IMG/VR virus record: IMGVR_UViG_3300032007_000073 | Span: 8,402-72,401 of that record | DNA length: 64,000 bases | Strand: one strand, 5' to 3' | DNA from: a virus | Taxonomy: Duplodnaviria; Caudoviricetes | Part shown: positions 1 to 64,000 of the stretch, in pieces | How the letters are laid out: every line of letters begins with the position of its first letter | Position numbering within the stretch: position 1 is the stretch's first letter | Notes under the pieces: model-generated | What the model was told of the DNA's origin: nothing | Database searches by the model: none | The model's input: only the letters and a program-made list of their open reading frames with translations | Position numbers and translations under genes: made by a program

Positions 1-350
1 GCAAGAGCAAACTTACTATTGAGTTTGAGAGTCCGCTTGATGAAGCTCAAAAAAGTGAAGAAGCTATAAAGCTTAACAGATTTTTAGAAACTATAAGCGG
101 TTATGCTCAAGTGTATCCGGATATGCTTAATATTGTTAATCCTACCAAAACAGCTAAGATTATGGCAAGAAGTATAGGTGTACCGGCAAAAGCACTTTAT
201 TCGGAAGAAGAACTTAAAACAATTGAACAACAAAAGATTGAAGCGGCACAAGCTCAACAGATGCTTGCTGCTATGCCTACGGTTGCAAAGAGTGCAAGCG
301 ATTTAGCTAAAGCGGGTGTTGAAGCTCAAAGCGGAATAAAATTGATTTAA
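1..350 (+). CDS. Podovirus portal / head-to-tail connector, C-terminal part (5'-truncated)
   Basis: Frame is open from position 3 (KSKLTIEFESPLDEAQKSEE...VYPDMLNIVNP...IGVPAKAL...EQQKIEAAQAQQ), so the ORF-track start at 111 is internal. The 'IE(F/Y)xSPL..AQ' motif and Q/A-rich tail match T7 gp8/BPP-1-type portals; it is followed by a Bbp19-like gene. Confidence 0.8.
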   Translation, partial: KSKLTIEFESPLDEAQKSEEAIKLNRFLETISGYAQVYPDMLNIVNPTKTAKIMARSIGVPAKALYSEEELKTIEQQKIEAAQAQQMLAAMPTVAKSASDLAKAGVEAQSGIKLI

Positions 351-370
351 AAATAAAAGGCGGTAAAAAA

Positions 371-673
371 ATGGGTGTATTAACATGGGCTCAAAGATTT
401 GTTTCAAGAGTAAGATGTTATCAAAGAGTATTTAAAAAGGATAATCCGGATGTTAAAGCGGTGTTATGTGATTTAGGGAGAATTGCTCCGGTAGATCCGA
501 CAAGTAAGATTGCAGAGCCGTACGATGCAAATAAAATAAAGCTTTATATTATGATCGGCAGAAGGCAAGTTGTATCTCATATCTTAGCAAAGATAAATAT
601 GACGGAAGAAGAATTAAGCAATATTATTAAGCAAGAACAGTTGAAGCAGCAGCAAGAATCTTTTAAAGGATAA
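371..673 (+). CDS. Bbp19-like small phage protein
   Basis: YQRVF...VKAVLCDL...GRRQVVSHIL pattern; the usual position directly after podovirus portals. Confidence 0.7.
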   Translation: MGVLTWAQRFVSRVRCYQRVFKKDNPDVKAVLCDLGRIAPVDPTSKIAEPYDANKIKLYIMIGRRQVVSHILAKINMTEEELSNIIKQEQLKQQQESFKG

Positions 674-677
674 AAAT

Positions 678-1559
678 ATGACGACAAAATTAAATTTGTA
701 CAACAAAGCTTTAATTAAGTTGGGATGCGAAACAATAAGTGCATTAACGGATAATACAAAGCCGAGAAGATTAATTGATGAAATTTATGACGGGCTTGTT
801 AAAGAAGAATTGCAAAGGCATAATTGGATTTTTGCTAAGAGTAAAGCTGTATTGTTTGCAAATGATATTTTGGAAACGGTTGAAAATGTTGCAGCCGTTG
901 CGGTTAGTGATGTTGTGTTAACTTATAATAAAAATGTGTTGACGATAACTGCTGCAAATACAGGTGTTTCGGGAAACGATATCGTGATAAAAAGCACGAA
1001 TAAAAAAGTTGTTTGCAGCGGTGATACTTTGGTAGGCGGCAGTGCCGACACGAAAGCTGCCGGAAAAATAACTTTTTATACGAATATGGATAAGGGCGAC
1101 AGTATAACTATCGGCAGTACTACTCTTGTTGCCGGAACTGTTTTTGAGATAGGTGTTAGCGGTGTTGGTATGTTGCCGAGAGTTTTTGAGTTGCCGCAAG
1201 ATTTGTTGTTGTTGCTTGAAATTGACGGATTTAATGCATTATCTACTTATCCGTATCAGTACGGTGCTTACAGACAATATGATGTTGCCGGAAGAAATGT
1301 TTATTGTAATAAAGATAATATAACTGTTTTATATACGGCTTCTATAACTGAAGATAAGTTTGATTTTAATTTTGTTAATGTTGTTTGTTGCAGAATTGCT
1401 TATGAGTTGGCGGATGTGTTAACTCAAGACGATCAGAAAAAACAAACATATATGAACGAGTATCTTTTGGCTGTTAAGGATGCCAAGAGAGTTAATGCAA
1501 TACAGTTGCCTAATGCTTCGTTGGGTAGCGGTGTTACAGAAAGAGCAAGAGTGTGGTAA
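678..1559 (+). CDS. Tail tubular protein A / adaptor (T7 gp11-like) with a ~105-aa insertion
   Basis: N-terminus 'LYNKALIKLG..I.AL.D....RRLI..IYD.L..EELQRHNWIFA' and C-terminal 'FELPQDLL...NVVCCRIAYELA.VLT...A.R.NA' are adaptor motifs. Confidence 0.8.
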   Translation: MTTKLNLYNKALIKLGCETISALTDNTKPRRLIDEIYDGLVKEELQRHNWIFAKSKAVLFANDILETVENVAAVAVSDVVLTYNKNVLTITAANTGVSGNDIVIKSTNKKVVCSGDTLVGGSADTKAAGKITFYTNMDKGDSITIGSTTLVAGTVFEIGVSGVGMLPRVFELPQDLLLLLEIDGFNALSTYPYQYGAYRQYDVAGRNVYCNKDNITVLYTASITEDKFDFNFVNVVCCRIAYELADVLTQDDQKKQTYMNEYLLAVKDAKRVNAIQLPNASLGSGVTERARVW

Positions 1560-1569
1560 GGGGGTTTTT

Positions 1570-2133
1570 ATGGCTGGTATGGCTATAGCTTCTACGATAA
1601 TATCTGTTGTAAGTGCTGCTGCTCAAGCGGCAAACAGTTATCAAAATTATCAGGCACAAGCACAAGCTGCAAGTGCAAATGCACAAGTTGCCGAAAGTAA
1701 TGCAAGAAATGTTGCTGTGCAAGGTAATTATGCACAAGATGCAAAACTTCGTGAAGGCAAACAGTTTATATCTAATCAGTATGTTAGAAATTTGGTTAGC
1801 GGTGCGGGCGGTGCCGGTACTACCGGAGATAGAGCTGTTGCCAAAAGTGTTTATAATTTGGAAAACGATCTTAATCTTTTATCTTATAATTTTCAAACAA
1901 AGTCCATAGATTTTTTAAATCAGGCAAAAATGTATAAATACGAAAAAAAAGTTGCTAAAGCTAATGCGGCTAATTCGTTGATAGGCGGCGGATTGGGTGT
2001 TGCAAACAGTATTTTTTCAAGTAAAAGTTTTGACAGAAACAGTGTTAGCGGCACAAGTACAGGTGGTGCTAATGCTGCGGTTAGTCCTCTTAACAACAAT
2101 GTTCCAACAAGAATAAGTTATTTTTATGAATAG
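1570..2133 (+). CDS. Internal virion (ejection) protein, gp14-like
   Basis: ATG at 1570 after a GGGGG RBS. Hydrophobic N-terminus, then A/Q/N-rich 'QAQAASANAQVAESNA' and 'GAGGAGTTG'; typical small podovirus ejection protein. Confidence 0.65.
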   Translation: MAGMAIASTIISVVSAAAQAANSYQNYQAQAQAASANAQVAESNARNVAVQGNYAQDAKLREGKQFISNQYVRNLVSGAGGAGTTGDRAVAKSVYNLENDLNLLSYNFQTKSIDFLNQAKMYKYEKKVAKANAANSLIGGGLGVANSIFSSKSFDRNSVSGTSTGGANAAVSPLNNNVPTRISYFYE

Positions 2134-2141
2134 GTTATAAC

Positions 2142-5100
2142 ATGGCTAAAATCAGAACTATTAAATCAAGTTTTAACGGTGGAGAAATTTCTAAACAGCT
2201 TTTTGGCAGAGTTGATTTAGAGAGTTTTATTGCAAGTAACAAACAAATGAAAAATGTGTTGCCTACGATTTACGGCAGTGCTATGAATCGTGGCGGTACA
2301 GTGTTTGTTAATGATAACATAAAACATTTTTTTGAAACTTTACAGGAAGTTACCGGAGCAACAAACATTAATTGTGTAAGTATTGATTATACTTTCAGCC
2401 GTTATGTGTTCGGGTGCGACAGCGGATATATTGCAAGGTGCGATTTTGATTTTACTAATGTTGTTGTTGTTCAGCTGGTGGATTACAGCAGTAATCCGTT
2501 AGGAGATATTTTGCAAGTTGCTCAAACAGGTTGGTGGAGCGACAGAAACAGCTATAAAGTATCTACTTCTACGGCAAGTTATAATTTTATACCGAGTGTT
2601 GCCGATTGGAGCAGTTATTCTGTTATAAATACTACGGGCGACACAAATGCAGAAAAGTTGTTTGATTTAGAGCCGTATCGTAATCCGTTAAGAAATACGG
2701 GTAAATTGGCGAGTTTTGACGGGTTGGTGTTAAGATTTTTAACTGTAAAAATCGGCGGAAATTTTGATATTACAGACAGTTGTATAATAAGCGAAAACAT
2801 AACTAACGATTTTGACGGATTTAAAATTGATGATAATAATTTTGTTTTAAGAAATGAAACAAATTTGTATTTTTATCATGACGGAAATGCTGTAAGTTTG
2901 GGAATTGAAAGCGGTACTGTTACAGGTGCAAAGTTGCAAGGCGACAATGTTTATGTTTATGTTTACAAGCAGATTAACAGCAAGTATTGTGTTTGCTGCA
3001 ATATTTACAGTTTTACCGGAGAGTTGGTAAAGCAGTTGATACTTGCAAGATATGACAGTGATTTAGGTATAAATAGAGCTATTGTTGTTGATGATAAGGT
3101 TGTTTGTGTTGGTACTGTTAAAAGTGTTTGTATATACAGAAGTACCGTTTTTGAGCTTGATTTTACCGGCACTTGTTTATCTTTGGCAATTAATATCAGT
3201 AACAATGCAATTGTGTTTTGCGATGGCAGTGATAATTTACATATTTTGGACAGTTACAGCTATACCGATACAAACACAAAAAGAGTATTGATACCGTTTA
3301 GAGTTAACAAGCTGATTAATTATGTTGTTGAGTTTGGTAACAATGTAATTAGATTTTATAAAAACAGAGAGTTGGTTAAAGACGGTAACGGCGATGTGTA
3401 TGAGATTGGCAGCCCGTACGGTATAACCGATTTGATTGATGAAGAAGGCAAGTTAAAAATAAGTTATGTGCAAAATGTTGATGTACTTTATATATGCAAC
3501 AAAGATTTTCCGATACAAGTGTTAAAAAGGTATGCAGATGACAGTTGGGTATTAGAAAATTTTATTATTGAAAAAGGTCCGTTTGGTGAAGTAAATACAG
3601 TTAAAAATATGGGTTTAAAATGTTCGGATCATACAGGATTGATAACTGTTGAAACAGAACTTGCTAATTATAATTGTAATGTTGTGCTTTCTTCTTCCGG
3701 TATAAAAGGCTCGTCAAATAGTACAAAATGGTATATTGATGATGTTGAAATTGCATCGTCTAATGAGTATTTGGATTTAAACGAAGCTGCAAGTTTGTTA
3801 TATTCGGTAACAAATCAAGAGTTGATTATTACCGTTCAAGGAAAAGGTTTTTATGTAGAAACTGCTACTGCCGGATATTCCGGTAAAGAATTAAAGTTAA
3901 AAAGATGGACTGCTTTTTATAAAGATACATACAAGGGTACTTTTAATACATCCGGTGCTTCGTTTGATTTGTTTAGTGATAAAGATATAGGTAGGGTAAT
4001 AAGATTAAATTATACGGATTTAGGTACTCAAATGTGGGAATCCGGTAAGAGTATAACTACCGGCGATATAAGAAAAAGCGGTAATAATTATTATGAGGCG
4101 ACATCTTCCGGTACAACCGGACAAATTAAGCCGATACATACAGAAGGTAGTGTTAGTGATGGCGGTGTAACATGGTTGTATTTGCATAGCGGGTATGGTG
4201 TTGGAACTATTTGCGATGTTGTAAGTGCAAGCGAAGTTAAAGTTAATGTTGACGGATATATGCCGGATTTTACAGGTGGTACTTATTTGTGGGAGTTAGG
4301 TATTGTCGGCGGTGGGGTGTATCCGAACTGTTGTGCTTTTTATAAAGAAAGGTTTGTTTTTTCTATATCTACCGATAAAGGTACAAAGATTTGTGCTTCG
4401 TGTGCGGGAGATTATAATAATTTTAGCGATAACAGTTTTGGTGATATTCTTCCGGAAAATGCGATAACTGTTCTTTTGCAGGGTAATCAAGAAAGTATGG
4501 TGTTGTGGATGGCTGCGATGAATAAGTTGTATATAGGTACAGCTTGTGAAGAATTTATTTTTGGTGAGCAAACTATTGCGGAAGTGTTATCACCTACAAA
4601 TGTTATGTGTGTTAAAGTATCTTCGTTAGGATCTGCGGCAATTATGCCGTTACATATTCTTGATGAACTTTTCTTTGTTTCCAATAACGAAAAACAAATT
4701 GCTAATTTTACTTATATTGCCGAGAGAGATAGTTTTAGACCGATGAACATTTCCGTTATGTTTGAGCATTTATTACATAACGGAGTAAAGTGCTGGACCT
4801 ATACTTGTGAGCCGTATAAAACTATTTGGTTTAGCGATAAAGACGGCAATTTAAGAAGTATAAGTTATGATGCGGATAATAAAGTTTGTGCCGGTGCAAG
4901 ACACGATATAGGCGGTAAAGTTGTAAGTTTGGCTGTTATACCTGAGCCAAACGGCAACTATGATGAACTTTGGATGATAGTTGAAAGAGTTGTTGACGGG
5001 CAAACTTGCTATTTTACTGAAAGGTTGAGTTGGGGATTGCCGCAGGAAAATGTTAGTAACGAATATAAAAACAAGTGTCAAATATACAGTGATTGTGCAA

Positions 5101-5570
5101 AGGTGTTTGAGTTTGGAGATAATGTTACGGATGTTTGCGGACTTTACTTTTTGGAAGGTAAGACGGTAAATGTGTTGGTTGACGGAAAAATACAAAATCA
5201 AAAGACGGTTGTTGACGGGACAATTTCGTTAGATGTTGCCGGAAAGGTTATTGTTGTTGGTGTGGGGTATGAGTGGTTGATTGAAACTCTTTATGTAAAT
5301 GTCGGTGCTAATGACGGGACTGCTCAAGGGTTGCCGCAAAGAGTAAGCAAGATAATTGCAAGAGTAATTGATACAAGATATTTTGAAAGTAAAGCTACTG
5401 ACGGAAACAGATATGAAGTTATTTGTGATAAAGATGTTTTGACGGATGATGATTTTGATGTGCATATACCTTCCGACTATTCTAAAGTTATGACACAGTT
5501 TTTTAAGGGTGATAAGCCCGTAAGTTTTTGTATTTTGATGTTGGTTGGAGAGATGAAAACTTATCAATAA
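2142..5570 (+). CDS. Tail tubular protein B / nozzle (T7 gp12-like), enlarged
   Basis: Starts 'KSSFNGGEISKQLFGRVDL'; has 'LIPF...YVVEFGNNVIRFY', 'SYVQNVDVLYI', 'YPNCCAFYKERFVF' and 'SCAGDYNNF' motifs. Confidence 0.85.
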   Translation: MAKIRTIKSSFNGGEISKQLFGRVDLESFIASNKQMKNVLPTIYGSAMNRGGTVFVNDNIKHFFETLQEVTGATNINCVSIDYTFSRYVFGCDSGYIARCDFDFTNVVVVQLVDYSSNPLGDILQVAQTGWWSDRNSYKVSTSTASYNFIPSVADWSSYSVINTTGDTNAEKLFDLEPYRNPLRNTGKLASFDGLVLRFLTVKIGGNFDITDSCIISENITNDFDGFKIDDNNFVLRNETNLYFYHDGNAVSLGIESGTVTGAKLQGDNVYVYVYKQINSKYCVCCNIYSFTGELVKQLILARYDSDLGINRAIVVDDKVVCVGTVKSVCIYRSTVFELDFTGTCLSLAINISNNAIVFCDGSDNLHILDSYSYTDTNTKRVLIPFRVNKLINYVVEFGNNVIRFYKNRELVKDGNGDVYEIGSPYGITDLIDEEGKLKISYVQNVDVLYICNKDFPIQVLKRYADDSWVLENFIIEKGPFGEVNTVKNMGLKCSDHTGLITVETELANYNCNVVLSSSGIKGSSNSTKWYIDDVEIASSNEYLDLNEAASLLYSVTNQELIITVQGKGFYVETATAGYSGKELKLKRWTAFYKDTYKGTFNTSGASFDLFSDKDIGRVIRLNYTDLGTQMWESGKSITTGDIRKSGNNYYEATSSGTTGQIKPIHTEGSVSDGGVTWLYLHSGYGVGTICDVVSASEVKVNVDGYMPDFTGGTYLWELGIVGGGVYPNCCAFYKERFVFSISTDKGTKICASCAGDYNNFSDNSFGDILPENAITVLLQGNQESMVLWMAAMNKLYIGTACEEFIFGEQTIAEVLSPTNVMCVKVSSLGSAAIMPLHILDELFFVSNNEKQIANFTYIAERDSFRPMNISVMFEHLLHNGVKCWTYTCEPYKTIWFSDKDGNLRSISYDADNKVCAGARHDIGGKVVSLAVIPEPNGNYDELWMIVERVVDGQTCYFTERLSWGLPQENVSNEYKNKCQIYSDCAKVFEFGDNVTDVCGLYFLEGKTVNVLVDGKIQNQKTVVDGTISLDVAGKVIVVGVGYEWLIETLYVNVGANDGTAQGLPQRVSKIIARVIDTRYFESKATDGNRYEVICDKDVLTDDDFDVHIPSDYSKVMTQFFKGDKPVSFCILMLVGEMKTYQ

Positions 5571-5593
5571 TTTAACGGCAAAGGAGTTTTGAA

Positions 5594-7318
5594 ATGGCTA
5601 ATGATATATATAAAAAAAATGTGTTACCGGATGGCACTGTAAGACCTATTGCAAATGCTGCAAGAGTGATTAATCCGCTTGAGCCGTTAAATGATACCGC
5701 AAGAATAGCAAATAATTTAGCTGTGCAATATAAAAAAATTGAGCTTGAAAATGAGCAAGTAAAACAGGATCAGTTTGAAAGTGATTTAAAATTAAAGCAA
5801 GCAGAGTTTAACAATAAACTTGAAACTATAACTAATCAGCAAGAGTTTGATAATGCTATAGCAGATTTTAACAGCAGTATAGATACTTTAGGAGTTAAAG
5901 TTTTAGGAAGCGAAGATGCTTATAACAAGTGGAGCAACGAGAAAGGAAGAAACTATAAAGCACTTGCGAATTTGGGTTATAAAAGTATTTGGGCTAAAAA
6001 TTTACAGAAACAAAATTATGCAAATATGGGTACTACCGTAAGTAATTATGCGACACTTGCGGCACTTGATCCGGCAAGAAAAGATGCTTTTGTGAAACAA
6101 GCCGAAATGGATATAAACAGTAAAGCTCTTACTACGGAACAGAAACTATCTTTACAAAACAAATTTAAAGTGGAGCTTGCCAATGCGGAAGTTGTGAGAG
6201 ATATAAAAAATAATCCGGGCGATGCTTTGGATAAGTTAAAAGCAATAACTAAAGATAAAGACGGAAATGTTAAAAACGATAAACCTACTTATTATGACGG
6301 GTTAACTCCGGTGCAGCGACAAAAGTATATTGAGCAGGCAAAAAAAGAGTATGATGCACAATTAAATACTTATCAAGATAAAAAAATAAATAAGTTAAAA
6401 GAACAGTTTAATTATTTGTATCAAAACGAAGGATATGACAAAGCTTATCAATTTATGCAAGATTGTGTTAAAAATGTTGACGATATAGTTAAACAAGAAA
6501 ATATAACACAAGAGCAATTTCAATCTTTTAGATCTTATGCTTCCGGTATGCTTAAAGAACAGAACTCTGATTATGCACAAGTTAACCAAAACAAGTTTGG
6601 CGATTTGCAAGTTGAGATGAAAAAGTTGGGTATTAAGTTAGATAAGAAAGGTGATTATGTTGTTGATTTTAAAGAAAAAAGAAATGTTGAAAGTATTGTT
6701 GAAACGATAAACAATATTGATGAAGGTATAAAAGACGGCAGTTATTATACCAATCAAAAAGCCGTAACTAAAATGAGAAGTGCTTTGAGAGTTGCTTTAG
6801 GCGATATGGTAGATAAAAAAGTTAGATTGAGAGATACGGATGTTGAAGGACAAACAACTTTTGGCGGTATTTTGAAAGGTAACGGAATAGGCGGCGATAC
6901 AACTGCAAGCGAGTATATTGCAGATAGTATTTTGAAAGTTTTAAAAAACAAAACAAACAGAAATAATTTTAATTTAGACAAAATTTCCGTTACGGATAAG
7001 GGCGAAATATTTGAGCATGTGTATAAAACAGCTATGGCTGCCGGAATAGATTTGAAATCTTATTATATAAACGATAAAGAAAAGATAGATAAAATAACAC
7101 AATCTGTGTTTAATTGGATGATACAAAACAGATTTGATGTGCCGCAAAAAGAGTATGGTGCTGTTATAGGTGACGGCAATATGTATGATACAAATAATCC
7201 TAAAGCTAACAGTAATATTGGAAAAAAATCTGTAGGGTACGGAAATTATGTTATTGACCGTAACGGTGTTATAAAACTTACAGATAATAACGGTAATATT
7301 ATTGATGAGGTAAGGTAA
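5594..7318 (+). CDS. Internal virion (ejection) protein, gp15-like position
   Basis: 574 aa, predicted alpha-helical/coiled-coil, between the nozzle and the largest virion gene. Confidence 0.55.
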   Translation: MANDIYKKNVLPDGTVRPIANAARVINPLEPLNDTARIANNLAVQYKKIELENEQVKQDQFESDLKLKQAEFNNKLETITNQQEFDNAIADFNSSIDTLGVKVLGSEDAYNKWSNEKGRNYKALANLGYKSIWAKNLQKQNYANMGTTVSNYATLAALDPARKDAFVKQAEMDINSKALTTEQKLSLQNKFKVELANAEVVRDIKNNPGDALDKLKAITKDKDGNVKNDKPTYYDGLTPVQRQKYIEQAKKEYDAQLNTYQDKKINKLKEQFNYLYQNEGYDKAYQFMQDCVKNVDDIVKQENITQEQFQSFRSYASGMLKEQNSDYAQVNQNKFGDLQVEMKKLGIKLDKKGDYVVDFKEKRNVESIVETINNIDEGIKDGSYYTNQKAVTKMRSALRVALGDMVDKKVRLRDTDVEGQTTFGGILKGNGIGGDTTASEYIADSILKVLKNKTNRNNFNLDKISVTDKGEIFEHVYKTAMAAGIDLKSYYINDKEKIDKITQSVFNWMIQNRFDVPQKEYGAVIGDGNMYDTNNPKANSNIGKKSVGYGNYVIDRNGVIKLTDNNGNIIDEVR

Positions 7319-10300
7319 TGAACAGCGAAGAAATTTTTAATAATATCAAAAATAATACAAGAACTACTGTAACAAAAGAGTTTGATCCGCAAGAAGTATT
7401 GAAAAGTATAGGATTGGATAGAACACAAGATATAGATAAAAATGTTGCGGATCAGAAGGTAGAGCCGCAATATGTTGATGCTGATAAGCCGAAATTTGTG
7501 CAACCGGAAAGAAGAAGTTATTTTGTTGCCGGAAATGCTAATAATAACGAAATAAATACTACCGCACAAAGACCTAACGAAATTGAGTATGAAGCGGATG
7601 TTGTTGATGATGAGAAGAAAAAAGATAATTATTTTGGATTGTCTAAACTTGCTACAAATAAAAAAGATATTGTTAAAAATGCTTTAAAGTATGTTGTGCA
7701 AGCTCCGAACTTGATACAAAATGCTGCAAATACTATCGGTATGTTTACCGGTAAAAGCGGCGAAGATGTTATTAAAGAAGGTGTTAGAGGTTTTGCCGGA
7801 AGTACTGTTGATTTTGCAAGTGCTATGACAAGATTTTTCGGACAGAATTATATGTATTTTAAGGGTATGAAAGATAAGTTGATAGATGAAGCTGCTAATA
7901 TAGGCAGTGTTTTGACCGGTGGAGAAGATTTTAGTGATGATATAAAACAAAAATATACAGATTTTTATAACAGAATTGACAGACAGACACAAGAGTTTAA
8001 AGATAAAACAGAAAGATTTTTGCAATATACAGGTATAGGTAAAACAGATAAAGACGGATTTATTTATGATTTGGTTGGCGGCGGTGCTTCTTTGTTGTAT
8101 GCGATTGGAGCAACGGTTGTAACTAAAAGCCCGGCATCTGCTGCTGAAGTGTTTGGAGCTTATCAGTACCAAAGTTTGTATGAAGAAGGTATTGAAAAAG
8201 GGTTTTCTCCTATAAAAGCAAGAAGCATAGGTGTTGCCGGTGGTGCGGCAGAAGGTGCTTTAGAGCTTGTAGGGTTGCATGTTTTGATTGAAACTCTTGC
8301 GGCAAGAAAAAGTTTTGCAAAGATTTTAAAATCGGCTGCGACTGAGTTTATTCAAGAAGCTTCGCAACAAGGTGCGGAAGAAATATTAGCAACTACTTCC
8401 GGGATGAGAACTGAAAGTGTAAGCGAGATACTTGCTAATGTTGGGTATGCCGGTTTGATTGGTGCTTTGATTGGTGGCGGCAGTGCTACCGTAAGCAATA
8501 CAAGATTTGTGCAAAAAATGATTAGTGATAGTGCAACAAAAGAGCTTATAAATATCGGTGTTAAAGATGAGTATGCCAAACAGATGGTAAATAATATGTT
8601 AGATTTTTCCGTAAGCCCGCAAGTTGCCGATGAGTTAAACAGTATGCTTAAAGATGAGCAAAGCCCGGTAACTTATAAAAATGCTGATCCGAGAGAAACT
8701 TATAAAGAGTTTGGTGATACAGTTAAAAAAGCTTTAGATCCGCAACAGAAAAGAGGAGTTGAGCTTGAATTTTTGCAAGAAAAGAAAAAGAAAATACAAG
8801 AGTATGCGGATGCTTTAATTAACAGCGGTAAGGTTGCAAACAAAGATGAAGCTTACAGGCAAGCGGAAAATGCTGTAAGTTTTTATGATGATTTAGTTAT
8901 GGAAGCTTACAATCAAGACAATATAAGACCTGCCGAATATTATAAAAGGTTTAATGTTAATGCACAGAGTGGAGATATTGAAACAGACGAAAGAAATATT
9001 GATGATAATAACATAAGTTTGGATGACAGTTTTAATCCTATAGATTTTGATGAAACGGAAAGGGCTAAGTATGAAGCAGAGATTGAAGGGTACGAAGATT
9101 GGTTAGCGGATGAACAAAAAAGAAGCGGTATTAGAAATAATTTTAAAACACAAAAAAATATTCTTGCCGATATGGGTATAGGCAAGATCAGGAAGCTTGA
9201 TAAGGGTAATGACAGGTACGGAGAGTATGAAGCTTTAAGTCCGAGAATCAAAAGCTCTTTTTTTACGGATGTGCCTACGGCTATGACATGGGATGAGGCA
9301 GAACATATATTGCAGCAGCATAACGGCGACAGTGCTGATATTTTTGATTATTTTGATACGATTGATAAAAGTGTACCTGTAGGGCAAGAGGGATATTTAC
9401 AAAAAGGAATTTTCAATAAAGTTTTGGCTAAAGAGAAAGAAGATATAAAACAGAAAGCTGTTGCAGACGGTACATTTTTGAAAGCTCCGAACGGTAAAGA
9501 CAGTAATTTGCCGGAGCAGCTTTGGTTGGTCGTTAGAACAAAAGCTTTTAAAAATTGGTTTGGTGATTGGTTGAACGATCCACAAAATGCAAGTAAGATT
9601 GTGGATGAGAACGGAGAGCCGAAAGTTTGTTATCATGGAACACCACTAAGTAGGAAACAGAAAACAAAAAATACCGGATGGTACACAGACGAAAACGGAG
9701 AAGAACATTATCGTAGGCAGGAAGCACCATTTAATATTTTTAGAGGCGGTGCATATAATGGTTTGATATTTTTCTCTACTGATAGAGCAAAAGCAAAAGA
9801 AATTGCTAATTATAGAAGTATGCATATTCAAGATGATGAAAAAGGAAATGAACAATGGACTGAGGAAGGATATGTTTATGATGTATTTCTAAATTCTAAA
9901 AATCCGTTAAATGTTGCAAATAAGAAAGTTGTAAATGAAATTCTTGATAGCATTGGTAATATTGAAGCATACGATTTTTATACTAACAAATTAACGAAAA
10001 TAACAAAAGATGAAGCGGCTGAGATATTGTCCGGAAATAACTCGTGGATGGTTGCAGAAACAAAACAATTCCTTGATGCAATTAAGGCACAAGGATATGA
10101 TGCTTTGCAGGCAAAGGATGAAGGTGTTGAATATACAGCTGTATTCAAACCGAACCAAATAAAATCTATAAACAACAGAGGTACATTTGATACAAATAAT
10201 CCGGATATATATTATCAAGCTGCATATCATGGTACTCCGCACAGATTTGATACTTTTTCTACCGATAAGATAGGTACGGGAGAAGGAGCACAAGCTCATG

Positions 10301-13300
10301 GGTGGGGTTTGTATTTTGCAGAGAATAAAGATACGAGCGAAAAATACAGACAAGCTTTGTTATCTAAAAGATTGGGTGTTCCTTTATGGAATAGTAATAT
10401 AGAAGGAAATATATATGAAATTGAAGGTAAAAAGAATTTAAAAGAAATAAGTAAGCTTTTAAGTACAGAAGAAACAAATGAAGCAGTGTTAGAAGCAACA
10501 GAAAAAAACAACTACAAACCTATAAAAGATTTATTAAAAAATACAATAAAATACTTACAAGAGAATATTAATAATGAAGATAGAGAACAAATAGAAGGTA
10601 TAGACGATAAAAAATTATTAGAAGAATTGCAAAGTATAGATATAGATAATATTAAAATAACACAAGATAAAGGACAAACTTTTAAGGTAGATATACCGGA
10701 AAACGATGTGTTGTTAGACGAAGATAAAACTTTTGAAGAACAACCGGAAAAGGTACAAAAAGCATTAAAAGAAATCGCAGAAAAAGAACTTGAAAAAGAT
10801 GTGCAAACTGATTTTTTAAAAGGGTACGAGTATGAAATAAAATATCAAGAAGAACATCCCGAAGCAAAAGATTTTAATCTTAGTGCAGAAATAAATAACC
10901 TTGCGAAATCCGGAAAAGAAAGAACAATAGAACTTATTAAAAAATACAACTTTAATGAAGAAAGGCAAGTAAAAATAGATTTTATAAATTCTATAAAAAA
11001 TATTGATGATTTTATAATTAGCAGCAAACCTATTGATTTTAAGAATTATAAAGGAGAAGATTTTACAGGTAAAGAAATATATGATGCTATAACATTTAAT
11101 TTGAAAGGTAAAGATGCAGATCGTAAGGAAGCAAGTTTATTATTAAACAAATACGGTGTAAAAGGTATAAGTTATAACGGCGGTATTGACGGTAGAGCTT
11201 ATGTAATATTTGATGATAAAGCTGTAAAAGTTTTAGAGAAGTTTTATCAAGAACAGCAGCAAGAGCAGCCGAGAGGGAGTACTACGATTTACGACAGACA
11301 ATATTTTATTGATTTGTTCAGTGCTTCCGACAAGAGTACATTGTTGCATGAAACAGGACATGTGTTTTTGAGTGAGATACTTTATTTTGCAAGATCTAAA
11401 AATGCTTCTAAAAAAGTTTTGGAAATTAAAAAGAAGCTTGATGAGTGGTTGGGTGAGCCGGAAGATAACGGCAGATATTCTACAAGGCAACAAGAGTTGT
11501 TTGCGACAAGTGCCGAAGCTTTCTTTAGAGAAGGTAAAGCTCCGACTGCTAAACTTAAAACTGTGTTTGAAAGATTTAAAAAGTGGTTAAGTGATATATA
11601 TGACAGAATTAAAGATGATTTGCCGAAGATTAACGATGATGTTAGAGAGTTGTTTAATACAATCTTGAGCAGAAGTTATGATGTGCCGGACAGTAATATT
11701 TATGCCGGTAAAGAAAGTGCTATTAAAGAAGTTATTAAAAATATTCAAGAAGGCAGAGCGAGCGAAGTTGACGGTATAACTATTGATGATGTGTACAATT
11801 TGTTAAATGTTGCATACACAAGAAAGCCGAGTAAACCTTCCAAAAACTTAAAACAGTTATTAAATGATAAAAATATTTACGACTTTAATGAGTTGAATAA
11901 AGCCGGTGCGGATACCGTATTGCAAATTTTAAAAGACGGCGGATATGTTAAAGAAGATGCTACGGCGGAAGCTGCGGTTGAACTTGCAAAAGCCGCACTT
12001 GACGGGAATCCTGTTTACAGGTTAGCGGATCAGTGGAGAGTTGCAGGCGATATTGATTTTGCAAGAAATCTGCGAGTTTTGGAGAAGGTTATAGAGTTTA
12101 GCCAGATAGACAGCACTTTGGAAAAGATATTATCCTTGCAAGAAGAAGGGTACAGAAATGTGGAGCAGGGCGATGTTGATAAGGTGCAAGATGAGTATAA
12201 AAGGTTGATGAGTGCGGATGTTAAAGAAGCTAAAAAGATTGTGGAAGATATAATTAATCGTTTGCATAAAAAAAGATTTATTGACAGGGCTGCACAAAAG
12301 CAGATGATTAATGATTTAAAGTTTTCTGCTACGGCAGAAGAAATACAAGAGAGTGTGTTAAATGTTATTGAAGATTTGCAAGATGAAATTAAGTTGGTTA
12401 AAGAGCAGTTAAGGAATCCGAGAAAGCCGATAGTTAGAAAAGATAAAACTGTTTTGCCGCCGAAAAATGCTACGGAAGAAGAAAAGAATAATTATAAGAA
12501 GTATATGAGAAAACAGATAAACAGATTGTTGAAGCAGGCACTTCCGAGAAAACAAAATCAGCAGAAGTTTTCTAAGTTTGACGAGCAGACACAAAGATTT
12601 TTTACGGACCTTGAAAAGTATAACAAGATGACTATTGAGCAAGCTCAAGGAGAGTTGTATCAGAGAGCGACAAGTATTATTGATGATGAAGGTGTTGGAT
12701 TGGATAATTATGAGAAAATGAAAAATATGTTTTTATCTTATAAGGCTAATAAGGTAAATCAGAATACGACCGAGTTTTATAAGCAGCTTTATGATAATTT
12801 GATGCAGATTAATGTGTTTGGCAGAAATGCTAAAGAGATTGAAGAAACATTAAAAAAAGAGCAAATACAGAAAGATATAAATGATTTGGTGGTTAACATT
12901 GAAGATAATAAAAGTAAAAACGGGTTAACTGCCGGAGTAAAGAAACAGTATATAAAGTGGTTAGGTAATTGGTGGAGTACCATAAATGCTATTGCCGGAA
13001 AGAAGCAAGCTGATAAAGATAGTTTGGAAAGAATTGAAATTGATATTTTTAACAAGAATTATGAAACGACAGAAAACTTAAAAACAAAATGTGCTGCTGC
13101 TTTAGGTTTGAAAAATGCTACCGATTTGGATATGACCGTTAACAGATATTTGAACGAAGAATATACTTATGAAGAATTGGATGCAAGAAGCGGTACAAGT
13201 AATGCGGTTAAATTGAATAAGATGCAGCTTATATGTTGTTATATTTGGATGAAAAATGACAACTTAAAAGAGAGAATTGTAAGAGCTTTTGGTAATGTAC

Positions 13301-14853
13301 AGATTATGGATATGATGGATAAGCTCACAATTCAAGATAAAAAGTTTGGTGATGAATTACAAAAAGCAGTTGCTTCGTTGTATGACGATATTAACAAGGT
13401 GTATTTAAAGATGTACGGGTTGGATATGCCGCAAGCAGAAAATTATTTCCCTTCTTCTGTTGAAAGGATACAAGGTAATATGGATTTGCTTAAAGATAAT
13501 ATAGGGCAAGTATCATCGCCCGGATTTATTAAGGCAAGAGTGCAAAGTAATTTACCGTTAATGAATTTTGGTAATCCGGTAAAGATAGCTTTAGATCATA
13601 TAACGAAAGTAAATCATTTTATTTATATGCAAGAAAAACTTGCAGATTTGAATAAGGTTTATAAAACTACTGTAGTTAAAAGGCATATAACTAATGCTTA
13701 CGGTGATAGAGTATATAAATATATTTTGCAAGTGTTAGATAATGCAAAGTTTTCTACCGTTGCAAGAACTATTGACGGTATAAGCGATATAGGTGATTAT
13801 TTAGTTAACAATTATGTGTTAACTAAAATTGCTGTTAAGCCGAGTATTATGATTAAGCAGTTGTTATCGTGCATAAACTATGCGGAAGATATGAGTAGTG
13901 TAAAATGGTTTGAAGGGTTTTTGAAAGGTGTTACAACTCCGAAAAAAGTTATTGATTTTATGATGAAAAACAGTAAGTATTGCCAAAGCAGATTTGCAAA
14001 AGGCGGACAAACAGAAGCTTTGTTAAAAGCTATGGAAGGCAGTAATGCAACTTTTGCAAAGGTAAAAACTTTTAAGGGTATGCTTAGTTGGATGACAAGA
14101 GTTGGTGATATAGGTGCAATTATATTCGGTGGGTATCCGTATGTTGTGGATCAGATGAGCAAGGGTGTATCTTTGAAAACAGCTATTGAGAATTTTGAGA
14201 GAGCTACGATAAGAAGTCAGCAGGCAAGTTTACCTTCTACATTGAGTAATTTTCAGTATCGTGGTATGAATAGTTGGTTATATAGAGCTATGTTTGCTTT
14301 TGCTAATACTCCGAATCAGTACAGCAGAAAGATTGGTGATACGATGTATATGTATTTTCATGGCGATATAAATAAAAAGCAGGCGGCTAAAAATTTATTG
14401 ATTTACGGTGTGCTAAATTCTTTCTTATATACTTCGTTTACTTCTCTTGCGATTCTTTCCGGGTTGGTTAGCGGTGATTGGGATGATTTAAAAGATGATA
14501 TTATTATGAGTTTGATGCAGTGTAGTAATGTGTTGGCACTGCCGATAATATCGCAAGCTTATAACAGTTTTGTATCTAAAGTGGTTACAGGTGATTTTAC
14601 TCCGGATAAAGAGATACCGTTACTTGATGATATGGTTAAGATTATGAGGACCGCTACGAAAGATGAGCTTGAGTTTAAAGATTGGTTGACGATTATAGAT
14701 GAAGTTTCAAGTTTGGTTTTGGGTGTGCCGGTAAAGACATTGTACAATGAGTTTGTAGGATCTACCAAAGATTTACTTGACGGTGAGTATGGTAAGTTTG
14801 CAGTTAAGTTGTACGGTGCGACAGAAAGCAGGGCTAATAAAATTTTTGATTAA
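7318..14853 (+). CDS. Large internal virion / polyvalent protein (gp16-like position) with two ART-PolyVal-like domains and an HExxH metallopeptidase-like motif
   Basis: 2511 aa. 'KAPNGKDSNL...VRTKAFKNWFGDW...SKIVDENGEPKVCYHGT' (~9480-10200) and 'AYHGTPHRFDTFSTDKIGTGEGAQAHGWGLYFAEN' (~10220); 'STLLHETGH' (HETGH at 11347-11361); C-terminal hydrophobic segments typical of ejectosome proteins. Confidence 0.75.
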   Translation: MNSEEIFNNIKNNTRTTVTKEFDPQEVLKSIGLDRTQDIDKNVADQKVEPQYVDADKPKFVQPERRSYFVAGNANNNEINTTAQRPNEIEYEADVVDDEKKKDNYFGLSKLATNKKDIVKNALKYVVQAPNLIQNAANTIGMFTGKSGEDVIKEGVRGFAGSTVDFASAMTRFFGQNYMYFKGMKDKLIDEAANIGSVLTGGEDFSDDIKQKYTDFYNRIDRQTQEFKDKTERFLQYTGIGKTDKDGFIYDLVGGGASLLYAIGATVVTKSPASAAEVFGAYQYQSLYEEGIEKGFSPIKARSIGVAGGAAEGALELVGLHVLIETLAARKSFAKILKSAATEFIQEASQQGAEEILATTSGMRTESVSEILANVGYAGLIGALIGGGSATVSNTRFVQKMISDSATKELINIGVKDEYAKQMVNNMLDFSVSPQVADELNSMLKDEQSPVTYKNADPRETYKEFGDTVKKALDPQQKRGVELEFLQEKKKKIQEYADALINSGKVANKDEAYRQAENAVSFYDDLVMEAYNQDNIRPAEYYKRFNVNAQSGDIETDERNIDDNNISLDDSFNPIDFDETERAKYEAEIEGYEDWLADEQKRSGIRNNFKTQKNILADMGIGKIRKLDKGNDRYGEYEALSPRIKSSFFTDVPTAMTWDEAEHILQQHNGDSADIFDYFDTIDKSVPVGQEGYLQKGIFNKVLAKEKEDIKQKAVADGTFLKAPNGKDSNLPEQLWLVVRTKAFKNWFGDWLNDPQNASKIVDENGEPKVCYHGTPLSRKQKTKNTGWYTDENGEEHYRRQEAPFNIFRGGAYNGLIFFSTDRAKAKEIANYRSMHIQDDEKGNEQWTEEGYVYDVFLNSKNPLNVANKKVVNEILDSIGNIEAYDFYTNKLTKITKDEAAEILSGNNSWMVAETKQFLDAIKAQGYDALQAKDEGVEYTAVFKPNQIKSINNRGTFDTNNPDIYYQAAYHGTPHRFDTFSTDKIGTGEGAQAHGWGLYFAENKDTSEKYRQALLSKRLGVPLWNSNIEGNIYEIEGKKNLKEISKLLSTEETNEAVLEATEKNNYKPIKDLLKNTIKYLQENINNEDREQIEGIDDKKLLEELQSIDIDNIKITQDKGQTFKVDIPENDVLLDEDKTFEEQPEKVQKALKEIAEKELEKDVQTDFLKGYEYEIKYQEEHPEAKDFNLSAEINNLAKSGKERTIELIKKYNFNEERQVKIDFINSIKNIDDFIISSKPIDFKNYKGEDFTGKEIYDAITFNLKGKDADRKEASLLLNKYGVKGISYNGGIDGRAYVIFDDKAVKVLEKFYQEQQQEQPRGSTTIYDRQYFIDLFSASDKSTLLHETGHVFLSEILYFARSKNASKKVLEIKKKLDEWLGEPEDNGRYSTRQQELFATSAEAFFREGKAPTAKLKTVFERFKKWLSDIYDRIKDDLPKINDDVRELFNTILSRSYDVPDSNIYAGKESAIKEVIKNIQEGRASEVDGITIDDVYNLLNVAYTRKPSKPSKNLKQLLNDKNIYDFNELNKAGADTVLQILKDGGYVKEDATAEAAVELAKAALDGNPVYRLADQWRVAGDIDFARNLRVLEKVIEFSQIDSTLEKILSLQEEGYRNVEQGDVDKVQDEYKRLMSADVKEAKKIVEDIINRLHKKRFIDRAAQKQMINDLKFSATAEEIQESVLNVIEDLQDEIKLVKEQLRNPRKPIVRKDKTVLPPKNATEEEKNNYKKYMRKQINRLLKQALPRKQNQQKFSKFDEQTQRFFTDLEKYNKMTIEQAQGELYQRATSIIDDEGVGLDNYEKMKNMFLSYKANKVNQNTTEFYKQLYDNLMQINVFGRNAKEIEETLKKEQIQKDINDLVVNIEDNKSKNGLTAGVKKQYIKWLGNWWSTINAIAGKKQADKDSLERIEIDIFNKNYETTENLKTKCAAALGLKNATDLDMTVNRYLNEEYTYEELDARSGTSNAVKLNKMQLICCYIWMKNDNLKERIVRAFGNVQIMDMMDKLTIQDKKFGDELQKAVASLYDDINKVYLKMYGLDMPQAENYFPSSVERIQGNMDLLKDNIGQVSSPGFIKARVQSNLPLMNFGNPVKIALDHITKVNHFIYMQEKLADLNKVYKTTVVKRHITNAYGDRVYKYILQVLDNAKFSTVARTIDGISDIGDYLVNNYVLTKIAVKPSIMIKQLLSCINYAEDMSSVKWFEGFLKGVTTPKKVIDFMMKNSKYCQSRFAKGGQTEALLKAMEGSNATFAKVKTFKGMLSWMTRVGDIGAIIFGGYPYVVDQMSKGVSLKTAIENFERATIRSQQASLPSTLSNFQYRGMNSWLYRAMFAFANTPNQYSRKIGDTMYMYFHGDINKKQAAKNLLIYGVLNSFLYTSFTSLAILSGLVSGDWDDLKDDIIMSLMQCSNVLALPIISQAYNSFVSKVVTGDFTPDKEIPLLDDMVKIMRTATKDELEFKDWLTIIDEVSSLVLGVPVKTLYNEFVGSTKDLLDGEYGKFAVKLYGATESRANKIFD

Positions 14854-14877
14854 AATATTTTTTAAGGGGGTAGTGTA

Positions 14878-15168
14878 ATGAGTACTACTGCGATGAAGTT
14901 TGTAGATTTAGTTAAAGACAGTGTTGCTGTTGAGCAGGCAATAAGGCACGAAGGAAGAAACAATGTTATTTCCGTTAGCGGTATCACCGGGAACGGTATA
15001 TTGAAATTTGAAGTGTCTGTTGATGACGGTACAACATGGGTAGAAGATTCGTCTTTGGAGTTTAGCGAAGATGGTGTTAAAGTGTTACATAATGCTCCGG
15101 CAATTCTTAAAGCTAAGTTGGATGATGTAACGGATGCATCAGCTATAGCAGTACAGTTAGGTTATTAA
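14878..15168 (+). CDS. Small virion/tail-fibre-associated protein
   Basis: 96 aa, beta-rich, good RBS; positional counterpart of 61241-61516. Confidence 0.5.
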   Translation: MSTTAMKFVDLVKDSVAVEQAIRHEGRNNVISVSGITGNGILKFEVSVDDGTTWVEDSSLEFSEDGVKVLHNAPAILKAKLDDVTDASAIAVQLGY

Positions 15169-15181
15169 GGGGGTGTTTGAT

Positions 15182-15517
15182 ATGGGTATGGAAAAAGGTA
15201 GCGGTTTAAATTTTGCTTCCGCCGGAAACAACAGCGGTAAAGTGATTATAGACGGGGACAATACTAATCTTAATGTTAAGGGTGGAGAAGTATATAAGTT
15301 TGGTGTAATAGATGAGTTGGTATTGACAACAGTATCAACTTCCGACAATGAAAGTGTTATTTATTTTACTACGGACAGTACTTTTACTTTTACGGATAAC
15401 AGCGGTATCAGATGGGGTAACGGAAATGAGTTGCCGACCTTTGAAGCAAACACTGTGTATTGTATTGTTGTCCGCAACGGTCTTGCAGAGATAGATAATT
15501 TTGGCAGTGCTTCATAA
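15182..15517 (+). CDS. Tail fibre-associated protein ending in the shared '...RNGLAEIDNFGSAS' domain
   Basis: ATG 15182 after a G-rich RBS. About 90 C-terminal aa align by eye with the C-terminus of 61519-62517. Confidence 0.65.
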   Translation: MGMEKGSGLNFASAGNNSGKVIIDGDNTNLNVKGGEVYKFGVIDELVLTTVSTSDNESVIYFTTDSTFTFTDNSGIRWGNGNELPTFEANTVYCIVVRNGLAEIDNFGSAS

Positions 15518-15530
15518 AGGGGGTGCGACT

Positions 15531-16127
15531 ATGAGTATGTTTTACGAGTTGATGATGAAGAAAAAGGGGATACCTTCAAGATACCAAGAAGTAGAGTATA
15601 TTGAAAGCACAGGCACACAATGGATAGATACAGGAATAGTTCCAAGTGCAACTATTCAATTTGTTTGTGATGTTGAATTTACAGATATATTGGTTGGCAG
15701 AGTTGGAACAATTAAAAGTATTCCAGGGAAAAATTATGCAAATAGACACTATTTCGGAGTTCTTTCGTCTAGATTTATAGGTGCAAACGGAAATATATAT
15801 AATCATTCAATCACTAATGCAAACACGAATAGACATATTTTTAGTTTAGACAATAAAGGGTTGTCAATAGACAATGTTCTAGTATATTCGCATACAGGAG
15901 AATATGAAACAAATTTAAGTTTTTATTTATTTGCTTGCAACGACAACGGAAGTGCAAATTATTATTCAAAGGTAAAAATATACAACTCCCAAATCTATGA
16001 CAACAACAGATTAGTTCGTAATTTTATCCCTGTTTACGATACATTAACTAACAAGTATGGTATATGGGAAAGTGTGCAGGGCAAATTCTGCGGTAATGCA
16101 GGAACAGGAGATTTTATAGGAGCATAA
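15531..16127 (+). CDS. Putative receptor-binding / tail fibre tip protein (lectin-like)
   Basis: Likely start ATG 15531 (MSMFYELMMKKK, the same N-terminus as 62530). 'YQEVEYIESTGTQWIDTG...LVRNFIPV...GIWE.VQGKF.GNAGTGDF' is a motif I recognise from phage tail-tip proteins. Confidence 0.65.
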   Translation: MSMFYELMMKKKGIPSRYQEVEYIESTGTQWIDTGIVPSATIQFVCDVEFTDILVGRVGTIKSIPGKNYANRHYFGVLSSRFIGANGNIYNHSITNANTNRHIFSLDNKGLSIDNVLVYSHTGEYETNLSFYLFACNDNGSANYYSKVKIYNSQIYDNNRLVRNFIPVYDTLTNKYGIWESVQGKFCGNAGTGDFIGA

Positions 16128-16136
16128 GGGGGAAAT

Positions 16137-16544
16137 ATGTTTGGTAAAATAATTGACGGAAAACTTGTAATTGCAGGGCAGATAGTAAAAGACGGAAACA
16201 CAACGATAACAAATCCAACGGAAGAAAAGTTGAGAGAGTTAGGTTATAAAGAAATTGAATATACAGAAAAGCCGACATTTAACAAAGAAGAAGAAAAGTT
16301 GCAAGAGATTTATACTGACGGAGATAAGATAACAGTTAGTTATGAAGTTGTAGCACTAACGACAGAAGAACACAATGCTATTATTCAAGCCGAAATTGTT
16401 GCAGAAGAAAACAAGATTACACCGAGAAATATTCGTAATGCAATTAAGGGAGATACTTTTGCACTTGATAAGATAACGGAAATTGAAAGCAATATTTATC
16501 AGTTAAGACAAAAGTTAAGAACGGTAGAAGCCAATGAAGAATAA
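16137..16544 (+). CDS. Tail fibre assembly/chaperone-like protein
   Basis: 135 aa, follows the RBP gene; near-identical homologue at 63628->64000. Confidence 0.6.
   Translation: MFGKIIDGKLVIAGQIVKDGNTTITNPTEEKLRELGYKEIEYTEKPTFNKEEEKLQEIYTDGDKITVSYEVVALTTEEHNAIIQAEIVAEENKITPRNIRNAIKGDTFALDKITEIESNIYQLRQKLRTVEANEE
16380..16506 (+). repeat. 127-bp exact direct repeat, copy 1 (copy 2 = 63874-64000)
   Basis: Base-by-base identical; the base before differs (16379 t vs 63873 a). Offset 47,494 bp. Confidence 0.95.
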
Positions 16545-16767
16545 TTTAAAAAGATTATTTACTTTACCGAACATAGTAATAATATTATCTGCATTATATA
16601 TCTGCTTTCAAATTTACGAATTGCCGAGTAAAGTGTCTATTTTGGAAAACAGAGTTACTGCAGTAGAAAAAGAGAATATAACTCTTAAAACAAAATTAGA
16701 CCTTTGTCTAAATGCAATTTACGATATCAGGTCGGATATAAAGCAGTTGTTGAAAGATATCAAGTGA
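16534..16767 (+). CDS. Small membrane-anchored coiled-coil protein (lysis region, holin/antiholin-like)
   Basis: One N-terminal TM segment plus a coiled coil, at the start of the lysis cluster. Confidence 0.45.
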   Translation: MKNNLKRLFTLPNIVIILSALYICFQIYELPSKVSILENRVTAVEKENITLKTKLDLCLNAIYDIRSDIKQLLKDIK

Positions 16768-16915
16768 TAGGGTTGATATATAAGTAGTATTGCTCTTTCT
16801 TGAACACAATAACTATCGGCAACGAAGTTTGTTGATGCTCAAAAAACTCCATAAATATTTCAAAAGTATAACTGTTGCAGGGCTTCCTATCGGCTCTGCA
16901 CAAATAGGAGATAAA

Positions 16916-17149
16916 ATGTTTAAGAAATTAATTTACGATTTACTTTACAAAGCATTAGAATTTGTTTTAGTGGGTTTTTTAGGTTTTTGGATGTTTATAT
17001 TCATTGAGAAAACTTTTGCTACATTATGGGCAATTATAGGGCTTTCATTGATATTCTATTTCTTCAGTCCTATCATAAAGCCATATATTGACGAATTTAG
17101 AAAATGGATATATTCAAAGATAACAAAGAAAAATGAAAAAGATAATTAA
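16916..17149 (+). CDS. Holin candidate (2 TM)
   Basis: ATG 16916 after an AGGAG RBS; two hydrophobic segments and a basic C-terminus. Confidence 0.45.
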   Translation: MFKKLIYDLLYKALEFVLVGFLGFWMFIFIEKTFATLWAIIGLSLIFYFFSPIIKPYIDEFRKWIYSKITKKNEKDN

Positions 17150-17426
17150 TTATATCAAGTTAATGTTGCAAGATAGGGGTGGAACTCCGAACACAAAACT
17201 GCATTTCGGAAGTTTGTTTGCAATAGTTATGATAGTAGGTTTATTTGTGTCGGTAGATAATGCTTTATACCAAACATTTACTTTTGCGACATTATGCTTA
17301 TTTGGTATATCGGCAGTAGATAATTTAACTGCTCCGAAGATAGAAATAAACAAAAAAGAAACAAAAGAAACAAAGACGGAAATAGATGTTGACGGAATAG
17401 CCAAAACAATTAAAGGGAAGAAATGA
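17133..17426 (+). CDS. Holin candidate (2 TM, charged C-terminal tail)
   Basis: Hydrophobic helices 'LHFGSLFAIVMIVGLFV' and 'FTFATLCLFGISAV'; highly charged tail. Confidence 0.5.
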   Translation: MKKIINYIKLMLQDRGGTPNTKLHFGSLFAIVMIVGLFVSVDNALYQTFTFATLCLFGISAVDNLTAPKIEINKKETKETKTEIDVDGIAKTIKGKK

Positions 17427-17487
17427 TAGATTTTTACGATGATAAAGAGTATGAGTTAATTTATACAAGTTTCGGAACAGGAGCAAA

Positions 17488-17613
17488 ATGAAATATTGTG
17501 TTAATTGTATGAACTCAATAATAAAGTATAGTGGCAACGGATATTATTGTTGGTGCAGTAAATACAATAAGGAAGTTAGATTTTATGAGAAAGGTTGTCA
17601 GGAGCATAAGTGA
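17488..17613 (+). pseudogene. Disrupted small Cys-rich (CxxC) gene
   Basis: MKYCVNCMNSI* stops at codon 12. An offset frame reads KYSGNGYYCWCSKYNKE, then the original frame resumes LDFYEKGCQEHK*. Consistent with two compensating indels in a gene resembling 18025-18168. Confidence 0.4.
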
Positions 17614-17909
17614 GTGAAGTTAAAAACATTATTATTAGCATTATTATCTTTATTCTTTGGTCTGTCGGTTGCTTTTTGTCAGGATACATACTATCTAACC
17701 GACAAGCAATTAAACGAATTGAGCAATCAAATAACGAACTTGCAGAAAAACAACGAGAACTTGACGAACTTATTAAATCAACAGACGATAGAATTAGAAA
17801 CATTAGAGAACAGTTACTTGCAGAAATATCTAACAATGGAGCAACAACAAAAGAATTATCAAAACTTGTTGAACAGATACGAAAGCAGAGAATCAATATA
17901 CAGATATAG
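17610..17909 (+). CDS. i-spanin (Rz)-like protein
   Basis: GTG start, N-terminal TM, long coiled coil; upstream of the endolysin. Confidence 0.6.
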   Translation: MSEVKNIIISIIIFILWSVGCFLSGYILSNRQAIKRIEQSNNELAEKQRELDELIKSTDDRIRNIREQLLAEISNNGATTKELSKLVEQIRKQRINIQI

Positions 17910-17964
17910 CATTATCGGTGCTTTGGTGTTAGGTCTTTTAATCGGTGTAGTGGTAGCAAAGTGA
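17614..17964 (+). CDS. Second spanin-like protein overlapping 17610-17909 (signal peptide, coiled coil, C-terminal TM)
   Basis: GTG 4 nt downstream of the first start, in another frame; MKLKTLLLALLSLFFGLSVAFC signal-like N-terminus and C-terminal 'SIIGALVLGLLIGVVVAK'. Confidence 0.55.
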   Translation: MKLKTLLLALLSLFFGLSVAFCQDTYYLTDKQLNELSNQITNLQKNNENLTNLLNQQTIELETLENSYLQKYLTMEQQQKNYQNLLNRYESRESIYRYSIIGALVLGLLIGVVVAK

Positions 17965-18024
17965 TACCATATTTCCTAAACGGGAAAAAAGGTTATTTCA
18001 AGAAAATAGGGAAAATTGAAATAA

Positions 18025-18328
18025 ATGATTAAGTGTATTAATTGTCCTTACTTTGTGCAAAGTAATAACGGATATGAATATTGCTCATACTATTGTTGCG
18101 ATATAGATAGAGTTATATTGCTTAGTATGTGCCATTGGATAGAACAAGATGATAATAATAAAAACTAATATGGAAAAAATACCAACAAGTTGTAAAGAGT
18201 GCGACCTTAGAGTTGTAGCACCGAAGATGATAATGTGTCCTGTTTTGCACGATTGGATAGAGCCGTTTGAGTTTAAGAACGGTAAAGTAAAACTTGAAAA
18301 TTGTCCTTTGGAAGAACAAAAAAAATGA
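18025..18328 (+). CDS. Two small Cys-rich proteins (18025-18168, 47 aa; 18170-18328, 52 aa)
   Basis: Translated by hand: MIKCINCPYF...YCSYYCCD...; MEKIPTSCKEC...MCPV...NCPLEEQKK. The second is coupled to the endolysin by ATGA. Confidence 0.55.
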
Positions 18329-18747
18329 AACTAACTAAAAATTTTACTTTTGAGGAACTTACAAACACAAGCCACAAAGATTTATTGGCAGACAATATCT
18401 ATTATGCCGTAAACAATATGGATAAAGTTAAAGAGTTAGCTTTATTTGCTCAGGAAGTAAGAGAATTGTTAAATGTACCGATGACTGTAACAAGTGCCGT
18501 TAGATGTCCTTCGCTTAATACCAAAGTAGGTGGAACACCTACAAGCCAACATCAAAAAATAGAAGCAATAGATTTTATCCCTGCAAAAATATCATTGGAA
18601 AAAACATTTGATATTATAAGATATTCAAAACTCAAATTCGGACAATTAATAATTGAAAAGTCAGGAAATAAAGAATGGATACATATAAGTATCGGTAATA
18701 AAAGAGAAACTCTTTATTTTAACGGCAAAAAATATATAAAATTTTAG
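18325..18747 (+). CDS. Endolysin, peptidase M15A family (Zn peptidase)
   Basis: MKLTKNFTFEELT...VTSAVRCPSLNTKVGG..TSQH...AIDF...QLIIE...WIHIS (SxH...D...H zinc ligands). Confidence 0.88.
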   Translation: MKLTKNFTFEELTNTSHKDLLADNIYYAVNNMDKVKELALFAQEVRELLNVPMTVTSAVRCPSLNTKVGGTPTSQHQKIEAIDFIPAKISLEKTFDIIRYSKLKFGQLIIEKSGNKEWIHISIGNKRETLYFNGKKYIKF

Positions 18748-19601
18748 GTAAGCCATTTATTCTTATATATCTGTTCTATTACATAATCAGGCTTTAACTC
18801 TTTCATACATCTTGCTTGACAAGGTAAAGCATCTTTTGGCATTTTAAGTCTATATTTGTTGCTACCCCATTCATAGCAAGGCTCACAATAATTAGCTCTT
18901 AAATTCAAATTAAACGACCTTCCTTGATTCTCTATGGCAGTAGAGCCAAACAAAACAACTGATTTTCCACCTATATGTTGATTTAAGATTACTAATCCAC
19001 CTTCAATATCAATATGAAACAAAGCTCTTTTCATTACTTCGGCAGACTGTTGTATCGTAAGTTTATCTACCAAGTTTAAAACAGTATGTTTAATCGGAAA
19101 ACAACTTGCTCCACTACCTATTTGAACACAAGGAATCCCTATTTTCAAAACCAGTTCACTCCAATACTCAACCGACCAAGCCTTTGTGCATATTACATTC
19201 TTATCTAACGGATTTCCGCTTAAACGACCGTATCCGTTGTTTACTGTAACAAATTTCTTAGGTAAGACTAAATCTAATTTCGTTTTCCAATTTAAAGGAA
19301 CAATAGTATCAAAAGAGAAATCTATCCCTGCGTTTCTTGCAATACATTCATCACATTTATCTGTTTCATAAGTCTTTGGCAAATCGTAATTACAGAAATT
19401 CTTATATCCTATAAGACCACGCATTTTAGACCTATCTAACTCTCTTTTGAAACCTTCTCTTTCAAAAAGAAACCAATATCGGTCTGAATATATTGTGATA
19501 TTGTTTGTTGGATAGTCTTTCTGTTTACAATAAGTTAAAAGGAAAGCCCTTGCATTTAGAGCATCTCCTAATCCGTAAATAATTCCTGCTTTAGTTATCA
19601 T
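18744..19601 (-). CDS. Glycosyltransferase family 9 (heptosyltransferase-like, GT-B)
   Basis: 'KAWSVEYWSELV...CVQIG...NLVDKLTIQQSAEVMKRALFHIDIEGGLVILNQHIGGKSVVLFG' is the GT9 C-terminal signature. Start 19601 inferred from RBS spacing and ATGA coupling. Confidence 0.75.
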   Translation of the reverse strand: MITKAGIIYGLGDALNARAFLLTYCKQKDYPTNNITIYSDRYWFLFEREGFKRELDRSKMRGLIGYKNFCNYDLPKTYETDKCDECIARNAGIDFSFDTIVPLNWKTKLDLVLPKKFVTVNNGYGRLSGNPLDKNVICTKAWSVEYWSELVLKIGIPCVQIGSGASCFPIKHTVLNLVDKLTIQQSAEVMKRALFHIDIEGGLVILNQHIGGKSVVLFGSTAIENQGRSFNLNLRANYCEPCYEWGSNKYRLKMPKDALPCQARCMKELKPDYVIEQIYKNKWLT

Positions 19602-19894
19602 TCCCATTCTCCTGCTTTTTCTCTTAATATTAAAAATGCAGTATATAAATTTTTGCAAATAGGGTTAAGTTCTTTATTATTGATAATTTCGCATAATTCG
19701 CCTTTTATAAAAGCATATTTATATTTGCAAGAAAGAATCTGTATAACATTTGTTTTTAAATCTTTATCATAACGAATATTAACATATTTATTAAGTGCAG
19801 AATTATAAAGAAAATTTAAAATTTCTCCTTCGTTTTCAGGAATAATATCTTTTGATATTGAGCCATCTTCAAAAGTTATTCTTATGTTTTTCAT
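19598..19894 (-). CDS. Hypothetical protein
   Basis: 98 aa ORF, translationally coupled on both sides. Confidence 0.6.
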   Translation of the reverse strand: MKNIRITFEDGSISKDIIPENEGEILNFLYNSALNKYVNIRYDKDLKTNVIQILSCKYKYAFIKGELCEIINNKELNPICKNLYTAFLILREKAGEWE

Positions 19895-20568
19895 AATTCC
19901 TCCAAATACTTTTTAATGTTTCCGTCATAAGACCTTGAGCCTATCGAGAACCATTCTTTGTCTTTTAACGTATCCTTAAGTTCTTCCATAGGATAGTTTC
20001 TTATTAGTTTACAATCTTTTGTGAATTTTTTGTTGTCGCTTTCAAACCAATTTCCGTATAAGATTCTCGGATTGAGTTCTCGATTATACTTGTTCACATA
20101 CTCCCAATACATAGGGTCAATTTCAAGTATCTTTTTCTTGTTATAAATTATAGGACAATGCACTCCATAATGTAAAGTAGGTTTTCCGTGTTGCTTTAAG
20201 AACTCTTTTGTATTTAATATCTCTTTTAAATAATTATTAATAACTTGATAGTCCGGAATTTCTCCTGAGTGATATATAGGATAATTCTCAATATCAATTG
20301 GTTTAAGAATAAACACATCGTCCATCATATACAAGAAATCTTCAGAGATATCTGAATTTTCTGCAACCTCGCACAACTTACGGAATACATTTCTTGTCCT
20401 TGCCATCGTATCCTTAAAAGGTATAAACTCAATTCCTTCTATATTAGGGTTTTCTCCGATAACAAATATTCTATCGAACTTTGCATACTTCTTTATTAAC
20501 TTAATTGAAGTTTTTATTTCTGCATTTTGGTACAATGAGCCAGTTCCTAAGGTATATAGAATATCCAT
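19891..20568 (-). CDS. Stealth-like / glycosyltransferase-like protein
   Basis: 'AEIKTSIKLIKKY..FDRIFVIGE' and 'ISEDFLYMMDDVFILKP' resemble Stealth CR2-type (ELRYSLRS / FLYMNDD) motifs. Confidence 0.55.
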   Translation of the reverse strand: MDILYTLGTGSLYQNAEIKTSIKLIKKYAKFDRIFVIGENPNIEGIEFIPFKDTMARTRNVFRKLCEVAENSDISEDFLYMMDDVFILKPIDIENYPIYHSGEIPDYQVINNYLKEILNTKEFLKQHGKPTLHYGVHCPIIYNKKKILEIDPMYWEYVNKYNRELNPRILYGNWFESDNKKFTKDCKLIRNYPMEELKDTLKDKEWFSIGSRSYDGNIKKYLEEL

Positions 20569-20828
20569 TATTTTACCTCCTCAAACAATATATTAAATTC
20601 TTCAAGAGACACTACCAAATCCAAATCTTCATTTTTTATAATTACACCGCTACCCATAATTCTATCGCAACTATTACTTACACTCATAAAAGGCTGATAC
20701 GAAACTACATCAAATTCCGTGTTCGCTTTTATTGTTTTTTCTTTAAAACCGTAGTTAATAATCGTGTTATTTGTACGGCTTATATCTCTTATTTGAACAA
20801 TAAAGTCTATTTTCAATCTTACTTTCAT
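20568..20828 (-). CDS. Hypothetical protein
   Basis: Start 20828 inferred from ATGA overlap with the upstream gene. Confidence 0.5.
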   Translation of the reverse strand: MKVRLKIDFIVQIRDISRTNNTIINYGFKEKTIKANTEFDVVSYQPFMSVSNSCDRIMGSGVIIKNEDLDLVVSLEEFNILFEEVK

Positions 20829-21193
20829 AACATTCCTCCAATAGTAAATATTATCCACCACAAGAAAATCAAAAACAAATGTGTAAGTTGGTCTGTTATA
20901 AGATTTATCTTTTTATCGTTTGCTTTTAAATCGTCAATTAAAGCGTGAATTATTGCAAAAACACAAACAGAAAAAGACAATATCAATTCGTTCTTGCATA
21001 ACCAAATATATATCGGTATATGCACCATAAAAGAGTTCATAAAACCGTGTTCAAGCAAAGCAACAACATAATCGGCTTGATATTTCTTGTCATAAGGTTT
21101 CCAAAAATCTCTTTGCTTCAACTTAGCTAAAATACCTTGCAAAACATAATCATCAATCAAATGTAAATAAATCATACATAATAATACTTTCAT
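20825..21193 (-). CDS. DUF3307-like membrane protein
   Basis: 'HLIDDYVLQ...LLEH...IHALID.LK...DQLTHL' His/Asp pattern. Confidence 0.7.
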   Translation of the reverse strand: MKVLLCMIYLHLIDDYVLQGILAKLKQRDFWKPYDKKYQADYVVALLEHGFMNSFMVHIPIYIWLCKNELILSFSVCVFAIIHALIDDLKANDKKINLITDQLTHLFLIFLWWIIFTIGGML

Positions 21194-23658
21194 TTTCCCT
21201 CCACTATCCCTTTAAATACCCATCTTTTATTTTCAAATTGCTTACATAAATCTATTACAATCTGTTCTCTTCCTTTTTCAAAACTTAAACATTCTATAAT
21301 TTCAATTCTAAATTCTCCTTCTTCGTAAATTATATTTATATCGTGAAGATGATAATCTTCGGTTATAACCATCCATCGAGAAGGATTCTTATCGAATGTA
21401 TAACACTTAATAATTTTAGGTTTATCTTTAAAATAATCTTCAACAGACTTATCAATACAATTCTCAAACCTTTTTCTTAGTTCTAAAAACTTCTTTAGAC
21501 CTTCTATTTCTATTGGCTTTTCTGAATAAGTTGTATTCATCTATCCTCCTTAAACGGACAATCTTTTTGTGCAGAATCATTATCTTTGTATTCATCATCA
21601 ACCAAACAATAAAACTGTTCGCAATCTCCATATATGAAAAAATGCAAACAATGTGGACAACTGCAACAATATAATACCTCTGGTCTTTTATATCGCTTAG
21701 TCTTGACTATTTCATTCATTGTTTATCTCCAAATAACAATTTATAAGGTATTTCAAATGCTTCTGCAAATTGATTTCTAACTTCTTCAAGATTTTCTATT
21801 TCTTTTCCGTTAATCTTAATATTTATTGTATTTGGCTCTATATGGTTCATCCTTTGCCAATTTCCAAGCCTTTGTCTTTCGCTTGGTATTTGTATTGCTA
21901 TTGCTATTTTTCTTCCGAACTCACATAATATTTGTTCTTGTATTTCATTTAGATTTAAGGCATAATCCCAAACATCAAACTTAATCCATTCCATTGTTCT
22001 GCTCCTTAATCTTTTTAATTACAACACAATCTTCTTCCAAAGCACAAGTTAAATCTTCATATCTAAACTGACAGTTTTCTAATGGCAAACAACACTCTCT
22101 AACTTTAAACACATATTTTTCGTTTACATCTATCAGTTTATTCCCCATTTCTCCTCCTACACTCTTGTTCTGCTTTTTCTTTTGTGAAAAAACAGTTTTT
22201 TGCTAAATGAATCATAGACCCTTTATCTTTTCCAAAATTTAAAATAACAAATAAATCATTATTACCTGAAACAAATGTTTTTTCTATTGTTACTTCTGCA
22301 ATATCCCAAATTTTCTTATCTTTTCTTGCTCCAACAAACCAAACCTTATCTCCTTCTTTAAATCTTCTTCTTTTCATTATTCTTCTCCTTATAATAATTC
22401 AATATTCCGTTCCTTACAAAATTCTACTATTTCAGGATAATCTTTTGGATTTTCTATTTTTTTTACTTTTTTCCAATAAGCATATTCTTTGTTCCATATA
22501 TACATTATAAAATATAAACCAATATGGTGTATATTTCCCCAATGTTCAAATGTTTCCATAGCTGCAGCTTTGTTATCAAAATCCCACATACTTTTCACTA
22601 AACAAGCAATAAAAGTTTCTTCTTTTGGATATGTTTCAGTATCTCTATAAACTCTTAATTTTTTGTTTTCCATCTTCCACCCCCAAAAACTCTACTATTT
22701 TTTTGCTATTTCTTCCCATAAAATAGTTCTTTCGTATGGGATACATATTGCATTACTTCCTGTTTCTTTTGTTAATACTTGTGTTATCTTTTTTACCATA
22801 TATTCTTTTGTATCGCCATATTGAAATTTACCTTTGATATTAATACACTCTTTTGTACAATCTTCTAAATCTGCTAAGCATTTTTTAGATATTACTTCAT
22901 AATAAGGACATTTCTTTTGACTCTTTACTATTGTATATCGTTTTTCAGTCATATTTAATCATCCTCCTCATATAAATCATCATACCTTTCTTTTAATAGT
23001 ACAACGAAACCAAACGGTATTAATAATAATTTAGCCGTTCTTTTACTTGTTAACTCATCAAGTGCTAAAGCCGTTATACATATTATTATTGGAACAAATA
23101 TACTTAATATTAAAACTACAATTAAAAAGTTTATTAATATTATCATTTTTAAATTTCCCCCCATAATTTTCTTGGTAAAAAATGTTTCGTAATCAAATAA
23201 TTTAACTTTGCTTTGTCTATGCTTCTCTTTCCTATCATCTTCAATATCTCGTCTAATGTCTTTGTTTCGTAATTATCCATATAAATATCTATTGCTCTCT
23301 GTTCTTCCCTAAATTGCTTTGACATTTTGCAATAATTAAATGGCATAACTTCTGCTTGTTTCTTCTCACAGAAAAAATGACCTTCTCCTGCTTTACCTCG
23401 TGCTTGAACATACTGACAATCTATACACTGCATCTTGCCTACCCCCTATAACAAACTTATTTGTTTATTTTCAGATTCAAGTTTTTGCTTATAATCTTCA
23501 AGTATTTGTTCAAATATACCTATTCTTTTATCGCTTTGTTGTTGAGTTATTCTTCCTTGCAAAACCCAAGTAGGAAACACTCTTTTTCTCATATTTATTT
23601 CTCTTTGAACCTCTTTAATTATATCTTCAGTAGAAAACATTTCTTCCTCCCTAATCAA
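21190..23658 (-). CDS. Run of about 11 small, tightly packed hypothetical genes (21190-21540, 21537-21719, 21716-21994, 21981-22148, 22138-22377, 22389-22673, 22695-22952, 22955-23146, 23149-23433, 23446-23658)
   Basis: ORFs with GGAG/GGGG RBSs and stop/start overlaps. Several are Cys-rich; 23446-23658 is a common phage family ('EVQREINMRKRVFP.WV'). Confidence 0.65.
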
Positions 23659-23707
23659 AATTATTAAGCAATATAAGGATTATTATAAATAACAAAAAAC
23701 AAACCAT
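23651..23707 (-). CDS. 18-aa hydrophobic peptide MVCFLLFIIILILLNNFD
   Basis: Perfect AAAGGAGG RBS upstream; stop abuts the next gene's RBS. Confidence 0.5.
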   Translation of the reverse strand: MVCFLLFIIILILLNNFD

Positions 23708-23912
23708 TTTAATCCTCCTTTGCGAGTGCCAGAAACTCGCTTTGTAATATATTCCGTGCATTAATACGGATATTATCTGCAACTTACCTTAATAAGTCTA
23801 TTAACGGCTATGCTCTTATAAATTATTACAATTAATTTATTTTTTTAAATAAAAGTTATATATTTGAGCTTTAAAGTTTAACTCTAACTCTTTGTAAGAC
23901 TCTAATCTCTGG

Positions 23913-24437
23913 CTAATTAGAATCTTTTACCCATAAATCATATCCTTTGTTTGCGAACACTTGCTTTAAGTATTCATCTCTTTGTATAACACTTTTAAAC
24001 ACAAGAAAATATCCTTTAGAACCTTGTGTTTTGTTGTTGGTCTCTTCATTCAACTCCATTTTTGTAAGGTCAAACTTCTCACTTTGGTTGTGATAGCACT
24101 TTAAAGCATAGTTTTGGCTTAAGTATTTGCCATTATTTGCAAATAAAATGGTTACCCCTGCTATTCCACTACCCCCACAATAAAGACACTTAAATTTCGT
24201 ATTTATGGAGTTTTTAAAGCCATTGTCTATTTCTTTGGCTATTTTCAAGAATTGAGCTAATGTCGGAGGTATTTCATCGTTTTCCATCATAGTTTTTTCG
24301 GTCTCTTTTATCGTCTTATCGTAAAAACCTCTTGAAGAAATATCTTTGACCCAAACAGAAACGGTCTTTGAAGAAACATTCTTTGCTCTTGAAGCAAATA
24401 TATTATTTATTACCTCTTCCAATTCTTCGTATGTCAT
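23913..24437 (-). CDS. Replication-associated protein (loader-like N-terminus, CxxC domain)
   Basis: 'VWVKDI...IPPTLAQFLKIA' resembles helicase-loader/inhibitor folds; downstream CLYCGG zinc motif; follows the initiator. Confidence 0.45.
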   Translation of the reverse strand: MTYEELEEVINNIFASRAKNVSSKTVSVWVKDISSRGFYDKTIKETEKTMMENDEIPPTLAQFLKIAKEIDNGFKNSINTKFKCLYCGGSGIAGVTILFANNGKYLSQNYALKCYHNQSEKFDLTKMELNEETNNKTQGSKGYFLVFKSVIQRDEYLKQVFANKGYDLWVKDSN

Positions 24438-24699
24438 CTTTAGCTCCTATTTTATTTTGTTCTATCGTTTGCATTTCTTCTAAAAACTTTGATTCGTTTC
24501 TTACTTTAGCTATCAAACCATTTGCAAACAATTCGGTTTCTCTTTTTATAATTCTTTCAGCTGCTTGAAAAGCAAACTTAGGATTTATATCTTCCAGACA
24601 CTTAGACCATAAAGCCAATATAGCTTTTTTGTCTCCTTCAAACTTAACTCCTGCAATATTAAATAAAGCTAACAATTTACTTGTCTCTTCTTTTGTCAT
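24403..24699 (-). CDS. Replicative helicase loader/inhibitor (SPP1 G39P-like)
   Basis: MTKEETSKLLALF...LWSKCLEDI...AFQAA.RII...LIAKVR; directly downstream of the initiator. Confidence 0.65.
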   Translation of the reverse strand: MTKEETSKLLALFNIAGVKFEGDKKAILALWSKCLEDINPKFAFQAAERIIKRETELFANGLIAKVRNESKFLEEMQTIEQNKIGAKDDIRRIGRGNK

Positions 24700-25403
24700 T
24701 CTTCCCTCCCCAACTTTAAAAACTCATTAGCAGTATCTTCTTTTTTATTTTTTCTTTCCCAAGTTCTTACGGCAGATTTCCATCTTTTCATTTTTGATTT
24801 ACCCATCATCCAACCTCTTGCATCATTCCAATAGAAAAACTGCTTAGCATCTATGTCTATATTTTCTTCTTTGCAGAATTTTTCTATTTCCTCTATTGTA
24901 GGAGGGATAAATCTTTTTTGTGTCTCTCCTATAATATTTTTATTATTTGTTTTAATATATGTTTTATTATATGGTATAGGTAAGCCCATTTGGGCATTTC
25001 CATTTGCCTCTTTGGTAACTTCCATTTGCCCGTTTGGGCAAATGGATTTGCCTTTTTCTGATTCATCTTCTTTTGTTCCAATTGGTATAATTTTTTTTAA
25101 TTCTTCAGGTTCTTCTACAAAAGAATACCATAAAGTTCTATCGTATTTCTGAGAATTATAATTACCTACTTTTATAATATTTAATTCTTTCATTTTATCA
25201 AGTATTGTTCGTATTTGTTTAATAGAGAAATAAGGAAAAACACTTTGTAAAGAATTTATTGAAAAATAAGTCCAATAACATCCATCTCTAAAGTTTTTGT
25301 TGTGAGATTTGTTTTTTATTATCCAAAATAGAATATGTTTATAAACAATAGAAAGTTCTAATCCATATTTTATTGCTATTTCTATATCAAAAGAATGTTC
25401 CAT
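24696..25403 (-). CDS. Phage replication initiator (replisome organiser)
   Basis: N-terminal winged-HTH-like region, central iteron-encoded 'ICPNGQME...NGNAQMG.PIP', C-terminal 'FIPPTIEEI..FC...IDA.QFF.WN..RGW..G..KMK.WKSAVRTWE'. Confidence 0.8.
   Translation of the reverse strand: MEHSFDIEIAIKYGLELSIVYKHILFWIIKNKSHNKNFRDGCYWTYFSINSLQSVFPYFSIKQIRTILDKMKELNIIKVGNYNSQKYDRTLWYSFVEEPEELKKIIPIGTKEDESEKGKSICPNGQMEVTKEANGNAQMGLPIPYNKTYIKTNNKNIIGETQKRFIPPTIEEIEKFCKEENIDIDAKQFFYWNDARGWMMGKSKMKRWKSAVRTWERKNKKEDTANEFLKLGREE
24985..25052. promoter_or_regulatory. Putative replication origin: iteron cluster inside the initiator gene
   Basis: TTCCATTTGCC at 24998 and 25020; CCCATTTGGGC at 24985; inverted repeat CCATTTGCCC-gttt-GGGCAAATGG at 25022-25045; AT-rich tract adjacent (~24930-24970). 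Confidence 0.6.
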
Positions 25404-26005
25404 TATTTATTCTCCTTATGAATATTGTTATGACAAACTCCACAAACAACTTGTAAATCGTTTAAGTGTAATATTTCATATCCGTGATTTTCATAAGTTT
25501 TGTGATGAGTATGTAATTCTATTTTACTTCCACATATTTCACATTTGTTTTGTTTTATTTTCATATAAGTACTTATAGCTTTCCAATATGGAGTCTTAAG
25601 AAAATCTTGGTATTTCATAAGTTTTATTTTTGTTGCAATCTCTTCTTTGTAAGATGATGTAAGGTTATGTAATATATTAATTCTATTTCCTAATCCTATA
25701 CTTTTATCCCAATTTCTGTTACAATTCAAATATTCATCTATTGATTCAATTTTGTTTATATTTTTTATGTTCCTTTTTATTTTTCTTTTTATTGTTTTTC
25801 CTAATAAAGAATTTTGTATATCTTCTATTCCTTCTTCTTGTACAATAATTTCTGTTCCATTTTTAAGAAACAAAGATGCACAACTATATTCTTCTTCATA
25901 AAAATTAGTTGTTTCAAAATAATCAATACTATCTTTGTTTACAATACAAACACTATCACAACAGTTTTTATCAATAGACAATACTTTTATAAATTTATTT
26001 TCCAT
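25403..26005 (-). CDS. HNH endonuclease (C-terminal) fused to an unknown N-terminal domain
   Basis: 'YQDFLKTPYWK...KCEICGS..ELHTHHKTY...DLQVVCGVCHNNIH'. Confidence 0.8.
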   Translation of the reverse strand: MENKFIKVLSIDKNCCDSVCIVNKDSIDYFETTNFYEEEYSCASLFLKNGTEIIVQEEGIEDIQNSLLGKTIKRKIKRNIKNINKIESIDEYLNCNRNWDKSIGLGNRINILHNLTSSYKEEIATKIKLMKYQDFLKTPYWKAISTYMKIKQNKCEICGSKIELHTHHKTYENHGYEILHLNDLQVVCGVCHNNIHKENK

Positions 26006-26261
26006 TTTGCCTCCTTACTTTCTCTGTCATAGTAATTTCAAAAGTTTTAAATTTACCGAAGAAATGTAGTAATACAAACAAAGCATCTGATATTTTGTTA
26101 AATCCTTCAGAGCCAAACAGGACTCTTTCTACTATAATTTGTTCTGTTAAAAAATATCTGTCTGAGAAAATAAGTTCTTCTTTTACAAAATCGCAAAAAG
26201 TTATCGCATTAAATATATATGTTTTTTCACTTTCAAACATTTTAGTTTCTTTTTTATTCAT
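25995..26261 (-). CDS. Hypothetical protein
   Basis: 88 aa ORF between the MTase and HNH genes. Confidence 0.5.
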   Translation of the reverse strand: MNKKETKMFESEKTYIFNAITFCDFVKEELIFSDRYFLTEQIIVERVLFGSEGFNKISDALFVLLHFFGKFKTFEITMTEKVRRQNGK

Positions 26262-26269
26262 TGTTCCTC

Positions 26270-27001
26270 CTATAACATATCAAAATCGAACTCGCTATTT
26301 TTCTCTATTTGAGCATCCGATATTCTTTGTTTTGATATATTATAATACTCTTCAAAAATTTCTATTCCGTAAAACTTTCTTCCATACTTTATACAACTTA
26401 TTGCCGTAGTTCCTAATCCAGAAAACGGGTCCAAAACGAAGTCTCCTTTGAATGTAAGATTAGCAATTATTATATCGCTTAATTTCTGAGGCATCATCGC
26501 ACCGTGAATTTCCGAATAAGGATTGTTCGAATTAACAAAACATTCAATAACATTTCGAAAACACTTTATCCCTTCACCTGAAGTTTTTATTTGATAGTTC
26601 TTATCTTTTTTAATCAACAAAATGTGTTCGTAATTATTGTTGATTACATTCGGAGTTGCACTCGGTTGTCCGTTTACTTTGTACCAAATCATATCATCGT
26701 GTATTCGGTCTGCATAATGTCCTATTAATCTGTAAACATTTTCTCTATTCTCTTTTATTGCTCCTACATTATAAATTACATACTTTTTACTTACTCTTAA
26801 ACATTCGTCTATAACCTTTATTTGCCAATCTAACCAATCTTTTTTAAGTATCGTTTCGGAATTAATATATTTTTTATGCGAATTATTATCTTTCTTTGCA
26901 TTAAACCCGTACGGCGGCGAAGTAAAAGTTATATCAAATGTATCGTCAGAGATTGTCTTTAAATGATTTAAGCAATCGTCATTGATAATTTGATTCTCCA
27001 T
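26270..27001 (-). CDS. DNA methyltransferase, N4/N6 beta class (SPPY)
   Basis: 'DITFTSPPY' motif IV, 'HGAMMP', 'VLDPFSGLGTTA' motif I. Confidence 0.9.
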   Translation of the reverse strand: MENQIINDDCLNHLKTISDDTFDITFTSPPYGFNAKKDNNSHKKYINSETILKKDWLDWQIKVIDECLRVSKKYVIYNVGAIKENRENVYRLIGHYADRIHDDMIWYKVNGQPSATPNVINNNYEHILLIKKDKNYQIKTSGEGIKCFRNVIECFVNSNNPYSEIHGAMMPQKLSDIIIANLTFKGDFVLDPFSGLGTTAISCIKYGRKFYGIEIFEEYYNISKQRISDAQIEKNSEFDFDML

Positions 27002-27017
27002 AAATCCTCCAAATAAA

Positions 27018-27149
27018 GATAGCGGTGTTGCTTACGGAATTGAAAAGTTCCCACCGCTATCCTTAACTCGCAAATAAAAAGGGGGTAGCCTTTCTTCTTA
27101 TGCGAGATTATATTTAGTTAGTTAATTGATTGTTATTTACCGTAAGCAT
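27018..27149 (-). ncRNA. Candidate structured 5' leader RNA of the SPPY methyltransferase
   Basis: Two hairpins (27067-72/27101-06; 10-bp 27018-27/27052-61) and a 9-nt 5'-end-to-loop complement; see findings. Confidence 0.45.
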
Positions 27150-27155
27150 ATTTTA

Positions 27156-27184
27156 ATTCTACCATATTTGTTAAAACAAATCAA
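27156..27184 (-). promoter_or_regulatory. Sigma70-type promoter TTGATT-N17-TAGAAT with extended TG
   Basis: -35 at 27184-27179, -10 at 27161-27156, TG at 27164-63. Confidence 0.65.
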
Positions 27185-27878
27185 GTATTTTTTTCTCTTG
27201 TTCCATTCTATCGACGGCAATTTTATAAAACTTCTCGTTTTTTTCTATTCCTAAATACTTTCTTTTTAATTGATAACAAGCGACACAAGTTGTTCCACTT
27301 CCAACAAACGGGTCAAGTACCAAATCGCCTTCGTGAGTCGAGTTCTCGATAAGAATCTTTGTAATATCCACAGGTTTTGGTGTAGGATGCCCTAAATCTG
27401 CCTTGTCTTGAGAGTTCTTGTTTCTTATGTAATATGTTGCAGCCGAATAGTTATCCTTCGGTTGACAATAAGCCTCTTTACGAAAATAAAGACAATACTC
27501 TTTGTCGGAATTATACTTGCAATTATGCAAAGGCATCGCATCGGGCTTGAGCCATAGAATAAACTCATAACTTGCTTTTTTGTTGACAAAATAATTTAAG
27601 TATTCAGGAATTTGAAACTTTGACATCCAAATATAGATGTTGATTTTCTTTAATATCCTACAAGCCTCGTCCAACCATTTGATATCTATTCCCTTGTCTA
27701 TCTCTGTCTCTTCAAGTTCTACTCTTGTTTTCATTACTGCTTTGTATAAGTGGCTCTTTGGAGAAGGTTTTTTCTCGGAATAAAGATAAGGAATATCGGT
27801 CATAATGAGGTCGATTGACTTGTCAGGGATTTTCTTCATTAGTTCCAAACTGTCTCCCAACCATATTTGATTTTCCAT
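27171..27878 (-). CDS. DNA methyltransferase, N4/N6 beta class (DIPY variant)
   Basis: 'DLIMTDIPY', 'HPTPKPV', 'VLDPFVGSGTT'; start 27878 overlaps the RusA stop. Confidence 0.88.
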   Translation of the reverse strand: MENQIWLGDSLELMKKIPDKSIDLIMTDIPYLYSEKKPSPKSHLYKAVMKTRVELEETEIDKGIDIKWLDEACRILKKINIYIWMSKFQIPEYLNYFVNKKASYEFILWLKPDAMPLHNCKYNSDKEYCLYFRKEAYCQPKDNYSAATYYIRNKNSQDKADLGHPTPKPVDITKILIENSTHEGDLVLDPFVGSGTTCVACYQLKRKYLGIEKNEKFYKIAVDRMEQEKKILDLF

Positions 27879-28297
27879 TAAATCTCCTTTATTTCTATCA
27901 AACATCTCGGTTCTTCGGAATAAATTTTCCTTGTGTTTAAAACAGCCACTTGGCTATCATCTTCCCAAATACCAACATTATTTATTGCATCCATCACTGC
28001 CTTGCTCAAATTATCTAAATCGGGCTTTTTGATTACATAGTGCAACTCTGCCCTCTTCTTTTTGCTTATACTCTTAGGTATTGGCATACAAAAGATTAGA
28101 TTTAATTCTAAAGCCCCTGAGAGCTTTATTTTTAAGCTATTTTTTAGTTTAAGTGTTTCCGTATATACCAAATGAAACCAATCAGTTTTTGGCGAATATG
28201 TGGTTACAAAAGGTTTTCCACTTTTTAAAGTCCGATGAAACGTTTTCGGTCTTGATTGTGGTTTTGGTATCCCTACTACTGTGTATTTTATTTCCAT
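27878..28297 (-). CDS. rusA: RusA-family Holliday junction resolvase
   Basis: 'KPDLDNLSKAVMDA...WEDDSQV' catalytic motif. Confidence 0.9.
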   Translation of the reverse strand: MEIKYTVVGIPKPQSRPKTFHRTLKSGKPFVTTYSPKTDWFHLVYTETLKLKNSLKIKLSGALELNLIFCMPIPKSISKKKRAELHYVIKKPDLDNLSKAVMDAINNVGIWEDDSQVAVLNTRKIYSEEPRCLIEIKEI

Positions 28298-28509
28298 TAT
28301 CCCTCCAATGAATATTGAGCAACATAAGCCCAGCCTACTTTTGTCGGTACTCTTACACTCTCTTTCTTTATTTTATATCCCATTTTCTTGAGATTGTATA
28401 TCGCGGCACTCAATCTTGAAGTGCTACAATGTTGCCAAGCATCCAAAGGTGTTATCGTATGATACTTTTTAATATAATCAAGCACTCGTTGTTCTCTGTT
28501 CTTTTCCAT
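28297..28509 (-). CDS. Small winged helix-turn-helix protein
   Basis: 'VLDYIKK..TITPLDA...SRLSAAIYNLKK.GY.I'. Confidence 0.75.
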   Translation of the reverse strand: MEKNREQRVLDYIKKYHTITPLDAWQHCSTSRLSAAIYNLKKMGYKIKKESVRVPTKVGWAYVAQYSLEG

Positions 28510-28813
28510 AAAGCCCTCCTATCTCGTAATAGTTTACATAAGGAATGTTACAATATAGAGCCAAATCTCTTTCTATATTTACTCCTTTAGATTGTATCCC
28601 ATCCGTTATAATAGTAAATAAATCTGCTTGTTTTAATAAATCAAGAGACTCAAACATACAAAACTTATAAGGAAGTTTCTTTTTATAAGCATCTGTATCC
28701 AAAGGACTCAAAACCTCAAAGCCAAGAGCCTCCAACTTTTGTTTTGCTTCCGTAAAATCTTTTATGTAGTTATCGTTATTACTTATTGCTCCGGAAATAT
28801 AAATCTTATACAT
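28478..28813 (-). CDS. DUF4406-like (nucleoside deoxyribosyltransferase fold)
   Basis: 'KIYISGAIS...F..AK.KL..LGFEVLSP...S.G..IE..LA'. Confidence 0.75.
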   Translation of the reverse strand: MYKIYISGAISNNDNYIKDFTEAKQKLEALGFEVLSPLDTDAYKKKLPYKFCMFESLDLLKQADLFTIITDGIQSKGVNIERDLALYCNIPYVNYYEIGGLYGKEQRTTSA

Positions 28814-28987
28814 TATTTCTCCATTTTCATATAATATTTTATTATCCAACCAATAAATCCAAACGGAATAGCAAGAAAAATAATAGTTGATTTTTCTTCT
28901 ATTGTTTCAAATATACATCCTAAGACAAGAATCATAATTTGAGAAACATAAATCATAATACTTGCCCATATAAAAAAGAGTTCCATT

Positions 28988-29649
28988 TTATCCCTCCACT
29001 ATTATCTTTCTTTGTCTTACTCCGCGTCCTGTCTTTTTGATTTCTATCCCATTCTCTTTTATTATTCTTACCAATGTTGCAACAGAAACTCCAAAGGTTT
29101 TAGCCAAATCACTTGTTCTTGTAGTATTATATAGTCTCTTAAGCTCTTCTTTGCTTATTCTTATAGCCTTTTTAGGTTTATATCCTCCGTTTGTTTTTTG
29201 TGGTAGCCCATACTTTTTTGCCAAACTTACTATCGTACTCCTACTTACATTAAAAAACTTGGTTAAATCTGTTACGGTCATTTTATCGTAATTTTCTCTA
29301 AAAGATTCTTCTGTAATTTTGCACATAATACCTCCTAATCCATAAATTCTTTAATCACTTTAATTTTTCTTTCTATAATATCCTTCTCTAATAAGAGTTG
29401 GTCGTATCTTATACTTATACTCTCATTCCTATCACAAATATGTTTTTTCAAAACTCTCTCTGTGTTTTCTCTCTCTTGTCTCTCAACCACTTGTGTTAAA
29501 TAATCCTCTCTCATTTCCTTAGCTATTTTCTTATCAGGAAATCCCAATATTATAGACTTTGTCAATTTGTTAAGGTCGTGAGGATTGTTGATATCGAAAT
29601 CAGGTTGAGCCTCTTTTGCCTCTTTTATTATTTCATCTAATATTCCCAT
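28988..29649 (-). CDS. Repeated-HTH protein (28988-29326) and hypothetical protein (29335-29649)
   Basis: Two 'DL.K.F.VS..T.V' HTH-like units in the first ORF. Confidence 0.6.
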
Positions 29650-29650
29650 A

Positions 29651-29920
29651 TTACCCCCATTTAAGTTTTTTTATTCTGTCTATTGTTTCACGTGAAACAA
29701 ATCTTTTAAAGTATATGCTTGGTGGTTTTATACCTTTATCGTGTACTAATCTGTGATGCTTGGCACATAGCATAATCCCATTCTCAAGCATATACCTTGT
29801 ATTTTTGTATTTTCTTGTGTTAATCCAATGATGTGCCTCTCCGACTATACTGTTACATCCTGCAAATTGGCACGTTTTATCTCTTTCTTTAATCAATTTA
29901 GACCATTCTGCGTCTGTCAT
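29651..29920 (-). CDS. NinG-like / HNH protein
   Basis: 'WSKLIKERDKTCQ..GC...EAHH...TRY.LENG..LC..HH'. Confidence 0.7.
   Translation of the reverse strand: MTDAEWSKLIKERDKTCQFAGCNSIVGEAHHWINTRKYKNTRYMLENGIMLCAKHHRLVHDKGIKPPSIYFKRFVSRETIDRIKKLKWG
29684..29699. promoter_or_regulatory. parS: parS site, perfect 16/16 (TGTTTCACGTGAAACA)
   Basis: Exact match to the bacterial chromosomal parS palindrome; encodes 'VSRET' in 29651-29920. Confidence 0.8.
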
Positions 29921-30954
29921 AGTATATTAACCTTTTTGCATTTGCCTTGTTCTTTATCCCATTCAACCAACTCTACGGTCATTCCTTTTTGATAATCTTT
30001 TTTATCATAAGTCTTTACCATAGTTCCGTCTGTAAAAGTCAATGTCGATAATGTGTAATCTCTACCCGCATTTGTCTTGCCTGTCTTTTGCATAATATCA
30101 CTTATAACAAAGATATTGTCTGTTATATCTACTTCGGTTGCAGTATCTCCTTTAATCTCTTGTTCTACAACTTGTTCTTGTTGAGCAATAACATCGGCTT
30201 TATTCGGTTGAATTTCTTTTGGCATTTCTTTTGGTTGGTCGTAATCTATATGGACAGGTTCTTGTTGAACATCGAAATTCTTGTTGTCTATATCTTCCAT
30301 TATTGCTATCTTGGGGTCGCCTATAAATAAAGTCTTACATAATCTACGAACAACCGCCTTCTTTGCCATCTCTCCAAACCAATCATTCCATACAAAAGCA
30401 GTTTTTGCCTTACCTTTTATCTTTAATACCTCATCTTTACTCATAGTTTCAATGAATGAATACTCTTTACCTTTATCTGTGTATTGAATATAAGCATAAA
30501 CACCAACCATATCCTTGATATGTGCAAATGGATTAGCAACTTTGTGAGTATATTTTGCCTTACCATCTATTTTTTCTACGGTAAAAACATCTCCCGTATA
30601 AACCAACTCTGCCTTAACTTGTGCCGTAGGATATATTTCCTTAATCCTTGAAATAAATCCCTTAAAACCAATTTGATACTCAATCTTGCTACCATACTTA
30701 ACCACATAAGCGAGTTGCCTTTTATCAACAGGTATCCCAGTATCCAAAGAAGCCTTAAAAGCCTCTCTTATACTCTGCGGGTCTAAATTTGATAATGGTT
30801 GTTTACTTGCATCCAACATCGCTTTTGTTGCATAAGCAAACGAAATCAATTTGCTTTGCAATTCTTGTTGATTTAATCCTGTTGCTTTAATTAAAATAGG
30901 AACTTGCTCTTGTATCGCATTGTTAAAAGTTTGTACTACTAATTCTTGAGCCAT
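29917..30954 (-). CDS. recT: RecT/Red-beta family single-strand annealing protein
   Basis: 'AYVVKYG...YQIGFKGFI', 'VGVYAY', 'W.DWFGEMAKKAVVRRLCK'. Confidence 0.85.
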   Translation of the reverse strand: MAQELVVQTFNNAIQEQVPILIKATGLNQQELQSKLISFAYATKAMLDASKQPLSNLDPQSIREAFKASLDTGIPVDKRQLAYVVKYGSKIEYQIGFKGFISRIKEIYPTAQVKAELVYTGDVFTVEKIDGKAKYTHKVANPFAHIKDMVGVYAYIQYTDKGKEYSFIETMSKDEVLKIKGKAKTAFVWNDWFGEMAKKAVVRRLCKTLFIGDPKIAIMEDIDNKNFDVQQEPVHIDYDQPKEMPKEIQPNKADVIAQQEQVVEQEIKGDTATEVDITDNIFVISDIMQKTGKTNAGRDYTLSTLTFTDGTMVKTYDKKDYQKGMTVELVEWDKEQGKCKKVNIL

Positions 30955-30965
30955 AATGCCCTCCT

Positions 30966-31721
30966 TTAAATATTTTTTATTGACAATGTGTTTTCAAATG
31001 TTAATCTTCCGTTTTTCTTTTTGTAATTATATATATCTGTGAATAATTGCAAATATTCCTCCGATGTAGTACAAAGATATAGTTTTGCTTGATATTTCAT
31101 AACATTATCGATTAAAAAGTCCAAATCAAAATCTTTTATTTTTCTCAAGCATTTAACACATCTTACAATTTTATTTACAATGTTTCTTTTTCCTTTTATT
31201 ATGTAACAAAGCCTCATCATTTTTTGAACAAAATCGACACTCTCTTCAATGTCTTTTTCAAAAACCACTCTTCCTTCTTTAAAAACCTCATTTTTGTATC
31301 CACTTGCATTAAACAAACATTCTATCAATCCGTTTATACTAACACCAGTTTTGTTTTTGATTTCTAATAATCTTTGATAGTTTTTATTGCCTTGAGATGC
31401 CCAATATTGAGCATAATCTTCCAATCCCCATTTTTCTTGATATGTATTATAAATAGGAATGTTTTTTGTGTTATCCTTAAAAACGACATAATGAACAGGT
31501 ATCCCCATTCTCTTACAAGCCTCTAATCTGTGTTGCCCATCGATAATGTTAAATTCCTTATCGACAATTATCGGCTTTGACATTGACATCCCACCAGTCA
31601 ACTCAAAACTCTTCATTAATCTCTCTACGTTTTTGTTTTTTATACTTCTGTTTAATCCCACTCTTTTAAATTTTTCATAATTTTTTGTACTCGTGATAAT
31701 AGTTTTTGTGATTTTTTCCAT
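30966..31721 (-). CDS. ParB/Srx N-terminal-domain protein
   Basis: 'KPIIVDKEFNIIDGQHRLEACK.MGIPV' (GxxR motif). Confidence 0.75.
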   Translation of the reverse strand: MEKITKTIITSTKNYEKFKRVGLNRSIKNKNVERLMKSFELTGGMSMSKPIIVDKEFNIIDGQHRLEACKRMGIPVHYVVFKDNTKNIPIYNTYQEKWGLEDYAQYWASQGNKNYQRLLEIKNKTGVSINGLIECLFNASGYKNEVFKEGRVVFEKDIEESVDFVQKMMRLCYIIKGKRNIVNKIVRCVKCLRKIKDFDLDFLIDNVMKYQAKLYLCTTSEEYLQLFTDIYNYKKKNGRLTFENTLSIKNI

Positions 31722-31751
31722 TTTTTGCCCTCTCTTTTTAATTTTTATATG

Positions 31752-31780
31752 ATTATAACATATAATTTACATAAAGTCAA
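31752..31780 (-). promoter_or_regulatory. Strong sigma70 promoter TTGACT-N17-TATAAT (extended TG) for the ParB-like/RecT operon
   Basis: -35 at 31780-31775; -10 at 31757-31752. Confidence 0.75.
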
Positions 31781-31783
31781 TAT

Positions 31784-33490
31784 TTATTTTGACGGGCAGA
31801 AATATCCTTTTTTTCTTCTCTTGTTTCCAGACACATCTGCCTTGTCTTTTTTGAACTTCTTTAATTTGTTCTCTTTTCTTACTTTTGCGATTTGTTTCAT
31901 CGTAAAACTGCCGTATCTCATTTTCCCTCCTTGCCAAACAAAAAGTTTGGATTTTTATAAGTTTTTTTTATAAATTCCATATCCATTTTAATAATTTTAG
32001 CTAATCCAAGAGGTTTTATTGTTACTACCAAATCAAAATCTATTTTTCCAAAATCGTGGTATATTTGTTGTAAAATAAAAGGTCTGTTTTTAACCCAATG
32101 AAAAGCATCTATTATAAGTGTAGGTCTTTTCATAAATTTATCCTCCAATGTTTCTTGAATCTACTTAACGATTTAAAATACACCAAAGTTCTGCTCACAA
32201 AATCCCTAATTACACTCATCGATGTTTCCAATTTAAAATCGTGCAGAATTATACAGAAATTATCTTTTGCCAATATAAATCTGTATCCATTTTTAAACAA
32301 GCAACAGAAAATTTTAAAATCCCCAACTTGCCTAACAAACATTCTGTACGGAATACCATCTCCAAGTTCTTTGAACTTAGCAGGTTTTAGACATTCTTTT
32401 ACTATATCCATTTTATTCCTCCTGTGATAATAAAATTACTTCATTGTTTTGTAACTCTTTCAAAATATCCCCAATTTCTACAACTTCAATATCTTCTACC
32501 GTTTGCAGATATTTTATCGCAAGTTCTATGTTTGTAATTTCTTCTACCTCTGCATCGTTTCTTTTAACAAATCCCATATCAAGCAGTCTATCTTGGTATA
32601 AATACATCCATTTTTTGCCTTTGTCGTTTAATTTATCGTTAGCAAATCTAATAACTGCTTTTTCTGTTCCCAAAAACAAATCTTTTGTGTCTGTGTTTAT
32701 AAGTTTATATATATTTCCGTCTTTTTCTATCGCCTCAATACCATAAAAATCTTCTGCACAATAAAAACATTGATAAACATAGCCGTCTATATCACTTTTT
32801 GCCAATGGAGTTTTACAATGACGACATAAATGTTTTTCATCCAATGGATATAGTTTTACACTATACTTTTTAGTTATAGTTTCAATATCTATTTCGTGAA
32901 AATACTCTTTTATTTGACTCTCTGTCATCGGTGGCAATTCTCCACCGAATTGATTTGTGTATAATTCCAAAGTGTCTATATCTACCAAACAATATCTTGT
33001 TTCCATATTATACCTCCTTTATTCTCTTTCAAAGTTTTTCAACATCTCCAATATAGACAATCTTCTAACTAACAGATTGTAAAGTTTTCTTGTTTTTTCA
33101 AACAAAAGTCCATAATCGGCGGAGGATATATTATCTATTTCTTTTTTTGCATTTTTTATTTTGTTTTCAAGTGTTTCTTTTTTGTTTTTCAAATCATCTA
33201 TCTTTAATTTTATATTCATTTATTCACTCCGTTGTTATTTTTTTACAATTATTGTTTTCTTCCATTATTCCTTTTATAATCATCCAAGAATGAGAAATAT
33301 CAATTGCCATCGATAAAGAAAAAAATCTTATTCTATTGTGTGTTATTTGACATATCTCATAACGCCCTCTTCTAATAGATAAATATTCTTGTCCGTTATC
33401 CAAATAATGTTTTAGTATTACATATATTCCATTTTTTCTTTTTGGAAAAGCCAAAGATTTTTCTTTTAATTCTATCCAATTCATAGGCAT
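31784..33490 (-). CDS. Six small hypothetical genes (31784-31921, 31918-32148, 32130-32411, 32413-33006 with Zn finger, 33019-33219, 33224-33490)
   Basis: ORFs with RBSs; 32413-33006 has 'CRHC...CFYC'. Confidence 0.6.
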
Positions 33491-34353
33491 TATTCTCCCA
33501 TTTCCGATAATTTTCTATCAAAAGACAAAGAAAAAGCACTCTCTTGATATCCTTCAAAGCCTTTTTCTACCAAATCTGTCCTGAAACTATCATCCGTAAA
33601 ACCTTTATCAAATCTCTTTTTGATTTTATCGATAACCAAATCAGTATAAACTCTACAAACTTCAATATCTTTTTGTTCTACGGAACGAATTTCTATCCAG
33701 TTTTCCTCATCGGGTCTTGAAGATTGAATAATAAACACCATTTTTACGGGAGTTTGTCCATACAAAGACTCAATTGCTTTGCATTGCATCCCAACATCGT
33801 AAGTATAGCCACCTACATCGATACCTCTAATATTTTTTTCTATTGTTGCCGTAGTTTTGTACTCAATTAAAACAATCCCTTGTGGAGTATTTTTTACGGC
33901 ATCCAATTTTGCTTTTAAAACCAAACCTCTATCTTCCCAAATCACAGGTTTTTCAATTGAAATCCCACTTAAAATAGTTTTTACCAAGTCATAACTCAAT
34001 AAAGTTTTTATCCTTAAATACCAATTATCGAACTCACTTTGTAAAACCAAGTCTTTTCCACTTTTTTCATTGGCTATCGCATCTTGGAAGGCTTTTGTTT
34101 TACGAGAACTAAAACCTTTGCCATCAGGAATAATTTTGTACTCATCGTGAAATTTGTTAGGTTCTAACAATAAAGTATGAGCCAATCTCCCATTTACCAA
34201 AGCATCTGTTACTCCCTCATCAATCCTATTAGGATTGAAAAGGCAGTTTTTCCAAAACCACATCGGATTTTGGTCATTCCATTTTTTAATTTGACTTTTG
34301 CTTAATCCTTTGTAAGCAAAATAGTCTTTGTCGCTTAGTCTTTGCATAAGCAT
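33490..34353 (-). CDS. RecE/exonuclease VIII-like PD-(D/E)XK nuclease (DUF3799-type)
   Basis: 'GLSKSQIK', 'GRLAHTLLLEP', 'KAKLDAV...IEYKTT', 'Y..GMQ'; functional partner of RecT. Confidence 0.8.
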   Translation of the reverse strand: MLMQRLSDKDYFAYKGLSKSQIKKWNDQNPMWFWKNCLFNPNRIDEGVTDALVNGRLAHTLLLEPNKFHDEYKIIPDGKGFSSRKTKAFQDAIANEKSGKDLVLQSEFDNWYLRIKTLLSYDLVKTILSGISIEKPVIWEDRGLVLKAKLDAVKNTPQGIVLIEYKTTATIEKNIRGIDVGGYTYDVGMQCKAIESLYGQTPVKMVFIIQSSRPDEENWIEIRSVEQKDIEVCRVYTDLVIDKIKKRFDKGFTDDSFRTDLVEKGFEGYQESAFSLSFDRKLSEMGE

Positions 34354-34620
34354 CTACCTCCTTTTTAAATTTCTTTTTGTTAATTTTCTTGCAATCTTTA
34401 CACATCTACGAATTTGCTCTCTTGTTTGCTCTCTATTTAACAAATAAGTATCTTTTGTTACTATCAGTTTTTCTTTGTAGAAAAATCTAATCTCAAGCAT
34501 AAACACAATTTTTATTGTTATAATATCGTTTATAAGATACATATATTTTCCGCATTTGCGATATTCAAAACCTTTAAATCTTTTTAAATAGTTTTCCATA
34601 ATATCATATTCATATCTCAT
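34354..34620 (-). CDS. Hypothetical protein
   Basis: 88 aa ORF with an AGGAGG RBS. Confidence 0.55.
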   Translation of the reverse strand: MRYEYDIMENYLKRFKGFEYRKCGKYMYLINDIITIKIVFMLEIRFFYKEKLIVTKDTYLLNREQTREQIRRCVKIARKLTKRNLKRR

Positions 34621-34680
34621 ATAGTCCTCCTTTTAATAGATTTTAATGAATAGCTCCATATAGGAGCTATCCCTTAAAAG

Positions 34681-35382
34681 CTACCTCCAATTTAAAATAT
34701 TTTTCTGCGGTTTATATGTTTGTGTTATTTTATCCCATTCCATCCAAGCTTGTTGTTCGTTATCCCAATATCCACCATACCAATATGAATAAGATACTGG
34801 CTCAGGTTTTTGATAACTTGTATTACTATACCATATTCCGTTATCCCAAACACCTGCTTTTTCGTTTATGATTTTATATTTTCCGTTTTTGTTTAACAAA
34901 ATCATTTTATTTGACGAACCAATATATCCTTCAATTAATTGAAACAGAACATCGTTTTTTCCTTCTATCATATCATTGAGGCAACTTTTTGCTATTCTTT
35001 GAAGGATTTTTTTATTAAACATCATAGTGTCGCTATCGTTAGAAGTTTTAGAAACTCCGTAATCGTGTCTCAAAATTCCGTTATGACAAAACACTATCTC
35101 GTCATTTACAACAAACGGATGAGTACATCTTTTAGATATTAGCCCGTGAGTTGCTATTCTAAAATGTACCAAAAACGGCTTATCTATATACTTGTCTCTT
35201 GTTTCAATAAAATTATCAATATTTTTGATAATTTTCTTTTTATTTGATTCTTTTACCATTTTTATTTGATTGTTTTCATCAAAATAAGCATATCCAAATC
35301 CGTCCCTGTTCGTTTCGTTACATCTAATTAAAGTATCTCTATCTAAAACTTTGCCTTCTGGCAATAATATTGCTATGCACAT
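34681..35382 (-). CDS. Class II glutamine amidotransferase (Ntn hydrolase)
   Basis: N-terminal M-C; 'NRDGFG', 'HFRIATHG', 'THPF', 'HNGIL', 'SDT'. Confidence 0.9.
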   Translation of the reverse strand: MCIAILLPEGKVLDRDTLIRCNETNRDGFGYAYFDENNQIKMVKESNKKKIIKNIDNFIETRDKYIDKPFLVHFRIATHGLISKRCTHPFVVNDEIVFCHNGILRHDYGVSKTSNDSDTMMFNKKILQRIAKSCLNDMIEGKNDVLFQLIEGYIGSSNKMILLNKNGKYKIINEKAGVWDNGIWYSNTSYQKPEPVSYSYWYGGYWDNEQQAWMEWDKITQTYKPQKNILNWR

Positions 35383-37070
35383 ATTGTTTTTACCTCCTTT
35401 AAATATTTTACCTTCATTTCATAGAATTTTATCAATTGTTTTAATATCTTACTATGAGCATTTTGTTTTAAATACTCAAACATCTCTTTTGCATTTAAAG
35501 ACTCTTCGTTTTCTTTATCTCTTGAATATTCAACTAACAATTTACAGAATTGAATATGAGCAAATATAACATCGGTTCTCAAAGTTCCGTTAAACATTCT
35601 TATTTCTATCGTTTTGGCGTGTTTAAAGTTTACGATGTGATATTTATCTCCAAAAACACCGGCATTATTCAATCCATTAATGAAATAATTTTTATCTCTT
35701 GCTATACCATAATCAAACTGAGCATAATGATTAAAACTTCTACAAGCAAAATGTTCGGTTAAATATTTATCCAAATAAAAACATCTTGCAAATCTTGCAA
35801 TATGATAATTATCCTTAAAACCTGCTCTACTTAAATGAATATGGAGACCTGTTGTTGTTGCTTCATCACTGTATCCACCCCCATTAATTACACTTTGAAA
35901 AGTTCTTTTGAAATCGCATAGTGCCAAATACCATCTTTTATACGTCATTGCATAAGATACGACTTCAAATCCATTACTTATACTACTATCTGATTTTAAA
36001 TAAACAAATTGTTTTAACGATTTATTTATCTTTTTTGCACATTCTTCTATACTACTATCCATATCTACTTCCATTTCTATTTCTGCGCCATAGAACATTT
36101 TTTCGTTTACATCGTCTGTTCTTGCTCTTAAAAATCTCTCAATTTTTGTTGAATAAGGATTAATTCTTGTCAATTTACACTCAGAGCAAAGAGTATCCTC
36201 TTCATCTTCTCTAACATAATAACAATCGCATTTATAACAACATCTAATTGTTTCTGGAAGTTCCGAATTAATAACATTCATCTCATCTTTATACAAATTC
36301 AATTCTTTTTGAACTGCTTTTTTATCTTTCTCGCAAGAAAATTTTAATCTAACTCTAAATCCCATCTTGCCAGTCAAATCACATTTTCCGTAATTTTTTT
36401 CTATCAAACAATCATCGCAATAAGTTCCATCGTTTACTTCTGTAATATTAAATGTCGGTTGTTGATAACAAATTACTTCCGTCCTTCCACAACAATTACA
36501 ATATCTCCTATATTTTTTATTAAAATTTGTCTCCCACCACTCTATCACTTTATCTTCAAACTCAGGTCTATAAAACCATCCTGAGAAATCCTCAATCGTA
36601 CAATTCGGCATAGCTCTCTTTGTCTTTTTAACAAAATCATAAACTATCGTATCTTCTAATCCTGTAATTCTTATACAATAAAACAATCTTCCAAAAATTT
36701 TCTCCATTTCTGCATAATCTACATCAAATTTTTTGATTGTTTTAAGGTATTTTCTCATCTTAGAAACCCTTATCAAAAACGGCAAGTTTCTACTTCTTCT
36801 ACAATCGCTCAATCTACTAATGCCGTACACAGGAGAAAAACTATCCTTTTCCTGCTCCACATTGAACGATTTTAAAGACCTTGCAGAAAAATTAATACTT
36901 GAGATAACCGAATCTCCTTCTCTTTTATCCCATCTTGTGTTTTTAATCCATCCTTCTACATTCAAATCTGCCTCTTGCAGACTTCTTGACAACTTGTACG
37001 CCTCATCTTTTGCGATTTCATAATAAGAATCGCACGTCTTTGACCTATGGAGTTTGTTCATTATATCCAT
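35373..37070 (-). CDS. Amidoligase (COOH-NH2 ligase type 2) with N-terminal Cys-rich zinc ribbons
   Basis: 'YGAEIEME', 'KSDSSI..GFEVVS', 'TGLHIH', 'TIEIRMFNGT'; adjacent to the GATase. Confidence 0.85.
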   Translation of the reverse strand: MDIMNKLHRSKTCDSYYEIAKDEAYKLSRSLQEADLNVEGWIKNTRWDKREGDSVISSINFSARSLKSFNVEQEKDSFSPVYGISRLSDCRRSRNLPFLIRVSKMRKYLKTIKKFDVDYAEMEKIFGRLFYCIRITGLEDTIVYDFVKKTKRAMPNCTIEDFSGWFYRPEFEDKVIEWWETNFNKKYRRYCNCCGRTEVICYQQPTFNITEVNDGTYCDDCLIEKNYGKCDLTGKMGFRVRLKFSCEKDKKAVQKELNLYKDEMNVINSELPETIRCCYKCDCYYVREDEEDTLCSECKLTRINPYSTKIERFLRARTDDVNEKMFYGAEIEMEVDMDSSIEECAKKINKSLKQFVYLKSDSSISNGFEVVSYAMTYKRWYLALCDFKRTFQSVINGGGYSDEATTTGLHIHLSRAGFKDNYHIARFARCFYLDKYLTEHFACRSFNHYAQFDYGIARDKNYFINGLNNAGVFGDKYHIVNFKHAKTIEIRMFNGTLRTDVIFAHIQFCKLLVEYSRDKENEESLNAKEMFEYLKQNAHSKILKQLIKFYEMKVKYLKEVKTICA

Positions 37071-37102
37071 ATAGCCCTCCTTGTTTTAAGTCCAGTGGAC
37101 TG

Positions 37103-38972
37103 TTTAGTACTCAATAAGCCCCTGATATCTCTATCAGGGATATACAAAATACTAAAATCCAAAACTTTTAATATATTTTTTAGCATTGCATAAATTTTTA
37201 CAAACTTCATTTGCAAGAGCTTTAGTTATAAACATCGTTTGTTTGGAATGAATAGACGTATCGTAATATCTCTTTTTTTCTTTTTTATCGTAAAATTCCA
37301 ATTGAATTTCATATAGTATCTCAACTCCTCCCTTTTTTAAATTTATACAAAAATCCACCACTTTACCTTCAACTACTTCAAAAGCATCTCCAATAAGAGC
37401 CCTTCTAACACAAAACACTCTTTGTCCGATTTCATAATCGGTTTTAATTGTGATTTCCATAATATCCTCCTTTATAATGTTTAATTAGACCCCGATATCT
37501 CTATCGGGGCTAAACAAAACATTACAACTCAGCAAGTTTTTCAACTAATTTCTCTCTCTCCAAAGTGAGTCTGTCAACTATCACTTTCCTTGCCTTCTCA
37601 GTTGTTTTTGGATAAGATTTTAAAGTAACACCTATCGAATCAAACGTAAGATTCTTGGCAGACTCAATCATCTTATCCTTCCTATCAATTTTTTCCAACA
37701 ACGTCAATACTTCATTTCTGTTAGATAACTTCATAGCTATCCCCCTTTTATTTTATTTCTGCCTTAAAGGCAGTTTTTTATAAAAATATCCTTTTACATA
37801 TTTCATATCAAAATAACTTGCTATAGCAAAACAATCTGCCAATGTAGGATGATGAGATATCGTATTGATTATCTCCCATCGTTCATAATGGTTGCCTTTG
37901 AAATCAACTACTTCGGTCATTATCGCATCCCATTCTTGATTTAACACTTTTACTGCTTGTTCAAATAAAAGCATATTAAACCTCCTTTAGTGTTTAATAA
38001 GGTCCTGATATCGCTATCAGGACTATACAAAGCACTAATATTTAATATTATCACAGGCTTGTTTGAATTGTTCTTCTGTTATACAATCGGGCAAATACTC
38101 TTTAATATCTTTTATTTCATAAAATCCGCTGCAACAGTCTATTGTCTCTCCATAGTTATCATAAACTTCAAATCCGTAAAAGTCTCCATCTGAGCATTTT
38201 TGCCAAACTTTCAAAAACTTTTTAAACACTTCGTATCCAAAATGAACATCTTTACTATGATGTTTTATTGCAATAATTCCAGCAATTCCCGAATCCCAAC
38301 GGTCTCTTAAAGCTCCTGAATATTCATATAGCCAAATCCCGCTATGTATCGTTGCCTCACAATAAAACAACTGATATCCATTTGCTAATAACTCTTCTTT
38401 GTCAAAGTAATCTGCGTTTTCTACTTCATAATTTTTGCATAAGGTATAATCTTTCAAACAATTTAAAATCTTAACATCGTCAATTTCATCTCTATCAAAC
38501 ACAAGATTAATTTCATCTTCATAATCTACAAAATCATACCTGAAAATTCTCAAATAATACTTTCTTTCTACCAAAGAATTAGCAAAGTTTAAAATCTTAT
38601 CATACTGCTCCGGACTTAAATCTTTAATAGTTAAATCCATAATAATCCTCCTTTTTAAAGTCCATAAGGACTGTTTTAATATTTAATCCTATCTCCAATA
38701 AAGAGACAGGACAAAACATTAAATTTTGTTTTCAATTATAAATCCCATAATATTATTGAGTATTTCTAATTTCCCATTATTTCTTGCCGTATCTCTCAAA
38801 TACTCCAAATCCCCAATAATTTCCTTTTTTTTCTTCTCTTCTATCATATCTGACTCTTTTCTTGTCTCTTCTCCAAGTTTTAACACAAATTCTTTTAGTG
38901 TCATATTAAACCTCCTTTATTAGTATTTAATCAAACTCCCTGATTATCTCAGGGAGCTAAACAAAATACTAA
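37103..38972 (-). repeat. Dispersed intergenic hairpin repeat, five copies (37103-37156, 37475-37524, 37987-38038, 38675-38723, 38920-38972); divergent relative at 34641-34679
   Basis: Each copy is a ~50-nt imperfect inverted repeat starting at the upstream stop codon and ending just upstream of an AGGAGG RBS. Three share the core CC(C/T)GATAG(A/C)GATATC(A/G)GG. Confidence 0.85.
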
Positions 38973-39279
38973 AAATGTTTCATATTACCTCCTAACAAAC
39001 TGTTATAATCCCATCGTTATCCCATTCTACTATACATTTCCATAATTCAACTTTATAGCCATACTCTTCCAATACTTTTATCGCATCTTCGGCCGTATTT
39101 ACCACTTTATTGCTTTTTTCTTGTTTCAAAACCTGATTTGCAAACTTTGGAAGAGCTTTATCCGTAATATAGCTCTCCAAATCTTCAAAAGTCATTTTTA
39201 CCTTGTAAATATGGACTGCAAACTCACATTTTTTTTCTAATCCGTGTGTTATTTCTTTTGCTATTTCATTGATTCCCAT
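37152..39279 (-). CDS. Array of small early-type genes (37152-37460, 37522-37734, 37753-37974, 38035-38640, 38719-38904, 38992-39279) plus mini-ORF MKHF (38969-38983)
   Basis: Most have a GGAGG RBS; products unknown. 38035-38640 carries 'HSGIWL...DRWDSG..GII'. Confidence 0.7.
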
Positions 39280-39680
39280 AATATCCTCCTTAGTATTTAT
39301 TTAAAATCCCACTCAGAACCTTAAACAAATCCTAATCGCCACTCTACAAGACCTGAAGCCCAAAATAGCCGAAGGACTTATTCAAATCCCCCGGCTACCA
39401 TAGCAAGAAAATGATAAAAAACTTGCTATACCGTTTTTATACTACCATTTTTGTCTATTATTCTTTCTATCTCATCCATTTTCTACCCCCTTAGTATATA
39501 AATATAAGTGCATATAATAATATACAAGCACAAACAAATATCAAAACAAACAAACCAAACATCATTATCCATAATACACAATAATATATCTTATCCAAAT
39601 TCATATCTACCCCCTTTTAAGTAAATCTTTTAAATTTTTAGCATAATAAACAGCTATAAAATACCGTACAAACAACAAAA

Positions 39681-39710
39681 ACAAGCTAAATTTTTAATTT
39701 TTTAGCTTGT
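39681..39710 (-). terminator. Intrinsic terminator
   Basis: ACAAGCTAAA/TTTAGCTTGT 10-bp stem followed on the minus strand by TTTTGTTGTTT. Confidence 0.65.
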
Positions 39711-39763
39711 CTTTAATATATATACCTATTTTATAAAAAGTCTTTTAAAAGTCAATTATAAAG

Positions 39764-40538
39764 CTATAAATTGATTTTATTGTTTTGTATATTTTCATAT
39801 TTTTGTATTAATTCATACAAGTATTTTTCTAAATAATACTTATACCAATTTATTTTTGAATGTAATTCAACTAAATTATAAACTTTATCAATTTTGTTAA
39901 AATAAATTGTATTATTTTTATTTTGTAAATTAATTATTTTTTTTGCTTTTTTTTGTTGTTTAATTCTGTTTATTATTGATTTTTCAATAATTAATTCTTT
40001 TTTTAATTTGATAAAATCATTTATATTATTTATCATTTTTTTACACTCTCTTTTTTTATTTTTTTAATAACTCTTTAAAAATTGCCTTTGCTATTTGTTT
40101 TTTTTATTTATTTTCTAATTCAATTTTTATTGCTAAATTCAACAATTTTTCATATTGTAAAAAGTTGTTTGTGTTTATTGTTATAATTTTGAAATTGTCG
40201 TTTTTATCTTTTTTGCAAAATAATTGTTGTAATTTTTCAAAATCTGTTTTGTTTTCAAAATTATTTTTATTTAACAAGTAAAAATATTTATTAGCTTTTC
40301 TTTTTTCTACAAAATTAATATTGTTTAATTGTTCCATAACATTCATTAATTTTGTATAATTTTCATTTTTTTTGTCGGTATTTTCATAACATATAACAAC
40401 TCTAATTAAAAAATTAGCTTCATTTATTTTACTTGTATTTGTTTGTATTTCCTTTGCTATTGTTTCAAAATCTGTTAAAATTTCATTAATTTTTATCATT
40501 TTTTTGTACCTCTTTTTTAAAGATTTTAGCAAAGGCAA
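39764..40538 (-). CDS. Two extremely AT-rich hypothetical genes (39764-40036; 40104-~40499/40538)
   Basis: N/K/I/L-rich ORFs in a visibly AT-richer island. Confidence 0.5.
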
Positions 40539-40691
40539 TTATTAAAAAGTTATTATTTTTATAGTACATTCATAATCAAAAACAATTGTTGACTTTAAGT
40601 AAAGTTGCTTTGTTTTTAGAATGTTTTTTATGTCAAATAGCTTTTGCTTTAAAGGTCGGTTCTTTAAAGACTGTTTATTTTTTCTATTATT

Positions 40692-40847
40692 AGTATAATA
40701 TATATTTAATTATATATCAAGTATTTTAATTAGATTTTACATTTTTTTTGCAATTTGTATTATATATAGTATTATATTATATTTGTATTATAAATATTCA
40801 ATTTTATATACAAAATACTTGACTTTTTAGTTAAAATTTGCTATAAA
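40692..40847. promoter_or_regulatory. Divergent sigma70 promoters: minus TTGATA-N17-TATACT (40720-40692); plus TTGACT-N17-TATAAA with TG (40819-40847)
   Basis: Spacings counted directly. Confidence 0.6.
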
Positions 40848-41053
40848 AAAAGCATTCTTTTTTTTGGCAAGGAGGTAAGCACTTCCACCAATTTTCTCAC
40901 AAAAAACCGATATTTTGCTTGGCTACCAATGTTATAATTTGATTTATAGGTATTTATAGGCGATATTTTGAGATATTTTGGGTTTTATGAATAAAAGGTC
41001 AACTTTGCTATAAAAAAGAGTAAATAGGTGGTATAGGGATAAAAAATTTTGAG

Positions 41054-41090
41054 AAAAAAAAATAATATATGTCTGAATACTCAGCATATT
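41054..41090 (-). terminator. Intrinsic terminator of the candidate sRNA and of the terminase operon
   Basis: AUAUG-CUGA-GUAU-UCAG-A-CAUAU stem followed by a run of U. Confidence 0.65.
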
Positions 41091-41213
41091 TTAAGATTGG
41101 TTAGAGATGACATATCTTCCGTTCGGCTTAGCATATAGCCAGTACTTGCAACATTAGATACATTACTACGGTAGGAGTTATCGGCTTACCATAAAGGCAG
41201 TCTGCAAGTTCCT
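41054..41213 (-). ncRNA. Candidate ~160-nt stand-alone small RNA
   Basis: Own TTGACA-N17-TACAAT promoter, no credible ORF, internal stems, ends in a hairpin plus U9. Confidence 0.55.
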
Positions 41214-41219
41214 GAGATA

Positions 41220-41248
41220 ATTGTAATATATTTGGAATCGGATGTCAA
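41220..41248 (-). promoter_or_regulatory. Sigma70 promoter TTGACA-N17-TACAAT
   Basis: -35 at 41248-41243; -10 at 41225-41220. Confidence 0.75.
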
Positions 41249-41250
41249 GA

Positions 41251-41637
41251 TTAAAGAGTACCGTTTTCGATAGCTTCAAAGACAATAGGAAGCACCTTAT
41301 CTTTAGTTCTTAGGTTTAAAGGGAACGTTTTTTTAAATCCTTTAGGTCTTTTAACGAGATAAACGGAAGCACGTCCGTCAAGAGTCCTTCTGTCAGGAAG
41401 TATAGACAGGATAAAGTTCACAAGGTCGTCTTGCTCTTTTTTGTACCCTCTGACACAACAAACACAATAATCGTCCTTGTTGAACTTTGGTTGAGGCTTT
41501 TTGAGGTACTCTTCCAAGATAGGCTTAAGATGTTCCGGTAATTTGTAAGTAGTTCTTGCGGCATAATACTCTCTTGGTCTGCGTTTGAAAGTATTTTTTG
41601 GCATATAGTAAGGGTCTTTGTACGGAGATACAGGCAT
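41251..41637 (-). CDS. Hypothetical basic protein downstream of TerL
   Basis: 128 aa; start overlaps the TerL stop. Confidence 0.6.
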   Translation of the reverse strand: MPVSPYKDPYYMPKNTFKRRPREYYAARTTYKLPEHLKPILEEYLKKPQPKFNKDDYCVCCVRGYKKEQDDLVNFILSILPDRRTLDGRASVYLVKRPKGFKKTFPLNLRTKDKVLPIVFEAIENGTL

Positions 41638-43091
41638 TATATAACCTCCAATAAACTTGGGATATGTTTGTAAATGAGTTTTGCACCATCTACGATACAG
41701 TCAACCATATCATCGTGCCTACCATCAGGGAACTCGATACATTCAGAGATACAATCTTGAATTATTGATTGGTTCATATCGCAATTAAATGTTACTTTAT
41801 AATTATACACATCGGGAAGAACCACGTTTGCTCTTATTACTTTATCTCTCTTACGGTCTTTATAGAACTCTTTTAATACTCCTTCCGATTGAGTGATTAT
41901 CCCTTCCTGTGCAAAAAATTGGTTTAAAAAGATTCCGTGTCCTTTCGGTTCAATATAACATCCGATAAAATCTTCTCTGATAGACCACAACTTCATAAAA
42001 GGTAAGAAATATTCCACTATCTTGTCCGAATTTACTTTCGCCCTCTTTATGTCTAACACATAGAACCGCCCGTTAGCCTTTCCTACCGCCATAAAGACTG
42101 TCCAATCGTTTCTTTCTGAACCTCTGTATGCAGTATCTGCTATTACGGCAGTAAAATCAAAATATTCAGGTAATGCATCTATTTGGAACATATCTTTCGT
42201 AAACAACGAGCCTCCTGTTGCTCTTGGCTCTTGCTGGTACTGCGAATAATATAACTCAGGTGTCCTTATTTTAAGTTCTTCTAACTTTTTTATCGGAAAC
42301 TTCTCTTCCCAAAACGATACCTTCTTCTCTTCATCATATGCTCTTACCGTAACCACATCCCAATCATTTGTCTCGGCATCCATTACATATTGAGCTAAAT
42401 CGTTTGTTGATAATCTCTGCATTATAAGAATTATCGGAGTATGACTCGTTCTTAATCTTGTCTTGAGCTTGTCCGTATAATTCCTGATACATTCGTTTAA
42501 CATTACTTCAGAAGTCGCATTTGATACGTCCAATGGGTCATCGATAATTAAATCTCCATTGTATCCTGGTATTGACGGATTACCTGCATCAATACCTGTC
42601 AATGCACTTCCTATCGGAGCAGCCGTCATTCCACTTCTTGTTCCTGCATCCTTGAAATTGTATTGTGTACTTGATTTTTGGTCTAACTCGTGTCCAAACA
42701 AGTCTTGCCAAAATATCGATTCGATTATCTCTAACGTTTCTCTTGATAACTTCGTTATGAGCAAATCGGAATGTGATACATATAAATGCTTAACACTCGG
42801 ATTTCTTGCAAATGTCCAAGTAATGAATAACTCCACTATTAACGATTTTCCCGCTCCTACAGGTATGTTTATAAGTAAGTTCGGTTTATCGTTCTTTTGG
42901 TCTGCTATATCCTGTAACTTTTGGATAATCTTATCGTGAAAAGGCTTGAATGTGAACTCAGTCCTGTTTATCAGGAAGAACATCAGGGTTATGTACTCCC
43001 TCAGACTCCCCAGACACGTCAACCTCAACAACTCTTTCGTCTCCGGGTCTTTCATCGCCTCTTCCAATTGGGATATTTTGTCTAAGTCCAT
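41637..43091 (-). CDS. terL: Terminase large subunit
   Basis: Walker A 'NIPVGAGKS', Walker B 'LIIDDPL', 'IILIMQRL', 'SQYQQEP', RNase H-like 'IADTAY...DWTV' and 'HDDMVD'. Confidence 0.93.
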   Translation of the reverse strand: MDLDKISQLEEAMKDPETKELLRLTCLGSLREYITLMFFLINRTEFTFKPFHDKIIQKLQDIADQKNDKPNLLINIPVGAGKSLIVELFITWTFARNPSVKHLYVSHSDLLITKLSRETLEIIESIFWQDLFGHELDQKSSTQYNFKDAGTRSGMTAAPIGSALTGIDAGNPSIPGYNGDLIIDDPLDVSNATSEVMLNECIRNYTDKLKTRLRTSHTPIILIMQRLSTNDLAQYVMDAETNDWDVVTVRAYDEEKKVSFWEEKFPIKKLEELKIRTPELYYSQYQQEPRATGGSLFTKDMFQIDALPEYFDFTAVIADTAYRGSERNDWTVFMAVGKANGRFYVLDIKRAKVNSDKIVEYFLPFMKLWSIREDFIGCYIEPKGHGIFLNQFFAQEGIITQSEGVLKEFYKDRKRDKVIRANVVLPDVYNYKVTFNCDMNQSIIQDCISECIEFPDGRHDDMVDCIVDGAKLIYKHIPSLLEVI

Positions 43092-43686
43092 CTGTTATAC
43101 TTGCTCTCCTTAATCCATCCAAGATTTCTTTTACTTTGTTTACTTTATCTTTATCTATATTTACATCTATAATCTTCTGTTGTATTCCTGTACTTATAAT
43201 CTCGTTGGCAGGTTTCTCTCCTACCGTATCTCTTATTATCTCAAGTCCTCTTAACTGATTCGCAGTTATGTCTCCTGATAATACCCCGTTAACTATCATC
43301 TCTGCCAATAACATACGTTTGGACTTAACTTTCTCTTGTCCGTCTTTTACATCTACTATTCCGGGTGTATCTAAAATTTCATTAAAACAATCTTTAAATA
43401 TTTCTTTTACCATTTTCTTGGTTACCAAAGGCAACTTCTGTGCCCTGTATATCCCTTTTCTTAAATCATCATCCTCTTTTATATAATCCCAAATTAATTG
43501 GTCTATTTCAAAAATCTTAAATCCTACTTGCCCGTCTTTAAGCTCTTTTATCTTCTGATATTTCGGTTTATACTTGGCTTTTATTTTCTCTGCAAACTCT
43601 CTTACATCCTCTTTTATTGCCTCGTATAACACTTTTTCCGACATATAATCTTTGGTAACTTCGCCCTTACCTCTAAATACTGTCAT
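42958..43686 (-). CDS. Terminase small subunit (putative)
   Basis: Immediately upstream of TerL; 'LEIIRDTVGEKP' motif; its C-terminus overlaps TerL by 134 nt. Confidence 0.6.
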   Translation of the reverse strand: MTVFRGKGEVTKDYMSEKVLYEAIKEDVREFAEKIKAKYKPKYQKIKELKDGQVGFKIFEIDQLIWDYIKEDDDLRKGIYRAQKLPLVTKKMVKEIFKDCFNEILDTPGIVDVKDGQEKVKSKRMLLAEMIVNGVLSGDITANQLRGLEIIRDTVGEKPANEIISTGIQQKIIDVNIDKDKVNKVKEILDGLRRASITDGLRQNIPIGRGDERPGDERVVEVDVSGESEGVHNPDVLPDKQD

Positions 43687-44027
43687 AATAAGTATAAGTG
43701 CCTATCAAACATTTCTAAAATATCTATAACTACATTTGCTTCCGTGTCTTTTACCGACAATGCAAGTAACGTAAACTCTCTCTTTGCCATAGACAAATAC
43801 TCTTTTATCTCGGTATCAGGAAGTTCTACTCCCTTGAACTTCGCATAATCTACCTGCGTAATCCCTCTTGACCCCATATATACCTCAACAAATCTGTCTA
43901 ACAACGGGTCTATATCTCCCATCAATCTCTCAAAAAGAATATGGTTCGCATACTCTTTCGCCGTGTTCCAATGCAAAAACTGAAGTTTATCTTTATATGT
44001 CTTTAATATGGCTATGTATTTCTCCAT
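43683..44027 (-). CDS. Ferritin/Dps-like four-helix protein (DUF5856-like)
   Basis: 'LQFLHWNT...NH..FE.L...ID..LD.FVE.YMG' metal-ligand pattern. Confidence 0.7.
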   Translation of the reverse strand: MEKYIAILKTYKDKLQFLHWNTAKEYANHILFERLMGDIDPLLDRFVEVYMGSRGITQVDYAKFKGVELPDTEIKEYLSMAKREFTLLALSVKDTEANVVIDILEMFDRHLYLL

Positions 44028-44209
44028 TTTTCCCCCTCGTGCTTCTTTATAAATGTATCTATATTGTTAATCGTTAAACAGACGGCTTTGGCTTTCCTTA
44101 ACCCCATTGTCAATAACGGATATCTCTTGTTATCGCCTGTCGCCTCATCGTCATATAACGAAATTATTGGTCTGCCTTTAAATGTGCTTTCTTCTATCCT
44201 GATTTTCAT
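44012..44209 (-). CDS. Small conserved phage hypothetical protein
   Basis: 'FKGRPIISL...MGLRKAKAV'. Confidence 0.6.
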   Translation of the reverse strand: MKIRIEESTFKGRPIISLYDDEATGDNKRYPLLTMGLRKAKAVCLTINNIDTFIKKHEGEKWRNT

Positions 44210-44226
44210 TTCCCCTCCGTAGTATA

Positions 44227-44297
44227 TATATAATACATTAAGAAAAAAATGTCAAGCAAAAAAAAGACTTGACAAAATAAAAAATATAATGTATTAT
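44227..44297. promoter_or_regulatory. Back-to-back sigma70 promoters: minus TTGACA-N17-TATATA (44255-44227); plus TTGACA-N17-TATTAT (44269-44297)
   Basis: Inverted TGTCAAG...CTTGACA pair at the strand switch between the terminase and head operons. Confidence 0.7.
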
Positions 44298-44303
44298 TCA
44301 TAA

Positions 44304-44465
44304 TGTAGTTGAGATAATAAGTTTATCCGAAAAACTTTTTATCTCGTTGAAAATTAAAACATAGACAATTAAAGACATTTTGTAGTGTTCCTGTCTGTTA
44401 TTATATTTTGTCTATGGATATAAGAAACAGGTCGGAACAGGAATACTACAAAGTGTCTTTTTTTT
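44304..44465 (+). ncRNA. Candidate ~160-nt leader/attenuator RNA upstream of the head genes
   Basis: Hairpin 44311-44345; 24-bp stem 44371-94/44437-60 followed by a U-tract; loop complement at 44360-68. Confidence 0.5.
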
Positions 44466-44843
44466 GTTTAACCGTTTTTAGAGTCTTTTTTTTTAAAAAA
44501 AACCAAAAGCCGAATGATAGCAACAAGAATCTGCAAAAGTTTTATGTTTTGTAATTGCGATTACTTCTGACAACAGTGATAAGTATGAAAAATACGGAAG
44601 CAAATCCTACAAAATATGAAATTTCCTGTCATAATCAGAAAAGGTATCTGTTTTGTAAACCTTTTAAAGAGTTGCGTAGAAATACGGATAAGAAAGACAT
44701 AAACAGATAAAAGATTTGATATCTTCTAAATGTTCGGGTTGTTTTAAAAGACAACTCTTATCCCCCCCCCTATTAAAAAAAGTACTTGACATTTTTTAAA
44801 ATATTTGCTATTAGTTGGATATAAAAAGATAGAGATAGGGGAG

Positions 44844-46427
44844 ATGACAAAGAAAAATAAAACCAAATCAATGTTTTCGGACGGATACCAAGAAGGATTT
44901 GAAGCCGCATTAAAAGAAAATTCCTTATCGTCTTTTGTCGGCTCTATTTCAGGATTTAACGGTGGTTGGGAAGGTGCCGCTTTAATCGCAAGAGGAGTTC
45001 AAGCCTCACAAGTAGATACACTCGCAAAAAATAATCGTAATTATTTTATATCAAATTTCAGATACTTACTTTCTGAATCTTATGTTGAACACGGTCTCAT
45101 ACAAACAATGGTAGATTTGCCGGTAGATGATGCATTTAGGTCGGAAATTGAGTTCAAAACCACAGAATTAACCAAAGACGAACAACTTAAAATCAAAGAA
45201 TTTATGGAAGATAAGGACTTTGTTGAAAAGTTCAAATATTCTATTAAATGGGCAAGACTTTTTGGTGGTGGTGCTTTGATTATAATGACAGGCGAAGATG
45301 ATTTGTCTGTTCCTATGGATATGACAAAATTAAAAGGTATGCCTGTAGAGTTTGTTCCTGTAGATTTGTGGGAACTTTATTATGGAGATTATGATGTAAA
45401 CGACCAACAACTCGATTATTTTAGAGATGTTGAGTTGAGAAAACTTCTTTATAGACCTGAAGTTTATAATTATTACGGAGAAAGGATACATAAATCAAGA
45501 ATTTTCAGAGTTGAAGGAAAAGAAGCTCCTTCTTTTGTAAGACCTCGTCTTAGAGGTTGGGGATTTTCTGTTCTTGAAACTCTTGTAAGAGGCTTTAATC
45601 AGTATTTAAAAGGTGTAGATTCTACTTTCGAAATGCTTGACGAAGTTAAAGTAGATGTGTATTCGATAAACAATTTTGCAACTGCATTAATGAGTAAGAA
45701 CGGAGAAGCCAATGTTAGAAGAAGAATTATGTTGGCAAACCAATTAAAATCTTACTTAAATGCTCTTGTTTTAGATAAAAACGATGATTATCAATCAAAA
45801 AGTCATAGTTCTTCTTTCTCAGGATTAGCAGAAGTAATGAAAGAAATTCGTTATCAGATAGCTTCTGACCTTCGTATGCCTTTATCAAAATTGTTTGGTA
45901 TAGGTAGCTCAGGATTTAGTTCAGGAGAAGATGATATTAAGAACTATAATACAATGGTTGAAACAGAGATAAGAAGTAAAGTTAAAAATAATTTAAAGAA
46001 CTTATACAAATTGTTCTGTTTGTTTGTTTTAGGTAAAGAGATACATAATGTTGATGTAGTTTTTGGTTCATTGGATTATGAAACTCCGAAAGATTTGAGT
46101 ATTCGTAAAAACTCTGAGTTCCAAAGAGCTATAATAGCTTATAACAAAGGTTTTGTTAATGTTTCTCAAGTAAAAGAAATGTTTAATAAAAACAATATGT
46201 TGCCTATTACAATAGACGTTAATGATAATCTTTACAATACTTTACCTTTGGAAATGGCAAAAAAACAAGGACAAGAAGATGACGAGACAGATATAAGTAC
46301 TAAAGACTTAAAAACTCGTACATTTACAAGCGAATCTGAAAGAGCAAAAAGAAAACAAGAACTTTTAGCAGAGTTGGAAGAGATAGAAAAAGAAGAATTA
46401 AAGGATAAACAAAATGTTCAAAATTAA
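44844..46427 (+). CDS. Portal protein (DUF1073 family)
   Basis: Likely ATG 44844. 'LIQTMVDLPVDDAFR', 'WARLFGGGA', 'RIHKSRI', 'WGFSVLE', 'RMPLSKLFG.GSSGFSSGEDD..NY'. Confidence 0.88.
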   Translation: MTKKNKTKSMFSDGYQEGFEAALKENSLSSFVGSISGFNGGWEGAALIARGVQASQVDTLAKNNRNYFISNFRYLLSESYVEHGLIQTMVDLPVDDAFRSEIEFKTTELTKDEQLKIKEFMEDKDFVEKFKYSIKWARLFGGGALIIMTGEDDLSVPMDMTKLKGMPVEFVPVDLWELYYGDYDVNDQQLDYFRDVELRKLLYRPEVYNYYGERIHKSRIFRVEGKEAPSFVRPRLRGWGFSVLETLVRGFNQYLKGVDSTFEMLDEVKVDVYSINNFATALMSKNGEANVRRRIMLANQLKSYLNALVLDKNDDYQSKSHSSSFSGLAEVMKEIRYQIASDLRMPLSKLFGIGSSGFSSGEDDIKNYNTMVETEIRSKVKNNLKNLYKLFCLFVLGKEIHNVDVVFGSLDYETPKDLSIRKNSEFQRAIIAYNKGFVNVSQVKEMFNKNNMLPITIDVNDNLYNTLPLEMAKKQGQEDDETDISTKDLKTRTFTSESERAKRKQELLAELEEIEKEELKDKQNVQN

Positions 46428-47367
46428 AACGGCAGAAGTTTTCTATGCAAGACACATAACTCACGGAATATCGAGATATAAAGCAGGTAATGTTTTGATA
46501 ACTAAACCCGTTTTAGATAAAATGAATGATTCGTTTAGTGGAAAACCTGTTGTTATAACTCATAAAGATTGGGAAAAACAAGAACCTGTTGGATATGTTG
46601 TAAAATCGTTCTATTTGCCGCAAGATGGCTATTTTTGGGTAGAATTTATTGTAAGCAATAAACAAGCCTTAGAGTTCATAAAGAACCAAAATTTTAGGGT
46701 TTCCAACGGTTATTTGACAACTGCTTCAGGAGTTGGTGGAAAGTTTCACGATATTGAGTATGTTGAAGAAGTTTTGGATGGAGAGTATGTACATTTGGCA
46801 TTGACAAAAGAACCAAAATTCGATGAAGCGATAATAATGAATACAGAAGATTTTAAGAAATTCAAAAAAGATTTAGAGAAAATAGATAATAAATTTAACG
46901 AGAAGGAGGATAAGATGGGATTTAATTTGTTTAAGAAACAAAAAGTAGAAAATTCAGAAGAAATTTTAAATACATCTTTTGAATTAGGTGGAAAATCATA
47001 TACCGTAAAGGATATGATAGGAATGTTATCCGAAAAACTTAACGAAGGCGAAAAAAAGTATGCAACTTGTAATGGAGAGTTTACGGCAGAAGAGTTGGTT
47101 GGAAAATACAACGATGCTTGTGCAACGATAAAGAAAAATGAAGAAGAAAAGAAAGCAGAGGAAGAAAAGAAAAAAGAAGCAGAGAAAAAAGCAGAAGAAG
47201 AAAAGAAACAAGCCGAAGAAGAAGCTAAAAAGAAAGAAGAAGAAGAAAAGAAAAAACAAAATGAAAAACTTAACTCAAGAATGAATGTAAACGAACCGAA
47301 AGGCGAAGTGAAACACATAGTTTTTCAAGCAACAAAAGATGGAAGAATACAAATAATTGAAGAATAA
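46414..47367 (+). CDS. Head maturation protease/scaffold (DUF2213-like)
   Basis: 'SFSGKPVVITH', 'SNGY', 'HLALTKEPK'; K/E-rich scaffold-like C-terminus. Confidence 0.75.
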   Translation: MFKIKTAEVFYARHITHGISRYKAGNVLITKPVLDKMNDSFSGKPVVITHKDWEKQEPVGYVVKSFYLPQDGYFWVEFIVSNKQALEFIKNQNFRVSNGYLTTASGVGGKFHDIEYVEEVLDGEYVHLALTKEPKFDEAIIMNTEDFKKFKKDLEKIDNKFNEKEDKMGFNLFKKQKVENSEEILNTSFELGGKSYTVKDMIGMLSEKLNEGEKKYATCNGEFTAEELVGKYNDACATIKKNEEEKKAEEEKKKEAEKKAEEEKKQAEEEAKKKEEEEKKKQNEKLNSRMNVNEPKGEVKHIVFQATKDGRIQIIEE

Positions 47368-47379
47368 GGAGATTAAAAA

Positions 47380-47823
47380 ATGACTCAAACATTAAACCAG
47401 TTTAAGACGGAAGTAGTAGCAGGTCAGATAGCATTAGATGCAGTTGAAGGTAAAGCGATAAATGTAATGATTAGTGAAGATTATGCAGGAACAGGAGTTA
47501 AAAACGGAGATGCAGTTTCTTTGGTTGCAACTTCTAAAGCTCCTTTCATAACCGTAGCTCCTAAAACAACAGGTGCAATTGCTGGTGTTGTTGCATTTAA
47601 CGCAGTAAAAAATAAATATGGTGCAAAAGATTTATGTACGATATTTATTAACGGAAAATTCATCTATGCTAATGTAGGCGAAGCAGTAGAAGCAGGAGAT
47701 GAACTTACTTGGGATTCTTCAACAATGAAATTTGTTAAAAAAACAGACGGAACTGTTGATGCAATCGCATTGGACAAAGCAGCAGCAGGATTAACAAGAA
47801 TCGTAGTAAAAGGTATATTTTAA
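47380..47823 (+). CDS. Capsid decoration/cement protein
   Basis: 147 aa, beta-rich, immediately upstream of the major capsid gene. Confidence 0.65.
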   Translation: MTQTLNQFKTEVVAGQIALDAVEGKAINVMISEDYAGTGVKNGDAVSLVATSKAPFITVAPKTTGAIAGVVAFNAVKNKYGAKDLCTIFINGKFIYANVGEAVEAGDELTWDSSTMKFVKKTDGTVDAIALDKAAAGLTRIVVKGIF

Positions 47824-47839
47824 TAAAGGAGAGATATAA

Positions 47840-48916
47840 ATGAAACTTACAAAAGAACAAATCTTAAGTGGAGAATTTAAGGACGTATATGGTAATGTTG
47901 TAAAGTTGAATGAAGCTGAAATTTTAATGGCAAAACAGTCTCAACAGGCTTTAGATTTGGCATTAAAAGTAAATGCTGCACAAACAGGTCTTGGAGCAGA
48001 AATGGATATAACAACTTTAACAGTTTTGTTAAAAACCATTTCTCAACAGAAATTCTATCAAGTAAATCTTGAAGATTATTTGCCTGAAGAAATAGATGGT
48101 GGTTGGGCAAAACAATTGCTCCAAGTGAGAGAGTACTTGACATCTGATATCGATGAAGGATGGCAAGAAAACAATGTTGCTCAAGCTAAGATACCTGTTG
48201 CAGAAGCAGTTGTTGACGGAAGATACATTCCGGTTGTAACTTGGTTGAAAAAGATTCAATTCACAATCGAAGAATTGAAACAAGCAGCATTGATAAACAA
48301 CTACTCTTTGATAGCAGGTAAAGAAAGAAGTAGAAAAAAATCTTTCGATTTGGGATTACAGAAAATTGCTTTCTTGGGTAACAAAATCGTTAAAGGTCTT
48401 TTGAACCAAGACGATGTTACAATCGATACGACTACAATACCTAAATCATTGAAAGAAATGAGCTTCAATGAAATCAACGTATTTGTAGCAGATGTAATCG
48501 AAAAATACAGAGCAAATTGTAACAGAACTGAGTATCCGAATGTATTTATGATTCCTGAATCAGATTACAACGGATTGGCATCTCAAGTTTCTCCTCAATT
48601 CCCTGTAAAGAACAAATTGATGTTGATTAAAGAAGCCTTTGATACAATAGCAAGAAAACCTGTTGCAATTCTTCCTTGTGTATATTCTGACGAAGGATAT
48701 AACAACTTAGGATTGACCAGATATGCTTTGTATAACAAAGATATCGACTCTATCAAACTTGTAAAAGCAATTGATTATACTCCTACAATGTTCAATAACA
48801 TTGATGGATGGAACTTAGTTAATACAGCTTTCGCAAGGGTTGGTGGTGTATTCGTAAACAGACCACAAGAAGTATTGTATTTTGACAGAACCGAAGAAAG
48901 CTCGAGTTCTATATAA
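47840..48916 (+). CDS. Major capsid protein (DUF2184 / HK97 fold)
   Basis: 358 aa; 'FTIEELKQA', 'QKIAFLGN...GLLNQ', 'ARVGGVFVNRP' motifs; highly biased codon usage. Confidence 0.88.
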   Translation: MKLTKEQILSGEFKDVYGNVVKLNEAEILMAKQSQQALDLALKVNAAQTGLGAEMDITTLTVLLKTISQQKFYQVNLEDYLPEEIDGGWAKQLLQVREYLTSDIDEGWQENNVAQAKIPVAEAVVDGRYIPVVTWLKKIQFTIEELKQAALINNYSLIAGKERSRKKSFDLGLQKIAFLGNKIVKGLLNQDDVTIDTTTIPKSLKEMSFNEINVFVADVIEKYRANCNRTEYPNVFMIPESDYNGLASQVSPQFPVKNKLMLIKEAFDTIARKPVAILPCVYSDEGYNNLGLTRYALYNKDIDSIKLVKAIDYTPTMFNNIDGWNLVNTAFARVGGVFVNRPQEVLYFDRTEESSSSI

Positions 48917-48930
48917 TCTCTTAAGAGAAC

Positions 48931-48965
48931 AGTAAGGGAGGGAGATGCCCTCCCCCTCCCTTACT
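48931..48965 (+). terminator. GC-rich hairpin after the major capsid gene
   Basis: AGTAAGGGAG/CTCCCTTACT stem; weak U-tract. Confidence 0.55.
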
Positions 48966-48978
48966 TATTGGAGAAGAT

Positions 48979-49224
48979 ATGAAAATTTTAAATACAAGTT
49001 CGGCAAATTTTATAGTTAAGGATAAAAGAGGAAATACTGTAATCTTAGAACCTAATATGACGGTAGAAATTACCGAACAAGTAGGCAAAAAGGTTACAAG
49101 ATATCCTTTTATAAAAGTATTGCAAGAACCGAAAAAAGAGACTAAAATTGAAGTAAAAGAAGAAGTTAAAGAAGAAAAAGTAGAAGAAGTTTCACGTGAA
49201 ACAAAGAAGAAAAGGAAAAAATAA
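48979..49224 (+). CDS. Small head-associated protein
   Basis: 81 aa with a K/E-rich tail containing VSRET. Confidence 0.6.
   Translation: MKILNTSSANFIVKDKRGNTVILEPNMTVEITEQVGKKVTRYPFIKVLQEPKKETKIEVKEEVKEEKVEEVSRETKKKRKK
49188..49203. promoter_or_regulatory. parS: parS site, 15/16 (AGTTTCACGTGAAACA)
   Basis: One mismatch, at the outer base; encodes VSRET. Confidence 0.7.
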
Positions 49225-49652
49225 TGGATTTTCCAATAACAATTGCAGAGTTTAAAACATTTTTCGCCAAAGATTTTGAGTATGGCTCAGAACCTGAACA
49301 AGTGTCCGATGCCGATATATCAAGAGCTATGACAGAAGCAAGTATGAACTTTAACGGAGATATGTTTGATACAGAGGACGAAAGAAAGCTCATATTTTCT
49401 TATTTAGTAGCTTATTATTTGGTTGTAGATATAAACAATGCAAATACACAAGGAGCTTCAAATAATGGTGGATTGGTAACTTACAGACAAGTTAGAAATG
49501 TGTCTGAAAGTTTCAAAGTTCCTAAATGGGTTGAAGAAAACCCTATGATTTCAATGTTTGCACAAAACGGATATGGATTAAAATATATAACAATGGTATA
49601 TCCTTATTTGATAGGTCGTGTTGGGATAGCACCGGGAAGGACTTTACCGTAA
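49224..49652 (+). CDS. Head-tail adaptor (DUF4054)
   Basis: 'EFKTFF..DF', 'YLVAYYL', 'VSESF', 'QNGYGLKY'. Confidence 0.8.
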   Translation: MDFPITIAEFKTFFAKDFEYGSEPEQVSDADISRAMTEASMNFNGDMFDTEDERKLIFSYLVAYYLVVDINNANTQGASNNGGLVTYRQVRNVSESFKVPKWVEENPMISMFAQNGYGLKYITMVYPYLIGRVGIAPGRTLP

Positions 49653-51066
49653 TGGGAAAAAGTAGAGTTACTTTTAGCTCAAGTCCAAAAAGTTTTTTTA
49701 AAGCGTTTTTGCCGAAAAAAGGAAATATTGAATTTTTTGTTGAGGATACTCCTCACGTGTATGTTGAAGGAAAATCAGGAAAGCCTGTTGTAAGTTCTTT
49801 GTCAACAAAACAGATAGGAGCTATTCACGAATACGGATTAGGAGGTATGCCAAAAAGAAGTTTTATTGAAATGCCTCTTAAATCAAAACTACCTGAAATC
49901 TTTAGATGGATAAATTTTTATTCACATACCTATAAATCTCTTGAAGAGTTGTTTGAAAGAATAGCACAAATGGCTTATGATGAGATAATGTTAGCTTTTG
50001 AAACAAACGGATATGGAAAATGGAAAAAATTGTCTCCTCTTTATAAAAAGATTACAGGAAGAACAGAACCAGCTCTTACAGATACAGGAATATTAAAAGA
50101 TTCTATAAATTGTAATTACAAAGTAAACAAAACAGGAACAATGGGAAGGATAGGAATATCTCCATTGACAAGAAGAACAAGGGGAAAATAAGTGTTACCA
50201 AACCTTTCAGGACCAGTTAAAGCATATTTACAGAAGATAACTTTTGATTTAGTTTCTAAATCGATTGTTGATTATGAAGAAAAAGAGACAAGAACGACAA
50301 TAACAACAAGAGGTGTAAGACAACCGATTGACCCTCAAAAACTTCAAATCACAAAAGAAGGTCAAAGGGCTTGGAAATATGAGTGCCTCCATCTTCTTCC
50401 TAAACCACAAATAAAGATAGACGATGTAGTAATTTTTAATGGTGTTCAATATAGAGTAATCGAGAAATACGATTGTACAGAGTACGGATATATAGAATAT
50501 ATAATAGCACAGACTTTTGAAGAAAATAACGGTTCTTCGGAGAGTAATTAATGGATGTTTTAAAGATTGTTTGCGATATTATCAAGAATCAATTAGGTTT
50601 ACAAAACGACCAAATTTGGTTATACAATCAAAAGGTTGATATTCCAAATGACGGGAGAATGTATGTTGTTGTCTCTGTTGATAATGAAGATGTTTTTGGT
50701 TCGAATATAGAAAAAAGAGAAGTTGATACAGGGGAAGAAGCAGATACTTGGATGAACATTAAAACAAACATCTCTATAAATACTTTTTCTTATGGAAACG
50801 ATTGTTTGGAAAAAAGATATGATATAATATCTGCAATAAGAAGTGTTTATAGCATACAACAACAAGAGAAATATCATATGCAAATATCGAGAGTTCCGAG
50901 AATATTTATGGATGCAAGTTTTGCAACTCCGACTGCAAGATTATTTTCTTATCATTACGAGTATTCTATATTGCACATTGAAAAAAGAACTCATAAGGTT
51001 GATTATTTTGACGATTTCAGTAGAGCCGATATGAGTGATACTAATAATTTAAAAATAGATAAATAA
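49652..51066 (+). CDS. Neck genes: tail completion-like (49652-50191), head closure (50192-50551), tail terminator (50551-51066)
   Basis: 'IGAIHEYG..GMPKRSF', 'L.DTG.LK.SI'; synteny with DUF4054/DUF3383 myoviruses. Confidence 0.7.
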
Positions 51067-51077
51067 GGAGATTAAAA

Positions 51078-52247
51078 ATGGGTAATGAATTAAGTTTGTC
51101 AAATGTAATAAATGTTACTTTAGTTCCTTCGCCAACAGGATTAAAAGAATTTAAAACTGCTAATTTGTTATTGTATAGTACAGAAGTTCCGATAGTTGAT
51201 TTTGGAACAGATAAGTTCAGATTGTACTATTCCGCTGCTAATGTAGCAAACGATTTCGGTGTAAACTCTTTAACTTACAAGATGGCTTTAGGAGTATTTT
51301 CTCAAGCTCCAAACATTTTGAGCAATTCAGGAGTATTGATAATCGCTCTTAAAGAAGGAAACGAAAGTCAAGTAGAGGCTTTTAACAGATTAAAAGGATT
51401 GACTCTTTTCTGTGGTTGGATGACAACGGATACAATTTCTAATGATTTAGCAGCAATAGATGTAAGCGAAAGTTCAGGAGATTCTGTTGAAGTTGCTTCG
51501 TTATCTGCAGCCGTAAATGCAGAAAATAACAAGATTCAATTTGTTGTTTCCAATATTGATAGTGATGTTCAAGGTGTATTTAAAGATATAAAGGATATGT
51601 CTTTTTCAAAAACAAGATGTATTTTTTATGGTGGAACAGAAACAGAGGCTAAAGTTATGATGGCATCTTATGCTTCAAGAGCTATGTCAACGATATTTGA
51701 AGGTTCAAGAACTACTCAAACAATGCACTTAAAGACATTGACAGGTATATTGCCTGACCCGATAATGTACGAAACTTTGTTTGGAAAATGTAAAGAAAAC
51801 GGTGTAGATTCTTATGTTTCAATTGAAGGTGTACCTTGTGTTTTCTCTAACGGAGCAAATGGTTTCTTCGATGAAGTATTTAATGAAATATGGTTCGTAA
51901 ATGCTATACAAGTAGCAGGATTTAATGCTTTAAAAAAGACAGGAACAAAGATAACTCAGACAGAAGAAGGTATGACAACCTTGAAATCTTATTATTCTTC
52001 TGTTTGTGGCAGAGCCGTAACTAACGGATTTATTGCTCCTGGAGAATGGACTTTACCTGATACTTTTGGAAATCCTGAAACATTTAAAGCAAATATTTCA
52101 AAATTGGGATATTATATTTATTCTTTACCTGTAGCACAACAGTCTCAAGCAGATAGAGAAGAAAGAAAAGCTCCATTAGTACAGATAGCAATAAAAGCTG
52201 CTGGTGCAATACATTCTTCCAACATAACAATTAATATAAATTTATAG
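51078..52247 (+). CDS. Contractile tail sheath (DUF3383)
   Basis: 'LSLSNVINV', 'TMHLKTLTG', 'TKITQTEEG', 'R.ERKAP.VQIAIKAAGAIHS'. Confidence 0.88.
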   Translation: MGNELSLSNVINVTLVPSPTGLKEFKTANLLLYSTEVPIVDFGTDKFRLYYSAANVANDFGVNSLTYKMALGVFSQAPNILSNSGVLIIALKEGNESQVEAFNRLKGLTLFCGWMTTDTISNDLAAIDVSESSGDSVEVASLSAAVNAENNKIQFVVSNIDSDVQGVFKDIKDMSFSKTRCIFYGGTETEAKVMMASYASRAMSTIFEGSRTTQTMHLKTLTGILPDPIMYETLFGKCKENGVDSYVSIEGVPCVFSNGANGFFDEVFNEIWFVNAIQVAGFNALKKTGTKITQTEEGMTTLKSYYSSVCGRAVTNGFIAPGEWTLPDTFGNPETFKANISKLGYYIYSLPVAQQSQADREERKAPLVQIAIKAAGAIHSSNITININL

Positions 52248-52257
52248 GAGGTTTAAT

Positions 52258-52728
52258 ATGCAATTTTCAATAACTGGCGATGACCAATTTATTTTTCAAG
52301 GTTTAAGTGGAGTAGATAACATATCAAACGATTTGGCAGACGGAGATATTGGAGTTTTAACCGTTCCTAATAATTTGATAAACTTGGCAGTAGGTAAAAA
52401 CAAAAATGCGATATATGCTTTGGATGAAAGTGGGAGACAATTTGAATTAGAATTGAGAGTTTTAAAAGGTTCTAATACAGATGCTGCCTTTGTAGATAAA
52501 GTAAATTCTTATCTTGGTGGTAACTTTGCAGGATTGACTTTCTTAACAGGGTCAGTAACAAAAATGCTTGGAGACGGTCAAGGCAATCTTAAGAAATGGG
52601 TTGTTCAATTAAGTGGTGGTGTTGTAAGAAAGTTACCTGAAACAAGAACTAATGTAAATGGAGATACGGAACAGTCTGTCTCTATATATACAATAGTTGG
52701 TGTTATAGATAGTTTATCGATAGAGTAA
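52258..52728 (+). CDS. Tail tube protein
   Basis: 156 aa, directly after the sheath gene. Confidence 0.75.
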   Translation: MQFSITGDDQFIFQGLSGVDNISNDLADGDIGVLTVPNNLINLAVGKNKNAIYALDESGRQFELELRVLKGSNTDAAFVDKVNSYLGGNFAGLTFLTGSVTKMLGDGQGNLKKWVVQLSGGVVRKLPETRTNVNGDTEQSVSIYTIVGVIDSLSIE

Positions 52729-52745
52729 AATAATAGGAGGGCAAA

Positions 52746-53296
52746 ATGGAAGTATTTAAAAGTGTAGAAGAAGTAGATATTCAAGGACATAAATTAGAAG
52801 TTCATTTAGGAACTTTTATTGAAAGTGAAAAATTGTTCACGGAAGTTATTAAGTGTTACAAAGAGGGCAAAGAAGGAGTTGAGCTTCTTACGGTAGATAG
52901 TGTAAAAGAAGCTCTTTTACCTTTGTTAAAGAAAAGTTTTTTTGATAACCAAGAAATAAAAGATTGGTCTTTTTTTAATGATATTAAAATGAGGGGATTT
53001 TATGTTCCTATAAGTTTAAAAGTATTGGACCTGAATACTGCCCCTTTTATGACAAGTCCTTTGTAATTCTTAAATCAAGTTTTATAAAGGACGATGATTC
53101 TTACAGTCCAAAAATAGAAGTTAGAGATACGGTAGCTTTAGCAATATTCAGAATAGTAAAATTAGGATATGGAACATTAGAGCAAGTAAAAAAGTTTACT
53201 GCAAGAGAAGTGATACAAATATTGAAGTACGAAGATTTTATATCAAACTATGAAAGAATAGTAGTAGAAAGACAAAAAAACGATTATAGAGGTTAA
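52746..53296 (+). CDS. Tail assembly chaperone (52746-53066) with a predicted -1 frameshift extension to 53296
   Basis: Slippery heptamer C CCT TTT at 53042-53048; the -1 frame stays open to TAA 53294-96 and has no ATG of its own. Confidence 0.7.
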
Positions 53297-53298
53297 AA

Positions 53299-54639
53299 AT
53301 GGGTCCTGAAGTAAAAGGCAAGATAGCAATAGATGCAGATTTCTCACAAGCCGAAAAAAGATTAGCAGACTTTGTTCGTGCGATAGAGAGAAATGCAAAA
53401 TTAAAAAAATCTTCTATAAACAGAATGACCCAGCCTTTACTTAAAGATATTTTTGATAAATGGCAAAGGCACAAAACATACGATTCTAATTATAGAGAAT
53501 ATTTAAAAGAAAGAACAAAGTCGTATCTTACAAGCAAAGCTCGTATGGGAGCTTTTGGAGAAGAATATAAAAATCTTTCTAAAGAAGCAAAGCAAACATT
53601 TATAGAAAATATGTTAAAAGATTTTTTGCCTTATATGTCAAAGACTATTAAAGAAGAAGGATTAGAAAGAAAAAGACAAAAAATACAACTTAAAAGAGAC
53701 CAAGAAGAAAGAGCAAGAAAATTTATGAGTGAAGAAAAATGGAACACAAAAATGAATCTTCTTCACGATAAAGCTCTTAAAGAAAACAAAGCCTTCGATG
53801 AAAAGAAAAAGAAATTAGAACTTAAAGAACAACAAAAAGAGTTCAAAGAAAAAGAAAAAAATCGTAAGAAATTGTTTAATGCTTTGCTTTTTAAATGGGG
53901 AAAACTTGGTATAGCTGGTATGATAGCAGGTCAAGCTATCAGATATATTTCGAAAGGTGTTGGTTTAGCAAATTCAGTTGCACAAACTTCTTTAGGATAT
54001 GAAAGAACAATTGAAGGAGGAGCTTCTGAAGGTGGTTTTTTTGGTGGTAGCTTAGCTGCGATGCAAAGAGCTGGTATTTCTGCTCAAACTTATGGAAGTT
54101 GGAAAAGAAGTATGCTTGGCAAAGTTGGAGCTATCAAACTCGGTATGGGAAATGCTGCTCCGTTTGCGATGTTAGGTGTAAGTGCTTTAGACAAAATGGA
54201 CGATATAGAACTTGAAATCGAGAAAAGACTACAAAGACTTCCTGCGGAAACTTCTTGGGCTTTAGGTAGCCAAATGGGATTATCTTATGATTTGTGGGCT
54301 GCTATGTATAGAGGCGAAATAGATAGAACAAAACCTGGTTATGATGAAGATGCAATAAAGGCTTGGGCAGAAGCCGCTAAAAATATAAACGAATTTATTA
54401 CAGCCATAAAAGTTCCAATGTATAATGTACTTGGATACTTAGCAAAAATGTTGACAACAAAAGAAGGATGGGCTGGACTTGCGACAGGAGGATTAGGTTC
54501 AAGTATGTATTTGCCAGGCTCATCTGCACAAAGAGCTATTGAAATGCTTATAAAGATAGATAATGAAGGAAAAGCTAAAGTTGAAACAAATAATATTGAA
54601 AATGAAAATATAAGAACTTTTATTGAACTTAATCAATAG
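53299..54639 (+). CDS. Tape measure protein (short, 446 aa)
   Basis: Follows the chaperone; helical, with G/A-rich hydrophobic stretches. Confidence 0.75.
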   Translation: MGPEVKGKIAIDADFSQAEKRLADFVRAIERNAKLKKSSINRMTQPLLKDIFDKWQRHKTYDSNYREYLKERTKSYLTSKARMGAFGEEYKNLSKEAKQTFIENMLKDFLPYMSKTIKEEGLERKRQKIQLKRDQEERARKFMSEEKWNTKMNLLHDKALKENKAFDEKKKKLELKEQQKEFKEKEKNRKKLFNALLFKWGKLGIAGMIAGQAIRYISKGVGLANSVAQTSLGYERTIEGGASEGGFFGGSLAAMQRAGISAQTYGSWKRSMLGKVGAIKLGMGNAAPFAMLGVSALDKMDDIELEIEKRLQRLPAETSWALGSQMGLSYDLWAAMYRGEIDRTKPGYDEDAIKAWAEAAKNINEFITAIKVPMYNVLGYLAKMLTTKEGWAGLATGGLGSSMYLPGSSAQRAIEMLIKIDNEGKAKVETNNIENENIRTFIELNQ

Positions 54640-54647
54640 GAGAAAAT

Positions 54648-57157
54648 ATGGACTTAAGTCAATTAAAACTAAACTCTAAAATAGATGTTAATCAAAAGAT
54701 TGGTAATTGGAATCTTGGAACTATTAACCAAATAACAGGATTGGCGAACAATGCTATAAGTTCCTTACAAGCACTTATATTCCCGCAAGAAGGATATAAT
54801 GAAGATATAAATCCTACTGACGAAACAATAGTAGGTATAACTGCAAATCTAAAAGAAGGTGGAAATAAGGGCTTTATTTTTGATTTAAAAGAAGATTACA
54901 GAATTAATCTTACTTCCGATATAACAGACCATTATGTAGAAGAAAATATAGCAATTCAAGACCATATAGCTTTAAAACCTATAATACTTGAAGTCTCAGG
55001 AAAGATATCCGAAAAAACACTCATAACTCCTTATGATGAAGAAGAGAATACAGATTCTATACAAAAGGCTTTTAATAAGGTAAACTCTTATTATAATAGA
55101 ATGGGGTCGTTATCAACCTTCGTTCCAAACATAATGAACCAAGCTAAAGATATATTAAATACGGCTCAAAGTGCTTATAACACATATAAGAGTTTGTCGA
55201 ATTTTATAAAATCTTCAAAGGGAGACGATAAACCTCAAACAAGACAATCTAAAATCGTTTCTATGTTTAGAGACTATTGGATGAACAGAACACAGTTTAC
55301 GATAGTTACTCCTTTTTGTATTTTAGATAGTATGTATATATTAGATTTCTCTGCTAACCAACCTAAGAACACAAAGTATGTTACAGAGATAAAAATAAAA
55401 TTCAAACATTTAAGAAAAGCAGAAGTTAAATACACATATACAAAAGTTAAATGTCAAGGATTAGCAATAGAAGAGAATAAGAAACAAGTTACCGAGTTGC
55501 CTCCTGAAATAGTAGGACAATCTGCATTTCCTCCGATAGCAACAGAAGAAAAGATGGCAGGAGATTTTGTTAAACAAACTCTTAATGTAGTAAAACAATC
55601 TGTAATTACGACAGAAGAGAAGGTTTCTTCGATATTTAAAAGTTTACAATCTTCTCCTGTTTCAAAGATTACAGAAGTTACGAATATCGCAAATACTGAT
55701 ACTTTGTATAATACACAGACTCTTATGAATAATACAAGCCTTTTACCTAAAAACATACAAATGGGTATAGGTTTTTAAGGAGTTTTTATGCAACAGATAG
55801 AATTGACAGAACAAGGAACATACAATATAATAAACTCAAAACAAGAGAACTATCAATTGGTATTTAATTATAACCAAGCAGTACAAGGATGGTTTTTAGA
55901 TTTAGTTTCGGAAAACTTTAAGATATACGGAATAAGAGTTACAAGTGTTCCGAATATATTGAAACAATGGTCTGATAAAATAGGTTTTGGAGTCGCCGTA
56001 AAGTGCGAACAAGATAGTGAACCTATGTTTTTTGAAGATTTTACTACTAAAAGAGCAAGAGTATATTTGTTAGAGCCAGACGATTTAATTACACAAAAGG
56101 TATTATGGAAAAATATAAATTTAATAGACAATATTTAATTTCTATACAGTTTGGAGAACATCCCGTAACAAAGCAAAAAACACTTGCTAACGGAGAAACT
56201 ATCGATGCTATTGAATTTATAGAGGGTACTCACGAACTTATTATAAGACCTCAGTTTACGATAAATTTAACAATTGACAGAAGTATATATGCTACTACAA
56301 ATAAAATGAGTTTGGATATATATAATTTGTCTAAAGATACGAGGCATAATATATACTACGATGCTATATTACACGGAGCAGTATATAAGAAAATAATTAT
56401 ATATGCAGGGTATAGTGAAGAAGATTCTACTAAGTATGATAAAAAAATACTCACAGGAAAGAATATAGAGAAAACTATAAACGGTATGCCTTTAGTTTTT
56501 TACGGAAGGATACAAAGAGCTTACTCGTATAGACAAGGCACTAATATGATTACTCATATTGAGGCTTTTGATTTGCCTGAAAAAAATGAAGTTGATTTGT
56601 CAACCGAATTTAAAGCAGGAACAACTGAAAAAGAAGTCTTTAAAAGATTAGCCAAAGATATGGGAATAAACGAAGAAAACTTAAAAATAAGTAAAGATTT
56701 TAAATTTAAGTTTACAAGAGATAAATCTTTTACAAAAAAAAGTACTTGGGATGTTGTGAATGATATAGTTAAATCAATGAATGATTTAATTAAACAACAA
56801 CAGAATGACAATGCTCCTTTATATAGAATGTATTTTGATTATCCTGATTTATGTGTATTGAAAGATAACGAATATATTAAAAGTAAAGATATAACTATAA
56901 CCTCTAAAACAGGTCTTTTAAGTACTCCGATAAGACAATGGGCTACTGTAAAGTTTGTTTCTTTATTTGAGCCTTCTTTTAGATGTGGAGGAAGTATTTA
57001 TTTAGATTCGAGAACTACTGAGTATGGTATAGGTGGAAGATTAAAAGTTGTAGGATTTAAGCATAGTGGAACAATATCTCCTGCCGTATGTGATACTTTA
57101 AGAACTGAATTTACTTGTTTTATGGGAATAGATAAATTGGTGGCAATAAATGATTGA
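54648..57157 (+). CDS. Baseplate centre genes: Dit-like (54648-55778), plug (55788-56138), hub (56105-57157)
   Basis: 'SDITDHYVEEN..IQDHI..KP'; 'GWFLDL'; hub with 'GLLSTP' and 'F.CGG'; conserved order. Confidence 0.72.
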
Positions 57158-57746
57158 TTATGAAACTATGGGAAATATCAACCAAAAGAATGTTCTTGAA
57201 AGAAATAAAGCAAATCTTTTAAAGAGCTTCAATTGTGTTAAGGTTGGAAAGATAAAGGCTTTCTATGCAAACAAACAAACTGCCGATATTAAGATAGACA
57301 ATTATCCTTTATTGTCAGGAGTACCTGTAAGTTTTATAAGTGGAGCAAACTTCAGTATTCAAGTTCCTATACAAGAAGGAGATGACTGTATAGTTTTGTT
57401 TTGTGATGGAGACCTTGATAATTGGGTTGAGGGAAAAGGTTATAAACCTGCTTTTTCTCAAGATATGCACGGATTAAATGGTGCGGTAGCTCTTCTTGGA
57501 ATAAAGAACATCTTGACAAAAATCGATAATTATATTACAAATGGAGTAAGAATTAAATATAAAAATAGTGAGATTGAACTTAGCGATAGTGGTATTGTTA
57601 TAAATGGGAATGTTACAGTAAACGGAACGATTAAATCTTCAGGAGAAATAACAGGAACAGGAGAAGCAGGAGAGATAAAACTTACACAACATACTCACGG
57701 TGGAGTTACGAGTGGAAGCAGTAACACATCTGTTCCTAATCCGTAG
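57150..57746 (+). CDS. Baseplate spike (Gp138/gpV-like)
   Basis: 'VPVSF..G', 'GDDCIVLFCD.DLDNW', 'MHGLNGAVAL', and terminal 'LTQHTHGGV.SG' HxH tip. Confidence 0.85.
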   Translation: MIDYETMGNINQKNVLERNKANLLKSFNCVKVGKIKAFYANKQTADIKIDNYPLLSGVPVSFISGANFSIQVPIQEGDDCIVLFCDGDLDNWVEGKGYKPAFSQDMHGLNGAVALLGIKNILTKIDNYITNGVRIKYKNSEIELSDSGIVINGNVTVNGTIKSSGEITGTGEAGEIKLTQHTHGGVTSGSSNTSVPNP

Positions 57747-57755
57747 GAGTAAAAA

Positions 57756-59979
57756 ATGTTTGTAAAAATGAGAAATATAGACAAAAATGGCGATTGGTGT
57801 TTTGGAAACAATCTTCAAGATTATGGAGATAATTTAGTTTCTACAATCAACAATATAAAGACAAGATTAAAGTCTATTAAATATGATTGTTTCTTTGATT
57901 TGACCGCTGGTATAGATTGGTTTAATATTCTTGGTAACAGAGGACAATATACTAAGGATATAGTAGAAATAAATGTTAGACTTTGTATTTTGCAATCTTT
58001 GTATGTAAAAGAAATAATAAGTTTGAATATAATAGAAAATGAAGATAGAAGTTTGATTTTAGAATATACAGTAGATACGATTTTTGGTACAATAACAGAT
58101 AGTACGGAAGTAGGGGGATAATAATGCCAAACATATTAGATTCTAACGGATTGCAAGTAAATAGTGTAACAGAGTTATTAAACAATTTAATAAATTCGTT
58201 TAACACAATTTATGGAGCAAATATTAATTTAGACCAAAATACTCCTGATGCACAATTGATAAATGTAATTTCTCAATTAATGGTTAGTTATGGAGAGTTG
58301 CTTCAAGATATAAATGCTTCTTTTGACCCGGACCAAGCAGTAGGAGTTATATTAGACCAAAGAGTTAAACTTAACGGAATAACAAGAAAACAAGGCACTA
58401 AAACGATTACAAATATAAAGGTAACTTTTAACGGTTCGGCGGTTTTAAAAGGTCAAGACCTTTATCCGATAGAAGAATGTTTTAAAGTTTCTGATAACTC
58501 AGGAAATGCTCTTGTTCCGGTAACAACAACTTCAGGAGTAGATGGAAACGAATTGACTATACCTTTTGTTGCTATAAATTACGGTGCATTAAATTTTACA
58601 GAAGGAACAATTACAAATATAGATACTCCAATTGCAGGAGTTGAAAGTGTAACCAATGAAGCAACTTTGACTGAAAATATAGGAACAGATGAAGAAAGTG
58701 ATTCTTCTTTGAGAATAAGAAGAACTGCATCGGCAGAGCAAATTGGGAATTTTGGAACGATTGAAACATTAAAGCAAGCATTATACAATATTTCTCCTGA
58801 TATACAATATGTTGGAGTTGAAGAAAATAAAGGAAACTCTGAAGATGTTAATCAAATACCTGCTCACGGAATTTGGATAGTAATTAAAAATGCAGTATCA
58901 GACGGAGAAACAAATAAGAAGATAGCAGAAACTATATTGTATTATAGAATAGCAGGAACTCCAATGAGACATTTAGGAGACAGTTCTTCAAGCTCAGGAG
59001 AAGAGATAACTGAAATTTCTTATTCTCTTCAAAGACCTGACGAAGATAATTTCGTAGCATATTGGACTTTAGCAAAAGAAAAACCTATATATTGTAGAGT
59101 AACTTGTTTTATATTGGACGAAACTTTGAATCAAGGTTTAATTAAATCAATTATAAGTGATAATACAAAACCTCAAGTAAAACAAACTTTGAGTGTTACT
59201 TCTATAATGAAAGCATTATCAGATGGAGTTGAGAATATAGTTATTACTTCTTTAGAGATATCGGAAGATAATTCTAATTGGATAACATTTATAAACCCAA
59301 ATCCTGACGAATTTATAAGAATACCTGTGGCAAATATCACAGTAACGGAGTATAATCAATAATGGAAAATTTAAAAAAATATTTTACCAACTTGTTGATA
59401 TTACAATATAAAAACAAACCGAAAGCTAAAGCTACAATTGAGGCTTTAGTTACGGCAATGTTTTCAGATACTAACGGAAATATATTTCCAACACAAATAC
59501 AAAATGCTTATAATTTAGATACTGCTATTGGAAAACAATTAGATGTTATAGGAAAATATGTTGGTTACGACAGAGTTCTTCCTATACCAATTGATAACAC
59601 TTTTAAATATGCAGAATACGATGGAAGTATTAACCCGTCTGAAGGGTATAGCGAATATACAGAATCTAAAAAGACTTATCCGTATGCAGAGTATAGATAT
59701 TCAAGTTATCAATATTACAACATTTCTGATGAAACATATAGAAAGATATTAAAAATGATTATCTCTCTTAAGAACAAACCTCTTTCGTTAGGTTTTATAG
59801 ACCAAGCTCTTTCTGTTTTTGATAATAAGATATATGTAGTTGAAAATGATAAAAACTTAGAGTATCATATAAGTAGTGATTTATATGAGGTTTCAAATAA
59901 CCAAGATATCTTAAATGTTTTTTTTAATAAATATTTCCCAAGACCTATGGGATGTTCTTTAACGGTCGTAAGGGATTAA
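57756..59979 (+). CDS. Baseplate wedge genes: gp25-like (57756-58121), baseplate J-like (58124-59362), DUF2612 (59362-59979)
   Basis: 'RN.DKNGDW.FG'; 'DPDQAVG..LD...KLNGITRK', 'ESDSSLR.RR'; 'LILQYKNKPKAKATI...AIGKQLD.IG'. Confidence 0.82.
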
Positions 59980-59991
59980 AAGGAGTAAAAT

Positions 59992-61230
59992 ATGGCTTTA
60001 GATAGAGTATATCAAAAGATTTTCGGTAAAAATGCAAATTTATCTGATTTAGGAGTGGTTGGTTCTCATAATAATAGTAACGACCAATATTCTAAGGATG
60101 TAGGAATATTACAAAGTTTAGCAAATTGGGAAACGGGTATGAGAGCAATTGTAACTTCTTCTGATGCTCCTTATCTTCAAGATCACAATTCTTTATTTTA
60201 TGTGATAACTTCTCAGTTAGCTTACTTGTTTCAAGCCGGTATAGCAGAGTGGAACTCTCAAACCGAATATTTTTCAAACAGAAGTATTGTTTTGAAAAAC
60301 GGAAAGATATATATAGCAATAACAGATAACACAAATATAGAGCCCGAAGTTACTGCCGGTTGGGCTACTTATTGGAAAACATTGAATAATTGGGGTTCTG
60401 TTATAGGAAATATATATAATCAAACAGATTTATGGAACATTCTATTAAAAGGAATGTCTTTTGATAGTGCCGTTTCTACTGCAATATCAGGATACCCAAA
60501 AGGAACAGTTCTTAAATTCTCTCAAGGATTAAATCATTATGATATAAAGGCATTGAAAAATTCTCCAAATGAGCCTGTTGAAGATGTTTTAGGCAACACA
60601 GGAAATATTTATTTCGCAAGAAAGATTGAACAGATGTATAGAATAGTAGCAACACAAGGCGATTTACCGACTCCAAGTGTAGATACACAAGGAAAATGGT
60701 GTTTCGTTACTTCCGAAAACTCGTTTTATATTGGAGGTGTTGACGGAGGAGGAAATTATAATTGGACTTCTATGGGAAACGACCTTTATGCTATAATTGG
60801 AGCAGATGTATTTACTTATGATAATATAACATTTTACAAACAAAATAGCAGTTATCAATGGGTAGATTTGGGATTATCTTACGATTGGTTATACTTCTCG
60901 CAAAGAGCAGTAATTAAAGAAGAAAAAATAACAGGTGTAAGATATAGATTATGGAGTAATGGTTGGATAGAACAATATGGAATACAAGTGTTTAATGACA
61001 CACAATATTCAACAAATTTTGATGTTGCTTTTGCAATAGAAATGGAAGATACAACTTACGATGAACATTATACTTGCGAAAGAGAAAGTAAATCAGGAGC
61101 GGTAAATTTCGGTGGTGGTATAAGATTAAAAACAACGACAGGAATGAATATACAAATATTAAGAGTCGGCTCGGATGATAGATGCAAATCTGTTTCTTGG
61201 AAAATAGAGGGATTTAAAGCATTAGCATAG
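59992..61230 (+). CDS. Proximal tail fibre protein
   Basis: 'LAYLFQAGIAEWNSQTEYF', 'GYPKG'; C-terminal 'YRLWSNGWIEQYG' gp53-like domain. Confidence 0.78.
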   Translation: MALDRVYQKIFGKNANLSDLGVVGSHNNSNDQYSKDVGILQSLANWETGMRAIVTSSDAPYLQDHNSLFYVITSQLAYLFQAGIAEWNSQTEYFSNRSIVLKNGKIYIAITDNTNIEPEVTAGWATYWKTLNNWGSVIGNIYNQTDLWNILLKGMSFDSAVSTAISGYPKGTVLKFSQGLNHYDIKALKNSPNEPVEDVLGNTGNIYFARKIEQMYRIVATQGDLPTPSVDTQGKWCFVTSENSFYIGGVDGGGNYNWTSMGNDLYAIIGADVFTYDNITFYKQNSSYQWVDLGLSYDWLYFSQRAVIKEEKITGVRYRLWSNGWIEQYGIQVFNDTQYSTNFDVAFAIEMEDTTYDEHYTCERESKSGAVNFGGGIRLKTTTGMNIQILRVGSDDRCKSVSWKIEGFKALA

Positions 61231-61240
61231 GAGGAAGAAA

Positions 61241-61516
61241 ATGGCGAACATTGGACAGTTTAAAGTAGGAAAAGTATGGAAAAAGTTGGACGAAGTAACG
61301 GGATATTCTTTTGTGGCAGATAGTTCTTATACTATCCAAAATAAAGGATATCAACCGTTATATCTTTGTATTAAAGCAGATGCTCCAACGACAGACAAAA
61401 TTGGTTTTATTATTCAACAAAACGAAAAGGTCGGTTATACTTGTGAAAGTGGCAATTTTCTTTGGATAAGGTCAGAGAAAAATGTTGCAGAATTTAATGT
61501 TGCAGAGGGGGTATAA
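61241..61516 (+). CDS. Small tail-fibre-associated protein
   Basis: 91 aa; positional counterpart of 14878-15168. Confidence 0.55.
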   Translation: MANIGQFKVGKVWKKLDEVTGYSFVADSSYTIQNKGYQPLYLCIKADAPTTDKIGFIIQQNEKVGYTCESGNFLWIRSEKNVAEFNVAEGV

Positions 61517-61518
61517 CT

Positions 61519-62517
61519 ATGCCTTTACATTTTGAAAATATGGGATTTGGTGGCTCAGGTGGTGGCGGAGGAACAACCGGCAAAATAAAAATATTAAATG
61601 TTGTTGAAAATGGAACTGTAACGAGAGAAGGCACAAAATATAGTGGTTTTGCAAACGATAAATATTTGCAAATAGGCAACAAAGTTGATGGAGATATAAT
61701 TGCATTATCTAATGAAATTAAAGATTTCGGTGCAATGATTACAACAGCAAATAGTTTTGAATGTGTTTTTTTATGCAATTATAAGACAAAAACAAAACAA
61801 TATTTATTCGGCGAAAGTGGCAGTTGGTCGTCAAAAATAGGAATAGAAAATGGAGATGTTGTTCTGCAACTTAATTTTGAGGGAGGTCAAAGTTTAGATT
61901 GGCTTATAATTGAAAGAGGAAGTTACACATTTACCGAAAATGCCGATTATTATTTTAAATTTGCTTTTGACGGAACTGCTTACACTTTATCAATCAAAGG
62001 GAAAAACGAAACGAGCTATACAATAGTAATAACAATTGCGGATAGCACAAAATTTTCTTCAGGCAGAGAGTGGATTATAGGTTATGTAGATACTCAAGAC
62101 ACGGATAACGAATGGGGAAGTTATATTGATATGGAAGGTTGCTCAATTAAATCTAACGGCGATTTTTGGTGGAAAGGTGTAGAAGAAATAAATGCGACAG
62201 GTGATATAGATTTGCCTTCGTATCTCAAGAAACCTACAATAGTAACAGACGGAGATGCGACAGGTTTGGCAGTAGAAGGAAATACGATATACAAGTTTGG
62301 AACTGCTTTGACTTCATTAACGATATCAAGTGTAGAAACAAGTGATTATGAAAGCATAATATATTTTACAACAGGAGCAGGAACGATAACATTGTCCGTT
62401 CCAAATACATTGAGATGGGGTGGTGGCTCTGCACCTGAACTTGAGAGCGATACCGTCTATTGTATCGCAATTCGTAACGGACTTGCAGAGATAGATAATT
62501 TTGGCAGTGCTTCATAA
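61519..62517 (+). CDS. Tail fibre/RBP with a lectin-like domain and the shared '...RNGLAEIDNFGSAS' C-terminal domain
   Basis: G-rich linker, one 'SGF...YL' beta domain, C-terminus homologous to 15182-15517. Confidence 0.65.
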   Translation: MPLHFENMGFGGSGGGGGTTGKIKILNVVENGTVTREGTKYSGFANDKYLQIGNKVDGDIIALSNEIKDFGAMITTANSFECVFLCNYKTKTKQYLFGESGSWSSKIGIENGDVVLQLNFEGGQSLDWLIIERGSYTFTENADYYFKFAFDGTAYTLSIKGKNETSYTIVITIADSTKFSSGREWIIGYVDTQDTDNEWGSYIDMEGCSIKSNGDFWWKGVEEINATGDIDLPSYLKKPTIVTDGDATGLAVEGNTIYKFGTALTSLTISSVETSDYESIIYFTTGAGTITLSVPNTLRWGGGSAPELESDTVYCIAIRNGLAEIDNFGSAS

Positions 62518-62529
62518 AGGGGGTGGCTT

Positions 62530-63618
62530 ATGTCAATGTTCTATGAACTTATGATGAAGAAAAAGACACAAGTAATGTATGCAACGATTAAGGGAACATT
62601 AACCGAAAATGACGGTGTTTTTAGTGGGTTTAGTAGTAGTAATTATTTGGCTTTGCAAGAAAATCTTACTTTTTCTCAGAAAACTGAAATAACTTTGTGT
62701 CTAACAATGCCAAGTTCTTCTTTGACACAAATAAATACATTTTTGATGTTTGGAACGAATTATATCTATATTGCTACAAATAGAAAAATATCTGCACAGT
62801 TAAGAAAAAGCGGAAGTAATCATTGGTTAGACGGAGCAACTGCTTTAACTTTGGGAGAAAAATATTGGATAAAGATTATAAATGATGTAGCCAATAATAC
62901 TTTTGAATTGCTAATATCAACTGATGGAATAAATTATACAAGAGAATTATACTCTGACACATACATATTATCCGAAGATTTGGGAACTTCTAATATTGGA
63001 GCAAGAACAACAACTTATTTCACAGGAAGTATAAGCCTACCCAATTCCTACATCAAGCTCGGCTCAACGAAATACAATCTCCAAGCAGTAGTAGGCTACA
63101 CGATAGTCGGCAGTCCTACGATTGTTGACGGTGTGGTTAGTGGGTTTAATAATTCAAACTACTTAAAAATTGATAATGCAATTATTTTATCTCAAGCAGA
63201 CGATTGGGAAATTAAAATCAAAATTGGCACAAATACAGGTTCTTATATTCTCGGCTCAAATTTACAAAACATAATAACTTGTAGTATAGGAACATCATCA
63301 TTGTATTTATCTTCTAATGGCTCATCTTGGGATATTGCAAGTGGTGTCGGTTTAAGTTCAAGAATACCTGAAAATAGTTATCTTAGATTAAGATTTACGG
63401 GAACACATTATATTTTGGATTATTCAACAGATAATGTTACTTGGACAACTTGTGCAGATGTAACTTCGTCAAGCAAATTGTCAAGTTCATTGTCTTATTT
63501 AAGAATTGGAAATTGGGGTGGTGGTGGAGACACAACTTTGTTTACAGGTACAATAGATTTAAAAGAAACATACATAAAAATCAACAACAAATTATGGTTT
63601 AACGGACAACAAGGATAA
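62530..63618 (+). CDS. Receptor-binding protein with two tandem lectin (ConA/LamG-like) repeats
   Basis: Starts MSMFYELMMKKK. Repeats 'GTLTENDGVFSGFSSSNYL' and 'GSPTIVDGVVSGFNNSNYL', each ending near 'FTG(S/T)I.L..(S/T)YIK'. Confidence 0.65.
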   Translation: MSMFYELMMKKKTQVMYATIKGTLTENDGVFSGFSSSNYLALQENLTFSQKTEITLCLTMPSSSLTQINTFLMFGTNYIYIATNRKISAQLRKSGSNHWLDGATALTLGEKYWIKIINDVANNTFELLISTDGINYTRELYSDTYILSEDLGTSNIGARTTTYFTGSISLPNSYIKLGSTKYNLQAVVGYTIVGSPTIVDGVVSGFNNSNYLKIDNAIILSQADDWEIKIKIGTNTGSYILGSNLQNIITCSIGTSSLYLSSNGSSWDIASGVGLSSRIPENSYLRLRFTGTHYILDYSTDNVTWTTCADVTSSSKLSSSLSYLRIGNWGGGGDTTLFTGTIDLKETYIKINNKLWFNGQQG

Positions 63619-63627
63619 GGGGGAAAT

Positions 63628-64000
63628 ATGTTTGGAAAACTTATAGACGGAAGATTAGTAGTTGCAGGAAGAATAGTAAAAGACGGAAACACAACGATAA
63701 CTAACCCAACGGAAGAAAAGTTAAAAGAGTTAGGTTATAAGACGATAGAATATACAGAAAAGCCGACATTTAACAAAGAAGAAGAAAAGTTAGTTGAAAG
63801 ATATACCGAGCAAGAAGATGTTATAGTTGTTGATTATGATATAGTAGCACTAACGACAGAAGAACACAATGCAATTATTCAAGCCGAAATTGTTGCAGAA
63901 GAAAACAAGATTACACCGAGAAATATTCGTAATGCAATTAAGGGAGATACTTTTGCACTTGATAAGATAACGGAAATTGAAAGCAATATTTATCAGTTAA
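63628..64000 (+). CDS. Tail fibre assembly/chaperone-like protein (3'-truncated), homologue of 16137-16544
   Basis: MFGKLIDGRLVVAGRIVKDGNTTITNPTEEKL...; patchy then complete identity to the first copy. Confidence 0.75.
   Translation, partial: MFGKLIDGRLVVAGRIVKDGNTTITNPTEEKLKELGYKTIEYTEKPTFNKEEEKLVERYTEQEDVIVVDYDIVALTTEEHNAIIQAEIVAEENKITPRNIRNAIKGDTFALDKITEIESNIYQL
63874..64000 (+). repeat. 127-bp exact direct repeat, copy 2
   Basis: Identical to 16380-16506 up to the window edge. Confidence 0.95.

What the first reader, a model, noticed from the sequence alone, without database searches (positions are those of the whole stretch)
37070..39300. Early-gene cassette array punctuated by a conserved stop-hairpin-RBS element
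Seen: five ~50-nt imperfect hairpins (37103-56, 37475-524, 37987-38038, 38675-723, 38920-72; relative at 34641-79; half-copy at ~39290). On the coding strand each reads approximately TA(G/A)TRTTTTGTWTAG-inner stem-TTATTAAAYAYTA-AAGGAGG. The upstream stop codon forms the start of the 5' arm. Inner stems differ in sequence but keep pairing (CCCTGAT/ATCAGGG, CCCCGAT/ATCGGGG, GTCCTGAT/ATCAGGAC, CTCCCTGA/TCAGGGAG), i.e. covariation within one genome. Two copies add a second AGTCC-loop-GGACT hairpin. Knowledge: T7 early mRNA is cut by RNase III at similar internal-loop hairpins; repeated intergenic elements drive gene shuffling in T4-like phages; integron attC sites are structure-defined cassette borders. 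Inference: a processing signal and/or recombination scaffold that lets small host-takeover genes be swapped as units.
Basis: partly seen in the sequence, partly recalled or inferred. Interest (0 to 1): 0.8.

Follow-up and report, generated by a model that had tools for sequence, protein, structure and literature searches.

The report
Hairpin connectors between phage early genes
An uncultured rumen phage and one relative join their small genes with copies of a single folded RNA hairpin that starts at a stop codon and ends at the next ribosome-binding site; it is most likely a cut-and-protect signal like those of phage T7, and the genes between the hairpins differ from phage to phage.

Summary
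They are the only strong copies in the 72.4-kb record. They fold far better than shuffles. 99% of pair cells are paired, and 11 of 20 pairs changed on both sides.

A divergent copy (34634-34685) and a degenerate first copy (39291-39338) belong to the same design. An independent 48-kb metagenome contig (L007, terminase 80% identical) carries five more copies on its gene strand. Only 1 of 9 cargo genes is shared. DNA similarity between the two arrays is limited to hairpin+RBS islands.

G.U pairs and folding energy strongly favour the sense strand, which points to RNA or sense-strand ssDNA rather than a duplex-DNA palindrome.

- No U-tract, promoter, integrase or phage RNase III was found.
- Geometry matches the phage T7 early intergenic hairpins.
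- There is no sequence homology to them.

Best reading: RNase III-type processing and stability hairpins whose DNA copies also serve as swap points for cassettes. Cleavage is not shown. This scan has noted similar hairpin arrays in other phages, so this is a new member of a known kind.

The parts
39291..39338 (-). c0: degenerate first copy of the hairpin, directly before the SD of the 95-aa gene
   Evidence: Fold 18 bp, -13.5 kcal/mol; z -1.83; CM R2 17.9 bits, E 0.74. The 3' arm plus RBS matches L007 e1 at 83% over 36 nt.
38992..39279 (-). Cargo gene, 95 aa, no family match; absent from variants in two other samples
   Evidence: Variant joints 38978->39513 (RNA-library runs X3/X4) and 38908->39290 (X5).
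38969..38983 (-). Mini-ORF MKHF with its own AGGAGG; its TAG is the first triplet of c1
38921..38971 (-). c1 hairpin: 21 bp, 23 rungs, loop GAUAA; SD starts 4 nt after it
   Evidence: (67.2 bits).
38719..38904 (-). Cargo gene, 61 aa, no family match
38677..38721 (-). c2 hairpin: 19 bp, uninterrupted upper stem, loop UUAUU
   Evidence: (48.8 bits).
38659..38672 (-). Second mini-hairpin (AGUCC-loop-GGACU) between c2 and the SD of the 201-aa gene
38035..38640 (-). Cargo gene, 201 aa; phrog_6186 (unknown function); 11 homologues at 48-94% identity in public data
37988..38037 (-). c3 hairpin: 19 bp, GNRA loop GCGA; SD starts directly after it
   Evidence: (71.6 bits).
37753..37974 (-). Cargo gene, 73 aa; the only cargo gene shared with L007 (43% identity to its 71-aa ORF)
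37522..37734 (-). Cargo gene, 70 aa; follows the 73-aa gene with no hairpin between them
37475..37524 (-). c4 hairpin: 20 bp, GNRA loop GAGA; best-scoring copy
   Evidence: (75.4 bits).
37152..37460 (-). Cargo gene, 102 aa, no family match
37105..37154 (-). c5 hairpin: 20 bp, GNRA loop GAGA
   Evidence: (70.3 bits).
37089..37101 (-). Second mini-hairpin between c5 and the SD of the 565-aa gene
   Evidence: A contig of RNA-library run X3 ends at 37089.
35373..37070 (-). Cargo gene, 565 aa, amidoligase-like
   Evidence: PF12224 at 21.4 bits, just under its cut-off of 22; phrog_16683 at 3e-27.
34681..35382 (-). Cargo gene, 233 aa, class-II glutamine amidotransferase-like
   Evidence: PF13230 at 36.3 bits.
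34634..34685 (-). c6: divergent copy of the same stop-hairpin-SD design; counterpart of L007 e4
   Evidence: Fold 21 bp, z -4.24; 88.7% identity over 53 nt to L007 17836-17888, between unrelated genes.
34354..34620 (-). 88-aa gene after c6, no family match
39361..39430 (-). Two strong hairpins just upstream of c0, the second followed by UUUU (terminator-like). L007 has a G+C-rich hairpin in the same position before e1.
   Evidence: (-30.5 kcal/mol).

Best explanation
The element is an RNA structure on the sense strand of a polycistronic message.

**Anatomy.** Each copy is an imperfect helix of 18-23 rungs, about two helical turns. It starts with the stop codon of the upstream gene and ends 0-4 nt before a strong AAGGAGG. 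In three copies a small second hairpin sits before the AAGGAGG instead.

**Most likely mechanism.** It is a processing and stability signal of the phage T7 / SP82 type. The host's double-strand-specific RNase III would bind the two-turn helix. The conserved small mismatches (U.U next to G.U, and a 2x2 loop) would limit cutting. That would leave the upstream message with a protective 3' hairpin and the downstream message starting at its ribosome-binding site. Each cassette would then be expressed independently of its neighbours.

**Secondary effect.** The same ~60-bp stop-hairpin-SD unit flanks every cassette, so its DNA copies give related phages short homologies at which cassettes are exchanged, lost or gained.

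**Shown:** the fold, covariation, sense-strand bias, position relative to stop codon and SD, conservation across two phages, and different cargo.

**Inferred:** cleavage by RNase III, stabilisation, and recombination at the units.
For: **Structure and covariation.**
- 99% of pair cells are paired and 11 of 20 pairs changed on both sides; 0 of 500 shuffles reach this.
- The third base of the stop codon covaries with its partner (pair 3-49: GC 5, AU 2).

**Strand bias.**
- Over 11 elements the summed MFE is -231.5 kcal/mol on the sense strand and -157.0 on the antisense strand.
- 9 of 11 elements are more stable on the sense strand.
- G.U pairs number 32 of 213 on the sense strand and 5 of 179 on the antisense strand.
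- The covariance model scores 49-75 bits on the sense strand and 15-38 bits on the antisense strand.

**Geometry over 12 elements.**
- 16-21 bp and 18-23 rungs.
- Loops of 3-5 nt, GNRA in 5 of 12.
- The SD begins 1-5 nt after the helix in 9 of 12.

[quoted passage not shown] 'Classic' B. subtilis RNase III sites are stable stem-loops with small internal bulges (PMC4838370, passages).

**Comparison with T7.** The T7 early intergenic regions fold into ~50-nt hairpins with an 8-bp lower stem, an internal loop, a 9-10-bp upper stem and a 4-5-nt loop. The stop codons of genes 0.4 and 0.7 lie at the 5' foot.

**Conservation.** Five further copies lie on the gene strand of L007. c6 and e4 are 88.7% identical over 53 nt, while the neighbouring conserved exonuclease gene is 73% identical.

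**RNA-library contigs (one sample, weak).**
- 8 of the 15 listed contig ends between 34000 and 39400 fall within 7 nt of, or inside, an element.
- Contigs from DNA runs cross c4 and c5.
- Contig depth steps from 185 (37531-38885) to 57 (31000-37089) (my own count on its table 8, which lists only the longest pieces).

**Cargo turnover.**
- 1 of 9 cargo genes is shared with L007.
- DNA similarity is limited to hairpin+RBS islands.
- Variant joints lie next to c1 and c0.
Against: - No RNA end was mapped. The runs are kept only as contigs, and the tool warns that they cannot show ends and may contain DNA.
- The deepest RNA-library contig bridges c2 and c3 uncut.
- Contig breaks could instead be branch points between strain variants, or coverage dips at stable hairpins.
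- The host is unknown, so the presence and specificity of its RNase III are untested. The phage record encodes none.
- The most conserved part is the A-U-rich lower stem with an invariant U.U/G.U. RNase III is not known to need that, so it could point to a specific binding protein or to homogenisation by recombination.
- The internal loops are small and symmetric, unlike the large loops of the T7 hairpins.
- There is no sequence relationship to the T7 early region (filters off, 0 hits).
- Sense-strand bias alone cannot separate RNA from single-stranded DNA of the same strand.
Confidence: 0.5

Rival explanations
1. Uncleaved insulator/stabiliser hairpins. The same RNA structure acts without endonucleolytic cutting. 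It would block 3'-to-5' exonucleases and keep each ribosome-binding site in a constant structural context, as REP elements do inside bacterial operons (REP role recalled, not read here).
For: - All the structural evidence listed for the best explanation applies equally.
- An RNA-library contig at the highest depth (185) runs straight through c2 and c3.
- A bulge-helix-bulge motif can let RNase III bind without cutting (PMC1540722, passage).
Against: - The helices are consistently about two turns long (18-23 rungs). That is longer than an exonuclease barrier needs and matches the RNase III length requirement.
- Listed RNA-library contig ends cluster at the hairpin feet (8 of 15).
Confidence: 0.2
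2. Binding site for a specific phage or host protein, such as a translational repressor or activator or an antiterminator. The protein would recognise the invariant lower stem (U.U next to G.U) and the AUA-GNRA-UAU cap.
For: - U9.U43 and G10.U42 are kept in 7 of 7 strongly matching copies from two phages, while neighbouring pairs change.
- 5 of 12 loops are GNRA on an A-U-closed stem.
- Copies within one genome resemble each other more than copies across genomes.
Against: - The divergent members (c2, c6, e1, e4, e5) lack some or all of these motifs but keep the position and the helix length.
- No candidate binding protein was identified; 6 of the 9 cargo proteins have no family match.
- Sequence conservation could be shared ancestry or gene conversion.
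Confidence: 0.12
3. Primarily a DNA-level recombination site, PeSL-like or attC-like. The hairpins exist because they mediate cassette exchange, by homology or as folded single strands, and any RNA role is incidental.
For: - Cargo differs between the two phages while the units are kept.
- c6 and e4 are 88.7% identical between unrelated flanking genes.
- Variants lacking the 95-aa unit were seen in two other samples, with joints next to c1 and c0.
- A mini-ORF scar sits before c1.
- A recombination-type exonuclease gene lies just downstream.
- PeSLs show that repeated intergenic motifs drive shuffling in T4-type phages (PMC2839356, abstract and section 13).
Against: - Plain homologous recombination needs sequence identity, not compensatory pairing. 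Here pairing is conserved through double changes, and G.U pairs are tolerated on one strand only.
- There is no tyrosine or serine recombinase in the record.
- There is no promoter or terminator part as in PeSLs.
- The joints come from contigs, one of them at depth 3.2.
Confidence: 0.1
4. Transcription terminators or attenuators that grade expression along the operon.
For: - The hairpins are stable and G+C-rich at the top.
- Contig depth in the RNA library falls about 3-fold between 37531-38885 and 31000-37089.
Against: - Only 0-3 T occur in the 10 nt after any of the 12 hairpins.
- None of the five main hairpins (c1-c5) is among the 4 terminator-like sites of the scan. The only site near them is an antisense (plus-strand) hit on the mini-hairpin after c2.
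- The antisense strand also has no T-run after them.
- An RNA-library contig reads through c2 and c3.
Confidence: 0.05

Closest known systems
RNase III processing signals between the early genes of phage T7, and the analogous sites in Bacillus phage SP82 early mRNA. Site names and the SP82 details are recalled. The SP82 paper was seen only as a reference in PMC4838370. T7 processing is stated in PMC6938266 (passage).
   Same: - Intercistronic position in a same-strand gene array.
- About 50 nt, with an 8-bp lower stem, helix imperfections, a 9-10-bp G+C-richer upper stem and a 4-5-nt loop.
- The upstream stop codon lies in the 5' foot.
- Several related copies occur per genome.
   Different: - No sequence or covariance-model similarity.
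- Small symmetric mismatches instead of the large internal loop.
- The lower stem, not the upper stem, is the conserved part.
- Cleavage is unproven here.
- The T7 record used does not annotate the sites. That the folded T7 hairpins are the RNase III sites is recalled.
PeSLs (promoter-early stem-loops) of T4-type phages (PMC2839356, abstract and section 13 read; PMC4122927, search listing only)
   Same: - Repeated intergenic motif running from the upstream stop codon to the downstream Shine-Dalgarno sequence.
- Contains a stem-loop.
- Concentrated among small unknown genes.
- Marks where gene content differs between related phages.
   Different: - PeSLs contain a sigma-70 promoter and a stem-loop that terminates transcription.
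- Here there is no promoter consensus in the hairpins and no U-tract.
- The helix is much longer, and it is selected on the RNA-sense strand.
Extended start-associated sequences (ESAS + SAS) of Cluster K mycobacteriophages (PMC3203893, passages)
   Same: - Imperfect inverted repeats with a short spacer immediately upstream of a conserved RBS-containing motif.
- One orientation, many copies per genome.
- Conserved across related phages.
- Function unknown but thought to be linked to translation.
   Different: - Different sequence and a high-GC host.
- Arms are 17 bp.
- ESAS copies track particular gene families, whereas here the same unit flanks unrelated genes.
Integron attC sites
   Same: A structure-defined imperfect palindrome at the 3' end of each promoterless, co-oriented cassette, with variable cargo.
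   Different: - No integrase in the record.
- The feet read TAGT...ACTA and do not carry the attC core (core consensus recalled).
- G.U-tolerant pairing on the mRNA-sense strand.
Correia repeat-enclosed elements of Neisseria (PMC2649163, abstract in the search listing)
   Same: Repeated inverted-repeat elements that are co-transcribed with neighbouring genes and can be bound or cleaved by RNase III.
   Different: Correia elements are larger mobile elements (size recalled) with promoter and IHF functions. No evidence of transposition was found here.

Membership tests
T7/SP82-type RNase III processing signal | Lies between cistrons of a co-oriented, co-transcribed gene array | tested here: met
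   All 7 window copies and 5 L007 copies lie between same-strand ORFs, from the stop codon to the SD. Co-transcription itself is inferred. One RNA-library contig spans c2 and c3.
T7/SP82-type RNase III processing signal | Irregular helix of about two turns with internal loops or bulges (PMC1540722, PMC4838370 passages) | tested here: met
   16-21 bp and 18-23 rungs in 12 of 12 elements, with 1x1 and 2x2 interruptions.
T7/SP82-type RNase III processing signal | Cut by RNase III in vivo or in vitro | not testable with these tools
   Only contigs of one RNA-library sample were available. 8 of 15 listed contig ends lie at or in elements, which is a weak hint only.
T7/SP82-type RNase III processing signal | Sequence or covariance-model relationship to the T7 sites | tested here: not met
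   Model R2 with filters off on T7 700-7000 gave 0 matches at E<=10. Rfam gave no family.
PeSL (T4-type phages) | Sigma-70 promoter (-35/-10) inside the motif | tested here: not met
   56 promoter-like sites against 62.9 +/- 7.1 in shuffles. No sense-strand site lies within c1-c5.
PeSL (T4-type phages) | Stem-loop works as a transcription terminator | tested here: not met
   0-3 T in the 10 nt after each hairpin. c1-c5 are not among the terminator-like sites. Read-through contig in the RNA library. Function itself was not assayed.
PeSL (T4-type phages) | Marks borders of insertions, deletions and replacements between related phages | tested here: met
Integron attC | Associated tyrosine recombinase (IntI) | tested here: not met
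   PF00589 gave 0 matches in the record, while the control rang in 14 of 14 genomes. PF00239 also gave none. Only 21 kb of L007 was held, so that contig was not fully checked.
Integron attC | Conserved core sites at both ends (consensus recalled) | tested here: not met
   The feet are TAGT/TAAT ... ACTA/ATTA in alignments A1 and A4.
Intrinsic terminator | G+C-rich hairpin followed by a U-tract | tested here: not met
Cluster K ESAS/SAS | 13-nt SAS consensus and 17-bp inverted repeats as given in PMC3203893 | tested here: not met
   By reading, the units carry AAGGAGG and unrelated arms. The layout is similar but the sequences are not related.
Known self-cleaving ribozymes or other Rfam families | Match to a curated covariance model | tested here: not met
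   0 matches at gathering scores over the window. At E<=1 over 34400-39600 there is only a U4 snRNA match of 23.6 bits against a gathering score of 46, rejected as chance.

The most novel reading that the evidence does not exclude
The stop-hairpin-SD unit may be a standard 'connector' of a recombinase-free cassette system. One RNA fold would both insulate or process each message and, as DNA, supply the homology arms by which rumen phages trade promoterless genes. Selection would then act on the connector rather than on the cargo, which would explain why c6/e4 is better conserved than the adjacent core gene. A bolder version is that the invariant U.U/G.U box and the GNRA cap are read by a dedicated phage factor rather than by host RNase III.
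Probability: 0.2. Interest if true: 0.65.

Novelty: new member of a known kind. Interest (0 to 1): 0.4.

Why it matters
If the hairpins are cut-and-protect signals, they show how an uncultured phage of a low-GC rumen host sets the dosage of many small genes from one transcript. They would also provide a compact, portable insulator (stop codon, hairpin and SD in about 65 nt).

The comparison with L007 shows that connectors can outlast their cargo. That makes them handy landmarks for finding the variable, possibly host-interaction, genes in metagenomic phage genomes.

The device itself is familiar from T7, SP82 and the T4 PeSLs, and similar arrays were noted elsewhere in this scan. The value is therefore incremental.

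Tried and rejected
**Searches for relatives that gave nothing**
- blastn of 35000-40000 against the phage records: no match.
- tblastn of the terminase: best hits under 30% identity, so there is no cultured relative.
- The search for related loci with the 565-aa protein: none.
- The search for related loci with the 201-aa family alignment A2: none in viral contigs or metagenome contigs.
- Exact-pattern scans of viral contigs for the hairpin: 0 and 0.
- A looser pattern gave 5 loci, each with a single hit in which only the fixed ends match and the interior does not pair. I rejected these as chance.
- Models R1 and R2 found nothing in L002-L006 or in L008-L013. L002, L003, L010 and L011 have terminase 66% identical; L004, L005, L008, L009, L012 and L013 are 77-92% identical but do not reach the array; L006 is 29% identical.
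- A fold scan of L002 downstream of its terminase shows no comparable array.

So the family was seen only in the window's phage, its strain variants and L007.

**Readings rejected**
- Terminator.
- Promoter cassette.
- Integron-like site.
- Phage-encoded RNase III.
- Known RNA family or ribozyme.
- CRISPR-repeat mimic: no Rfam hit, and the size is wrong.

**Cargo function**
- Pfam and PHROGs name only the amidoligase-like and amidotransferase-like pair and phrog_6186.
- The Atlas gives only 'hypothetical protein' clusters.

- Joints with a short side (20-25 letters) at 80% likeness were ignored as probable repeats or other organisms.
- Supplementary files of the papers were not opened. PeSL functional data (its Fig. 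S1) and the ESAS lists (Figs S3, S4) are there and could refine the comparison.

Full report
**Setting.** The window is bases 8402-72401 of a 72.4-kb IMG/VR virus record with 32% G+C. Sequencing runs that hold the stretch are bovine, goat and sheep gut metagenomes. The finding lies in a block of minus-strand genes. Upstream (higher coordinates) is a terminase operon, with the large subunit at 41637-43091 (phrog_38, 7e-73). Next come an A+T-rich spacer with promoter-like sites, then the array of small genes, then an amidoligase-like plus amidotransferase-like pair, and then a recombination-type exonuclease at 33490-34353. That the array is 'early' is inferred from this layout only. No cultured phage is close: terminase identity is under 30% and there is no DNA match.

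**Check of the observation.** Reading the minus strand and a motif-plus-fold scan of both strands of the whole record give exactly five sense-strand copies.

| Copy | Coordinates |
|---|---|
| c1 | 38921-38971 |
| c2 | 38677-38721 |
| c3 | 37988-38037 |
| c4 | 37475-37524 |
| c5 | 37105-37154 |

- Each folds into one long imperfect hairpin with z-scores of -4.2 to -6.1; 0 of 200 shuffles do as well.
- In a sliding fold scan of the record, c5, c2, c4 and c1 are the 4th, 5th, 6th and 8th most stable 70-mers.
- With the structure I read off the folds (8 bp, 1x1 mismatch, 3 bp, 2x2 loop, 9 bp, loop), 99.0% of 97 pair cells are standard pairs, against 83.2 +/- 2.7 in shuffles.
- 11 of 20 pairs change on both sides, and no shuffle of 500 reaches the observed values. 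Sliding the partners drops pairing to 35-44%.
- The stop codon of the upstream ORF is the first triplet of the 5' arm in all five. For c1 that ORF is a four-codon mini-ORF, MKHF, with its own AGGAGG.
- The two extra small hairpins are at 37089-37101 and 38659-38672.
- The 'relative' is a full hairpin at 34634-34685 (c6, z -4.24).
- The 'half-copy' is a weak, degenerate element at 39291-39338 (c0: 17.9 bits, E 0.74; z -1.83).

**RNA or DNA?** I folded 11 elements (c1-c6 and five from a relative, described below) on both strands.

| Measure | Sense strand | Antisense strand |
|---|---|---|
| Summed MFE (kcal/mol) | -231.5 | -157.0 |
| G.U pairs | 32 of 213 | 5 of 179 |

- 9 of 11 elements fold better on the sense strand; the exceptions are c3 and e4.
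- In the alignment, G10.U42 is a wobble in every strongly matching copy. It would be an A.C mismatch on the other strand.
- The covariance model R1 scores the five copies 48.8-75.4 bits on the sense strand and 15.4-38.3 bits on the antisense strand.

A duplex-DNA palindrome, such as an operator or cruciform, would be symmetric. The structure is therefore selected on the strand that is transcribed as message. This does not by itself exclude single-stranded DNA of that strand.

**What it is not.**
- *Terminator.* Only 0-3 T occur in the ten bases after any of 12 elements. None of c1-c5 is among the four terminator-like sites of the scan. The antisense flank is A-rich too.
- *Promoter cassette.* Promoter-like sites are no more frequent than in shuffles (56 against 62.9 +/- 7.1), and no sense-strand site lies inside c1-c5.
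- *Integron.* There is no tyrosine or serine recombinase in the record, with positive controls working.
- *Phage-encoded nuclease.* The phage encodes no RNase III.
- *Known RNA family.* Rfam has no matching family. The only hit at E<=1 is a chance U4 match below half its gathering score.

**A relative with the same hairpins and different genes.** Terminase-based searches found relatives at 66-92% identity. One of them, L007, is a 48.4-kb metagenome contig with 80% terminase identity that reaches into the corresponding region. Model R1, built from the window alone, finds hits there, all on the gene strand:

| Element | Coordinates | Score (bits) |
|---|---|---|
| e2 | 14866-14911 | 46.7 |
| e3 | 15648-15692 | 44.3 |
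| e5 | 18270-18315 | 22.6 |
| e1 | 13983-14023 | 20.6 |

- A fifth element, e4 (17830-17876), scored only 15.6 bits on the antisense strand with R1 and 14.7 bits (E 4.5) on the gene strand with R2. I count it on the strength of its match to c6, described below.
- Fold z-scores for the five run from -4.65 to -7.88.
- e3, e4 and e5 again begin with the upstream stop codon.
- e3 is followed by the same kind of second mini-hairpin as c2 and c5.
- e2 and e5 carry GNRA loops on an AUA/UAU stem like c3-c5.
- The seven strongest copies from both phages keep 99.2% pairing, with 11 of 20 pairs doubly changed. This includes the pair formed by the third base of the stop codon (GC 5, AU 2). That alignment is fitted to the model, so it leans towards the structure.
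- In e2 and e3, pair 11-41 is C-G where the window copies have U-A.

Between the shared anchors (terminase operon and exonuclease), only 1 of the 9 cargo genes I list has a homologue in the L007 array: the 73-aa gene against the 71-aa gene, 43% identity. One L007 cargo gene has a weak match (E 3e-4) to a window gene outside the array. L007's cargo includes a MoxR-type AAA ATPase plus a DUF7192 protein. They sit in the slot, after a hairpin plus mini-hairpin, where the window has the amidoligase and amidotransferase pair.

At the DNA level the two ~7.9-kb arrays share seven short islands. Three of them are hairpin-plus-RBS units. The c6/e4 unit is 88.7% identical over 53 nt between unrelated genes, more than the 73% of the conserved exonuclease gene next to it. 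The more distant relatives (66% terminase identity) have no copy. Pattern scans of IMG/VR found no further carrier.

**Strain-level variation and RNA-library contigs (one call, contigs only).** Two metatranscriptome runs from one bovine sample (X3, X4) hold 84% and 56% of the sampled words. When they were laid on 31000-44500, the following emerged:

- A joined form in which 38979-39512 (c0, the 95-aa gene and the hairpins upstream) is replaced by 34 letters is the majority there: depth 120.6 in X3 and 22.7 in X4. Its border lies 7 nt upstream of c1.
- A goat-gut DNA run (X5) has a contig joining 38908 to 39290 through 14 letters. The 95-aa gene plus c1 is missing, and c0 then sits before the 61-aa gene. 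Its depth is only 3.2.
- Of the 15 ends of listed RNA-library pieces between 34000 and 39400, 8 lie within 7 nt of, or inside, an element: 37089, 37531, 38665, 38915, 39284, 39286, 39312 and 34688.
- DNA-run contigs cross c5 (X5) and c4 (X6).
- One RNA-library contig at depth 185 covers 37531-38885 and so bridges c2 and c3. The next one (31000-37089) has depth 57.

The tool warns that contigs cannot show RNA ends or levels, that DNA may be present in such libraries, and that only the longest pieces are listed. The breaks may equally be branch points between cassette variants. I therefore take this as a weak hint of processing. It is somewhat better evidence that units are gained and lost at their borders and that the hairpins do not stop transcription.

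**Comparison with known systems.**
- *RNase III substrate features.* E. coli RNase III substrates typically have two helical turns. Internal loops or bulges can restrict cutting to one strand and leave a protective 3' hairpin (PMC1540722, passages). B. subtilis RNase III cuts 'relatively stable stem-loops with small internal bulges' and is known to cut phage SP82 RNA (PMC4838370, passages). T7 makes polycistronic transcripts that RNase III processes at specific sites (PMC6938266, passage).
- *T7 geometry.* I folded the T7 early intergenic regions. They give ~50-nt hairpins with an 8-bp lower stem, an internal loop, a 9-10-bp upper stem and a 4-5-nt loop. The stop codons of genes 0.4 and 0.7 lie at the 5' foot. 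This is the same plan as here, apart from a larger internal loop. The record does not annotate the sites, so their identity as RNase III sites is recalled. Model R2 finds nothing in that T7 region, so the resemblance is one of design, not descent.
- *PeSLs.* PeSLs of T4-type phages share the stop-to-SD span and the link with gene shuffling, but they are promoter-plus-terminator cassettes (PMC2839356, abstract and section 13). Both of those features are absent here.
- *ESAS/SAS.* The ESAS/SAS motifs of Cluster K mycobacteriophages share the layout of an inverted repeat just upstream of the RBS, and their function is unknown (PMC3203893, passages).

**Verdict.** The element is real, is selected as a sense-strand structure, and is conserved across two phages whose cargo differs. 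I put 0.5 on RNase III-type processing and stabilising signals whose DNA copies secondarily serve as exchange points. The rivals are an uncut insulator or stabiliser (0.2), a specific protein site (0.12), a primary recombination site (0.1) and an attenuator (0.05). Earlier notes of this scan describe comparable hairpin arrays in several other phages. I did not test those, but together with T7, SP82 and the PeSLs they make this a new member of a known kind rather than a new kind.

Noticed in passing
window 38969-38983 (-): A four-codon mini-ORF (MKHF) with its own AGGAGG sits between the stop of the 95-aa gene and c1, and its TAG is the first triplet of c1. It may be the scar of a deleted cassette or a deliberate coupling device.
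   Followed up: partly
window 39426-39479 (-); L007 13678-13731 (+): A 17-aa peptide gene (MDEIERIIDKNGSIKTV against MDEILRIIEIDGKIKSL, 10 of 17 identical) is conserved just upstream of both arrays. In both phages a short hydrophobic ORF lies next to it, and strong hairpins precede the first element.
   Followed up: partly
window 41003-41050 (-); L007 11866-11912: A 48-nt island of 91.7% identity lies at the end of a promoter-to-terminator stretch without an ORF, downstream of the terminase operon. Earlier notes call this stretch a stand-alone RNA gene. A similar sequence appears in L002. There is no Rfam match.
   Followed up: no
window 35373-37070 and 34681-35382 (-); L007 15734-17487: The slot after a hairpin plus mini-hairpin holds an amidoligase-like plus class-II glutamine-amidotransferase-like pair in the window. 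In L007 it holds a MoxR-type AAA ATPase plus a DUF7192 protein.
   Followed up: partly
whole record: Relatives' contigs are 46.5-48.4 kb, whereas this record is 72.4 kb. That fits earlier notes that the record joins a ~47.5-kb myovirus to a piece of another phage. I did not test the junction.
   Followed up: no
window 27001-27070 (-): Another strong hairpin (-23.9 kcal/mol) ends just before a GGAGG. Earlier notes treat it as part of a structured leader before the replication genes.
   Followed up: no
window 37090-37530: In RNA-library run X3 the segment holding c4, the 102-aa gene and c5 lies between two contig ends (37089 and 37531). By my arithmetic on the bin depths, its depth is much lower than that of either flank. 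It may be a second variable unit in that sample.
   Followed up: no
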